A stretch of 63,661 nt of DNA, counting the filler, from Craspedostauros australis (Eukaryota): NCBI GenBank assembly GCA_030167865.1. It is 13 parts of 13 records of this genome, joined end to end, with 100 filler letters (N's around TTAATTAATTAA, not from the genome) between each part and the next. Parts side by side here need not be neighbours in the genome. Positions count along the whole stretch, not along the records: positions 34,598 to 42,421 come from JALAGF010005148.1; 12 more parts are not named here. One strand, given 5' to 3'. This document shows positions 1-63,661 of the stretch, piece by piece. The notes beneath the pieces are model-generated. The model saw nothing but the letters and a program-made list of their open reading frames with translations. It ran no database searches and was not told where the DNA came from. A program made the position numbers and the translations under genes. Position 1 is the first letter of the stretch. The number at the start of each line of letters is the position of its first letter.

Positions 1-2048
1 GATGACAGCAGTGGCCGTGACCAGCGCCAGATCCTTGATCTCTGCGTCACCGATTCCGGAAACATCAGCACGGTTGGACGTGGATTCCATCACCAGCATG
101 TCATCACCAACGAGACCGCCGTTAGCACCTCCATCCACCAATGCGCCTTGCACAGTCACGTTCGCGTTGTTGAACTTGTACGATACGTTCGTGTGAGACA
201 GGGTGNNNNNNNNNNNNNNNNNNNNNNNNNNNNNNNNNNNNNNNNNNNNNNNNNNNNNNNNNNTGCTGTTCCAGCGGTAGAACTAGATTCGTTATTGTTA
301 CTACCTTTGTCGTTGGTCTGGGTGTCCTGTTGGTCGTTCTGGTTGGACATGGATCCACTGCGGTTGGTGTTGTTGGCGGAACGCCTAGGCTTGTCCTTCT
401 TACCACGTCCAGAGTTGGCTCGCCGGGCTTGGAGGAAGTCACTGCGTTGTTTGTCAGACAGCTTCTTGAACTCCTCACGCGGCAGCCGTTCTCGTGTCTC
501 CTTGCTGTAGTCCTTGTTGGGCTTCCAGAGATTGGGTCCGTCGTCCTTATCCTTCCCACGTTGCTTGCGCTGGTCGGTNNNNNNNNCTTGCCGTGGCGTC
601 TTTGGCTTGTTGGCGTCGTGGCCATCGAGTTGGACAGCGTACGATCGAACGAGCTCAACGAGAGTATCGAACTCCATGGTGGTCGCGGTCTTGCCAGGTG
701 AGTAGGCCAGGATAGCGGTCTGCAGGTAGTCAGTCTGGAAGATAGACTGGTACAGAGCCTTGTCGGCCTCGATGGCGTTGNNNNNNNNNNNNNNNNNNNN
801 NNNNNNNNNNNNNNNNNNNNNNNNNNNNNNTGTCTCCTTGCTGTAGTCCTTGTTGGGCTTCCAGAGATTGGGTCCGTCGTCCTTATCCTTCCCACGTTGC
901 TTGCGCTGGTCGGTATTGTTGGCTTGCCGTGGCGTCTTTGGCTTGTTGGCGTCGTGGCCATCGAGTTGGACAGCGTACGATCGAACGAGCTCAACGAGAG
1001 TATCGAACTCCATGGTGGTCGCGGTCTTGCCAGGTGAGTAGGCCAGGATAGCGGTCTGCAGGTAGTCAGTCTGGAAGATAGACTGGTACAGAGCCTTGTC
1101 GGCCTCGATGGCGTTGGTCAACCACTCCTTCTTCGTNNNNNNNNNNNNNNNNNNNNNNCGCAATGCCTCAAGTTCGTGCACCTTGTGTTGCCACAGGTCC
1201 AGGAACTGCTCACGAGTTTTGCGCCACTGCTTGTCCAGCTTGAACTTGATGATCTCGTCTCGGATGCGTTGGATGGTGTTGACGGCAGTGGCACCGGTGG
1301 TATACTCGCGAACCAACATGCAGTAGACGGCTTGGCCATCACAGATCGATTCGTACGGAGTGACACACTTCCTACTCTTCGTGGTCTGCAGGTTGGATAC
1401 AAACACGTTGAACAGGAAGGTGGACTGCACTTTGAAGAGCTCGGCTTGTTCTTCGGGTGCGACGTAGTCAACATCGAGAACATTGGAGATGCCATGAGCA
1501 GCAGCGGTGGCACGCAGACGACGATGGAATGTAGCAAAGTACTTGTCATCAGACAACTTGGGATAGTCGCTAATGTTACGTTTGATGCTGCGGTTGAAGT
1601 CTGCGGCGAGGTCGCGTCCGGTCTTCTCCGTTGGTTCGGTTTTCGTTGGTCCGAAAGGGAATGCACTGGTGGTTGCGTCAGGCATGGCGGCTGAGGATGC
1701 GGGCGATGGTGTGAATGTCCGAGCGACATACTCCATGTATGAGGCTTGATTGAGTTCACGCCATGTCTCTACAGTGGGATTAGGTTGAACACTGAACCAG
1801 CCAATGACATTTGTGAATTTCCGGATTGCTACCTTAGACAGTTGGGCTACGTAGTCGGGTTCTGGATCAGATCGTTCGATGGTGGCATTCAACTCGAGCA
1901 TGTCCTCGCGATGGAGCGAAGCGAAATCCATGATGGTTCGGATCTCTTCGGTATGCAAGATAAGCCATTCAGTAGACGAGTTGTCATATCCGAGAACGCT
2001 GAGGACGTGCGCCAGGATGGTGTCGTTGATTGGGATTGGGTTGGACAT
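1..2048 (-). mobile_element. Ty1/copia (CoDi-like) gag and start of protease
   Basis: ORF 156-2048 has a gag-like block (IKRNISDYPKLSDDKYF...AAAHGISNVLD). The minus strand at 1-205 translates to ...GALVDGGANGGLVG..., a retroelement aspartic protease-like motif. Part of gag is duplicated across an N gap. Confidence 0.75.
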
Positions 2049-2764
2049 CGTGTAGCTGGTTGTTGCGAGGAGGTGGTTGTTGGTCCGGATTTGTTGCTAT
2101 TTTATTGGACGAGTATTTTCCCGCAGCTCCCAGGAAAGTGGTCACACTTGGAAATGACTGTGTCGTCCGCTGTGATGTCGAAGCGTTCGCTGGGATGTGA
2201 CGGTGGATTTCTGCACTTGTCGGAATTCGTCGGGAATGGAAGAGGTGCCGGATGCAAAGCGCCAGTGATGGCGAAGGCGTCAGCGGTGGTGTGATGTCAC
2301 GAGTGGACTGCGGTTAATCCGTGCGCGATGTCTCCAATTGTGACTGACTGACGGATGGAAGGCCAGACGGGACCGTGTGAATTTCCCGATTGATGAATGC
2401 GAAGATGACCGTGCTTAATCCGAGGCGAAGGACGACCGGTGGAAAATGTCAACCAGGACCGTGTGAATTTCCCGTTTGGGCGATGTGTTGGCGCGCGACC
2501 CGAAGTCGGATGAATGACTGGAATAGCGAAGGAGTTGTGAACCGATGTGACGTGCCAGTGATGGTACGAACCGAAGGAATTCATAGCCAATCAGAAGGTG
2601 GACTGAGCGCAAATGGCTGTTGTTGATGGAACGATGGTTTGTTTTGTTGGTCTTGAAACGATGAAACGTCGCGGATGGATTGCGCGTTGGATGGCCCTGC
2701 CCGTTCGGATTTCGTCTCCCNNNNNNNNNNNNNNNNNNNNNNNNNNNNNNNNNNNNNNNNNNNN

Positions 2765-2776
2765 TTAATTAATTAA
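2765..2776. other. Artificial scaffold linker TTAATTAATTAA in N runs (also at 6420, 16291, 28169, 30745, 32990, 34542, 42466, 45776, 48418, 55263, 60776)
   Basis: Identical 12-mer with stops in all six frames, always flanked by about 44 N on each side; unrelated sequence on either side. Confidence 0.97.
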
Positions 2777-2820
2777 NNNNNNNNNNNNNNNNNNNNNNNN
2801 NNNNNNNNNNNNNNNNNNNN

Positions 2821-2890
2821 ACAGAGGGGGTACACAGGGGGGACAGAAGGGGTACACAGGGGGGACAGAGGGGGGACACAGGGGGGACAT
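2821..2890. repeat. G-rich ~11-bp tandem repeat (ACASAGGGGGK-like)
   Basis: About six degenerate units visible at the scaffold start. Confidence 0.7.
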
Positions 2891-3345
2891 TTTGGAGCTG
2901 ATCCAACGGTGAAGTTTTGTCTTGTCATGTCGCTTGGGTTTCGTTCCGCAGAAGCCATTCGTCACGCATCTGTGCGCATGGCAAACGGCAACCACGATCA
3001 TGGCGAATGAATCTGCCTGTGTTTACAATACTTAGTGGCACAAAACGTCCGAATGTCTATGCGACATCACATGGACACAAAGGCTTCGCATCAGCTTCCA
3101 AGGCTAGTACATAATGTAGATCACCTGTACTACACAGAAAAGTACAAGCCACATCATACATGTTTGTCATTGTCTTCACAGCATGCATTTAATTAATCCA
3201 TAAAATATAGTATCTAATGAAGGGAATAAGTGCCTGATTTAGTTGTAGATATGTGCATCATCCATCTGTTGCTCCAATTCCTTGCGTTGTGGGTCNNNNN
3301 NNNNNNNNNNNNNNNNNNNNNNNNNNNNNNNNNNNNNNNNNNNNN

Positions 3346-6300
3346 ACATTATAACAAGATCAGCGCATTGAGGGCATTCCAATGGGTATAATACCAGCTT
3401 GCAAACATCTAGATCCATCTGGAAGAGACACTGGTATCCAAATCTGTGAATCGTGTGATACTGCACGGCACGCATCACAATGTACATTCTTCTTCATATC
3501 TATGCATTCCGCAGACCGTTTGGAGCAATCCAACCAGCCATATCACTCCAATCACACTCCAAAGAGTACATACATAGAGTGTGGAGTCCTAGATCTATCA
3601 ATTAATGAATACCGCAAGGATTGGATTACCTCTCTGGCATCTGTGCCGTCTGCACTTTTCTCCTCCTCCTTTCAATTTCCCGCCATGCGGAAAGGGAGCA
3701 CGGACTCCATAGTGCGTAGTTGATATGAATATTGACGCTGAGCCTGCGGCCCTCCTTAATCCGTCAAACGCTCCCCTTGTCACTCGCGACCTGCTGCTTT
3801 TACCATATCCATCGGCTTGGTGTGCCATAGGCGGCTGGCTCTGCGAGCATTCGCGCTGCTTGCTCCAACCAGACCGCAATTTGTTGCGCCGGAGCTGTAC
3901 TTCCTGGAGCTGTTCTGACAATCCTCTCGCTGTTGGTATGGGCGTCTTTGAGGTGAAGCCGGACTGAAGCTGCTTGCTGTCTTAGAGCCTGCTCCATTTT
4001 GGCTTCGGCCAATTCCTCTTGTCGAAACAGCGTTTCATTCCGAAGCTGCCACTGCTCCCATGCGATTTCCCAAATGTGTTGAATTAAGCGTGTGGACCAC
4101 TTGTTGGCTGTTCGTTTGGTATCATGCTGACTCAGGAATGTTTCTTGCAAGATGCTCCATTCTTTGGATAGCAATCCCTTCCGCAGGGCCATGGACCCCA
4201 CAGATGCCTGACTGCTCACTGCGGATCTCATTCCTGGTCCCATGTCTGTTGGTCGCAGAAAGACAGTGCCGCTGACCTGACTACACAGAGCTGAAACCAT
4301 CGCTTGCAAGACGCCTGGGCTGGTTGTATATCGATTCATCCAGTTGCGGGTGTCAGCCACAGGCCTTGCCGCTGCTCTCACCCTGGCAGGGTCCTTGCAC
4401 TCCCAAAAGTGCGCGCTGCTCTCCTGTTCTCCACAACTGGGACATATATCAGAGCTGCACAGGCCCCACAGTTGCGTGCATTTTCCTGTCACCGCCTCTC
4501 CCGCAATGAGTTTGAATGATATAATCCTTTTGGAATGGTCGGGGCCTTGTAACTCCCCTGCAATGGCTTCCCACAGTATCTGGTTGCTGCTGCTGAACAC
4601 CTTTCGCGCCTGAAGAATACCAATCGCCTATCGACTGGCTTGCTCCCCGATACGTTGTCCTATCCTATGGACGTCAGCTTGGATTGGCAGTGGAATGACA
4701 CTCAGTCCCCTCAGATATGGCAGCCGTAAACGCACTCCTCTGACAGGGAAGCGCGCACCGCCCCTGCGAGTCGATCTGCCTCCACATTGAGGTGGGCCCA
4801 GTCATCAAGCTCTGCCCACGCCCTGACACAGTCTTGGTGCCCTTTTACGTGCCACCCTTGCTCCTTGATCGGGAGTTCATGACTTTGATTATGGACTGCT
4901 CTCTGCAGGTCTGCATCTGCGGACCCTGGGGATAAATGCCAAGCTTGGCCGAGATCCTTGAAAGAACCCACGGCATTGCACTCCGGCACAGCTTTGCCTT
5001 GGGTGACTTGGCATGCCTTGCATATCACCTCTAGCATGACAAGGACCTGTCAATGCTTGCCAGCTCCACTCGGTGCGATTGCATGACTTTGTTGGTGGCC
5101 GGTTTGCGGTGGGTTATCCACAGCCTGGCTGCTTTGTCACCATGCTTGGCGTGTATGCCCATGCCAGCTGCGCCTCTACAGGCTGTGACCGATCCGCCAC
5201 TGCACTCCACGAGCAATCCAGCTCGCATTGCTTCTGTGAATGTGAGTACGTCTCCCATGATATCATGAACCTGGATTGCCCAAGATTTGGTCTGCGACAC
5301 CTGGCCGATCAGATCGGGAAACTCCAAGCTTGGCACCTCAGATTGTGCCAGTCCCGGCCCCGAGCTCGGGACAATGATACGCCTTCTGTATTCATACCCA
5401 TTGACCACTTCCTGACCCGGTCCAACTGTTCTGTCAGCCATTGCATAGAGTTGCCGCCCTAGATCTGTCAAGGAGGGATCCAATTCTATGAATGCTGATA
5501 TCACGGATTTCTGCGTGGGACGGGCCTGTGCAGTGGGTATGGCGCTGTACAGTCTTCTGCCTATCTATGGATTTGGCAGGTCTTCTTGAGAGATGCTATC
5601 AACCGCACCACTCCAAGTAGATTGCAAAAGCTACAGCCATGAAGTTTGAAATAGTGTATCCATTTGGAAGTGATCNNNNNNNNNNNNNNNNNNNNNNNNN
5701 NNNNNNNNNNNNNNNNNNNNNNNNGTGGATCACCTGAGCGCATCTCGATACGCCTTCCTGATGCATTCACAGCATCAAGCTGCATATCCGTGCTCTATGG
5801 AGTGTGTTCAGAGTCATCGAAGCATTGGATTGGAATATGGTCGACATGCCATTGGCACATATTCTCAGAACGCTGCACAACACAATGATCACCGTTCAGC
5901 ATTGTGACATACCAGCATCTGTAGACAGCAATCCCTTCATGGCAGATCTAAGTCTTCAAACTTCACGACCACACCCATTTGAGTATATCCGAAGCAAAGC
6001 GCTTCTTCGAATCCAATAATACCGACATTGTAAGTTTGCATATGCTTAGAACGTTGTCTACCGTGATGTGTATTGTGCAGTATTGCGTGATATTAGCATC
6101 CATAGAATTGGATCCCTCCTTGACGGATCTAGGACTCCACACTCTATGTATGTACTCTTTGGAGTGTGATTGGAGTGATATGGCTGGTTGGATTGCTCCA
6201 AATGGTCTGCGGAATGCATAGATATGAAGAAGAATGTACATTGTGATGCGTGCCGTGCAGTATCACACGATTCACAGATTTGGATACCAGTGTCTCTTCC

Positions 6301-6375
6301 AGATGGATCTAGATGTTTGCAAGCTGGTATTATACCCATTGGAATGCCCTCAATGCGCTGATCTTGTTATAATGT
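3346..6375. mobile_element. Non-coding element with long (>=290 bp) inverted repeats; left arm interrupted by a LINE fragment
   Basis: 6121-6375 is the near-perfect reverse complement of 3346-3600, and 6086-6133 is the reverse complement of 5458-5505. Both outer ends run into N gaps. Confidence 0.65.
3601..5457 (-). mobile_element. 5'-truncated non-LTR retrotransposon (Ambal-like): RNase H remnants and CCHC zinc knuckle, with 13-bp TSD
   Basis: Broken ORFs show HRVELASI, WHVKGHQD, LNVEADRLA (RNase H) and CPSCGEQESSAHFWEC. Flanked by CCTAGATCTATCA (3588-3600) and CCTAGATCTGTCA (5458-5470). Confidence 0.8.
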
Positions 6376-6475
6376 NNNNNNNNNNNNNNNNNNNNNNNNN
6401 NNNNNNNNNNNNNNNNNNNTTAATTAATTAANNNNNNNNNNNNNNNNNNNNNNNNNNNNNNNNNNNNNNNNNNNN

Positions 6476-9400
6476 CCCTCGTCGCTGTTGGTGAGATGGC
6501 ACGATGCCCCCGAGTCGCCAAGCCAGGTGTTTGCCTCGTGGCGATCTGGCGCGATGGTCATCTTGCGTTCGCCGGCGTCGTACATGTCGCCAATCACCAT
6601 GGCTAGCTCATGCGCATGGTTGTACCCGTAGATGGGCAACTCGTCGAACATGTGCCCGTCACGCACGCCGTTGTTTGATGGATGATGGATCCAGAGCAGG
6701 CGATCCGCGGCCATGGCGCTCATACGCGAGATCAGATTCTTCGGGAGTGGCGGGAGACGATTCTCCTCAAGCNNNNNNNNNNNNNNNNNNNNNNNNNNNN
6801 NNNNNNNNNNNNNNNNNNNNNNGATTGCCTTGCTCGCCACGTCGTATGCGCCTATCACGCCGATGGTCATCAGCATGAAGTACACGCTCCGCACTTCCAT
6901 GCGGTTCTCGTCAATGCCTTGGTATGCCTCCATCGCGTCATAGCAGATGAGCGAGAGGTCGGAACGAACATCGTTCGCAGGCATCACGTTGGACAGCGAG
7001 CATCTCACCGCATAGGGAGGGCTGTCGCTTCCAAGGATTTGGCGGCGTTGGAGCTTCTCGGCTGGGGTCACAGGCACGTCTCCCTTTGGTCCTCCTGGGA
7101 TGAGGATCAAGAATGGGCAGAACGGGCAGTCAACACACCACGAGAACAAAGGCCCTTTGGTCAGGTACAGTGGACACCACGCGTTGTCTCTGTCGCGTCG
7201 AGACGCGGTCTCGATCAACCCGTCCAAGTAGGAGCGGATGGGGCGCACGTTGTAAATCAGCTCTGGTCGCCTTGCTGAGGCCGTTGCATGGAGGTCGATG
7301 CCGGGCATCGCGATCTCGTTGCTTTCGGTTTCGTCAGCTTCGCTCTCATCAGACGAGAACAAGTTGTCACTCATCATGCGATCCGCGTCAATTTGTGGTC
7401 CGTAATAACCGTAGTCGTTCGGGCTGCGAATCCCAACCACTTCGACCGATCCATCGTCGTTGTTGTTGTTGGTCCCGTTGTAGAACCCTGCAGCCAGGTC
7501 TCCATCGACGACCATGAGAGCCATGTCCTCCAGGAGGTTTTCGATGTTGCTCTCCGTGTCGTGGGTGCGTGTTGTCACGATTTCGTGGTCGGTGAGAATT
7601 TTGGTTTCGCTCACATTTTCGATGTTGCGCGCGATTTCTCCATCCTCAGCGATTTCGTGGCACAACTGTCGAGATGTACATGTGAGTATATGTCAAGATG
7701 TACGTGTATATGTGCATCGTTCACCCGCTATTCTCTCATACATACTTGGACGGTATAACTATACTCGTGTCGATAGTATGCTGTGATTCGTCAGAATTAC
7801 AGGGGAAATGGAACACACGAAAAGGGGCAAGATNNNNNNNNNNNNNNNNNNNNNNNNNNNNNNNNNNNNNNNNNNNNNNNNNNNNNNNNNNNNNNNNNAT
7901 GGTACCAAGAGAATCTCGAGGTACTTCCCAACTAAACCTCAGATGACGATATCATCTGACAGACTGCTGCATCACCAATGGAAGGTGACATCTGGAGAGC
8001 AGAAGGACGCCTACTGACGTCGACAGGATGTCAACATGTCACCACGTCGACAGCTATCTCCAAGTCAGAGCAGGAGGTGAAGATACGATGACCCATGAAG
8101 ATCATGGATACTGAAGGTGAACTTCAAATGGTAAGTACTCATCAAGTAGAAGCCAGTACTGAATGAACGGAGTGTCGAATGCGGAGTACGCATTGAACAC
8201 GGAGTATCGTGTAGCACGAACACACGATGTTGAAAGAGAGAGAGAGAGAATACAGAGAGGAGCGAGAGAGGATCTCGCGTACCGACTCATAGTCGGAGAC
8301 CGAATCTACGAAACAGATTGANNNNNNNNNNNNNNNNNNNNNNNNNNNNAACGGACACCGAGAGTATCGGAGTGCCAACGTAATGAAATAGCAAACGAAC
8401 GACTATCAACCAACACCATCTTCCACGATCGTAGGCTACCGTGCGCGGAACTTGCCAACACACAACATCACATTATCGACGGTGACCAGCGCGACATCGT
8501 CCATGCCGTCCATCCCGTCAGTAGCCACATTGGCTGAGTCTGCGTCTTTCATCGCTGCTTTCAACTTGAAGCATTGCAAGATCTTGTGGCCTGTCTTGCC
8601 ACAGAACTTGCACTTGCCGTTGAAGCCTCCGGCGCTGAAGTTGCCGTTGTTGCGGTTGCCGTTGCCGCGGTTGCCNTTCTTCTTGGCGCCACCGCCTTGC
8701 TTGCCGTTGCCGCTCTTTGTAGGGGAGCGACAGTCCGCCTTCTTGTGTCCGTAGATGCCACAGTTGCGACAGTTGCCCTTGAACCCGCCGATCGCAGCCA
8801 AGGCCATCTCCTCCTTGCCATGGTTGCCTCCTTCGCGCTTAGAACCATGTTTGGTATGGTGGCGGTCGTAGGTGAGGCACACGGCCTCGCGGATGTCTTC
8901 AATTGTCATCTTGTCTTCTTTGCCAGCGAACTTGAGCTCTATGAGCTTCACGTCCATCTCGTAGTCTCTCCCAAGAGCGTTGAGTACAAGCATGTTGTAT
9001 TGCTCGACGTCCATCTTCACGCCAGCATTCCCCAAACGGTTGCGGAGCACCTCCATCTCGGTGAGGAACGAATCAGGGCGCTCGCCCTTCTTCAACCGCA
9101 TTCTGTTGAGTTGAGCCAACAGCTGCGCCTTGACTGGTGCAGTACGTTGCTCGTAGATGCGCTCGAGCGCCTTCCACGCCTTGCGTGGATCACCATCTTC
9201 GTAGGTACCGCTCTTGCATCCCAGCACAGCCATGAAGGCAACATTGCCTTCCAGAGTTTCATGGTTGATAGCCATGGTCAGTTCTTCAAACGCGTACTTC
9301 GCCAACGCCTTCCGGTACTCAGCCTTCTCCGTGTAGGACATGACTGACACCTTCTTGGGTTCCCCCGTACCCGAGTCTCCACCCGTCGTCGGGGCAAGAC

Positions 9401-9647
9401 TGGATGGTCCGAGAGGTTCATCCTTCACCACCACGGCATCCGCAGCTTGGAGGTAAAAGTTCCCGTAGCCCTTGCGATCAGCGCGGGTGAGGAACTTAGC
9501 GCTCCATGCGTTCCAGTTGGACTTCTTTCCGTCGAACACGATGGGGTAACGATCGGACTTGCCAAANANGGAGCTCATGATGATGGTGGTGGTAAGGGTG
9601 ATGGCGAGTGTTGCTGTGCTGATGGTGGTAGAAACGTAGGATTTCAA
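6476..9647 (-). mobile_element. Ty1/copia gag-protease ORF interrupted by a solo LTR
   Basis: Gag with two CCHC knuckles (CRNCGIYGHKKADC, CKFCGKTGHKILQC) and protease WLGDSGASCH. Removing 7667-8460 plus one TSD copy joins ...VMLC/HEI... in frame. Confidence 0.9.
7667..8460 (+). mobile_element. Solo LTR (family C) with 6-bp TSD CACAAC
   Basis: TGT...ACA termini; CACAAC at 7661-7666 and 8461-8466; homologous copies at 34418-34497 and 60832-61564. Strand is nominal. Confidence 0.9.
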
Positions 9648-9665
9648 TCGTAACGTTTCGAAACA

Positions 9666-11124
9666 TGTTGGAAATCCGGGGTTATAGATATAGTCTAATG
9701 CTCATTAAACTGTACCGTTTTAGAACTGTGAGAACAACATACTCCTTTCTCAAATCGTCAACTCGTTTGCCCATGATGATGCTGATGGCCTCCTGTAGTT
9801 GCCCCTCATGATCATCATTGCAGTCTCTCTCTGTCATGTCCATTTCATTGCTCATGACAAGTGCATTTCACCATGCTCAGCTGTTGAGAGATCGGTCTAC
9901 ACTCCTGAGGTGCATGCATGCCAATGCTCGATTCACTCTCTTCTCATCAGACATTCATCACTCATTCAGTGCACTCTTCCGTGTTGTTCACTCACTCTTC
10001 TCACATGTTCACCAACAATCACACTTGCTCAGAACATGGNNNNNNNNNNNNNNNNNNNNNNNNNNNNNNNNNNNNNNNNNNNNNNNNNNNNNNNNNNNNN
10101 NNNNNNNNNNNNNNNNNNNNNNNNNNNNNNNNNNNNNNNNNNNNNNNNNNNNNGTGATAGCGTTTTCGCATAGATGTTTCAGGTTAACCGGTCAACCCTC
10201 ATGCTTGGAACACTTCGGTGTTCCGGTCTCCCTTTCACATCCATCATTCGCCACACCAGTTTCGTCAATCCACTCAAACCATGTCTCACGATTAGTCTGT
10301 CCGTCGTCCGTCATACTCTTGACACACAGGGGAGGAGGTCCACCATAGACTTGGGAGCGTGTCCGACTTTGATAGATCGGTCAGTCTAATTTTGGTATTA
10401 TGGGAGGTGCGGCAATCTAGGATAATACNNNNNNNNNNNNNNNNNNNNNNNNNNNNNNNNNNNNNNNNNNNNNNNNNNGGCCTCCTGTAGTTGCCCCTCA
10501 TGATCATCATTGCAGTCTCTCTCTGTCATGTCCATTTCATTGCTCATGACAAGTGCATTTCACCATGCTCAGCTGTTGAGAGATCGGTCTACACTCCTGA
10601 GGTGCATGCATGCCAATGCTCGATTCACTCTCTTCTCATCAGACATTCATCACTCATTCAGTGCACTCTTCCGTGTTGTTCACTCACTCTTCTCACATGT
10701 TCACCAACAATCACACTTGCTCAGAACATGGGGTTCTGGCACGATCAGTCCAGTCCTTCGATGCTGTTGCAGTCCGCGCTTTGTTCTCCTTCGCTGGTTC
10801 TCTGTCAGTCACGTAATCATGTTCTGGGTTCCAAGCGACTCAACTGTGATAGCGTTTTCGCATAGATGTTTCAGGTTAACCGGTCAACCCTCATGCTTGG
10901 AACACTTCGGTGTTCCGGTCTCCCTTTCACATCCATCATTCGCCACACCAGTTTCGTCAATCCACTCAAACCATGTCTCACGATTAGTCTGTCCGTCGTC
11001 CGTCATACTCTTGACACACAGGGGAGGAGGTCCACCATAGACTTGGGAGCGTGTCCGACTTTGATAGATCGGTCAGTCTAATTTTGGTATTATGGGAGGT
11101 GCGGCAATCTAGGATAATACAACA
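9666..11124 (-). mobile_element. LTR (family A), about 770 bp, largely duplicated across an N gap
   Basis: Minus strand starts TGTTGTATTATCCTAGATTGCCGCACCTCCC and ends CCCCGGATTTCCAACA; these terminal motifs are shared with 12800-13543 (both ends) and 42780-43131 (3' end). Confidence 0.75.
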
Positions 11125-12799
11125 TATTCGCACCCTCGATTCCTGACATCGATGACGTATTTGATGATACGATGCATCTCCTTTGTGGCTGCTAGAGTCG
11201 GTCCGTCTGGCACCTTGGTCAATTCTCTGACTGGGTTGGCGATGTCCGGCCGTGAGTGCTTGATGAGAAACAGCAGCATCCCCACGCCCTTCCGGTAGTT
11301 CGCGTGGTCGGCCTCGTTCACCTTCTCAAGGCCATTGGTCTCTGATGGTCGAACAATTCCTTGGTTCGGTGTACCTGGTGTGTTGTAGCATTGAAGCTTG
11401 CTCACTGCTTCACCAAACTCTGCGATCAGGTTCTTGATCAGATGCGGTTGCCGAAGGACGGCCTTGGTCTTGTCGGCGTTCAGCTCGATGTTGCAGCTGA
11501 GGTAGTCGCCAAGTCCTCGTTCGATGGTCACACCAAACTTGCTCTTCTGGATGTTGGTAAGGAAGGTCTCCATTGCTTTCTAGTCTCCGCAACAGAAGCA
11601 ATCGTCCACGTAGATGGCGACGATCACTGTTCCTTCATTGGTGGATTGGTGGAACAAGCATGGATCCGCTGGGCTCTGGTTGAATCCGATGTTCTTGAGT
11701 GTGGCGACGAGTAGCTTGTACCACTGTCACGCGCTCTGGACAAGCCCGTAGATTGGCTTCAGTAGGAGGAGTGCTTCCTCTCTGGTAATGTCCATTCCTT
11801 GTGAGCAGTTCATGTATACCTCCTCTTCCAGTTCACCATGAAGGAAGGCGCCAACGACATCGACCAGTGTGCAGTCCATCTGCTTCAGCAGCGTGACCAC
11901 CATCATAATTCGATAGGTGATGTCGTGGATCACTGGGGAGTGGTGCTCTTGGTAGTCGATTCCTCCGATCTGCGAGTATCCGCATGCCACAAGTCTGGCG
12001 CGGTACACGCCATTCCGCTTGAGCTTGAACACCCATTTGCATTTGCAGCATCGTCTGTCACGAGGGATGGCGGATCTCTTGATCTTCCTGTAGACACCCC
12101 GATCGATCATGGACTTCAGCTCTTTCTTGATTGCGGCTCTGAATCCATTTCGGTGTTCTGCGATTGGGTGGTGGTATGCTTCGTTGAACGTATTCGGTTC
12201 GGTGTATTCTGTTGGATGGTCTTCACTTGTCATACCGAATTCCGTGGTAGAGTCATTCGTGTAGACTGCGTTGTTGCCGTATAGCGCGTCGATAATTGCG
12301 CTGCCTGAGTCTAGTTGTTCCGGTGGTTCGTCTTCGGTGGTAGTTTCGTCGTTCTTGGTCTCGTCTCCCTCAGTTTCGCTCTTATCATCATCCTCCCTTC
12401 CTGCTTCGTTGTCTTCGTCATCTGAGTTTGATGTTTCAGATCTTGCATGGTCGCTATTGAACACAGAAAGGTTGCTCGAGAATTGCTTGCCTGGAATGTT
12501 GTGGCTGGTGAGTTTCTTGAGCGCGTTCCGAGTTTTCACATTCATTTCTTCTGGTGTCTTCTTCACTGGACGGGGTCCCTTCCTGCTGCGTGCTTGGTGG
12601 CGTCGCATCCGTTCAGTTCTCTTGATGTCCTGCTTCCTTGGTCTTGGCGGAGCTGTGATCGTTGGCGAGGTGTTTGCTGGTTCCTCGGCATTGTCAACTC
12701 TCAGTTGCTTTCTTGATGCAGTTGGTGTGCGGAGAATGCTTGGTGGAGCTTTGGTGCTGGCATTCTCTTCATCTGTGTTAGGAATTGAGGGTACGACTT
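11125..12799 (-). pseudogene. Ty1/copia reverse transcriptase fragment
   Basis: KWVFKLK...RARLVACGYSQ, DVVGAFLHGEL, IYGLVQSA and YVDD (11601-11612); in-frame stops; bounded by LTRs on both sides. Confidence 0.92.
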
Positions 12800-13543
12800 T
12801 GTCGGAATACCCGTGATTGCCGCACCTCCCAACATTATTCGTCACAGCTTTGAATATTATTCGTCACATGTTCGGAGACTATTTGTCACACCTTTGCATA
12901 CCATGTCATTATGACTATGACTAAGGGTACGGACGTGATTGACACCTGTACTACCGCAAGGAGGATAGCCTGTCCTCCAGTAACGCAAGGACGACACCTA
13001 TGGCGGATCAGGAGGTCCCAATACCAAGCCAACCATGGCAACCATCCAGACGACGACGTCGATCAGAACAGCAAGTCCATGGGCAAGTGACGCACCCTCT
13101 TCAGAGGACAGCACGCGCCCCTCCTGCGGACAAGAACATCTGCAGGTTTGGAACATCAGAAAAGATCAGAACAGCCGCAGGTTTGGAACATCACCAAGGC
13201 TGACATCGATCGTGGGACGATGGCGTCATGAGATCAACGACGGAAACATGAGATAGGCAAGTGCTCAGGACTGCAGATCCCTACCATGCAAGCGTAGACA
13301 GCTACAACGATGCAGAGGCAAGCAACATCAATGCCAAGACAAGGAAGCAAGAACAGAGCATGATGAATGAAGAGAGAAGCACCTAAGAGACAACACGACG
13401 CCCCGTGTCGCCACCGCGACAGATGCCTACCATGAGAAATGAAATCGGAAGAGAAAGTGAGATTGTGCTCACAGTTCTAAAACGGTACAGTTTCTAACAG
13501 CGGATTAGATTACAGTACTAACTATAACCCCGGATTTCCAACA
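12800..13543 (+). mobile_element. LTR related to family A, without matching TSD
   Basis: TGTCGG...GATTGCCGCACCTCCC start and CCCCGGATTTCCAACA end; flanks CGACTT and AATCCT differ. Confidence 0.75.
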
Positions 13544-16500
13544 AATCCTGGAGGGACCGCACCGCTATTGGCTCACACGGGTCATAACACTTACACTACA
13601 GTGCCAACACCCCGGATGTTCAACATCATCACCACAGAGTGCTCTGCTTTGCCAGCACAAAACAAGAAAACAATGGTAGAGTACGAAGTAGAGCATGCTA
13701 GTATGTGTGGCTGTGTATATCCACGGTGATTTTTTGTTGCGTCAGGACGCAAAATCGTTGTTTTTTGTCTCCTGACGCAAAAGTACCCGGATGGATAAAA
13801 TTGGTTGCGCCAGGACGCAAAATTGAATTTAACGTGGAGATTTAACACGGGGCGAAAAATGGTGTGACTCACTCGAACACTCGTAAAAAAATCGTTCGCT
13901 GTCGTCATTTGTCGCCTGTGCTTTGGGACAAATACTGTGTGTTTTACCGTGTTGTTTTGTACTGATGGATGCAAATCTTATCTGCGCTCCACATCCAGCA
14001 ACAATAGTATCNAAACAACTCTCTGAATGTTGCAATGCATATATTAGTGATTTATGTGTTGTACATTGCCTTATTTACCTCGTGCATGCTCTCCTGCTTG
14101 CGAAGAGGAGAAAAGGAGCCAGGTATGTTTATCGGGATCTGTCGTCCTCCTTCCTGTTGTGATCCTACCACTCTCCTTGCCAGCTTGGCTGCCTATGTTT
14201 GATACTTCTGTGTTCAAAGAGTGCTTCCAGTCACCCATCAGCTCCATGCTGTCTGCGGAGTTGGTTGAGGCACACACTTCGTGCCTTCGGCACGACGATT
14301 CGCCTCTGTACATTGATCATCAACCACTTGTTTGTCACGCAAGTACAAGGCTCTCGTTCATTCCGTATCGCTTCAAATCAAAAGGGATGCTCCTTCATTT
14401 GTCCTCACACTTGTGCTTCCCAGATTTGGACTTCCAACACTCAGCGCATCCCCGCCGCAAACAGGGTGGCAGGCAAGAACTCGCACCATTGAAGGCATGA
14501 ATGTTCTTCCTGTGCGGAGTTCAGTTCTAAGACCACATGAGGCATACATACAAGAGAAGCATATCATGTTTGTCAGTAGGCGCATCCGCACCATTGTCAA
14601 ATGAGTCCCCTTTGGTTGGCAGAAACAAATGTGTGGGGTGATGACTGCATTCTTGGCGGCCATATTTGTTGCCAGAATCTGGATGAATCTGATTGCCGTC
14701 CTGCTATCAAATATGTACATCTTCTTATTCACATTAATTAGAACAATGATAACTCACTGAATGTCCTCCGTGTACAAAGTTGCCTTGGAGGCTTTAGTGT
14801 TGGCCACCTACAACGAGCATAAGGCCGATTGTGCTGAAATGACTTCCCTGTGTCTCTCACTGCCTAGTCTACCACGATTTGTCAGCACCATGGGCCATCA
14901 AACATATCGCACTGGGCATCCAGCTTGCGCCTGCTATGCTCTTTCACAAACCTCATGCACTGATCCGTGCTCCATATTGTTGCTTGTTTGCCCTTCCTCC
15001 CAAGGCCCTGTATAACTGTCGTTTGCGCAGACCCGTTTCTTGTCACTGCAATCTCACGGCGTGTGTGAGTCTTTGGCGTACTCCTCTTCTCTCCTGTGTT
15101 GCTGCACGTTGTTGCTGCTCAACTGCCTGGGCCCTTATCCATGCTGCTTGCACATGCTTCACTCACCGGCTCTGAGCATCCACCGGCCAGCTCACCACCT
15201 CCACTCTTGCCGCATTCGTCATGAGGGCTTGGTCTGTGGCCAGGATACCTCTGCCTCCGATCGCCCATTGCTCGTTCACCCTGGCTCATACTTCTTTTCC
15301 TGGGCTGCCGCGCGCTTGCGTCCATCCTGGTCATGTAGCACGCAGTTGCGCGCTTCCCATGGCTTCTGTCGAGCCTCCCACAGCCCTCGAATGGCTATGC
15401 CTCTCCAGTTTGCTGGCTTCATTGGGAGCTCTTCCTCCATCATCACAGACTCCTGTATTGTCTTCCACTGCCTCACCCAGCGCCCACGCACCATCATACC
15501 CCATCCGATCACTTGTTGGGCATTGACTGCTTCTTGGATTCACGTTGGTGCTCTTGGCTCCATGTTGTCCATGTGGCTCCAACTCCTCAGCTAGCAGAGC
15601 ATCTCTTGGACCATATCTGGATCTCCTCCTACCCGAAGCATGTCATCTCCCCACTCTGCATTCGCCTTCTCCCTCACNNNNNNNNNNNNNNNNNNNNNNN
15701 NNNNNNNNNNNNNNNNNNNNNNNNNNNNNNNNNNNNNNNNNNNNNNNNNNNNNNNNNNNNNNNNNNNNNNNNNNNNNNNNNNNNNNNNNNNAAGCACATG
15801 GATGGCGATCTTGATTCGACAGGAACATCTAATGAGGTTGGGACCCAATGGAAGGAGGAAGCAACACAGATGCAGACACAAACTACACTGCACATCTCGC
15901 CTCGCAAGGAATGAATGAGACACTGATGTCGTGTGAAGCTGCCTGGAGAGGCACAGGACGACGTGGAGGAAGAACGGAAAGGACCGCNNNNNNNNNNNNN
16001 NNNNNNNNNNNNNNNNNNNNNNNNNNNNNNNNNNNNNAAGATAAGCACATGGATGGCGATCTTGATTCGACAGGAACATCTAATGAGGTTGGGACCCAAT
16101 GGAAGGAGGAAGCAACACAGACGCAGACACAAACTAAGACGCACATCTCACCTCGCAAGGAATGAATGAGACACTAATGTGGTGTGTGAAGCTGCCTGAA
16201 GAGGCACAGGACGACGTGGAGGAAGAACGGAAAGGACCGCAGGTCCNNNNNNNNNNNNNNNNNNNNNNNNNNNNNNNNNNNNNNNNNNNNTTAATTAATT
16301 AANNNNNNNNNNNNNNNNNNNNNNNNNNNNNNNNNNNNNNNNNNNNAACGAGAAGCTCTTGTCAGTGCTGTTGCTGATGTCGTTGGTACTGCTGGCTCTG
16401 TTGGAGTGTGGTGTGCTTACAACTGTTGGCAAATTAGAAAGCTCCTCCTCATTGTCACAGCTGGCATCGTCCTCATCTTTGTTGTTGGGTTCAAAATCCT

Positions 16501-19500
16501 CGTCATTCGTGTCATTGCTGTTGTTGTGGCCTGATGGGTGGTACCGGAGAGTGTCTTGANNNNNNNNNNNNNNNNNNNNNNNNNNNNNNNNNNNNNNNNN
16601 NNNNNNNNNGGAGAAGCGAATAGATTCTGGGTTGACGAGCGGTTCGAGCACAAAGAAGATGTGGACTCCATGATGGTTGTGGATCAGAATGCCCCCCAAC
16701 ACTGGATCCAGCGCATTCTCTTGGAATGATCCTTGCTTGACCATGTTGGCACTCGAAGTTGTCACAATTTCCTCGTTTCCTTTCACATGGTTGATGTTGA
16801 GGCTGCNNNNNNNNNNNNNNNNNNNNNNNNNNNNNNNNNNNNNNNNNNNCGTTGCGCTCTTTGGTGTGGTGTTTGGTGTAAACTTCGTGGTTTTGGGCAC
16901 TTTGGTACGATGAGGCATGATGAATGGTGGAGTGGCAAGGATGAGATTGTCGTCGATGAAGTTGGGTGACAGTTGATCCGCGGAAGCTCCGTCCGATTTG
17001 GAGCCAGCAAACGAGAAGCTCTTGACAGTGCTGTTGCTGATGTCGTTGGTACTGCTGGCTCTGTTGGAGTGTGGTGTGCTTACAACTGTTGGCGAATTAG
17101 AAAGCTCCTCCTCATTGTCACAGCTGGCATCGTCCTCGTCTTTGTTGTTGGGTTCAAAATCCTCGTCATTCGTGTCATTGCTGTTGTTGTGGCCTGATGG
17201 GTGGTACCGGAGAGTGTCTTGAAGTTCTTTTGGCAAATCGCTGTAATTTTCTGGCATGCTCAGCCACACTTGGCACGAAACTCAAGTCCAAACCCTGAAA
17301 GCACAAAGAGGATGTGAGTGGTTGTGGTGAGCAACACAAAGCCAACATCAAACCACCATCAGATGCTCTCAGTCAATGCATACCTTTGCCAGTTTGCAGG
17401 AACTTCTGCAAGGCTTGTGACAGCTTCTGGAGTTGCATTGGAGGTTCTGCTTTGTGTACTTAGCTTGCCAATCGGTGTGCATTTCTCAGAAATGGTTGAG
17501 TCCTTCGATGGAGGGATAGAAGTGTGCAGGTGTTTCGCTGAAGCCTTTGATTGTGTATGTGGCGTGGTTGCCTGTTGCTGACCAGCAGCCATCATCATTT
17601 CGATTATTATTGCATCGTGCATGATTTGTGCACACACGACGATCCGCATCGATTCGACAATAACAGCATGAGTTGGGAGGAAAATAGATGGATTGAAACG
17701 AGCAATCCAAGAGTGTGATGCTTGCAAGTCAGGGTCAGCACATGCACAAGTTCTATCGAGCGAGCGCACCTCTGATGTGCAGAGAAGGCAAAGTCACCCA
17801 AAGCCACGAACGACGAATCGCTACGACTTGTTTGTACTACAACTAACAGCAAGGTTTGTAAACTACGATGTAGAGCACTCAAGTATTCAAACGGGCTCAT
17901 CGTGGAACATCATCGCACTATTCATCTCTCGCCGTTTGCAGTTCGAGGAGGAGGNNNNNNNNNNNNNNNNNNNNNNNNNNNNNNNNNNNNNNNNNNNNNN
18001 NNNNCAGTTCGAGGAGGAGGACACTCGTTTTGTGGCGCTGTTGTGCTCATTTCGTGATTGAGTTTTGTTTGTGAGAAGCTGCGCGGCCGCGGTTGTTGTT
18101 CAGTTTTTTGGTTTGCGGAACGGACACAAATCATGTTGATGTGATCACGTGTTATCGGTGACGACAACTCGAATTCTTGTGACGTCGTCGTGCCAAAATC
18201 GTCCGACAGGACGCATTTTTTGTCCGACAAAGCAAACCTTCAAGTCGTGTCGTATTATCAACGAAACGTGAACGCAAGCCGGTTCTCGGTAGAACTCCAG
18301 TAGGAACTGTTCGTAGGATCTTCCCTCAGAGAGGTTTTGTTCCCCAAATAACGACAAAACAAAACACAACTCGCCAAACACCGTTTCAAACAGAAATGGG
18401 AGGAAGGCCCAGTGCGATTCTTGTCTGTCGTCAATTTATTTTGCGATGTCGTCACTGTATTTTGATTTGTCGTATCGGACGGCAGGGATTGTCGTTGTGA
18501 CAATGGTTTCCGTTTGATGGAACGAATCCAACTGTTTGATGCTGGCCATTGCAGTCCCGCCTCGCGCTCTGTTCACATGGTGCTGTGTGCGCGTGACGGT
18601 GCTGGATGCGAGATTTGCGTGGTTCTGATTCGTGCACGCTGTGTTTCCTGCCAGACGTGTCAACCCAGNNNNNNNNNNNNNNNNNNNNNNNNNNNNNNNN
18701 NNNNNNNNNNNNNNNNNNNNAGCAACTTCCCGCCAAAAGCCGCACAGAGGAATGAACCAACAGCAACGCCTGTGCGGGTTGAATTGCGATCGGCACCTCT
18801 CGAGTATCACAGCACATCACATCGACCATCAAACGTGGCCCCCTGCTTCTCGTCTCTGCACCACGACGCCTGGAATCCACGCAAGAGGCACTCAACACAA
18901 CAAACAACGCAAGCCTGCTTGGCGTGGCATTTTGTCGCCAGATACGATCCTGACAAGTTGCGGTTGGTGTTTTGCCTGACAGTGCGGTTTGTTATCGAAT
19001 GGTGTTGGTTGCGAGACATGCGTATGATACAAACTTGGTGAGGAGTAGTACATCATCNNNNNNNNNNNNNNNNNNNNNNNNNNNNNNNNNNNNNNNNNNN
19101 NNNNNNNNNNNNNNNNNNNNNNNNNNNNNNNNNNNNNNNNNNNTCCAAGAAGTCCGTCATTGTGATCTGTGCTCAAGAGGATCATGGTCCGCACAACTGA
19201 ATACCTAGTGTATTCACTGCCGTGACAGTGTTGTACGCAATGGCTCGTCATCGCTCATCAAGCTTCGTGTGGAGTATTGCAATTGCATACCATGTCGCCT
19301 GCAATATTGCATGGAACAGAAACCATAAATGCAGCATGTCCGGTATCAACCGACTCGATGAGTTGGCTCACACAACCTCCATGTGATCAATCGCGCTATC
19401 AAGATGTTTGGAGCGAACAATGAAATGAATACCGCGATGTGGAGCATACTACTTGCACTTGCAGTGGCTCCTATTAGAGCACATCTGAATAGAATAGAGA

Positions 19501-20112
19501 CAAGGTGTGATACCATGTGAACTTGGTTGCTCTCAGCTGATACTGTGCTACTGATGGAACAGATCGAGCCCATCTTTGCCGTTGCTATGAGCAGGTGAAT
19601 GGTGAATGATGTCTCAGTATGTGACATGGAATGGCTGATTGCCTGCATCGATCTGAATCTGAGTGNNNNNNNNNNNNNNNNNNNNNNNNNNNNNNNNNNN
19701 NNNNNNNNNNNNNNNNNNNNNNNNNNNNNNNNNNNNNNNNNNNNNNNNNNNNNNNNNNNNNNNNNNNNNNNNNNNNNNNNNNNNNNNNNNNNNNNNNNNN
19801 NNNNNNNNNNNNNNNNNNNNNNNNNNNNNNNNNNNNNNNNNNNNNNNNNNNNNNNNNNNNNNNNNNNNNNNNNNNNNNNNNNNNNNNNNNNNNNNNNNNN
19901 NNNNNNNNNNNNNNNNNNNNNNNNNNNNNNNNNNNNNNNNNNNNNNNNNNNNNNNNNNNNNNNNNNNNNNNNNNNNNNNNNNNNNNNNNNNNNNNNNNNN
20001 NNNNNNNNNNNNNNNNNNNNNNNNNNNNNNNNNNNNNNNNNNNNNNNNNNNNNNNNNNNNNNNNNNNNNNNNNNNNNNNNNNNNNNNNNNNNNNNNNNNN
20101 NNNNNNNNNNNN

Positions 20113-20700
20113 CCCAACTTCATATTGCAACCAGGCCCACAGAATTTGTGGGAGTACCACTTCTTGTTGAATGAGGTTGGCCCTGCGATCTGGAAACCTG
20201 TGCCATCCACCGTAACCTTGCATGAGAGGTCAACTTGGCCAAGGTTACAGTGCTCCCACACAACCTGAAAAGGAATATGCACAATGAGTGTGAGTGTGCT
20301 CATTTGGAATCGAGCAATTGCACATTGTCACAGCAAAGTAGACTCAGGCAGACTTCATGTGAACTTACCACAGTGTAGAGCTTCGAAACAATCTGCTTGA
20401 TGACTTGCCATATGTATCTCTTCAGCATCCAATCTGCCACTCCAAGGAAAAACAAGCCATGTGCACAGTGGGATAGTGATGCAAATAGTACAGTATCCAC
20501 AACAGATGCTTGGGCTTGAACAGAGCAGCAAAGTTGCAGTGCTCCCAGATGCAAAGGCACAAGTGTGGATTCACACCGAATGTGGATGTGAAGCTCTCTC
20601 CAAACTGTGACTGCGCAAAAGGGTGGTTGCCATTTCTGACTTTCAGAGAGATGTTCATCAGAAACTGACCAAAGATCACAAGTTGCCAACATTCACATTG
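20113..20700 (-). pseudogene. PIF/Harbinger DDE transposase remnant with one intron (20265-20368)
   Basis: FGVNPHLC...KPKHLLWILYYL, then a GTAAGT...TTTCAG intron, then CKVTVDGT...NKKWYSHKF.GPG, matching the DDE_Tnp_4-type DGT and YSHK motifs; continues into an N gap. Confidence 0.75.
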
Positions 20701-22088
20701 ACGGAGTCGAAACAAGATGTCATGCTTGTGTTGATGTGTGATGAGAATTGCGATGGCTTTTGTTTGATCAAATTTCAGAACGTATCCGCTTGATGATGAT
20801 GTTGGGTGCATGTTTTTGTCTGTGGTTGTTGTTTCAGTGCCAGGATGGCATCATGGAGATCTTTTGTGGCTGCCAACCTCAGTTAGCTGGATTGTATCAA
20901 TGCACAAATGAGGAGAGGGAGATCAATGGCATGGGAATCAACATGGAATGCAGATTGAGGAACCCACATTTGATCCAATTGCTACATAATGCATCACAAC
21001 AGCAAAGACTGACACCACTCATCCTTGATGTGCTTGTCATGATGAGCAGTGGGATGATAGCAATGACACTCGAATCAAGGATTGTTAATGGCAGCGATGG
21101 TCAGAGGAGCAAACCTACCAAGAGGAGTCAAATATTCCATCAGCTTGCTTGGAGTAGTTTCATCTTGTGAAAGACATGTGAGTTTTCATTAGTGGGATGT
21201 GATGTGATGGGATGTGTGGCAACTGGTTGTTGATCACGACTTGATGTAGGGGACGGAACACACCACACCGGCGCGCCAGCATTGTTGAATTGAAGAAATA
21301 TAGCCAAATTAGAACCTTCTGAGGAGGAATATTCAAAGTAGCCATCTCACTTGTTCTTGATGTTCGAGCAGATTGTTGGTGTTGAGGCGGATTGTGTTGT
21401 AGTTTGGCCGAGTGGGTCGATTGTATTCGTGTTGATTTAGTCGAAGTGGTCGTTGTGTCCTCAGCTCTTCTGTGCTCTTGTTATGGGACCCGTGATGTCA
21501 GCAAAAAGCAAATTATAGTTTTTTGTGACTTTTACGATGACTCCCAGAAGGTTACGGGAAAACCTGGAGCATTCTGGAGTTATCGTGGGTGCGTCGAACA
21601 CGATCCGCGGCTGAAGATGCGTCGTGGATGCTCAAACACGTCTCCATCGACCACAAACCGCAGCAGCATACTATTCGTACTCATACTACTACTCGTGCCC
21701 TCCGACACTTGCCTGACCTCGCCCACTTGGCCAATCCATCATCTATCATTATATTTCCCATCGAGGGTCTCCCTTGCGTTGTCTCGTCTTCTGTTTTGTT
21801 GTCTCGCCCTTCGAGAGCGAAGAATCGAAACCCGAGGCATCCGCAGCCCGCAAGCGCAGTACCAGCAGCGACGGTCCTGCCTTTCTCTCTCCCTCTCTCA
21901 GCAGTGCCATCCGCATTCGCAGCTCGTATCAGTACAGCACTCCCACATCGACTTCGACAGCGATTCTGGTGAGACATCAGTCTTTGCAGGACGCAACGTT
22001 GATACCAACACCCACAGACCCAGCCATCAAGCACGCAGCCAACCCGCCGATCAGCAGCAACAGAAACAAGCACACCCAACCACGAACG

Positions 22089-24917
22089 ATGGCATCAGCA
22101 GCAGCGCTATCCGCAGCAACAGCGCAAGCTGCGATCCCACTCGACGTCAACAACTACAAGGACATCTTCAGCGACGCCAGCTTCTGGGACCCCAAGTTGG
22201 ATGACGAAGACGTCATGAAACTGCTCGATAAGAGAGTGTTGGGAGAAGGAAAGTCTGGAGGTGAACTATGGGGGCCGTTGGTCGATACACGAACGGAGAT
22301 CATTGGTTACGTCAACGAAAGTGGCGATGGCGCTGCGGTTCGTATGCGAGACTCCGCGAGACGTTGGCAGAGAGAAGAGGATTCAGCCAAGCCCATCCTC
22401 CAATGGATCGCGCGGAGAGATAAAGGCGGTGCAGGCAAAGCACAGGATGTCGTTGCCAAGGTCAAGGAATCCCTGCGAGGCCCACCAAAGACTCTCGACG
22501 ACTTCATCCAAAGGGAACTCAGCAAAATGCGCGATGCAAAAGCCCGAAAGCTCAAACATGCCGCAGGTGAGACCTTTTTTGTTGGCAGCGCCAACTTTCG
22601 ACACAAGGGAGTGTCTTTGGAAAGCCCGGGAAAGATCTTCCTGGATGAGGTGAATATGCAGAGAGAATCCACCACCGTATTCGTCTACTCCTCAGAAAGT
22701 GGCAGCGGCAAGACAGTTGAGCTCGCCGCAAGCGCGTTTGTGCGAGATTGCGCCGTCAGCATGGTTGATATCGTTCCAAAAGAGGCTGACTTATCCAAGA
22801 CACTGACAAAGGAACAACGAAGCCGCGAGTGCGTTGCTTTACTCAAGAAACGGTTCGATAACCTCGCGAAAAACAACACAGAAGTCTTCGAAACCATTCT
22901 CCAGACAATCAACGACTGGGAGGAACCAAACAACAATGATTCACCAGTTGTGAGGATCGTCTTCTGCATCGATGAAGCGTCTTCATGCCTCAACTTGGTG
23001 CAGGTGATCATCAGTGAGTATGAAGCACTTTACAAAACCATGGGGAAATACATCGCCAGTGGATTTGGCGGCGTGCTAGACAAGAAGTTCAAAACGAAAC
23101 ACCCCATCGGTGTTGTGTTCTCTGTCGCCGGCACAGGAGCATATGGGGCCACAGTTGGATCCAAACAAGCCCACTACAAGTACCTCAAACCCAGCGGCAA
23201 CACAGTCACCGAGGAGCTGTACGATACACTCAGATCCGAGTACAAACCGGGCACTTATGGATACAAGAACATCGCAACATTCAAGGATCTGACGAAGCAG
23301 ACATTCCTTGGGCTCGTCGTCACAGGCAATGCACGGATGGCTTCCATCTTGATTGCTGAAATGTTTCGCAAACAGCTCCGGCACAACGATCCAAATGATG
23401 AGATCCGACTGATGTATTCGGTTTTCGAGAAGTTCATTGAATCCAATGGAATGGACTCGCTGTTACTCAGTCATGAAGGCTTGAACAGATATTCCGACAT
23501 CGACGATGACGCTGTGGCAACGGACCGGATGGCTGCATCATCGCAAGCCTTTGCGGTGCTTCTCTATCCAGAGCCGTTCAACTTACCAGCGGATGACGCA
23601 GAAGCACAGTCAAAGGTGCTGACGCTCGACTACGGCCCTTCATTCCAGGCCTTCGGCGCCGATAAGCGTGCCACTGCTCCTGCCAACGAGGACAATCGCT
23701 TGCTAACGCCTATGCAGCGTCTCGTTCGCAAGTACGGGATCATAATTCCAGCAGAGTTCGATGGCGACACGACACAACCCCAAACACTACAAGAGCCATT
23801 CAAAATGAAAGAGGTGATGCAACTGCTGTGCCTCTGGCTTGCAAACAGTGGAAAACGGTTGAAGGGGGATGACGTAATGTTGGGAAAAAATTCATTTTCG
23901 TACGAGGTGCTGTCAACTCAGCTTGTGAGTTGTGCCATTTCAGCAGCCATGATCATCAAGGAGGAGGAACGCAAAGACCTGCGCTACATCTTGACAAACA
24001 GCCTCAACATGTTCCTGAGAAGTTATACCTACACAAACGACGACATCACCGACGACATCGCCGAACATGTTGATGCGGACATCACAGCGGCGTGGGGGGC
24101 ACTCGAAGGTGTGATTCCTGTCTCAACCGAGTGCGATCTCGCCTTGGATGGCATGTACTATCAGCCAGCCCCAATGTGGTTAAACAAGCGAAGCCGAGAC
24201 GGGACCCTTTCGAAAATGGGCCCCTGGAAGAAGGCGAGGGTAATCCGGGTCACACCACCAGAGAATGGTGATCCAAGCGACCTCTCCAACGTGAAACAGG
24301 AGGATATTACTGGTACGGACGGGGCAACGGACAATTTGAACACCCTGTCCATCAACAAATATGTGTGGCAAGGTCTTGAAGAGCTGGCAACCAACAAAGG
24401 GATTGAACCAACCAAGTTCTTCCCCACCCTTACGACTGTGGCAGAGGGTAACAGCAATCTCGCAGATGGATATGTCTCATTCATCGGTGCGAAGTGGAAT
24501 GAAGACAACTCAGAGTTGGTAGATCACGCACTGTACACCATCTTCATCCAAGCCAAGGACTACGACAAGAAAACCAGTCTCAAGTCCGATGATATCCGCA
24601 AAACCAAGGAGCTAGTGTGCAGTGAGGAACTCAAGCTTCATTTCGGGAGGAATGGTCTGTACTGCTTGGCGTGCAGCAAGGAGAAACTCTCACGTGTGTA
24701 CAATGAGAACGTATTGAACACAGAGCTCAATGCTGATCAGAGGAGGGAGATGGGGTGTGCGCCGTATGTCTCTTTCCCAACCAACCAGATGAGGATCCTG
24801 CCTCATTTGATGGGCGAGATTGATGGTTCCCGCAAGCGGCACGACAAGATGGACGCGCACAATCACATACTTGCCTTTAACGACAACAACAACAACAACG
24901 ACAACGTAAACAACTAA
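22089..24917 (+). CDS. Intronless ~942-aa P-loop NTPase with C-terminal PD-(D/E)xK-like nuclease motif
   Basis: Long open frame; Walker A SESGSGKT, Walker B IVFCIDE, C-terminal ADG...IFIQAK. Start taken at ATG 22089 (MASAAALS). Confidence 0.75.
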   Translation: MASAAALSAATAQAAIPLDVNNYKDIFSDASFWDPKLDDEDVMKLLDKRVLGEGKSGGELWGPLVDTRTEIIGYVNESGDGAAVRMRDSARRWQREEDSAKPILQWIARRDKGGAGKAQDVVAKVKESLRGPPKTLDDFIQRELSKMRDAKARKLKHAAGETFFVGSANFRHKGVSLESPGKIFLDEVNMQRESTTVFVYSSESGSGKTVELAASAFVRDCAVSMVDIVPKEADLSKTLTKEQRSRECVALLKKRFDNLAKNNTEVFETILQTINDWEEPNNNDSPVVRIVFCIDEASSCLNLVQVIISEYEALYKTMGKYIASGFGGVLDKKFKTKHPIGVVFSVAGTGAYGATVGSKQAHYKYLKPSGNTVTEELYDTLRSEYKPGTYGYKNIATFKDLTKQTFLGLVVTGNARMASILIAEMFRKQLRHNDPNDEIRLMYSVFEKFIESNGMDSLLLSHEGLNRYSDIDDDAVATDRMAASSQAFAVLLYPEPFNLPADDAEAQSKVLTLDYGPSFQAFGADKRATAPANEDNRLLTPMQRLVRKYGIIIPAEFDGDTTQPQTLQEPFKMKEVMQLLCLWLANSGKRLKGDDVMLGKNSFSYEVLSTQLVSCAISAAMIIKEEERKDLRYILTNSLNMFLRSYTYTNDDITDDIAEHVDADITAAWGALEGVIPVSTECDLALDGMYYQPAPMWLNKRSRDGTLSKMGPWKKARVIRVTPPENGDPSDLSNVKQEDITGTDGATDNLNTLSINKYVWQGLEELATNKGIEPTKFFPTLTTVAEGNSNLADGYVSFIGAKWNEDNSELVDHALYTIFIQAKDYDKKTSLKSDDIRKTKELVCSEELKLHFGRNGLYCLACSKEKLSRVYNENVLNTELNADQRREMGCAPYVSFPTNQMRILPHLMGEIDGSRKRHDKMDAHNHILAFNDNNNNNDNVNN

Positions 24918-26952
24918 GATAAATAAGACTGTATTCACGATTACGACGCCAGAACACGAAGACGGTGGGTGCGATGAGTAGAGTACTCGAATGCAATACG
25001 CAGTGATGCACTTCCCAAGAGTTCGCGTATGACGCTCAAGGGTTGGTTGAGAGGTGTCACCGCGACGGGTGCTGCAGTTGCTTCCGTTGCTGTTGAATGT
25101 ACCGCACCTGTTGCGATTATCAATGCTGGTATACTCTTGCGTCCAACTGCTTGATGGGAGGCGTGGTTGGCTCCATTCGCCACGGTAGAGCTGTCGATCC
25201 CAATGCTCGTCATAGCGATGATGACGATGACGGTGTTTTGAGATGTCTTGTCGGCGCGGGCCTACCGCTGGCGCTGTTGTGGCCGCTGGTGCGCTTGCCG
25301 ATTCTGTTTGTATGGATGTGCTCGACGGCGCACCAGGACTGGCCTTCGTGGTCGCCACAACTGAACCAGGTCCCGCAGTCGTCATGGGCCCAACTGGCGT
25401 GCTCAAATGCTGATCCTTGGCTTGTTGACACGCCATGAGCAACAGTGCAAGCGGCTGCTCGGACTTGACCGTGATTCTCCCGACGTCGAGGCGTACGCTC
25501 GGCGGAAGCAGATCCTGCGTGTTCACGTTGCATGATACAATTTCGTGGTGCAATTCCGTAGTGCAATTCCGTAGGTATGGAGCAGTCAATCGCATGATCC
25601 AAAGAGAGGGCCGCGAAGGATGTGCTGCGGAACACAATCACATCGGCATTCGCCGGCCTTTGTCAGCACGAACGCTGCCTCCTCAAGGCGCTCGTATCGG
25701 TGCTCGACAGCCTGCGCGCGTGGTTGCCTTCATCGAACAGCAGAGCCTTCGGTGCGACCGCATTGCAGCATCCCCGACGGACAGGCACTTGGATATTTGG
25801 GCGCATGGCGGATGCTGCGCTCGTTCGCTGCGAATGCCTCGCATGTGGCGCGTGGGAGGAGTTTGGTGATGGAGAGTGATTCCATCGCATGGTATGAGTA
25901 TGGTACGGGCAAGGACTGGTGGACATTGTGCTCTTGTGCCTGTGTCTGACTATACATGCACAGGACAGTCGTTGCCATTGTCTTCACCGTCGCCGCCGTC
26001 GTCGTAAGAATCCAAGTCCATGTCCGAATCTTCATGGGGCATAGAGCGCACTTGAAGAGCCCAACACGGCCGTGGGCTTCGATGGGCCGTTCCGCCAGTG
26101 CGTGCAATTGGAGTCGTCGCTGTTCTACACGTAGGTGATTATGTCGACTATTGGAACACGGCGAGGACAGCATGGCCAGCGTTCGGTGTCGGAGCGTTGG
26201 GAATACTTTCTGGAGGAGGAAGGGAAGCCAGAACTGGTTGGCTGCACCAGTCAAGGGAATTGCTGCGGACGACTCCGTGCGTGGATGTGATCTGGATGAT
26301 GACCATGGTGGTGTCGCCCTTGGCGATTCTGTTGTTGCACCGGCTAAGCACTCCAACTTGTGCAGTGTGTGCAGATTGTCCAGCTTGTGCAGCGCCTCGT
26401 TGCGACAGATCAATCATGGATTGGCTGTGAAGCCAGACGTAGGCACGGGGGACGTTGATATTGATGTTGACACGGACACGGACACGGACGCTAACGTTTG
26501 TGTGGATCACTCCTTCACTGCGGAGGCTGCAAGCGACGGCAGGCTCATGACAATCACAGCATCTTCGACTTCTCCGACGATGGTCAGAAGCTGGTTGTGC
26601 TACGCCCACCCTGTCTGAGGGGACCGTCGGATGGAGAGACACCCAAGGCAGACGAGGCAGTGGAAGAGGAGGAGGCAGCGAACAGGCCGCAGGGTCGCCA
26701 GCGTTGTGGGATGTGATCCCATGGAGGCAGAGGCAGAGGCAGAAGGGATCCAAGGAATTTCGTTTCACGACCGGACATCGTGACGGAAGCAAGTTTTGGC
26801 GACTTTGGGAATCTGGCCGTTCAATCAACACATCGACAAAATCAACAAAATCAACACATCAACACATCACAACAAGAGAAGAGAAACAGGGAGAGCTCAC
26901 CAACATCTTTCTCCTCATCTTTCCATTGCGACTTGCCCATTTTCCATGTTCC

Positions 26953-28124
26953 ATGAACATGCTGAAGATCAGACCTGCAAAGGCCAAAGTCGACAGTGAC
27001 ACCCACAGAACCCAACAACATCAACAACAAAAGCTACGACATAGGCTACATCATAGCACGAGCAGTACGCAGAACCACGGTTCCCAATCTCGGTTTTGCT
27101 GTCTACGACTTTGCAACAGCTGCTGTGCGAGAATGACCGCATCCAATAGACGATTCTTCATCAGCGCTGCTATAGTAGCTGCTGTTGCCATCGCTACGGC
27201 ATGCTATCTCTCCGCCATGATGGTCCTTGTACCATCCGATTCCATCCATCCGCTGCAGCAGCAACAACAACAACAACACCAACGAGAGAGCGTTGCGGAC
27301 GCTGTCGCCTCGGTGTCACATACGCTTCAGTCCATCACAAAAGAAGAAGAAGAAGGCGGACCAGCTTCATTGCAAGCAGAGCAGGCTGAGACGTCGCTTC
27401 CACCCTTGGAGGCAACCACAGCCACGACGGCAGCATCAGCGATGGAGGGAATTGCAAACGCAGATGGGAACGATAATGGCATCGGCAGCGATGCAAATGC
27501 CAACACAATGATGGATGTGAATGATGATCACGACAATGCCGATCAGAGCCAACAAGAACTGCAAAGCGACGGAGAACAGCTCCAAAAACAAGCATCATCA
27601 GAATCAATAGCATCAACAGGACCACGGCCGCCAGTATATGGTGCTCTCGTGCCCAAGATGCTCAACGCCAACGATGCCCCAACGGCATACTACATGCTCC
27701 CACCAAGCGGATCACCAACGGCAGTGCTCTTCTTCTTCCACGGCTGCAGGCACACTGGCGTCGATTTCTTTATTCTACCGCAAGACCGCATCGTTGCCCA
27801 TGCGACGCTGAGGCACAACCTCGCCATCATATCCTTCACGGCATCGAAACCATCCGGCTGCTGGAGTCACAGGGACATGCCGTTGGTTCAGAAGCAGATT
27901 GACGAATTCACCAGGGTCACGGGGTTCAAGGTGCACACTGGAAAGGAACAGGCAGATGCGGATGCTACTCACGGAGAAGAGAATGCAAGCGGCAAAACCA
28001 ACGGCAACAACAACAACGACGATGACGAACGGAACGCGCTCCGCATCCTGGCCACGGGCATGTCCATGGGCGTCTCGGAGGTCTTCTGGTTGGAAGATGA
28101 GGACTACGACTTCGCCGCCATGGC
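26953..28124 (+). CDS. Membrane-anchored alpha/beta-hydrolase-fold protein (3' truncated)
   Basis: Hydrophobic segment FFISAAIVAAVAIATACYLSAMMVLV, low-complexity linker, VLFFFHGC and GMSMG (GxSxG) motif; runs off the scaffold. Confidence 0.7.
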
Positions 28125-28224
28125 NNNNNNNNNNNNNNNNNNNNNNNNNNNNNNNNNNNNNNNNNNNNTTAATTAATTAANNNNNNNNNNNNNNNNNNNN
28201 NNNNNNNNNNNNNNNNNNNNNNNN

Positions 28225-30700
28225 GCTCCAGCAGTAGTCACTGTAATCATCGAGGACTAGGAGCCAATACTTTCCTTGTCCGTAGCTGTGCGTCTGGACA
28301 CTTGATGTATCAATGAACAGTCGATCACCAACCTTCTTCGCTCGTGATTGGAGTTTCTTCTTCATGGCCTTCTGCCTTTGTTTGCCGATGGCACAGTCCA
28401 CACATGCATGCAATTTGCCTGTGACATTCCACCCGTATCGTCCCGCTGTGCGAGAGATCGTGTAAGTGTCANNNNNNNNNNNNNNNNNNNNNNNNNNNNN
28501 NNNNNNNNNNNNNNNNNNNNNNNNNNNNNNNNNNNNNNNNNNNNNNNNNNNNNNNNNNNNNNNNNNNNNNNNNNNNNNTTGATCGTGAGGGTGAGGGGCG
28601 GTGATCATGTTAACACCGCTCACGAACCCACTGTGGGTAGCCATAAGCCGGTCAAACGTAATACGTTGTCCGCGCTTCTCCAGGCTCATCACAACGCCGT
28701 GGTTGCTGATGTTGAAGCCGCTCTCAAGCGCTTTGTTGATGCTGAGAAGGTTCACCCACAAATTGGGCACGAACTTCACGTGCTTGAGGAGGATGGTTGC
28801 GGTGGTNNNNNNNNNNNNNNNNNNNNNNNNNNNNNNNNNNNNNNNNNNNNNNNNNNNNNNNNNNNNNNNNNNNNNNNNNNNNNNNNNNNNNNNNNNNNNN
28901 NNNACGTTGGTCATCCCCTCGTCGTTGTTGGTCAGGTGACACGAGGCACCTGAGTCGCCCAACCAAGTGTTTGCCTCATGGCGGTCTGGGGCAAGCGTGA
29001 TGCGGCGTTCTTCGACGCCGTCGATGTCACCGATCACCATTGCCATGTCTGGTTGCGGGTTTCTTTCGCTGTAGATGGGGAGTTCAGTGAACGCATTTGG
29101 GCTGCGGACTCCGTAGTGGCCTGGGTGGTATTTCCACATGACTTGGAGTGCTCCACGCGAGGCCAGGCTCCCGANNNNNNNNNNNNNNNNNNNNNNNNNN
29201 NNNNNNNNNNNNNNNNNNNNNNNNNNNNNNNNNNNNNNNNNNNNNNNNNNNNNNNNNNNNNNNNNNNNNNNNNNNNNNNNNNNNNNNNNNNNNNNNNNNN
29301 NNNNNNNNNNNNNNNNNNNNNNNNNNNNNNNNNNNNNNNNNNNNNNNNNNNNNNNNNNNNNNNCAAGCTCGGAGCGCACACTGTCAGCCGGCATGGCGTT
29401 GCTCAATGAGTATCGCACTGCGAGTGCGAGGGACTCCTCCTTTGCGAGCATGGCGCGGCGTTCATCGCGTTCTTCGTGGGTCGTTGGTTTCACCACGTCC
29501 GTTCCTTCCGGTAGATCGATGAGGAATGGCTGGGCTGGACAATCGACGCAGTACGAGTAGATGTACCCTTGNNNNNNNNNNNNNNNNNNNNNNNNNNNNN
29601 NNNNNNNNNNNNNNNNNNNNNNNNNNNNNNNNNNNNNNNNNNNNNNNNNNNNNNNNNNNNNNNNNNNNNNNNNNNNNNNNNNNNNNNNNNNNNNNNNNNN
29701 NNNNNNNNNNGCCACTTCATTGGTAGACTCCTCTTCGGTGCTGACGAGGTCTTCATCGTAGATGACCTCGTCGAAGAACCCGTCGTCATCGGTGGACTCG
29801 TCTTCGGACGGGAAGAGTTCGCGGTTGATGCGTTCGGCGGCGACCGCTGGTGGTCCGTAGTGACCATACACCCCTGGGTGGTGGGCCNNNNNNNNNNNNN
29901 NNNNNNNNNNNNNNNNNNNNNNNNNNNNNNNNNNNNNTTTCACCACGTCCGTTCCTTCCGGTAGATCGATGAGGAATGGCTGGGCTGGACAATCGACGCA
30001 GTACGAGTAGATGTACCCTTGCTTGAAGCACAGTGGGCATGATGCCCATCCTTGGTACATTGCGCGCCCTGCTGCTTCGATCGTCTTCTCGATGGGAGAC
30101 TTGTTGGTGGAGAGCGTGAAGACGGGCTCTCTGCAGATGTCTTCCGCTCCGATCACCATTGCCACTTCATTGGTAGACTCCTCTTCGGTGCTGACGAGGT
30201 CTTCATCGTAGATGACCTCGTCGAAGAACCNGTCNTCNTCGGTGGACTCGTCNTCGGACGGGAAGAGTTCGCGGTTGATGCGNTCGGCNGCGACCGCTGG
30301 TGGTCCGTAGTGACCATACACCCCTGGGTGGTGGGCCGCCCGCTCTTCAGCTGTCCACTCGGAGCCTTGGTTTGGCTCTTCGATGCCTTGGTCGGCCATC
30401 TCTTCGTCGGTGGACGTGAGGGCGAGGTCTTTGGTGGTCTCCTCTTCGGGAGGCATCATGGTGTGGTCGTTGCTCATGTTTTTCTTGATGTTCGCAATTT
30501 CTTGGGTTGTTACGAGTCTTGGGTTGGTCACATTTTTGACCTCAGTCGAATCAAGTTCGAACTCGTTGGTGAGGAAGCACATCATTTCCGTGCTATCCAT
30601 GGACTTGTCGTCTTCAGGCAACCAGATGGGCTCCTCGATCATGGCTAGGCCAACGTCGTCGGCCTTCTCGTTGGAGGTCGACCACATCTCCTCGTCAACT
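28225..30700 (-). mobile_element. Ty1/copia pol fragment: Cys-containing insert, protease, pre-integrase and integrase start
   Basis: WLGDSGASCH, CVDCAIGKQRQK, RLFIDTSS...YWLLVLDDYSDYCWS; homologous to 6476-7666. Confidence 0.9.
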
Positions 30701-31211
30701 NNNNNNNNNNNNNNNNNNNNNNNNNNNNNNNNNNNNNNNNNNNNTTAATTAATTAANNNNNNNNNNNNNNNNNNNNNNNNNNNNNNNNNNNNNNNNNNNN
30801 GGTGAGAACCATCACCATCGCCCGTAGATTTCGTACCGGGTGTTTTTATCGCACATCCGAGCCGTCGCTGCCTGAGCCTTCGCGATTGCTGGTGGTTGTG
30901 TTGACGGACAGACATATATTTTGCGCTTTTGACTACTGTCGGTGCGGAAGAGTCGTTTTGCTTCGGTGATTTTTTCAGTCTGTTCAGGTGATCGTCGTGT
31001 TCGANNNNNNNNNNNNNNNNNNNNNNNNNNNNNNNNNNNNNNNNNNNNNNNNNNNNNNNNNNNNNNNNNNNNNNNNNNNNNNNNNNNNNNNNNNNNNNNN
31101 NNNNNNNNNNNNNNNNNNNNNNNNNNNNNNNNNNNNNNNTGCACTCTCGACAGGAACGGAACAGGAACAACAAAATTCCGTCTGCTTTGTCTGGTCAACC
31201 AGGGCCACAGG

Positions 31212-31269
31212 TGATCACCATCACCATCACCATCATCATCATCATCATCATCATCACCATCATCATCAC

Positions 31270-31310
<41 letters not shown>

Positions 31311-31349
31311 CCATCACCATCATCAATCATAATAATAATAATACTAAAC

Positions 31350-31382
<33 letters not shown>

Positions 31383-31390
31383 GCAACAGC
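31212..31390. repeat. (CAT/CAC)n followed by (AAT)n microsatellite
   Basis: Directly visible. Confidence 0.97.
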
Positions 31391-33045
31391 AATGTGGCCT
31401 CCACTGGCTATGTCAATTGTGAGGATGAATGTGGCTTAGAGATCTGCTGTCACTGAGGATTTGCATGTGTCTCTGGTTTCTCTACTCTGCACCACATCCG
31501 AGACGCAGCGGATGAATTGGCTCATGAACAAAGCGAGAGATTTTTCTCCTCGAGCGCTTGTGTTCTGAAATGGCGCGAAGTGCGATGGCTATTGCGCAGT
31601 CGTTTTGTGTTGCTCACTGCTGCAACATGATCGTTTCTTTTTCGACCGCGTCACTCTACTACTGGCTGTCAGATGCATACGAACACTTTTGTATTCGTCA
31701 ATCCGTGTTTTGATGGTTTGGGACCCCGTAGGATCCCTGCGGACGTGTCTGTGGAGGTGGTGTTTCATGTCGTTGTTGTGGTGGTGGTTCCGAACTCTTG
31801 TGTCCAGCAACCAGCACTTCACGCATCACTGTTCCCATACGCACCAACGCAATACCCCTTGCAATTCTGTTGCGCAACTGCTGGTTCTCAATGACTGTTT
31901 CCCCGAAACCATGGGGCTTCGCTTTGCTTCACGCGCAACACCAGGNNNNNNNGTTCACCTCCGACCTGCCTTGATTTTGCCCCTCCTGTTGCCACAGTGA
32001 CACCCACCTCCTCCATCATCCTCCACAAAGGATATCATCTCTGCAAAAAGACTCCAGACCCATTCTTTCAGCAAAGACTGTTTGCTGTGTGGCTCATTGG
32101 ACCAACCACAACCAGCTTCACTCTATTGTTGTGTATCACAGCCTGCCAAAAAGAGCAACCCACCAGCATTTCCAACCATGACAAGCTCAAAGCCTCCACC
32201 AATTGATGGGCACCAGCAATCACTGGCAACAACACCTCCAAGGCCTGGGAATGAGGATGAAGCAAACATCCCCCCAGTTTGCCACTGCCATGCTGCCAGC
32301 TCTGATCAAGACTTCCCCCCACAACAGAGAGCACACAGTGGTGCTGCTGTCAATGGTGGTTCACCAATTAACTNNNNNNNNNNNNNNNNNNNNNNNNNNN
32401 NNNNNNNNNNNNNNNNNNNNNNNTCATGCTTGGAGCGTCCTCCACATGAACCAAAACCACACACTCAATCATGACAGCACCAAGCCGGAGGGTCCAGTAG
32501 CAAGCTATCTGCGTGCTTGTAAATTGCACACTCCAAAATTCAACCAGCCTCACCCTCCCAATCAAACGGGACTTGTTGATATCTTAACCCCACCTACATT
32601 GCTGGAGTCTCCCTGGAATACATTCATCTGCCACAATCAACTTCAGCCTCTCTCCAATGACATGCATCATGCTGTCCGCTTCCCAGAGAGTATGCCCATC
32701 ACCCACCACATGGCTCTCCATGGTGATAACAGTGCCAATGATCTGCCAGGCAATGGCACCAGCACCAGTGACGATGATGGGTCCGATCCTGCTTTTGAAC
32801 CACCGGATGACAGTGACAGCGACGTAGAATCGATCAACAATTCTAATGTGCCCATGGCAACCACTCCATCCACTCCTACAGCCCGTGACATTCTCATGGA
32901 GATGTACCGCATCATGAAGAGAGATCCATCTAAACTCCGCAACTTNNNNNNNNNNNNNNNNNNNNNNNNNNNNNNNNNNNNNNNNNNNNTTAATTAATTA
33001 ANNNNNNNNNNNNNNNNNNNNNNNNNNNNNNNNNNNNNNNNNNNN

Positions 33046-34417
33046 GCGAAAGGTGTTCAGCAGCAGCGACCAGATACAGTGGGAAGCCATTGCAGGGGAG
33101 TTACAAGGCCCCAACCATTCCAAAAGGATAATATCATTCAAGCTCATTGCAGGAGAGGCGGTGACAGGAAAATGCATGCAACTGTGGGGCCTGCGCAGCT
33201 CTGATATATGTCCCAGTTGTGGAGAACAGGAGAGCAGCGCGCACTTTTGGGAGTGCAAGGACCCTGCNNNNNNNNNNNNNNNNNNNNNNNNNNNNNNNNN
33301 NNNNNNNNNNNNNNNNNAGCGCGCACTTTTGGGAGTGCAAGGACCCTGCCAGGGTGAGAGCGGTGGCAAGGCCTGCGGCTGACACCCGCAACTGGATGAA
33401 TCGATATTCAACCAGCCCAGGCGTCTCGCAAGCGATGGTTTCAGCTCTGTGCAGTCAGGTCAGCGGCACAGTCTTTCTGCGACCAACAGACATGGGACCA
33501 GGAATGAGATCCGCAGTGAGCAGTCAGGCATCTGTGGGGTCCATGGCCCTGCGGAAGGGATTGTTATCCAAAGAATGGAGCATCTTGCAAGAAACACTCC
33601 TGAGTCAGCATGAAGCCAAACGAACGGCCAACAAGTGGTCCACACGCTTAATTCAACGCATTTGGGAAATCGCATGGGAGCAGTGGCAGCTTTGGAATGA
33701 AAAACTGTTTCAACGAGAGGAATCGGCCGAAGCCAAAATGGAGCAGGCTCTAAGACAGCAAGCAGCTTCAGTCCGGCTTCAGCTCAAAGACGCCCATACC
33801 AACAGCGAGAGGATTGTCAGAACAGCTCCAGGAAGTGCAGCTCCGGCGCAACAAATTGCGGTCTAGATGGAGCAAGCAGCGCGAATGCTCGCAGAGCTAG
33901 CCGCCTATGGCACACCGAGCCGATGGATATGGTAAAAGCAGCAGGTCCCAAGTGACAAGGGGAGCGTTTGACGGATTAAGGAGGGCCACAGGCCCAGCGT
34001 CAATATTCATATCAACTACGTACTATGGAGTCCGTGCTCCCTTTCCGCGTGGTGGGAAATTGAAAGGAGGAGGAGAAAAGTGCAGACAGCACAGATGTCA
34101 GAGAGGTAATCCAATCCTTGCGGTATTCATTAATTGACGGATCTAGGACTCCACACCCTATGTATGTACTCTTTGGAGTGTGATTGGAGTGATATGGCTG
34201 GTTGGATTGCTCCAAACGGTCTGTGGAATGCATAGATATGAAGAAGAATGTACATTGTGTTGCATGCCGTGCAGTATCACACGATTCACAGATTTGGATA
34301 CCAGTGTCTCTTCCAGACGGATCTAGATGTTTTCAAGCTGGTATTATACCCATTGGAATGCCCTCGATGCGCTGATCTTGTTATAATGTAGTATGTTTAT
34401 CCTTTCCAATGAAGGTT
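33046..34417 (+). mobile_element. Second copy of the LINE 3' end (to 34134) joined to the inverted-repeat arm (from 34135)
   Basis: Reverse complement of about 3346-4607 with scattered substitutions and the same LINE/arm junction. Confidence 0.85.
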
Positions 34418-34497
34418 TGTCGAGATGTACATGTGAGTATATGTCGAGATGTACGTGTATATGTGCATCGTTCACCCGTTATTCTCTCATACGCACT
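34418..34497 (+). mobile_element. Start of a family C LTR
   Basis: Near identical to 7667-7747. Confidence 0.85.
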
Positions 34498-34602
34498 NNN
34501 NNNNNNNNNNNNNNNNNNNNNNNNNNNNNNNNNNNNNNNNNTTAATTAATTAANNNNNNNNNNNNNNNNNNNNNNNNNNNNNNNNNNNNNNNNNNNNGCT
34601 AC

Positions 34603-34863
34603 CTGTAAATCCAGAGAGAGGGAGAGAAGAGAGAAAGAGAAGAATCATGTTAGACATGTCGATTGACACGAGACATAACAATGAAGGGAGGGAGTGATGT
34701 ATGGGTGTATGGGTGTATGGGACAGAGCAGTCCGACAGCGACAGTGACAGTGACTGACGATGGTAGCGTAATGAATGCTAGTGTTGGTCACTGTCAAGTG
34801 CTTCATGTGCTTCGTCCCTGGTCCCCATTTTGATGTGTAGATCAGATCAAATGAATTAGTCGC

Positions 34864-34865
<2 letters not shown>
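34603..34865 (-). other. Spliceosomal-type intron in LSU (263 nt, GTGCGA...CAG)
   Basis: Excision restores CTCTCTTAAG|GTAGC; CTAAC at about 34649-34653 and a pyrimidine tract before CAG. Confidence 0.85.
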
Positions 34866-34903
<38 letters not shown>

Positions 34904-34905
<2 letters not shown>

Positions 34906-35132
34906 GTAGTTTCAGTAGTGAAATAGTAATTGAATAGAGTAGANNNNNNNNNNNNNNNNNNNNNNNNNNNNNNNNNNNNNNNNNNNNNNNNNNTAGAGTG
35001 AAAGAATTGGGTTAGATATCATGTTCATGTAGCGGTAACAGTAGTGGGTGCAGATTCTGCTTGGATCGGTCGATCATATCATGCATAGTATGATATAGAT
35101 AGAAAGGGAAGGGAGGAAGGAGATTGACGTAC
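34904..35132 (-). other. Spliceosomal-type intron in LSU (GTACGT...CAG, internal N gap)
   Basis: Excision restores CAACCAAG|CGCGGG. Confidence 0.88.
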
Positions 35133-35167
35133 CTTGGTTGAATTCCTTCACTTTGACATTCAGAGCA

Positions 35168-35312
35168 CTGTTGGTGTAGAAGTAATAATAGGTAGAGCAA
35201 GTAATGAGAGGTAATGAGGGGTGATAAGTTGTGAGAGGGAGTTTTCCAATTGATCGTGATTTGATCGTGGTTGTGATTATCCGTGCAGTTTGGAGCATGT
35301 CGGTGCACTTAC
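35168..35312 (-). other. Spliceosomal-type intron in LSU (145 nt, GTAAGT...CAG)
   Basis: Excision restores CTGCCCAG|TGCTCTG. Confidence 0.9.
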
Positions 35313-35377
35313 CTGGGCAGAAATCACATTGCGTCAACACCGTTTCCGGCCATCGCAATGCTTTGTTTTAATTAAAC

Positions 35378-35484
35378 CTGTTATTGCAATGGGCAATGAG
35401 CAATGAATATAGGTGTGTATGGGGATAGTGATAAAGTAGTAATACGAGTTAGGGGTAATGATTGTGTGAGATGTTGTCGTCGTG
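35378..35484 (-). other. 3' part of a spliceosomal-type intron in LSU (5' end in gap)
   Basis: Non-rRNA sequence ending CAG directly before GTTTAATTAAAAC; CTAAC near 35448. Confidence 0.7.
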
Positions 35485-35750
35485 NNNNNNNNNNNNNNNN
35501 NNNNNNNNNNNNNNNNNNNNNNNNNNNNNNNNNNNNNNNNNNNNNNNNNNNNNNNNNNNNNNNNNNNNNNNNNNNNNNNNNNNNNNNNNNNNNNNNNNNN
35601 NNNNNNNNNNNNNNNNNNNNNNNNNNNNNNNNNNNNNNNNNNNNNNNNNNNNNNNNNNNNNNNNNNNNNNNNNNNNNNNNNNNNNNNNNNNNNNNNNNNN
35701 NNNNNNNNNNNNNNNNNNNNNNNNNNNNNNNNNNNNNNNNNNNNNNNNCC

Positions 35751-35938
35751 CTGTAGTTGCAAAGAGCAAGGGCAAGAGTAATAAGAGTAGTGGTGAAAGT
35801 GAAGGCAGAGTGGAGTGAAGTGGTTCATGTGTGAGTGCGGTGATTCATTGGGTATTACATTGTTTCGAGCGTAACCTCGGTCCGTCTGTCCGTCTGTCTG
35901 TCCGTCCATCCATATGTATATCTCCAAAAGGTACGTAC
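35751..35938 (-). other. Spliceosomal-type intron in LSU (188 nt, GTACGT...CAG)
   Basis: Excision gives GTAGATAAG|GG, as in conserved GATAAGGGAAGTCGG; only 2 nt of the downstream exon are visible before the gap. Confidence 0.82.
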
Positions 35939-36558
35939 CTTATCTACATTCTTCTATCGACTAGAGGCTGCTAACCTTGGAGACCTGATGCGGTGATGAG
36001 TACGACCAGGGGTGCGAATAAGACACGCCACCGGGTTTTCAAGGGACGTCGAGAGCGCACCGAAACAGTCAAAAAGTAACCGCCTTTCCCAGATCGTCAA
36101 CCCTATCTCCGGTCAATCCGATTCCAGGGTCGATGCATCTGTTAACAAGAAAAGAAAACTCTTGTCGGGGCTCCCGCCGTCGTCCCNNNNNNNNNNNNNN
36201 NNNNNNNNNNNNNNNNNNNNNNNNNNNNNNNNNNNNNNNNNNNNNNNNNNNNNNNNNNNNNNNNNNNNNNNNNNNNNNNNNNNNNNNNNNNNNNNNNNNN
36301 NNNNNNNNNNNNNNNNNNNNNNNNNNNNNNNNNNNNNNNNNNNNNNNNNNNNNNNNNNNNNNNNNNNNNNNNNNNNNNNNNNNNNNNNNNNNNNNNNNNN
36401 NNNNNNNNNNNNNNNNNNNNNNNNNNNNNNNNNNNNNNNNNNNNNNNNNNNNNNNNNNNNNNNNNNNNNNNNNNNNNNNNNNNNNNNNNNNNNNNNNNNN
36501 NNNNNNNNNNNNCACTTCAGTCTTCAAAGTTCTCATTTGAATGTTTGCTACTGCCACC

Positions 36559-36791
36559 CTGTAATTCGAAAAGAAGAGGTAGAGTAGAGTAGTAGAGTAG
36601 AATAGAGTAGAATGGAATGGAATGAAAAGGGTGTGGTGTGTGAGTTGGATGTGTGTTGTATATTGTATATTGCGTGATGTTATGACATGCACGTGTCTGA
36701 GTCTGAACAACGCAATGATAATTGCATTGTATTGTTGCGTTGCGTTGCGTTGCACTTGGTGATAAGTGTATTAATTTAATTTGGTACTTAC
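36559..36791 (-). other. Spliceosomal-type intron in LSU (233 nt, GTAAGT...CAG)
   Basis: Excision restores GCAGATCTT|GGTGGCAG. Confidence 0.9.
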
Positions 36792-36957
36792 AAGATCTGC
36801 ACCGAAGGATGTTTCACTCTGGCTCACGCCACGAGCTGCACGACAACCTTCGCGCCCTCCTACTCACCAACGCGAAACACTTGCGCTGGTGGTGGAGTAT
36901 AAGTGGCCCGCTTCAGCGCCATCCATTTTCAGGGCTAGTTCATTCGGCAGGTGAGTT

Positions 36958-37154
36958 CTGTGATATTGAAGAGTGAGATATGGTATGCGAATAGGATAGA
37001 ATGGAATAGAATAGAGGGGAGAATGGGTGATATGTGAGATATGGTCATGATTGGGTTGATTAGTTGGCATTCTGTCCGTATGGGTCTAGGTGCATCTAGG
37101 ATGCCATTTAGTTGCTATTTGTTTGTTTGCTTGTTTGCTTGTTTGTTTACTTAC
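36958..37154 (-). other. Spliceosomal-type intron in LSU (197 nt, GTAAGT...CAG)
   Basis: Excision restores GTGTGTAAC|AACTCACC. Confidence 0.9.
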
Positions 37155-37197
37155 GTTACACACTCCTTAGCGGATTCCGACTTCCATGGCCACCGTC

Positions 37198-37368
37198 CTA
37201 TTAGGATAATAGTGGAGACAAGATTCAAGATTGAAGGCGATGGCAAGTTTCGTAGATACAGAGAAGGGAGGGGGTTAGTTGGTGTGTCAGTTGGTCTGTC
37301 TGTCCGTCGGTCGGTCGTCTCATGATCTGAAGATCGTGTTGTCTTGTCTTTGGCTTCGTTTAACTTAC
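37198..37368 (-). other. Spliceosomal-type intron in LSU (171 nt, GTAAGT...TAG)
   Basis: Excision restores GACAGCAG|GACGGTGG; ACTAAC branch-like site near 37274-37279. Confidence 0.9.
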
Positions 37369-37450
37369 CTGCTGTCAATATGAACCAACACCTTTTGTGG
37401 GATCTAGGTGAGCGGGCACTTTGGCACTTTATCTCCACGTTCGGATCATC

Positions 37451-37490
37451 CTGTGGTCGTATGAGTGAGTGTGAGTGTGTGAGTTGAGAG
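37451..37490 (-). other. 3' part of a spliceosomal-type intron in LSU (5' end in gap)
   Basis: CTCAC repeats then CAG before GATGATCCGAACG. Confidence 0.65.
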
Positions 37491-37824
37491 NNNNNNNNNN
37501 NNNNNNNNNNNNNNNNNNNNNNNNNNNNNNNNNNNNNNNNNNNNNNNNNNNNNNNNNNNNNNNNNNNNNNNNNNNNNNNNNNNNNNNNNNNNNNNNNNNN
37601 NNNNNNNNNNNNNNNNNNNNNNNNNNNNNNNNNNNNNNNNNNNNNNNNNNNNNNNNNNNNNNNNNNNNNNNNNNNNNNNNNNNNNNNNNNNNNNNNNNNN
37701 NNNNNNNNNNNNNNNNNNNNNNNNNNNNNNNNNNNNNNNNCAGAACCTCTAATCATTCGCTTTACCTGATAGAAATGATATTCGATTGCAGCTATCCTGA
37801 GGGAAATTTCGGAGGGAACCAGCT

Positions 37825-38429
37825 CACAGTATGGAATAGATAGAAGCGATGCATGCAACCCATGTTGACACGATGCGTTCATTTATTCCACAAGTTCGCA
37901 TACCAAGTGCGTCACTCCATGCGTTATGCATTATGCATTATGCATTGGAGCAACCTGACAAGACGGAAGTTTCTTTGTCTTCCTGCCTTAGTCATTCATT
38001 TTCACTTCCCTGTGCATTCACCTTACGGGGGTTCTTGCACAGAGCACACTTTGTCATCGTGTGGGGTTAGCACGTCCCTTAAGGCGGCTGGCAGTGCTGA
38101 CAAGCAGACACAGCCAGACCACCCGATGTCTTTGCGCGCGTTACGACGGTCACACCCGAGATCGCTCTCGGAGGACTCGCCACGGGATCAGCCACGATAA
38201 TGTATACATACATATATACAGATATACATAACGTTTGACGGCCTTCCCCGTACCAGATCATCTCGCCAGTGGTTACCCCGTAAGAGTATGTACAACCACG
38301 TTGACTAGCAGGTTTTGTTTTATTGATAAGATGAGTTGGGAGCAACCATCGAACAGACTCGCAGTGAACGTACATACATNNNNNNNNNNNNNNNNNNNNN
38401 NNNNNNNNNNNNNNNNNNNNNNNNNNNNN

Positions 38430-38461
<32 letters not shown>

Positions 38462-38588
38462 TTATATACATAAGCACGTCTCTGCGAGAATCCCACTTTT
38501 TCTAGCAGCAGGTTCCCTGTCCACGGACAGCAGCAGCAGCAGCGTAAATTGCCATTGCCACCGTCCGCGTCCTTTCGTTTCCTTTTCT
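37825..38588 (-). ncRNA. Group IE self-splicing intron in LSU at AUCUAGU|AGCUGG
   Basis: 5' exon ends in U and intron ends in G. Core motifs GGUACGGGGAA, AUCCCGUGGCGAG, GUCGUAACGCGCG, UAAGGGACGUGCU. IGS AACCUGCUGCUAGA (38501-38514) pairs with both exons. Confidence 0.9.
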
Positions 38589-38644
38589 ACTAGATAGTTC
38601 GATTAGTCTTTCGCCCCTATACTCAAATTTGAAGATCGATTTGC

Positions 38645-39421
38645 CTCAAGTTACATGTGCACGCACACGCACGCGCACAAACAAACACACGCAAATGTAT
38701 GTATGTGTCTATGTGTCTATGCGTATGTATGTGTGTGTGCACAACCCCTCTCCATTTCTAGAGAGGCCGGACTATACCTTAAGCCAGCAGGCAGGCAGAC
38801 AGACAGACAAGCAACATGTTACGAGTTACAAGTAAGTAACAAGCAATTGTTGCTGTTGCTGTTGCTGCTGTTGCCACACTGGCCCATTACCATCTAGTCT
38901 CTGAACCTTCCTCTTCGACTCGACTCGACTCGACTCGACTCGACTCGACTCGTATCGTGTCGTGCCAAAGAGGCTTGGATGCGGATCGTCCATTGTATCA
39001 TCTTTGAAGCTGTTACCATACCCTAGGTCATTACCCCGGCCCCATGCATGTCGCCATGATCATGGTTGGTGTTCAAAGTTTTAGGATGTCCCCGCAATTT
39101 GGCAATGTCGCACCATTCAGCAGTCAGCAGTCAGCAGTCAAGTTGTGTGTATGCATGAATGGTACTAGCTTCCCTTTCGGGTCACTTTTCGACGCGCAAA
39201 GCATCGATCTTCGCCTCATGATTTGCAATCAAGTGAAAGTGTCATGAGTCGCACCAAGTTGGCATAATGTGGATGATGCTGATAGTGGTAGTGATAGTGA
39301 TACATACACTGGTATTAGACAGATGTCTATACCTGTATTGTATCTGTATATCATACCGCATCATTCACACTATGTCGACTGGCACTTGCTCTTGATGTAG
39401 TGGATTGTGGTTGTTTGTTTC
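38645..39421 (-). ncRNA. Group IC1 self-splicing intron in LSU at CUGACGU|GCAAAUC
   Basis: U/G boundaries; P AAUUGCGGGGA, Q AUCCGCA, R GUUCAGAGACUAGA, S AAGGUAUAGUCC. P3 (AUUGCCA/UGGUAAU), P4 and P7 (GACUA/UAGUC) can pair. Confidence 0.92.
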
Positions 39422-39491
39422 ACGTCAGAATCCCTACGAGCCTCCACCAGAGTTTCCCCTGGCTTCACCCTATTCAAGCATAGTTCACCAT

Positions 39492-39620
39492 CTGTTGGTG
39501 TAGTTATTGTGGGGGTAGAATAAGTGGAAAGTAGAGAGTAGAGAGTAGGTAAAAGGTAAGTAAAGGGAAAGTGTGAGTTGTTGTTTGTTATCATTTGTTG
39601 TCGTTTGTTGGTGGCGTGTT
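39492..39620 (-). other. 3' part of a spliceosomal-type intron in LSU (5' end in gap)
   Basis: CTCAC, pyrimidine-rich tract, then CAG before ATGGTGAACTATGC. Confidence 0.72.
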
Positions 39621-39840
39621 NNNNNNNNNNNNNNNNNNNNNNNNNNNNNNNNNNNNNNNNNNNNNNNNNNNNNNNNNNNNNNNNNNNNNNNNNNNNNNNN
39701 NNNNNNNNNNNNNNNNNNNNNNNNNNNNNNNNNNNNNNNNNNNNNNNNCGGATTGTGCAAATATCCAACCACTGTCACTTTCATTGCGCATGGGAGTTTG
39801 CCACTCCTATACTCGCAGTTTTGTTAGACTCCTTGGTCCG

Positions 39841-39953
39841 CTGTAGTGCAAGAGAGCAAGGTAGAGTTGTAGAGTTGTAGAGTTGTAGAGAAGGAAAGAG
39901 GAAGAGAGATGGGTTGTCGTTAGTGGAATGAAGTTTGTGCAATGTGATGTGGT
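39841..39953 (-). other. 3' part of a spliceosomal-type intron in LSU (5' end in gap)
   Basis: CACTAAC, pyrimidine-rich tract, then CAG before CGGACCAAGGAG. Confidence 0.72.
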
Positions 39954-40668
39954 NNNNNNNNNNNNNNNNNNNNNNNNNNNNNNNNNNNNNNNNNNNNNNN
40001 NNNNNNNNNNNNNNNNNNNNNNNNNNNNNNNNNNNNNNNNNNNNNNNNNGGCAACGGAAGTCAACTCCTTCCGCGCCCTTCCGAAAGATCCAACCAACCG
40101 TGACTACAGCCAGCCACAGCGCCCAAGCCGCAAGCGGATAGGGAAATATGACAGAGCAGACACTGGTTTCCTTCGCTTCCCTTTCAGCAATTTCAGGTAC
40201 TCTTTAACTCTCTTTTCAAAGTTCTTTGCATCTTTCCCTCACGGTACTTGTGCGCTATCGGTCTCCCACCAATATTTAGCTTTAGATGGAATTTACCACC
40301 CGCTTTGAGCTGCAATCCCAAACAACTCGACTCTTTGACATGTAGTGTGTGTATGTTGTGTGTATGCATATGCATATATGTGTGTTCCTATTAGGCGTAC
40401 GGGAGTCTCACCCTCTCAGCTGCCCTGTTCCAAGGGACTTGGCCAGATTGGACAGATAACCATCGTTCAGCACAGTACAGTAAAGTACAGTAAACTGACC
40501 GACGATTCACATTAACGATTGGCTACAGTCTATAGACCACAATTCGGTGCAGTGCCGTCAACAGGCAACAATACTACTACCAGTAATAGTGATAGTAGTG
40601 ATACCGGTTGGACGGTTCGTGCACAGATTTACATCTTGAGCTTATCCCGCTTCAGTCGCCCTTACTAG

Positions 40669-40701
<33 letters not shown>

Positions 40702-41208
40702 ATTATATGCTGTGAGGGTAGGAGTAAAGTGGAGTGGAATGATGTGGAATAGAGTGGAGTGGAATGAAGTGTGAGTGGTGTGTCGGAGGGAAGTTGGTGC
40801 ATTCTGTTTCGTTCATGCTTCCCTAGTGGCAATCAAGAGTGATGGAGAAAACAAGTGAACAACCAGCNNNNNNNNNNNNNNNNNNNNNNNNNNNNNNNNN
40901 NNNNNNNNNNNNNNNNNATGTGTGTTCCTATTAGGCGTACGGGAGTCTCACCCTCTCAGCTGCCCTGTTCCAAGGGACTTGGCCAGATTGGACAGATAAC
41001 CGTCGTTCAGCACAGTACAGTAAAGTAAAGTAAACTGACCGACGATTCACATTAACGATTGGCTACAGTCTATAGACCACAATTCGGTGCAGTGCCGTCA
41101 ACAGGCAACAATACTAGTACCAGTTATAGTAATAATAATGGCGCCAGTTGGACGGTTCGTGCACAGATTTACATCTTGAGCTTATCCCGCTTCAGTCGCC
41201 CTTACTAG

Positions 41209-41241
<33 letters not shown>

Positions 41242-41249
41242 ATTATATG

Positions 41250-41456
41250 CTGTGAGGGTAGGAGTAAAGTGGAGTAAGGTGGAGTGGAGTGGAATGATGT
41301 GGAATAGAGTGGAATGAAGTGTGAGTGGTGTGTCGGAGGGGAGTTGGTGCATTCTGTTTCGTTCATGCTTCCCTAGTGGCAATCAAGAGTGATAGAGAAA
41401 ACGAGTGAACAACCAGCGGTGTCGCTGTGATTGCGCGAGATATTCGATTGACGTAC
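41250..41456 (-). other. Spliceosomal-type intron near the LSU 5' end (207 nt, GTACGT...CAG); variant partial copy at 40710-40867
   Basis: Excision restores GAATTTAAG|CATATAATTAAGCGGAGG. Confidence 0.9.
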
Positions 41457-41495
41457 CTTAAATTCGGCGGGTCCTCTTGCTTGAGCTGAGATCCG

Positions 41496-41915
41496 GAGTG
41501 AAGATACTATCATCGCACTACATACATAGTACATGGTACGGTGACAGCAGACCTGCTCCATTAGTGCCGAAACGCCAGATACAGCACTCCAAGACCAACA
41601 ACCATGTGTAAGTGACATTACTTTAGTCGGGGGCAGAACCAAAGTCCTTTCCCTTCCATCTACCAATGTCGGTTGTTAGTGGCATGCATCCAGGCGCGTG
41701 TTCAGCGCAGATGGGCATAGATCACGTGACGTGTGAATGAATGGGAGCATTCATGAATAATGAATGCGCATTCGTTCGTTCATCCGTTTCATCGGAGCGA
41801 TCGCGGGTTAGGCGACTGCACTGACAAACTCCAACAGCCATGCCACAACAATGTCGTCGTCGGATAGACCGGCAGACAGACAAAAGAAAGGCATTAGCGC
41901 TGAGTGGGGTTCACA
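41496..41915 (-). other. ITS2
   Basis: Position between 5.8S and LSU; boundaries approximate. Confidence 0.85.
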
Positions 41916-42071
41916 GACACTCAGACAAGCATGCTTTCGGGAAGATCCCGAAAGCGCAATGTGCGTTCAAAGTTTTGATGATTCACGAGGTTTTGCAATT
42001 CGCATTACGTATCGCATTTCGCTGCGTTCTTCATCGTTGTGGGAACCTAGACATCCATCGCTGAAAGTTGT
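41916..42071 (-). rRNA. 5.8S rRNA (stramenopile/diatom-like)
   Basis: ACAACTTTCAGCGATGGATGTCTAGG...GATGAAGAACGCAGCGAAATGCGATACGTAATGCGAATTGCA...TTTGAACGCACATTGCGC. Confidence 0.97.
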
Positions 42072-42379
42072 ACTAGATTAGTTTTGTTAGCTGTCGCGCG
42101 CTCCCGTTCGCCGATCTGCGACTACTGGTAAAAGAAGGAGCGGATCGAGGCTCGCGGTATGCGCGCAGACAGTACCAGGTTTAGGTCTTGTTGTCATTTC
42201 TCGTGGTTTGTGGAAAATGTTCATCAAGTAAAGTGATAGTGAGTGATATCAATAGTGTTAATATCAGTATCAATATACACAATACAGTGATGAGCAATGA
42301 TCGGTTGTTCGACGCAGGCGGTTGTTACGCGCCGTTGTCTATTATTTCGCATGAGTGGTAAGATCTTGGATCTGTGCGG
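42072..42379 (-). other. ITS1
   Basis: Between the SSU 3' end and 5.8S. Confidence 0.85.
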
Positions 42380-42402
42380 TAATGATCCTTCCGCAGGTTC
42401 AC
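42380..42402 (-). rRNA. SSU (18S) rRNA 3' terminus
   Basis: GTGAACCTGCGGAAGGATCATTA. Confidence 0.95.
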
Positions 42403-42779
42403 CTGTAGATCGGAAGAGTAANNNNNNNNNNNNNNNNNNNNNNNNNNNNNNNNNNNNNNNNNNNNTTAATTAATTAANNNNNNNNNNNNNNNNNNNNNNN
42501 NNNNNNNNNNNNNNNNNNNNNTCATCCGTCAAACTCATCAGCACCACAAGCCTCCTCCATCAGTACAAAGGAGAGAACATCATCGTGGAAGCTACCAACA
42601 TCAAGCTGAGCGGTATCCCAGGAAACGAAGAACGAGGATCCATCGTCGCCCACAACCGGAAAGCAAATCGTCTTCCCACATCACGTGCCTACCGCACAGG
42701 CGACCTCTCCGACGTGCCAGCCGCGCTCANNNNNNNNNNNNNNNNNNNNNNNNNNNNNNNNNNNNNNNNNNNNNNNNNN

Positions 42780-43131
42780 GGTGAGTATGTGATGATGGCG
42801 CAGGAGGAATACTGAGGAACCGAAGGTCAAGTGGGATCGATCAGACTGAGACCCATGCTGAAGATACCTGTGCGTCTATGAGAGATGCTGCTCGAATGTA
42901 GAAGATGCAATCACCACGAGAATGCATGATGAATCTGCAGAAGAGAGCATGAGAGCAAGNNNNNNNNNNNNNNNNNNNNNNNNNNNNNNNNNNNNNNNNN
43001 NNNNNNNNNNNNNNNNNNNNNNNNNNNNNNNNNNNNNNNNNNNNNNAGAGTCAAGGAGTTTGTTCTCACAGTTCTAAATTGGTACAGATTGATAACAGAT
43101 TAATCTACTACCTAACCCCGGATTTCCAACA
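42780..43131 (+). mobile_element. 3' part of a family A-like LTR inserted in a copia pol gene
   Basis: Ends ACAGTTCTAAA...CCCCGGATTTCCAACA immediately before the HYRLGH codons. Confidence 0.75.
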
Positions 43132-45731
43132 GCACTACCGACTCGGGCACCTCTCCTTCCGACGTGTGCAATTTCTACTTCGATCAGGTGCACTCGTCAA
43201 CACCGAGGCATCACGAAAAATGCAAACAGCAGCCGCCCGTGTGCAGGAGTGCCCGCTATGTGCGGCATGCCAATTCGGCAAACAACACCGCAGACCTACG
43301 CCAGGCACAACACAGCACGCAATACTGGACCGACAGGGNGTGATCAAAACGGATCATCTCTTCCCTGGCCAACAGGTCTCCGTGGATCACTTCGTGGGAC
43401 GCACGCTGGGCCGCCTGTTCACTGGAAGGGGCAAATCCGACGCCTCGGAGATGTACAAGGGCGGAGCGATGTTTGTGGACCATGCATCAGGCTACATTCA
43501 CGTCGAACCTGTTGCGTCCCTCACCACTCATGCAACCCTCGAAGCCAAGACACGATTTGAGTCCATGTGCCGCGATGTGGGAGTACCAGTGCGCTCCTAT
43601 CTCTCGGACAATGCCACCACCTTCACATCTCCAGACTACACCAAACACCTTGAGCGCTTCCACCAAGTGCATCGTTTCGCTGGAGTCGGTGCTCACCATC
43701 ACAACGGAGTGGCTGAGCGGAGCATCCGCACCATCATTTCAATGGCACGCACAATGATGATGCATCAGAGCATTCACTGGCCGACGATGTTTGACGCACA
43801 GCATTGGCCCATGGCAGTCGTGCATGCAGCGTACATCCATAATCGAGTCCCCAACGCAGCCACCGGATTGACACCGATGGACATCCTGTCGCGTACTCGC
43901 ATCCCGCTGAAGCAGCTCCACAACCTTCACGTGTGGGGCAGCCCAGTGTACGTATTGAACAAAGCTCTCGGCGATGGTCGCAAGATCCCACGATGGGAAC
44001 CACGCGGAGAACGATACGTTAACATGGGTCTCTCCACCCGTCACGCATCAACGGTCCCCCTCGTGTTGTCACCACGGACAGGATCCATCACTCCGCAATT
44101 TCACGTCGTTTTTGACGACTGGTTCGCAACCATCGCAACCAACCCAAGCGACCTTCCCGACTACAACACCAATGAGTGGACCCACATGTTCGGCGATACA
44201 ACCTACCAAATCCCTTTCGACGACGAAGACATCATCGCCATGGAAGAAAGAGATATCGAACGTGAAGACGCAAACGATCACCGACGGTTTCACTCCATCA
44301 ACGATGCGCCGATGCCACCGCCATCATCAGGCGCGCAACCGGCACCCACGCGAACTCCGATCAACACAGATTCACCAGCTCACATTTTGGAACAGCCGTC
44401 GAAACCGGAAATGAACAGCGACACAACACCAGTCGATCAAGTGCAACCACCTCAACCAACCTCCCAACCAGCGGATACTGTTGAAGATCACACACGCACA
44501 CCACCAATGCCACCAACAGAGGGAGGCGAGGAGCCGAAAGAACGTGCCGTCACAACTCCGCCAAACCCGTTGCCACCAACAGAGGGAGCGACAAATGATG
44601 ACGAAAGTGGTGAAATGCCGATCGCAAGTGATTCCCCTCCAGCTTCGCCACCTCGTGAACCCATTCACGCGCCAACGAAAAGAGACAAGGCAAAATCATC
44701 CAAGCNACCTCCACTTCGCCGCTCGGAGCGTATCAACAAACGAGAGCCACGAGAACGCAAAACCGTCGAGCGACTCACCTACAACAAGTTAGGGGGCAAA
44801 GTCGTGTGGGCAGATGACGACACGGTACCCATTGAATCTAGCGCCAACGTGACAACTCAACACACAGGTAACCACAGCAAGACCCAAGCGGTACAGAGCA
44901 TGAAGAAGGTCCTGCAGGAGTNNNNNNNNNNNNNNNNNNNNNNNNNNNNNNNNNNNNNNNNNNNNNNNNNNACAGAGCATGAAGAAGGTCCTGCAGGAGT
45001 GCCGCCAGTCGCTAATGGAGTTCACGGAGCACCCTGACGACCAGGTAACACAAAAGGCCAAGGTCCTGGTCCGTGACGCGGAATCCATGCTCCGGAAAGT
45101 GAAAACCATCGATACCGAAGAGCTACGAAAGGACGAACGGCGTTGGGCGCAGGGCGACCTCGAAATGGAACGGATGCTGCGTGCAAGGCAGCTCGAGATC
45201 CGGGCCGAGATGCGCAGGGAACAAGAGGAGGCGNCGGCCGATGAAGCAACATCGCCGCATGAACACCACATCCTCATGATGAGCAACCAATCCGGCTCGT
45301 CCTCAGAGGACGACGACTCATTCCCCGGCCATACCATGGACCCCATCGATATCGGTCACCTGTGGCCGCACCACATCAACATCACTCGACACATCCGTCA
45401 CTACTTTGATCATGTGGTGCAGTTCCGATTCCCGACGGAAGCTGCAAGGAGCCAGTGCCTTTACTACGCCATCCGTAGATTTGTTGACGCCGTCGACGAA
45501 ATGCTCGAAACAGGTGAGTATCACCTCCCCGTCTCGTACTTCGGATTCATACCACGTGTACAAGGCCAACGGTATACCCTGGAACGAGCCATCGCGGCCA
45601 TGGAGAACGGTCTACGACCACCGGACGAAGATGAACGGGTACAGGATTTCATGCGACGAGCGGGCTTCGCGTGGCATCTCATCACGCATGACGAGCGATT
45701 TGAGATCGGAATACTTCACTTGCACATCCAG
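43132..45731 (+). mobile_element. Ty1/copia (CoDi-like) integrase and long linker
   Basis: HYRLGH...CAACQFGK zinc finger; SVDHF, YLSDN and NGVAERSIR DDE motifs; Pro-rich linker follows. 42522-42729 is probably the upstream part of the same pol. Confidence 0.92.
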
Positions 45732-45831
45732 NNNNNNNNNNNNNNNNNNNNNNNNNNNNNNNNNNNNNNNNNNNNTTAATTAATTAANNNNNNNNNNNNN
45801 NNNNNNNNNNNNNNNNNNNNNNNNNNNNNNN

Positions 45832-47373
45832 ATTGACAGGTCGAATGCTGTTGCGTACTTGAACTGTTCCAGCTTCTGGAGCATGTCCTGTATTTTTGGC
45901 AACGGATACGGTCGCTGTTTCAGGTGCTTATTGAGCTCCCGAAAATCAGTTAGTACTCGGACATCTCCTGTCTTCTTTGGCTGGATGAAGCTGGGTGCAG
46001 CCCAGTCACTATTGGAGAACTTCTCCCACACTCCGATCGTCTCAAATTGTTTGCTCTCCTTCTTTGTTACCCGCTCATAGGCTTTGGGCACNGGAAAGGC
46101 TTTGCCATGGAATGGCTTTGCATTTGATTTGAGCTCCAGATGTACTGGACTGATCTTCAACGTACCCAGGCCTCCTTTGAAGGTCTTTGGTGTATGTTGG
46201 AGTGTTGCAAGCAGCTTTTGTTGTTGCGCTTCGCTGAGATGGCTCAGCTTGGACACGTATTTATCCAGCTCTATCTCGCTGTAGTCAGCATCCATGATTC
46301 GCTTCTGCCTATCTTCTGCTTTGTTGAGCAGGGTAGACTGCATCGCTATCTGGTATGCGATGTTGAGTGCTTCCTTGTCTGTCAGCACTCCACGATTCTT
46401 CATTGGGATTGTGCTATTATCCCATGTCATTGTGTTATCTGAGAATGACAAGTCTATTCCGAGCTCATGCATCAAATCTGTACCCACGATCATATCGTAT
46501 TGGGCATTCTCAGCTTGCGTTGTTTCATCAACGTGCATGGTCCAACGGATTGACTTATGTAGGTGGAATTCGGGCAGCACTAGATTGATCGTGGCCAGGC
46601 TGGACGTATAGAAGTTGCCGCCCATTGTTTTCCACTTCATGAGTCCACTTTTGTGTCTCAGTGTGCGAGGAGCATACTTTCTCAGTATCAGGCAGCTTGA
46701 TGTGCCAGAGTCTAGCAGGACACGCATTCGTACCAATTCGCCTTTGCTATCAACCGTTTCACCAATAATTTCGGTGGACATATGGTTATGCTTACTGCGC
46801 TTGGCCTTTCGACTAGCCAGACTATAGCAAATTGCTGCACATTTGTGTGTAGGCGTTGAGTATTCTGTAGATGCGCTGCTACTAGAGCGGTTATCATTAT
46901 TGTCCTGGTTCAATTGANNNNNNNNNNNNNNNNNNNNNNNNNNNNNNNNNNNNNNNNNNNNNNNNNNTAATTCGCCTTTGCTATCAACCGTTTCACCAAT
47001 AATTTCGGTGGACATATGGTCATGTTTACTGCGCTTGGCCTTTCGGCTAGCTAGACTATAGCAAATTGCTGCACATTTGTGTGTAGGCGTTGAGTATTCT
47101 GTAGATGCACTGCTACTAGAGCGATTATCATTATTGTCCTGGTTCAATTGACGCAGGTAGTTGGCATTTTCATCAACTACATCGGCAATGCGACGCTTCT
47201 TCTTCAGATTCCTCTTGCTTGGTAAGGATCGGACGAGTTGATGAAAGACCTCTTGGGTCAAGACCACATTGAGGTTCTCATCACTCTTGTTGGAAGCCTT
47301 TTTTGTCTTCGGACGGGACGCGCCAACCGCTTGGGCGGAGGCTTGCGTTCTTCGGATCATTCCAGCACTCACT
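45832..47373 (-). mobile_element. Ty3/gypsy protease and RT N-terminus
   Basis: VLLDSGTS; WAAPSFIQPKKTGDVRVLTDFRELNK...YPLPKIQD...AFDLS, with protease directly followed by RT. Confidence 0.92.
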
Positions 47374-48373
47374 TGTGCAGATTTAGTGCCAATTCCCGAA
47401 TCTGGCCGAATCCGAACAATGAGTGTCGATGGACAGACGATACCGCACAAACCACNNNNNNNNNNNNNNNNNNNNNNNNNNNNNNNNNNNNNNNNNNNNN
47501 NNNNNTTTGGAAGTAAAACAAAATGAATGGCTGTTGTTGGTTTGCGCCTGGAATTGGTATCTTTTGCCGGGACTGTGGGAACAGAATATTGTGCAGATTT
47601 AGTGCCAATTCCCGAATCTGGCCGAATCCGAACAATGAGTGTCGATGGACAGACGATACCGCACAAACCACGCGTAGGATCCACGTTGAGCAAATGACCG
47701 CTCCGCACAGTCATAATTTTCAGAACAGACAGGTTTCACCCCCCCCAACACCTCCGGTCACGTGAAAAACCTGCACACGCTTCCTCTGCGCAACGTGAAA
47801 CACGCGCTCTGATCGTTTCGTTTGGTCGCACGCACCAAAAACAACAACAACAACGAAACTCGAAGAGCGACCATGGCGGATCAAGGCAACCAACCCAACG
47901 ACGCCACAGCCGCAACCGCACCTGCAGGACAAGCAGCTGTGCAACCACAGGCAGCACAGCAACAGCCACAAGCAGGAGGACAGCCCATCACTCTGAACAT
48001 GGCACAACTCGTCCAAATCATCCAGCAGCAAGTGGCAGCACAAGTCCAAGCAGCAGCAGCAGCACAGCCAGTCGTCCAAGCCAATCCGAATCTGCCAGCC
48101 AACCAGCAACCAGCACAGTTTGCTGTAACACCATATGGATCCCTCATCGATCCAACAACCAAGACAGGCGCTGCTCTCATCAAGACAGCACAAGAGAAGC
48201 TCAGNGACGACAAGTTCGAAGGNGCTCCAGANAACATCAACGTCTTCCTCGCCAACATTCGCACTCGCGCGATGATGATGCAATGCATCGACATCTTCCA
48301 AGTCGCCACAACAACAGGCATGTACAACATCCTCGACAACTATCCACTCACCACCATCGACCATGTGCGCACC
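47374..48373 (+). mobile_element. Probable LTR (47374 to about 47731) and gag N-terminus (from ATG 47873) of an element inserted in the gypsy
   Basis: Gypsy ORF breaks at TGTGCAG; internal direct repeat; ORF FAVTP...IDPTTKTG...A.EKL..DKFE resembles diatom copia gag starts. Confidence 0.5.
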
Positions 48374-49655
48374 NNNNNNNNNNNNNNNNNNNNNNNNNNN
48401 NNNNNNNNNNNNNNNNNTTAATTAATTAANNNNNNNNNNNNNNNNNNNNNNNNNNNNNNNNNNNNNNNNNNNNATCCAACAAGCCGATCCGGCGCCAAAT
48501 TGGGACGTTTGCGCGGGGGCCTGCCGCCGCCCCAAATGAACCGCTCTTCCCGCCTCCGTTCGTCTACCCACCAAACGTTGCGTGGAGGTTACGGCGATGT
48601 GCTTGAATCTTGAATTGGCCGGCTGGTTGTTGCGGCGCCAAGCATACCGTTGGGCGGCCATTGTGGATGTTTTTTGGGTGTGGCTCCATTNNNNNNNNNN
48701 NNNNNNNNNNNNNNNNNNNNNNNNNNNNNNNNNNNNNNNNCTGGTTGTTGCGGCGCCAAGCATACCGTTGGGCGGCCATTGTGGATGTTTTTTGGGTGTG
48801 GCTCCATTTTCATGTTGGTGTGTCAAGTTTGCCACTCTCAACCGGCCTCGCATGTTGGGGGATGGGGAGATTTACCTCCAATTGTACCGACTGTCCAAAA
48901 AGACCACGACACAAAACACTCGAGGAGTACCAACCCCACTCAACCACTTCGCCACGACGAAGCAGACCTGATGNTGNTNCGCATCGNGNTNTNATTGGTG
49001 TTTCATGACGAAGTATCCAGTTTCGTGACGTCGATGACGGATTGGACAAGCACATGGTTGAATGCATGTAAACACAAATCTACCGCTTCTCCCCAAAACT
49101 CCACAACTAGTGCTATCGTGGAGGGACTGTTGGATGGTCTCATCCGAACACCTGAAAAAGAGACTAAACAATTCAAAATCGGAACAAAGTCGCTGAAACA
49201 AAGAACAGCAAAGGGTTAAATTGGATCGATGTAGTCGGATGTCAAAGGCTGAAACCCGAAAGAGATCGGAAAATGCGCATATCCATCGGTCCATAAAAGT
49301 TAAAATAGGATCTAACTCAAAAATGTAATGGTTAATTATGTGTATTAGACCTACAAGTATTATGAATATGTGCTTGGTTAGTATGTAGGAGAGAAAATTT
49401 CTGGAGGTCTATTTCAAACGATTGGTCGACTCACTGATCGGGCTCTTAGCATTGTACGTGTTTGCGCTTGTGGTGACGAAGGTCCTGGAGCACAGCAGGT
49501 AACACAACAACAGAGTTGAATTGAGTGGGGGTGATGTAATTGTATAGTGCTTCTATGATGTGATACGAGTTGGTAAGTATGAATGCGAGAATGAACAAGT
49601 CAATTGTTTCATCTCATGTCGGTGGGGTCAGTGCTGCCGTTGCTAATGCGCATCT

Positions 49656-50675
49656 CTACCCATGGAAGGAGATGCTGGAGATGACTGACTGCTCATCGTC
49701 CGAGCCATCGTTGCATTCATCCTCGTCGTTTGTTGGCAACGTCCGGGGAATGATGACGCTGGTGATCTTGCGCCGTGGGTGTGACGCCCTTGGTCGTTCC
49801 AGTCCCTGCAGCTTGCTCCTCACCGCCATCATGTCCGTGTGGCAGGATCTGCTCTTCTGTCTCTGCGTCTGCGGCTTCTTCGATCTGGCTGGTCGACGTC
49901 TTGAGCCCGATGCACCGTGCCCGCTGCTGCCGTTCGTGATGCTTCCGGCGTTGGTCTGATGTCTCTTGCCTGCTCTCGGTTTGCTTTGTCGTGATGATGA
50001 CAAAGCAGCATCGCCTCCACGAGGAGGCAAGGGCAGGGTGACGGATTGGATCCTCTGGCGCAGCGATTTGGATGCCTGCTGCTGCTGCTGTGGACTCGAG
50101 TTGTCATTGTCGCTTGCGTCGCAATCTTCATGATTCGATGAACGGTCGGTGCTGGGAGTCACGGGCTGTCGGCACGTGGGGCAGCTGCCGTGGCGCTTCA
50201 ACCATGGCTGCAGGCACTTGGAATGGCAGAAGTGACCGCATGGCATATAGGTCACGGTTTCATCGATCTCGAACAGCTCGAAGCAGATGGAGCATCCCTT
50301 GCAGCGCGTGGGCAGTCCCCGCAGCCGCACGACGACCAAGCCGCTCTCATCGGAGATCGACGGTGGCAGGGACGATGCCTGTGTTGGTGGTGATGCTGCG
50401 ACCTCCGGCGACTTGGAGCGTTTCCGTGGCGTCGAGGGTGACTTGTGATGATGCTTGACGCTGGAGCTCGTGCTGAGCCTCTTTGCGAGCATGGACTTGA
50501 GAATCCTGGCCTTCATTGCGAGGGGCTCCTCATGGCTGCGGTGAGGATCAATGATGACCGACGTTGGTTCTTCCTCCACGCCACCCACCCGGACGGAGGA
50601 TGCCGAGTTGCCATGTCTTGAGTCTCCGTTGGAGCCTCCACGGCGTGGTCGGGAGAGTGTCTTGAAGATGCCCAT
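49656..50675 (-). CDS. RING-H2 zinc finger protein (putative E3 ubiquitin ligase)
   Basis: CSICFELF...PCGHFCHSKCLQPWL...SCPTCR in a 339-aa Ser/Arg-rich ORF. Confidence 0.88.
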   Translation of the reverse strand: MGIFKTLSRPRRGGSNGDSRHGNSASSVRVGGVEEEPTSVIIDPHRSHEEPLAMKARILKSMLAKRLSTSSSVKHHHKSPSTPRKRSKSPEVAASPPTQASSLPPSISDESGLVVVRLRGLPTRCKGCSICFELFEIDETVTYMPCGHFCHSKCLQPWLKRHGSCPTCRQPVTPSTDRSSNHEDCDASDNDNSSPQQQQQASKSLRQRIQSVTLPLPPRGGDAALSSSRQSKPRAGKRHQTNAGSITNGSSGHGASGSRRRPARSKKPQTQRQKSRSCHTDMMAVRSKLQGLERPRASHPRRKITSVIIPRTLPTNDEDECNDGSDDEQSVISSISFHG

Positions 50676-52272
50676 CTTGCTACAAGCAGAGAGTGTCGTT
50701 GTTGCTGAACCGGATTTGACGGATGAGAGGTGTTGTTGTTGATGATGATGATGATGATGTTGATGCAGTTCGTGGAGTTTGTGAGATTTGTGAGGTTGGG
50801 CTGCTGTTTGTTCTCAGGTTCTTAAATTTGTGACTGCTTGGAGATTGGTTTGAGGAAGCATGGATTTGTGACCTGCGGTGATACAAAAGTGCGGCATCAC
50901 ATGCACAAACAGGAAGAGCTGGACACAAATACGCGCAACACGAACCACACAAGGAGATGATAGAGATGCAGAGACCGGCGTGAAGCATGAAGAGAGGGGG
51001 AGAGAGGAGTGGCTGACCAATGCTGTTGCTCTTCTCTCTCTGCCGTTTCGAGCCCAAAGCTCAAACTCGCGCGAACACGGCCACCAACAGTGTTCATGTG
51101 ATTATTAACCTACACCAGTGACAATGTTACCGCGCAAACAGGAAAGGGATCAAGGCGACAAGATTAATTGTCGCCATGCAACGGAACATCCCAACGAACA
51201 GCTTCTTATCGTTCTTCGGGGTAAAAACGAAACACCATTCCGGGTACAGTAATCGTGATTGATAGCCCCACCGGCACAGCACCTCCGCAACATCCTCCAC
51301 ACAACACTTTTGTACTTTGAACTCCTTCTCGTTTTGATGCAGCCTTGTCACACTCTGCCTTTCGTGCATTGCGCTACGCCCATCACTTATGAACCACGTG
51401 AGGGGCAATTGGTGAAGACCACAAGTTTTCGCACTTTTTCGCCTACCCCGTTGGACCTCTTGGATTTGGGGAAAGGAAGTGGAGTGAGAAACACTGGAGT
51501 TGTGACCTCGCATCGGCGTATGACTGTTTGGAGACAATGATATTTTCCCATCGCTGAATGAAATTGTGAGAGGGCTTTTTGATCCACCAAGGAACGCCAG
51601 CCACTGTGATCGTGACAAACCAGGATGCACATGAAACGGTTAAATCGGCGTTACAACGTGGACACAGGTGTCAACCAATCAGGTAGCAACAGCCACGTAA
51701 CTCAGCGTGCAAGAAGGTCTCCATAACACTCATAATCTGCGTTCTTACGCTTTCACAACACTTTTGGGTTTCATGCGTGTAATAACTTGGTTTATCATTC
51801 TCATCCGCTCAATAGAGCACGCGCTAACACGAGGGACTGCCTGAAGAGGCATCGAACACACTGGGGCACCGCTCTGAGGTTGAACCGTCATCAGCTGGCA
51901 CGGCTTGTACTGTGCTGTACCTCCTTTGACCATGATGTTCTGACACATGGTGGCCGGTGTCAGAGGGGTACAATCCTACCGTTCGCATTCGCGAGGTTAG
52001 GGTGACAATGGTGGACGCACCTACCGTAGGCCATACGGTGATTCCTACGAGGGCACTTGCTGTTTCTCTCAGCATGGAATCGTGTGAAACTCACCGACCC
52101 TGTGCTCCTCACCGTGGATCAACACCATGAATCAACACGCAGAATCCCCTTTTGGACGAAACACACGTTGTCCCAGTGTGTGTCTGTCAACAACAAAACT
52201 CGTTCTCTTTTTCTCGTTTTTCCTTTTCGCATCATCACTATCATACTCACTCTCGCACATAGCAACGACAAC

Positions 52273-53760
52273 ATGGCTGTTCCAACTATCAATAACAACG
52301 AGATCAAGTTCTACATTCAAGGTGTTCTGAACATCACCAGTGAAGAGATTGCTGGCGCTTTGTTCGAGCAAGGCTTGATGAGCTTCGATGGTCTCCTCTC
52401 ACTCTCAGACGGTGACCTTTGCAAACTGTGCAAACGCATTTGCGTGGGCAGCGGATTGATTGATAATCCTGCCTACAAGGGAGGCAAAACATCCGTACCA
52501 TCCCAGATCAAGGATCCAGGAACCACCATCGGGTGGCTCCACGAGCTCAGGCTGCGTCAACTCCGTTATGCTCGGTTTCATTTTCATCGCATTCAACGTC
52601 CATTCTCTGCCATGGAAGCACCCATGGATCGTCTTTTGGCTCTATGGGAACTATTCCTCGAGGAGAAACGCATCAAGGACGCACCAGCAATGGACATGCC
52701 CGATCAGCTCACCAGGGTTGAGAACGTAAGAGACAGTCTGGAGGACATCCAGAATTACTTGGATGGTACACTTGGTGCTATCGATGCGCCACTGGCATAC
52801 ATCATCCGAGAAGATATCCGCAAACCAGAAGATCGAACACCACCCATTCATACCGGATTTGGTGTGCCATCCATGCAAGAAGAACTCATTGACAGAGCAC
52901 TCCATGAAGGGGTGAAATACCATGCAGACAATGCGGCTGTATGGCAAGTCATTCGACATGTCACTCATGGGGGTCCGGCGTGGGCGTGGGTCCAAGGGTA
53001 TGAACGTACCAGGAACGGTCGCTCCGCATACATCGCTCTGAAAGAGCATTACCATGGGGACTCGTTCCAAGCGCGCACAAAGGCAGCGGCCTCACGCACC
53101 ATAGCCACACTCTTCTATGACGGCAAAGCACGTCACTTCCCATTTGAGAAATACGCACAAACGATGAACTCCGCGTTCGAGGATATGTCCAAGTGTGGCG
53201 AACCTTTGGTGGAAGCCGCCAAGGTCCGCCATCTCATTACCGGGATTCGTGATCAGCGTCTTGCCAATGCTTGTGATTCCATCATGATGAACAAATCGAT
53301 TGCTCTCAATTTCCAAACAACCGTAAACACACTCAGCGAAGTCCTCGATCGCAAACAATCCACCACATCCGCACGCAACATCGGATCAATGGGAAGAGGA
53401 AGGGGCGGTCGCGGCAACCGCAACAACACATCGAACAAAGGTGGTCGTGGGGGTCAAGGCAAGGCGAAGAAGTATGACCCCAACATGGTCATCACTGACC
53501 GTCATTACACACCGGAAGAATGGTCTGTCATGTCGGCCGCTCAGCGATCCAAGGCAATAGAGATGCGCCAAGAGCGAGACAAGCGTCGTGGGGTAATGGC
53601 TGTAGGCAAGAACACTTCATCCAAACGTCCCAAGGAGGACAAGGACGATCACTATCAATCATCAACAACACCAGGCGCGACCACTGACCAGACCAGCAAC
53701 AATCGCCAAGCTGGTATCGGCAGCATGATGTCGCGTCGCAACCAACAAGGCCAATCCTGA
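52273..53760 (+). CDS. Retrotransposon gag (CoDi-like copia)
   Basis: PLAYIIRE, DNAAVW, GGPAWAWV, NGRSAYIALKEHY.G and an RGG-rich C-terminus; directly upstream of pol. Confidence 0.85.
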   Translation: MAVPTINNNEIKFYIQGVLNITSEEIAGALFEQGLMSFDGLLSLSDGDLCKLCKRICVGSGLIDNPAYKGGKTSVPSQIKDPGTTIGWLHELRLRQLRYARFHFHRIQRPFSAMEAPMDRLLALWELFLEEKRIKDAPAMDMPDQLTRVENVRDSLEDIQNYLDGTLGAIDAPLAYIIREDIRKPEDRTPPIHTGFGVPSMQEELIDRALHEGVKYHADNAAVWQVIRHVTHGGPAWAWVQGYERTRNGRSAYIALKEHYHGDSFQARTKAAASRTIATLFYDGKARHFPFEKYAQTMNSAFEDMSKCGEPLVEAAKVRHLITGIRDQRLANACDSIMMNKSIALNFQTTVNTLSEVLDRKQSTTSARNIGSMGRGRGGRGNRNNTSNKGGRGGQGKAKKYDPNMVITDRHYTPEEWSVMSAAQRSKAIEMRQERDKRRGVMAVGKNTSSKRPKEDKDDHYQSSTTPGATTDQTSNNRQAGIGSMMSRRNQQGQS

Positions 53761-55218
53761 CCAATCCGCGATCAACAGCGACAAGTGACATCTGTTGGTC
53801 AATCGTTATCGTCGGATACTCCACGCGCCGAACTCGACTCACACGCCGACACCTGTTGCTTTGGTGATACGGCCTACATCGTGCATACAACCAATCAGAC
53901 AGTCACCGCGACCCCTTTCATCGACTCACTAGGGAAAGTCAACAACGTGCCCATCGTCACCGCTGCGATAGCATATGACGACCCCATTACATATCAAACA
54001 TTCATTCTTTTCTTTCCACAATCGATCTACTTTCCTCGTCTTGTGAACCCATTATTGTGCCCGAACCAAATGCGAGCTGCAGGCATAGTTGTTAATGATG
54101 TTCCATTGCTCATGTTACATGAGAATGAACGGAAACCGGAAGACCACTCTGTGGTCGCGTCCGACAACGACCTGCACATCCCATTACGGTTACAAGGTAC
54201 CATCTCCTATTTCCATACCAGGAAACCGACACAACAAGAAGTCCAGTCGGATCGAGACTGCATACATGTGGTCATGACACAGGATGCTGTATGGGACCCA
54301 GAACAATGGTCCTCAGGGGACGATGAGGATGCAATACGAGCATCCATGCAACCCATATCATACATGTCATCCAACATCGACGTTCGGGGTGTCCGTTCCA
54401 TTCGTGGTACCAATACATCCAACCGAAGACCAACGATTCAACCAGACGTCCTCGCAAAACGATGGCGTATCGGCGTCGACGCTGCGACACGCACGCTACA
54501 AGCGACCACACAATTGGCAACACGTGATTTTCAGCATACATCAGGCACACGACGGCTCAATCCGTACACTGCCCAGCTGCGATATCGTCGTCTCAACACG
54601 CAGCTATACGCTGACACCATGCATGCCAAAACCAAATCCATCCGTGGCAACAAGTTTGCATTGATCTACTGTACTCCGTTTCACTGGGTCCGTGTATACC
54701 CTGTGGCGGAGCGCAAGCAAGCGCATCTAACACTTGACGAACTGTTTCGTAACCATGGCATTCCGCATACACTCATTCCAGACAACGCAAAGGAGCTCGT
54801 TGCAGGAGAGTTCCGACGCAAACTACAAAAAGCACAGGTATCAATACGCCCCATCGAAGCGTATATTCACAATCAGAACAAGGCTGAGGCCACCATCCGC
54901 GAACTACGTCGACACTACCGTCGCCTGATGACGTCTACTGATACACCTGAATACCTCTGGGACTACTGCCTCGAGTATTGTGCAGAAATTCGGAGCCACA
55001 CCGCACTCTCCATCCATGAGCTACACGGCGAGACACCGGCAACAATCCTATCCGGTGATACGGCTGACATCTCGCACATCGCTGAGTTTGGATGGTTCGA
55101 TTTTGTGTGGTACATCAACCCACAAGACATGGCAATGAACGTCAAGCAACTCGGTCGATACTTGGGGCCAAGCCATTCTGTTGGCGAGGCCATGTGCTCG
55201 TATATCCTCACCGCCAAT
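53761..55218 (+). CDS. Retrotransposon pol (protease and integrase), in frame with gag after one TGA
   Basis: ELDSHADTCC protease; YADT, IPDNA and QNKAEATIRE integrase; protease-integrase order indicates copia. Confidence 0.88.
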
Positions 55219-55320
55219 NNNNNNNNNNNNNNNNNNNNNNNNNNNNNNNNNNNNNNNNNNNNTTAATTAATTAANNNNNNNNNNNNNNNNNNNNNNNNNN
55301 NNNNNNNNNNNNNNNNNNTT

Positions 55321-55446
55321 TCATCCGACACCGGCGGCGGACACCGCGCATCTGCTCAGGTGTTGGCGAAGCAATTCCTCATCAAGTACCCCAGCAGCAC
55401 CTGCGAATTGGTCGACGTTTGGACTGATCATGGCGTTCTGCCATAC
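55321..55446 (+). CDS. MGD: Monogalactosyldiacylglycerol synthase (GT28) fragment
   Basis: SSDTGGGHRASAQVLAKQF...LVDVWTDHGVLPY contains the MGDG synthase SDTGGGHRASA signature; similarity appears to stop after PY. Confidence 0.7.
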
Positions 55447-55916
55447 GACCCCATTCAGGACAAAAAGGTAGTATCCTGCCGATTTTTTATCGGACAACAT
55501 TACTTTTTTGGCAAACGATGTGCCGTGNNNNNNNNNNNNNNNNNNNNNNNNNNNNNNNNNNNNNNNNNNNNNNNNNNGTGGACGAAAATGCTGACGTCAA
55601 CGACGGTCGATGTCAGACCACGATTGTATTCAATGGTGTGGATGGTGATGTTGTGACAGTTCCGGTGTCGCGTTGATTCCTCACGTTGTCGATGATTTGG
55701 CTCGGTTGCGTGTTTCCTCCTTCGCTCGTTGTGCAAAGCAGCACAGCGTTGGTGGTGACACCCCTGCGCGTCAGCTGCAACAGCAACACTTGCGAATACC
55801 ACACAACACGGAAATATATTATATAATGTCATGGAGCACAATGGCTTTTTCCTTGGTATGCAAAATAAATATATAAATAAGTAACTCAGTGATTACATCA
55901 TAGATGTGCCATAAGG

Positions 55917-58900
55917 CTATACCCTCGCCTCCATAGGCCCCGTGGGGCCATGTTTTGGGCAAGCTGTCAAGTGTCCCTTCTCAAGCCATCCCCAGCCACG
56001 ACGCCATGCTCGCCTCTCGGCTTGTATCGTTCGCGATCGTTGCCGCGCTTTCACCGCCACTTGGATGGCTATCACAGAGTTCGACCACTGTTTCATTTGT
56101 TCCTCCGTACCGTACTTGATACTGCAGCCTTCTTGGAGTAGATGTAGCTCTGATTCGTTGATGTCCTGGCTCGCACCTTGTATCAGTCTCCGTACCTGCC
56201 TACGCAAGTCCCTTGTGGCCAGGTATTGTTCTTCGTCGTGCACTTTGGCGTTCCTGGCCATCCACACCTCCCAGGGCACTTTCCGTATCCATCGCACCAT
56301 TTCCCGAGCCCATGCGTTTGCGTCTGGATATCGGCACTCGTGCGTCATCATCCAGTGCTCCTACTGGCTTTCTCAGTCCTCGTGCAGAAGCCCTACCAGT
56401 AGTGGGGACCATCCAATGGCACTTTGTGCGTCATTCGAGCATACATTCCTCCTCCATTTCACCAAACCCACTCTCATGTTCCTAACCAATCGTGGGGACA
56501 TTCCAATCTCCACCATGCGATCCACTAGGTTCGAGGTGGCGATCGTCCATGCCTCGTGATGTTCTGGGCATTGCAACACATGCTGGTTGGTTTCGTCGCG
56601 CCTGCAGAACTTGCACTTGGCCAATGACATCTGTCCGGTCTGGAGCAACTTCTTGTTGACCGCAATGAATCCAGAGGCCCACTTCAAAATGAACATGGTC
56701 AAGCTGCAGTTTTGCTTGGACTGGCGCATCGCCTTGTCCGTGCGCCAATTGACCTGGTCCAGCTGGTCGCTGTCCCACTGGAACTTCGAGGACCAATACT
56801 GCATCGCTGAGGCAGACTGAAGGAGCTCATTCATCGCACCTGGGTCCATGTGTGAGTGGTCGTCTTTGCGAAGCTGGAGTCGCCACCTGCCAGTGCCAGT
56901 GGACCAGGTTTGCACGTTGGGTCTCTGACAGGTTTCTTCCCAGAATTTCTTGGCTTTCTTGTTGGCCTCCATGTTGAGCTGCTTCATCACCATCAGCTGT
57001 TTGCTGGTGGCTTCTTGGTGCCCCTTCACCTATTTCCACTTCAGCAAAGCCAGGATCTGCCATTGGAGCCTCCTGATTTCCGTGAGAACATCCCAGTCCT
57101 TTTGGCTTGGTAGCAAGTTGTCCTCCTGTGCTTGCAAGAGCGCCTGCTTGCCGTCCAGGGCAATGATGATCACACTGCCCTTGTGGATTCCTGGCATCTC
57201 CGAGACGATTGCAAGGGACGCCCATATCCCAGCAAACTCACTTCTGTAGGCACTGTGAACTTCTGGGGCCCCCAAAACGAACGTTTGGCAGTACATGTAC
57301 TGCTGGGATTCGACGTCTAACGCAATCGATACTGATGTCCCTCGCCTGTCTTTGACAACCCGTCGCTCACCATCAAAAGGCTGTTGTGGCTTGCTTCCCT
57401 CGTCGCCTCGTGGAGCTCTATGTCCCCCACCAGTTTTCAATCGGATCATATGCAGCGGTGGGCTTGTCAGGAGGCTTTGTGAGCCAACATGCCTGTCCCA
57501 TTCAATTCCCTGTGTTGTGGAAACCACAGAGACTCTCTTGGCGTTTGCTGGAGCTTCAGCCACTGTCGCAATTTGAGTGTACTGCTTCCTTTGGGTCCGG
57601 CTTCGTCGATACAGTTGATACCATAGAATCGGAGAGGCAGCCAGGTCCCAGATGTCATCTTGATATGGCTCCTTCCACCATTGCCACAACCTGTTGTCGC
57701 AGTGCCACTTGCCCAATGGTCGGTGTAGTGTTATACCTCGGTACCACATTGATCTGTACCACTGTTGCCACTCCTTCCACCAACCACTTGGTAATCTCTG
57801 CGGTTGCTTCGCCCATCATCTTGGTATGATGGACGCCCGTATTCCGTCGTGTGCCTCCGACAAGATCCTGGTACCTTCGACTGACACGATGTCTGACAAT
57901 CACAACACCCCTAGTTTTTTATGCACATGTTCAGGTGATAGAGCTGCGCCCCCTTCACCTGCTGCCGGATCCATGTATCCATCAGAAAGGAGTCACCTTC
58001 ACGCTGCGTTTCGCTGGACGTCGTTGTTTCGCACACCTCAATGCTGGTACCCTGTAGTTGACCCCACAGACCAGCAATCCAGAATTTGGTTGTGCAATGT
58101 CTGAGCCAAGCATATGAGTATTGGAATAGGAAACTCCCGACCCCTAGCTCCTCCTTGAGCGCTTGCACCGAGCACTTGATCATCTTTCCGGTCTGGGTCC
58201 CCGATAAACCTCATCGAAAGCCAGCTGAATCTGAGCCATCAGCTGGGAATTGGCAGGGTTTACAATGCCCAATCCTCTGAGGGATTTCGTGCCGTACACC
58301 AGATGTCTTAGCTGGGTTTGTGAGCAGCCCATCTTTGGCAGGGACACTAGTAGTGCCGGCGCCATGATGTATCGCCACTGTGTCTGGGTGAGCTGGACTA
58401 GCGGCAAGGCATACTCAATTGTCTTCATGAATCTCAGTGTAAGTGCCGATCTTGCATCCTCTGGGGAGATCTGCGCAGTACGCATCCTTCCTCCGGAGTC
58501 TTTGGCTTTCTTTCACAACTGCCTCGCTTGCTCCCTGTTGTCTCTGTCGAACTCAATGAGCATGCCCAGGGTGAACAGCGGCTGATCCATGGTCTTGTTG
58601 GGGATCTCCGCTCTTGTACCTTGTCCTTCGTCGATGCGAATACTGGTGTTGGCCTTGGCATCGCGCTGTTCTCATTTATTGGTGTTGAACTCGGATTGGA
58701 TGGTCCACCATGCTGACTTCTCTGGTACCAGCGCTCCTCCTGTGACTTGCAGCAGTTGGCTCGAATCCTGGACTGTCTGTTTCAAGGCTTCGGTATCGGC
58801 ACCGTCGTGCTCCAGTTGCTCGAGTCGGATCAGGTCGGTATCATCAACAAACGCCGAGCCTAGCACTGGTATGAACTCTCCCAGCAGACTGGCCAAGGCC

Positions 58901-60731
58901 AATGTGTGGCCCAGTCTTGTCATGGCCTTAAACATGACAGAGCTGATACCAGCCCAGATTGCAGGGCCTGCCCCATTGTCTTGTCCAATGCCATGCATGT
59001 CACAGTCAGTGACTTTTTTGTAGCGCCTGCTGGACACTCCGTATGCAGTGCTGATGTGGCGTCTGGCGTCGTGTAGGGTTTTGAACATGCTCCTTGTAGC
59101 CGATCCATTCGCACCCGCGGCCATCATTGCCGCAGCCGCAAAGTTGGGTATGATCCTGTTGTAACACGACTTCGCATCATTGGAACAGAACACCACTGCT
59201 ACCTTCTGTTGGAATCCGAGGACAATGGTGAGCTGCTTGCTCAGTGAAACATGCATCGCCGATCTGCGCTTTCGGCTCCTGAACTGAAAGCCTGATAGCC
59301 AGCCTTCTCCGCCGTCTGGATCATCTGCTTGCCGAGTCGCTTGTTGTTCAGGTTGAACTGCGCGTCCATGAGCTGTATTGTACGCAATTTTCAATGTTGA
59401 ACACTTGCGCCTTCTTGAGAATTTCCACATTGGTAACGCGTTGCTACGGTTTTGGGGAATGCCCGGTCTGGTATGGTGCCTCCTTCAGCATTGTATCCAC
59501 GTGAGCCAGTGCCTGAACCGTTGCAGCAGCCTTGTATTGACCAAAATGGGGACAGCTCTGCTCTGAATTGGTGAGCTCCGTCTGCTTTTTCCAGGCCTTC
59601 GAATGCTCCATTACAGTGAGTTCCGACTCGTCCTGCGCAATAGACTCAAGGGGCTCCAACAGAACCCTGATCATGGGGTCAATTGTCTCTGGTATGGGTG
59701 CCTCCGTCTCAACGAGTGGTCGTCCAAAATCTGGTATCCATATATGGTCCATGAGTTGCTTGCCCTGGCCAATCATACAGGGGGCGCTGTTGACCTGGGA
59801 GAACCTCTTCTTGTTTTCCCGGATGCATGCTGTGACTATCTTGTACTGCTCATTACATTCATGCAGCTGTCCTTTGTTGTCCATTAACAGAACTTTGGTG
59901 GTCATCAATTTGCCTTGCCCGAACGCCGCTCTGAGGCAGCCAGCTTGCTCTTGCTGCTTCTCCCTGTTCAGGAGAGTTTGCAAAGCAGCTTCGTATTCTT
60001 GTTCGTTCGAGTCATGTCGTTGTCTCGCCATCCGCACCAGGTGATCTTGCCTTGCTTGTGTGTGCTCTATATTTTTCTTGTAGTAGGCTTTGTATGCTTC
60101 AGAGCACATTTGCTGCGCTTGTTGGAGGTTCATGCCTTCCTTGAGGCCTACCCGCTTTCTGGTTTGCCACCGAAGAGAGGAGTTCACTTTCACACCCAGG
60201 AGATGCTTCACCTCAAGTGACCAGAGTTGAATCACGTCCTGAGAGTGTTGTATCTCTGGTGACCATGCAACTTCCCCAATTTTCAACTTTCTGCACCCTT
60301 TCTCCGCAAACTGCCTGATCTGGTTCGTTTGTTCCAGGAGCTTGTTGAACTGGAGGCGCTTCTCTCATGGCATGGTCCATCCTTGGGCCTTTGTTGATGC
60401 CAACAATTCCTCCACGCGTCTGTGTATGTTGTGTTGCTGTATTCTTCGAAAAGAGCGTTGTTGTAGCGTTGTACAACCCGCACGACACTGAGCACCAGTC
60501 TATTGGGCATGATGGATCGAACTGGCTTTATTCTCATCCCCAGGATCTGTGCGAAGCTCATGTCCGTCCATACTGCTCTATGGTCCGATGGAATTGGAGC
60601 CCCAAATGCCAGATAGCCTGCTTTCTCCATCTTCCCCCTTCCGTAACATAGATTGTGTTGATGGGCACGTTGCTCCTGTTCTGTTGTTGTGTGGCTTGTC
60701 GGGATTCCTCTCCTATTCTGTCTTCCACCGC
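55917..60731 (-). mobile_element. Decayed non-LTR retrotransposon (Ambal-like): APE end, RT, RNase H, CCHC
   Basis: SDHRAVW; SNDAKSCYNRI, GIGQDNGAGPAIW, AFVDDTDL; SAYRSEFAG, KGHQ, LNMEANKKAK; CKFC...HVLQC. Broken by many stops and frameshifts. Confidence 0.9.
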
Positions 60732-60831
60732 NNNNNNNNNNNNNNNNNNNNNNNNNNNNNNNNNNNNNNNNNNNNTTAATTAATTAANNNNNNNNNNNNN
60801 NNNNNNNNNNNNNNNNNNNNNNNNNNNNNNN

Positions 60832-61564
60832 CTCTCATACGCACTTGGACGGTATAACTATACTCGTGTCGATAGTATGCTGTGATTCGTCAGAATTACA
60901 GGGGAAATGGAACACGCGAAAAGGGGCAAGATTTCTGGAGGAAATTTGCAAATAATGATTTCTGAGAGAATCAGAAGATCGTCCGTCCATCCATCAATGG
61001 TACCAAGAGAATCTCGAGGTACTTCCCAACTAAACCTCAGNNNNNNNNNNNNNNNNNNNNNNNNNNNNNNNNNNNNNNNNNNNNNNNNNNGACATCTGGA
61101 GAGCAGAAGGACGCCCACTGACGTCGACAAGATGTCAACATGTCACCACGTCGACAGCTGTCTCCAAGTCAGAGTAGGAGGCGAAGATGCGATGACCCAT
61201 GAAGATCATGGATACTGAAGGTGAACTTCAAATGGTAAGTACTCACGGAGTAGAAGCCAGTACTGAATGAACAGAGTGTCGAATACGGAATACGCATCGA
61301 ATACGGAGTATCGTGTAGCACGAGCACACGATGCTGAGAGAGAGAGAGAGAGAATACAGAGAGGAGCGAGAGAGGATCTCGCGTACCGACTCATAGTCGG
61401 AGACTGAATCTACGAAACAGATTGAAGCGCCGAGAGCATCGGGCAAGAGAACGAACGGACACCGAGAGTATTGGAGTGCCAACGTAATGAAATAGCAAAC
61501 AGACGACTATCAACCAACACCATCTTCCACGTTCGTAGGTTACCGTGAGCGGAACTTGCCAACA
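60832..61564 (+). mobile_element. Family C LTR inserted just before a copia protease motif
   Basis: Homologous to 7733-8460; followed by NKDTWLADSGASCH. Confidence 0.88.
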
Positions 61565-63661
61565 AACAAGGACACCTGGCTCGCCGATAGCGGAGCTTCG
61601 TGTCACATCGTCAACTCGGACGCCGCTCTCTTCAACGTGCGGCATATCAAGTCCTTCGTCCAAATGGGAGACAGCACGAAACTGGACTTTCCCAAGATGG
61701 GATCCATTCGCTTAAAAGTCAAACAGCGAGACAACACTGGCCACGTCATCCGGCTCGATGATGTGAAGTACACACCCAAGATGGCGGTGAACCTTTTCNN
61801 NNNNNNNNNNNNNNNNNNNNNNNNNNNNNNNNNNNNNNNNNNNNNNNNAAGACATCCCTCTGTCCAATCCGACTATCAAGAGAGAAGAAGGTGCGAGTGA
61901 GACTCCACCACGAGAAGAGAAGGAAGCAGCCGTGGCTACTGTCCTATCAGGCGCAGAGGCAAGCGCGATCGACGAGACCGAAGAGGAACGGTCTGCAAGA
62001 CTACATCGTAAGGAAAAGAGGATTCTCGAGGCGATCAAGCAAGAGGAGACTGGTGTGACGAAGAGCATTCGCACAGCCAAACAGGGTGGGAAAAGTGAGA
62101 CACCACCAGGAGGAGAATTTGTGANNNNNNNNNNNNNNNNNNNNNNNNNNNNNNNNNNNNNNNNNNNNNNNNNNNNNNNNNNNNNNNAAATCAAGGGCGC
62201 GAGCGCACCAACGACGAAACAACGAACCAACATGGCGACATCAGCCAACGTGAACAAGCGACGCATCAAGGCACCTATGTTCAGCGGTGAACAGGAAGAC
62301 TACAGCGCATGGGAGTCCCAAGCGAAGGCATACGCTCGTACACAGAAGACGAGAGACGTGATGTTGGGCAAGACCAAGGTGCCAACAATAAGCGAGATCG
62401 CGGCAGCCGCCGATGAAGACAAGGAAGCGATGGAGGAAATCTACGAGCTGGGATGCGACTGCTTCAGTGATCTGATCCTCATGATGGATGCAGAGAAAGG
62501 AAANNNNNNNNNNNNNNNNNNNNNNNNNNNNNNNNNNNNNNNNNNNNNNNNNNNNNNNNNNNNNNNNNNNNNNNNNNNNNNNNNNNNNNNNNNNNNNNNN
62601 NNNNNNNNNNNNNNNNNNNNNNNNNNNNAAACTCAAGCGCCAATTCAACAACGAAAAGATGAAGAGAGACACGGACCCCGACACCTACATCACGCAACTC
62701 GAGAGTCTACGATCGCGTCTCCACGATGTCAAGTATAAGATCTCGGACGAGGAAATGATCATGCAAATCCTCAGCACGGTGAGCAACGAATACAAAACTC
62801 ACATCGTGAACTTCCAACACCNNNNNNNNNNNNNNNNNNNNNNNNNNNNNNNNNNNNNNNNNNNNNNNNNNCAAGCAGGCCATCCAGTACATCAACCAAT
62901 GCATCTCCGACGACTACCCTGAAGGAGACGCACACGGAGCGTGGAACGTTCTCGCAGAGAAGTTCCGACCATCCGATGCGGTGACGAAGATGAAACTCAA
63001 GCGCCAATTCAACAACGAAAAGATGAAGAGAGACACGGACCCNGACANCTACATCACNCAACTCGAGAGTCTACGATCGCGTCTCCACGATGTCAAGTAT
63101 NAGATCTCGGACGAGGAAATGATCATGCAAATCCTCAGCACGGTGAGCAACGAATACAAAACTCACATCGTGAACTTCCAACACCAACTCACGTTCAATC
63201 CAGAGCTGGTTACCATCAACGCAATCAGAGGAGTACTCCGTACTGCATACGCCACGCACAGAGGAGGCAAAGCATACGTCGACGACTTCCAAGACAGCAA
63301 CACGAAGAGCAACGATACCGGCTTCACAAGCACCAGTAACTTCAAGGGTACTTGTCACAACTGTGGCGTGTATGGCCATAGATCCGCCGATTGCCCAGAA
63401 CGCAAGAAATCGAACAACAAGAAAAANNNNNNNNNNNNNNNNNNNNNNNNNNNNNNNNNNNNNNNNNNNNNNNNNNNNNNNNNNTTCAAGGGCAAGTGCA
63501 ACTACTGCGGCATCTTCGGACACCGCGAGGCGGAGTGCCAAAAGAAGAAGTTCAACGAGAAGAAGAAGGCCGACGAGCAAGCCAACGCGGCTACGGAAGG
63601 ACACGACAAGAGCGGACACGAGATGGTACTCTCAGCAAAGGACATGCCGCTCTGCATGTTG
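61565..63661 (+). mobile_element. Copia fragments: protease (61565-61798) and gag with two CCHC knuckles (62232-63661)
   Basis: WLADSGAS; PMFSGEQEDYSAW; CHNCGVYGHRSADC and CNYCGIFGHREAEC. The order suggests different copies or mis-scaffolding. Confidence 0.85.

Follow-up and report, generated by a model that had tools for sequence, protein, structure and literature searches.

Can a large-subunit (LSU) rRNA gene be interrupted a dozen times or more by insertions bearing the marks of spliceosomal introns and still belong to a genuine rDNA unit? The question is raised by an rDNA contig at positions 34598-42421 of the window, the whole stretch of 63,661 nucleotides analyzed here, in which contigs are chained by 12 linkers (N44-linker-N44). 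The original prediction, that the LSU gene is split by at least 12 spliceosomal-type (GT-AG) introns, passed every DNA-level test run. We consider it quite likely that the contig carries a genuine unit of nuclear rDNA from a probable diatom, whose LSU carries at least 12 short U2-type spliceosomal introns removed by the spliceosome, together with two long insertions, G1 and G2. A multi-intron rRNA gene is a rare arrangement which is already known from other diatoms and lichen fungi.

Gene layout and splice signals

The rRNA genes lie on the minus strand (Table 1). The eukaryotic LSU rRNA was matched with Rfam on this strand at 35959-40722 (526 bits) and 34808-35378, and the alignment of its exons to the Rfam model breaks few pairs and has a high posterior probability. 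The gene is cut near model position 2330 of 3401 because the contig ends there. The insertions sit within conserved LSU core segments and not within expansion segments.

Table 1. rRNA segments and insertions on the rDNA contig, in window coordinates
Feature	Position	Strand	Basis or remark
SSU rRNA 3′ end	42380..42402	-	sequence reading and position relative to 5.8S
5.8S rRNA, full length	41915..42069	-	RF00002, 163.4 bits, model 1-154 of 154
LSU exon 1 (LSU 5′ end)	41457..41495	-	abuts exon 2 on locus L004
Intron I1, 207 nt, GTACGT...CACAG	41250..41456	-	both ends visible
LSU exon 2, rDNA variant A	40918..41249	-	extends to N50 gap
Intron I1 3′ part, rDNA variant B	40710..40867	-	contig end overlapping beyond N50 gap; aligned with variant A
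LSU exon 2, variant B (D1 to D2 region)	40050..40709	-	Rfam alignment; BLAST to L001 and L004
Intron I2, visible 3′ part 113 nt, ...TACAG	39841..39953	-	5′ end within N96 gap
LSU exon 3	39749..39840	-	alignment to relatives
Intron I3, visible 3′ part 129 nt, ...AACAG	39492..39620	-	5′ end within N128 gap
LSU exon 4a	39422..39491	-	alignment to relatives; flank projection
G1, group I intron, 777 nt	38645..39421	-	RF00028; core 38748-39230
LSU exon 4b	38589..38644	-	95% identity to L004
G2, 764 nt incl. N50 gap, structured, unclassified	37825..38588	-	missing in 5/5 covering relatives
LSU exon 4c	37741..37824	-	alignment to relatives
Intron I4, visible 3′ part 40 nt, ...CACAG	37451..37490	-	remainder within N250 gap; Rfam junction about 1161/1162
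LSU exon 5	37369..37450	-	alignment to relatives; Rfam model
Intron I5, 171 nt, GTAAGT...AATAG	37198..37368	-	Rfam model 1243/1244
LSU exon 6, 43 nt	37155..37197	-	alignment to relatives; Rfam model
Intron I6, 197 nt, GTAAGT...CACAG	36958..37154	-	Rfam model 1286/1287
LSU exon 7	36792..36957	-	alignment to relatives; Rfam model
Intron I7, 233 nt, GTAAGT...TACAG	36559..36791	-	Rfam model 1452/1453
LSU exon 8, N326 gap inside at 36187-36512	35939..36558	-	alignment to relatives; Rfam model
Intron I8, 188 nt, GTACGT...TACAG	35751..35938	-	2 exon bases visible beyond 3′ end
Intron I9, visible 3′ part 107 nt, ...AACAG	35378..35484	-	5′ end within N264 gap; Rfam about 2139/2140
LSU exon 10	35313..35377	-	alignment to relatives; Rfam model
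Intron I10, 145 nt, GTAAGT...AACAG	35168..35312	-	both ends visible
LSU exon 11, 35 nt	35133..35167	-	alignment to relatives
Intron I11, 229 nt incl. N50 gap, GTACGT...TACAG	34904..35132	-	both ends visible
LSU exon 12, 38 nt	34866..34903	-	95% identity to L005
Intron I12, 263 nt, GTGCGA...TACAG	34603..34865	-	5 exon bases, then contig end

Eight insertions of 145-263 nt with both ends visible had been predicted, and all eight were found as described, along with the four further ones (I2, I3, I4, I9) that show only a 3′ end, each of which adjoins an N run. The expected terminal signals were likewise recovered: GT at every visible 5′ end (GTAAGT in four, GTACGT in three, GTGCGA in one of the 8) and YAG at all 12 of the 3′ ends (11 ACAG, 1 ATAG). 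By simple arithmetic, GT and AG together on 8/8 insertions would be expected without selection at about (1/256)^8. The GTGCGA at the 5′ site of I12 is a non-consensus form.

The interior of the short introns is also alike. The last 80 nt form a G-poor (1-10 G), C/T-rich tail in all 12; each of the 8 complete introns has the AG preceding its terminal one 100-155 nt upstream, and the four 3′-only introns show no AG besides the terminal one in the part that can be seen. The CTAAC/CTCAC motif, which had been noticed in most insertions, is present as CT[AC]AC in 9/10 usable introns, located from -95 to -60 relative to the 3′ end; shuffled sequences gave this positional motif in a mean of 2.24 introns, and 9 was reached in 0/2000 shuffles. 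The motif, which we regard as a putative branch site, is unusually distant from the 3′ splice site.

These signals bear on whether the insertions might leave the pre-rRNA independently of the spliceosome, or with the exons left unligated, either as spacers giving a fragmented LSU or through another endonuclease/ligase route. Fragmented LSU rRNAs do occur in some protists. We nevertheless hold such a route to be very improbable here, as the insertions interrupt core and not expansion segments, and as the GT-AG termini, the constant spacing of the branch-like motif and the pyrimidine-rich tail devoid of AG are all signals for the spliceosome that play no part in spacer processing.

They bear equally on an assembly artefact (chimeric joins) or foreign rDNA, contributed to the sample by an organism other than the diatom. 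The contig is a draft riddled with gaps, with seven N runs in the LSU and sequence duplicated across N50 gaps, its end carries a 12-mer which we take to be adapter-like, and it is tied to the diatom-like contigs solely by common assembly, with no sequence physically joining them. However, the 8 two-ended insertions themselves lie entirely in ungapped sequence (the N50 gap within I11 excepted) and both of their exon flanks are present, and chimeras would not yield GT-AG at 8/8 or a common tail architecture. This architecture also equals that of published diatom rDNA introns (PMC6306197), and we therefore give an artefactual or foreign origin very little weight.

Exon restoration, exon conservation and host

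The exons were compared with relatives, which are intron-free LSU sequences from metagenomes (loci including L001, L003, L004 and L005); these are possibly RNA-derived contigs and are therefore no proof that the related genes are without introns. Flank projection onto them covered I1, I5, I6, I7, I10 and I11, the 3′ exon of I8 and I12 being a gap or the contig end. It had been claimed that precise removal restores conserved rRNA every time. Exact restoration (gap 0) was obtained for I5 in 6/6 covering loci, for I6 in 5/5, and for I1 (L004) and I11 (L005) in the 1/1 locus covering each. As to the other two, I10 gave a gap of 1 in 2/2 covering loci, owing to an exon indel, and I7 a gap of 19 in its sole covering locus (L001), which we attribute to indels in exon 7; in alignment pieces the exons flanking I7 abut on L001. 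At the 3′-only sites, the covering relatives have ordinary rRNA sequence (4/4 for I2, 2/2 for I3, 3/3 for I4 and 3/3 for I9) where the window instead shows a C/T-rich tail that terminates in CAG.

In a three-way comparison with L003 and L005 as outgroups, the window had 14-17 unique changes versus 22-27 in the intron-free relatives L001 and L004; the exons are thus not decaying, since there is no excess of unique changes in the window. Two rDNA variants are present which differ in the D1 loop, and both carry intron 1. The variant B copy of this intron departs from that of variant A at 3 substituted positions and in the C/T-rich tail, part of which is rearranged. The LSU 5′ end with intron 1 appears twice in the contig, on either side of an N50 gap, a duplication which the original prediction had not mentioned.

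The host is probably a diatom, which is consistent with the retrotransposon carried by the neighbouring contig: of the 120 matches listed for it, 10 have a name that gives an organism, 8 of these belonging to diatoms (Fragilaria crotonensis 6, Epithemia 1, Attheya 1) and 2 being labels of bacterial MAGs. The remaining contigs of the window are mostly retrotransposon fragments, which suggests that only high-copy DNA was assembled, and the intron-bearing rDNA would therefore be the abundant form.

Such abundance would not be expected if the contig stood for pseudogenes or orphons, silent or degenerate copies of the rDNA which had accumulated insertions, while the working units were intron-free. 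Presence/absence polymorphism of rDNA introns within an individual is indeed described for a few cases in Chaetocerotaceae (PMC6306197). We regard silent copies as unlikely, given that unique exon substitutions are not in excess, the 5.8S is intact, intron 1 occurs in two distinct variants, and the splice signals and long AG-free tail are kept in all 12 introns, for which a silent gene would have no need.

Long insertions and the proposed route of removal

The two long insertions G1 and G2 lack GT-AG ends and were absent from the original prediction. G1 matches the group I intron model RF00028 over positions 1-253 of 253 (68.2 bits; gathering score 50), follows a 5′ exon ending in T, ends in G and is missing from L001 and L004. 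In its full match and its boundaries it resembles nuclear group I (IC1-type) rDNA introns, unlike G2 and the 12 short introns, to none of which the RF00028 model had a match. For G2, the Rfam search gave no match at E up to 10 and the ORF search no meaningful ORF; it is possibly a divergent group I intron. The insertions fall into two structural classes: on folding, G1 and G2 reach -0.35 to -0.37 kcal/mol per nt (MFE z = -7.7 for G1, -4.3 and -4.2 for G2), whereas the short introns are weakly structured (-0.07 to -0.24 kcal/mol per nt, z +1.8 to -3.3).

With the genuine, spliced unit as the preferred reading, we infer that the entire unit would be transcribed as a pre-rRNA, from which G1, and perhaps G2 too, would leave as a ribozyme-type intron. 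The spliceosome would recognise and remove the 12 short introns, U1 acting at GTAAGT/GTACGT and U2 acting, some 70-90 nt before the 3′ end, at a branch site resembling ACT[AC]AC, beyond which the long G-poor, AG-free C/T-rich tract would extend to the first AG. Exon ligation would then give a continuous LSU rRNA, and these units would supply the ribosomes.

Comparison with known rDNA introns

The novelty implied by the original prediction was overstated, as diatom rDNA was already reported in 2018 to contain spliceosomal introns (PMC6306197) and spliceosome access to Pol I transcripts has been demonstrated in a yeast model (PMC8527467). The former source describes, in Chaetocerotaceae, spliceosomal introns at 17 sites in the 18S and 1 in the partial 28S, a single 18S holding as many as 11 inserts, with their elements ordered as GTAAGT, YTRAC, C/T-rich region and YAYAG. 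The present introns are similar in being short (145-263 nt here, about 96-199 bp there), in the usual GTAAGT with GTACGT also occurring, the variable region, YTRAC, C/T-rich region and YAYAG-type 3′ end, in the many inserts per gene, and in having group I introns alongside (IC1 there, G1 here) (PMC6306197). They differ in extent, as that study concerned the 18S and D1-D3 of the 28S whereas at least 12 sites are found here, spread over the LSU from its 5′ end to roughly two thirds of its length (PMC6306197). Introns at the single 28S site of Chaetocerotaceae end in YTAMAG, as do 0 of the 12 here, and no insertion was seen here at the position provisionally estimated for that site (PMC6306197). 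As the other report of such introns in ribosomal genes of diatoms, that study cites one on Olifantiella sp., which concerns heterogeneity in the presence or absence of introns (Han et al. 2018, J Phycol; cited by PMC6306197).

Spliceosomal rDNA introns are also recorded in ascomycetes, mainly lichen-forming ones (Bhattacharya et al. 2000, as described in PMC8527467). According to the same source, yeast whose rDNA copies all carry a spliceosomal intron from a lichen excises it correctly, and in the lichen fungus all such introns are absent from mature rRNA (PMC8527467). GT-AG introns beside group I introns in Pol I-transcribed rRNA genes are common to the lichen fungi and the present locus, although the fungi belong to a different kingdom from the probable diatom. 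The lichen example is 57 bp, with few introns per repeat (PMC8527467), whereas here at least 12 introns lie in a single gene; they exceed that length three- to fourfold, their branch-like motif is distal, and their tail is long and poor in G.

An intron has further been described in the primer site at the 18S 3′ end of Chaetocerotaceae (PMC6306197); here TACAG stands directly before the last SSU bases, at the end of 19 non-rRNA bases (42403-42421) which precede the SSU 3′ end.

Short introns and exon continuity

The rRNA genes and their insertions were profiled on one contig of the window (34598-42421, rRNA on the minus strand), which reads in the rRNA sense from the last SSU bases through ITS1, 5.8S and ITS2 into a partial LSU gene. 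The LSU is cut off by the contig end near position 2330 of the 3401 positions of the Rfam model and holds seven runs of N. Every junction was located by script, and the features are collected in the following table, where I1 to I12 are the short GT-AG introns of the LSU and G1 and G2 are long insertions of another kind.

Position, strand, length and ends or model score of the rRNA genes, short introns and long insertions on the rDNA contig
Feature	Position	Strand	Length	Ends or evidence
Eukaryotic LSU rRNA	35959-40722	minus		Rfam, 526 bits
Further LSU rRNA piece	34808-35378	minus		Rfam
5.8S rRNA, full length	41915-42069			Rfam, 163 bits
I1	41456-41250	minus	207 nt	GTACGT...CACAG
I2	to 39841	minus		only 3' part seen; adjoins assembly gap
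I3	to 39492	minus		only 3' part seen; adjoins assembly gap
I4	to 37451	minus		only 3' part seen (40 nt visible); adjoins assembly gap
I5	37368-37198	minus	171 nt	GTAAGT...AATAG
I6	37154-36958	minus	197 nt	GTAAGT...CACAG
I7	36791-36559	minus	233 nt	GTAAGT...TACAG
I8	35938-35751	minus	188 nt	GTACGT...TACAG
I9	to 35378	minus		only 3' part seen; adjoins assembly gap
I10	35312-35168	minus	145 nt	GTAAGT...AACAG
I11	35132-34904	minus	229 nt incl. N50 gap	GTACGT...TACAG
I12	34865-34603	minus	263 nt	GTGCGA...TACAG
G1	39421-38645	minus	777 nt	full group I core
Group I intron core (in G1)	38748-39230			Rfam RF00028, 68 bits
G2	38588-37825	minus	764 nt incl. N50 gap	non-GT-AG

The original prediction had described eight insertions of 145-263 nt with GT starts and YAG ends, and four more of which the YAG end alone was seen; the script junctions agree with the former, and the latter are confirmed beside gaps as I2, I3, I4 and I9. 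GT opens all eight visible 5' ends, as in the GTRAGT-like consensus of U2-type (GT-AG) spliceosomal introns (GTAAGT four times, GTACGT three times and GTGCGA once, the other four being hidden in gaps), and AG closes all twelve 3' ends, as ACAG in 11 and ATAG in one. The 5' exon is closed by AG at seven of the twelve sites, five of them read directly and the others inferred from relatives. The four hidden 5' exon ends, taken likewise from relatives, are ACA, AAG, CGG and ACT, with AG at I3 and none at I2, I4 and I9.

The exons were compared with seven LSU loci (L001-L007), which were obtained by scanning metagenome contigs with one 31-base exon string and which, as they could be RNA-derived, mark the continuity of the mature sequence and not the absence of introns from the related genes. 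The exons of the window map in order on these loci with neighbours abutting, and no insertion was found in the loci at any covered site. The projected gap between the two flanks is 0 for I5 in all six covering loci, for I6 in five of five and for I1 and I11 in the single locus covering each. For I10 the gap is 1 in both covering loci because of an exon indel. The one locus covering I7 gives a projected gap of 19, which we read as the effect of indels in exon E7, and the separate alignment, in which the exon pieces abut, was relied on instead. For the one-ended introns, the relatives show ordinary rRNA right before the exon (4/4, 2/2, 3/3 and 3/3 covering loci for I2, I3, I4 and I9, respectively), where the window shows a C/T-rich tail ending in CAG. 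The earlier statement that removal restores conserved rRNA every time thus holds for I1, I5, I6 and I11, for I10 with its gap of 1 and for I7 by the abutting pieces; I8 and I12 fall outside the comparison, the 3' exon of the first being a gap and that of the second the contig end.

The LSU 5' end is present twice together with I1, around an N50 gap at 40868-40917, and the two copies are 96% identical, with differences mostly in the D1 loop and the intron tail. The copies are read as overlapping contig ends of two rDNA variants, both of which would carry I1. In the D1 loop of these variants (40600-40640 and 41140-41180), about 10 clustered differences fall in one expansion-segment hairpin, and the flanking core is identical.

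Intron architecture and status of the gene

The short introns share a long tail of particular composition. A pyrimidine-rich tract precedes the AG: within the final 60 nt, pyrimidines make up 63-77% in ten of the twelve introns, and 42% in I11, where this stretch overlaps the N gap, and in I4 with its 40 visible nt. G is scarce, with 1-10 among the final 80 nt. Going upstream from the 3' splice site, the first AG comes after 100-155 nt in the eight complete introns, and the visible part of the four partial introns is without any second AG. The motif CT[AC]AC, noticed earlier as CTAAC/CTCAC, was found in all twelve introns. Leaving out I4 (40 nt visible) and I11 (gapped tail), the motif, mostly as ACT[AC]AC, stands at -95 to -60 in nine of ten usable introns, the tenth being I12 with the motif at -51; shuffling of the last 130 nt gave a mean of 2.24 introns and reached nine in none of 2000 shuffles. 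This distance from the 3' end is far above the usual one, and the motif is a putative branch site as judged from DNA alone. Structure in the short introns is weak (-0.07 to -0.24 kcal/mol per nt, with z between +1.8 and -3.3).

A single proliferating, introner-like family was considered as the source of the introns. Pairwise scores exceed a composition-only null at z > 3 in 22 of 66 pairs; the 5' halves are low-complexity sequences unrelated to one another, with no homology in a multiple alignment of seven of the eight complete introns (I11 excluded for its gap), and no match of the introns to other contigs of the window was obtained at E up to 0.01. The alignment consists of signals and low-complexity tail only, so the likeness is taken as shared architecture, common descent not being proven, and the family was rejected. 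I1 and I11 have identical first 11 bases (41456-41446 and 35132-35122) and no convincing likeness beyond them.

It was also considered that this copy may be a decaying pseudogene. An agreement of 82% at the reference-invariant columns was set aside, as two references were partial and misaligned and three near-identical, and this weak test was replaced by a three-way exon comparison, in which the window has 14-17 changes of its own and the intron-free L001 and L004 have 22-27 (outgroups L003 and L005). Exons 5-7 are almost at the consensus of the Rfam model with few broken pairs, and the 5.8S is intact. The exon constraint, the intact 5.8S and the splice signals in all twelve introns argue against decay. 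In a search of sequencing runs for sampled words, one run shares them at 0.56 and 16 at about 0.10-0.11, values which have no bearing on expression, habitat or copy number. At the level of the DNA the interpretation in the original prediction is supported, and we regard it as probable that the insertions belong to genuine rDNA units as real introns of spliceosomal type and are removed by splicing. A wider reading, put forward tentatively and held to be rather unlikely, is that the whole rDNA array would be spliceosome-dependent: each LSU precursor would go through 12 or more splicing events by way of a specialised rDNA intron class, marked by a branch site that keeps about 70-90 nt of distance to the 3' splice site and by a C/T-rich tail depleted of G and free of AG, and this architecture would be tuned to splicing within the assembling pre-ribosome.

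Relation to known rDNA introns

Spliceosomal introns of rDNA are as a kind already known from diatoms and fungi. PMC6306197 reports spliceosomal introns for the Chaetocerotaceae, with 17 sites lying in 18S and one in partial 28S; a single 18S can hold as many as 11 inserts, and group IC1 introns occur as well. It refers to Han et al. 2018 for a further diatom, Olifantiella. The order of elements which it gives for these introns is that of the window, namely a GTAAGT-type start, a variable region, YTRAC, a C/T-rich region and a YAYAG-type end. The literature searched gave no report of a diatom whose LSU gene carries numerous spliceosomal introns beyond D1-D3. Two features are new relative to the literature found: the conserved LSU core beyond D1-D3 holds at least 12 such introns, and their branch-like motif is regularly placed, about 70-90 nt before the 3' end, in company with a long tail poor in G and free of AG.

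In yeast, according to PMC8527467, a lichen spliceosomal intron inserted in all rDNA copies is correctly removed, and one such intron slows growth several-fold in this model. The action of the spliceosome on Pol I transcripts, which the original prediction had inferred, therefore has experimental precedent. If the units of the window are working rDNA, each LSU rRNA would need a dozen or more spliceosomal events and ribozyme-type splicing as well, an extreme load on ribosome biogenesis, and the published diatom cases would be widened from 18S and D1-D3 of 28S to the conserved LSU core. The distal branch-like motif at its fixed distance and the long tail free of AG offer a feature of intron recognition that can be tested, and if dependence of the whole array on the spliceosome were true, the diatom would be a natural system for studying how the spliceosome acts on Pol I transcripts that carry many introns. 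Barcoding of the lineage by rDNA would be biased, as primer sites in conserved parts of LSU and SSU are interrupted by the introns.

At the start of the rDNA contig (42403-42421, minus strand), 19 non-rRNA bases stand ahead of the last SSU bases and close with TACAG, as LSU introns do. Twelve of the 19 are identical to the tail sequence of a widely used Illumina adapter, and the stretch may be an adapter remnant rather than a thirteenth intron. The site is an 18S intron site of the Chaetocerotaceae (location 19 of PMC6306197; PMC11007259). An intron of this kind breaks the standard reverse primer site at the 18S 3' end (PMC11007259), and it is at this place that the window has its TACAG.

Long insertions and the other contigs

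The two long non-GT-AG insertions G1 and G2 were overlooked in the original prediction. G1 matches the full group I model RF00028 at 68.2 bits against a gathering score of 50. Given the one-base sliding possible in the sequence, T (39422) is the last base of its 5' exon and G (38645) that of the intron itself, and G1 is strongly structured (z = -7.7). G2 was not found in any of the five covering relatives and is also structured (z = -4.3 and -4.2), and its ends permit T before and G as the last base. G2, which has an N50 gap inside, gave no match to the RF00028 core at E up to 5 or 10, and no match to Rfam families even at E up to 10. It is left unclassified as a structured insertion, and may be a group I intron of divergent type. 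A homing endonuclease or other ORF was looked for in G1 and G2 and none of note was found. Matches to miRNA families on both strands of the 3' part of G1 (38655-38745) were rejected as low-complexity artefacts far below the gathering scores; a CA/TG-rich imperfect palindrome lies behind these sub-threshold matches to several families.

The organism was judged from a copia-type ORF on the adjoining contig (42953-45037) rather than from the rDNA. Among the 120 matches listed for it, ten names bear an organism and eight of these are diatoms (Fragilaria crotonensis six, Epithemia one and Attheya one), the other two being bacterial MAG labels; the diatom matches among those listed have 42-60% identity. 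This supports, and does not prove, a diatom (Bacillariophyta) genome. A protein atlas search with a 1066-aa ORF was uninformative for taxonomy.

The window consists of 13 small contigs, with joints made of N44, a 12-base all-frame stop linker and N44; the twelve linkers are at 2765, 6420, 16291, 28169, 30745, 32990, 34542, 42466, 45776, 48418, 55263 and 60776. Within contigs, the sequence on one side of an N50 gap recurs on the other (for example at 48691-48740 and 47456-47505), and the two sides are therefore unmerged overlapping contig ends. The whole has the look of the repeat fraction from a draft assembly at low coverage. Most other long ORFs of the window gave no Pfam match. An ORF at 49656-50813 (minus strand) has a RING finger domain (PF13639, E = 1.5e-13), and by eye only, an intron of about 190 nt may follow its end. 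Fragments of copia-type LTR retrotransposons (GAG-pre-integrase, gag, RVT_2) lie at 42953-45037 on the plus strand and at 8436-9701 and 11727-12863 on the minus strand.
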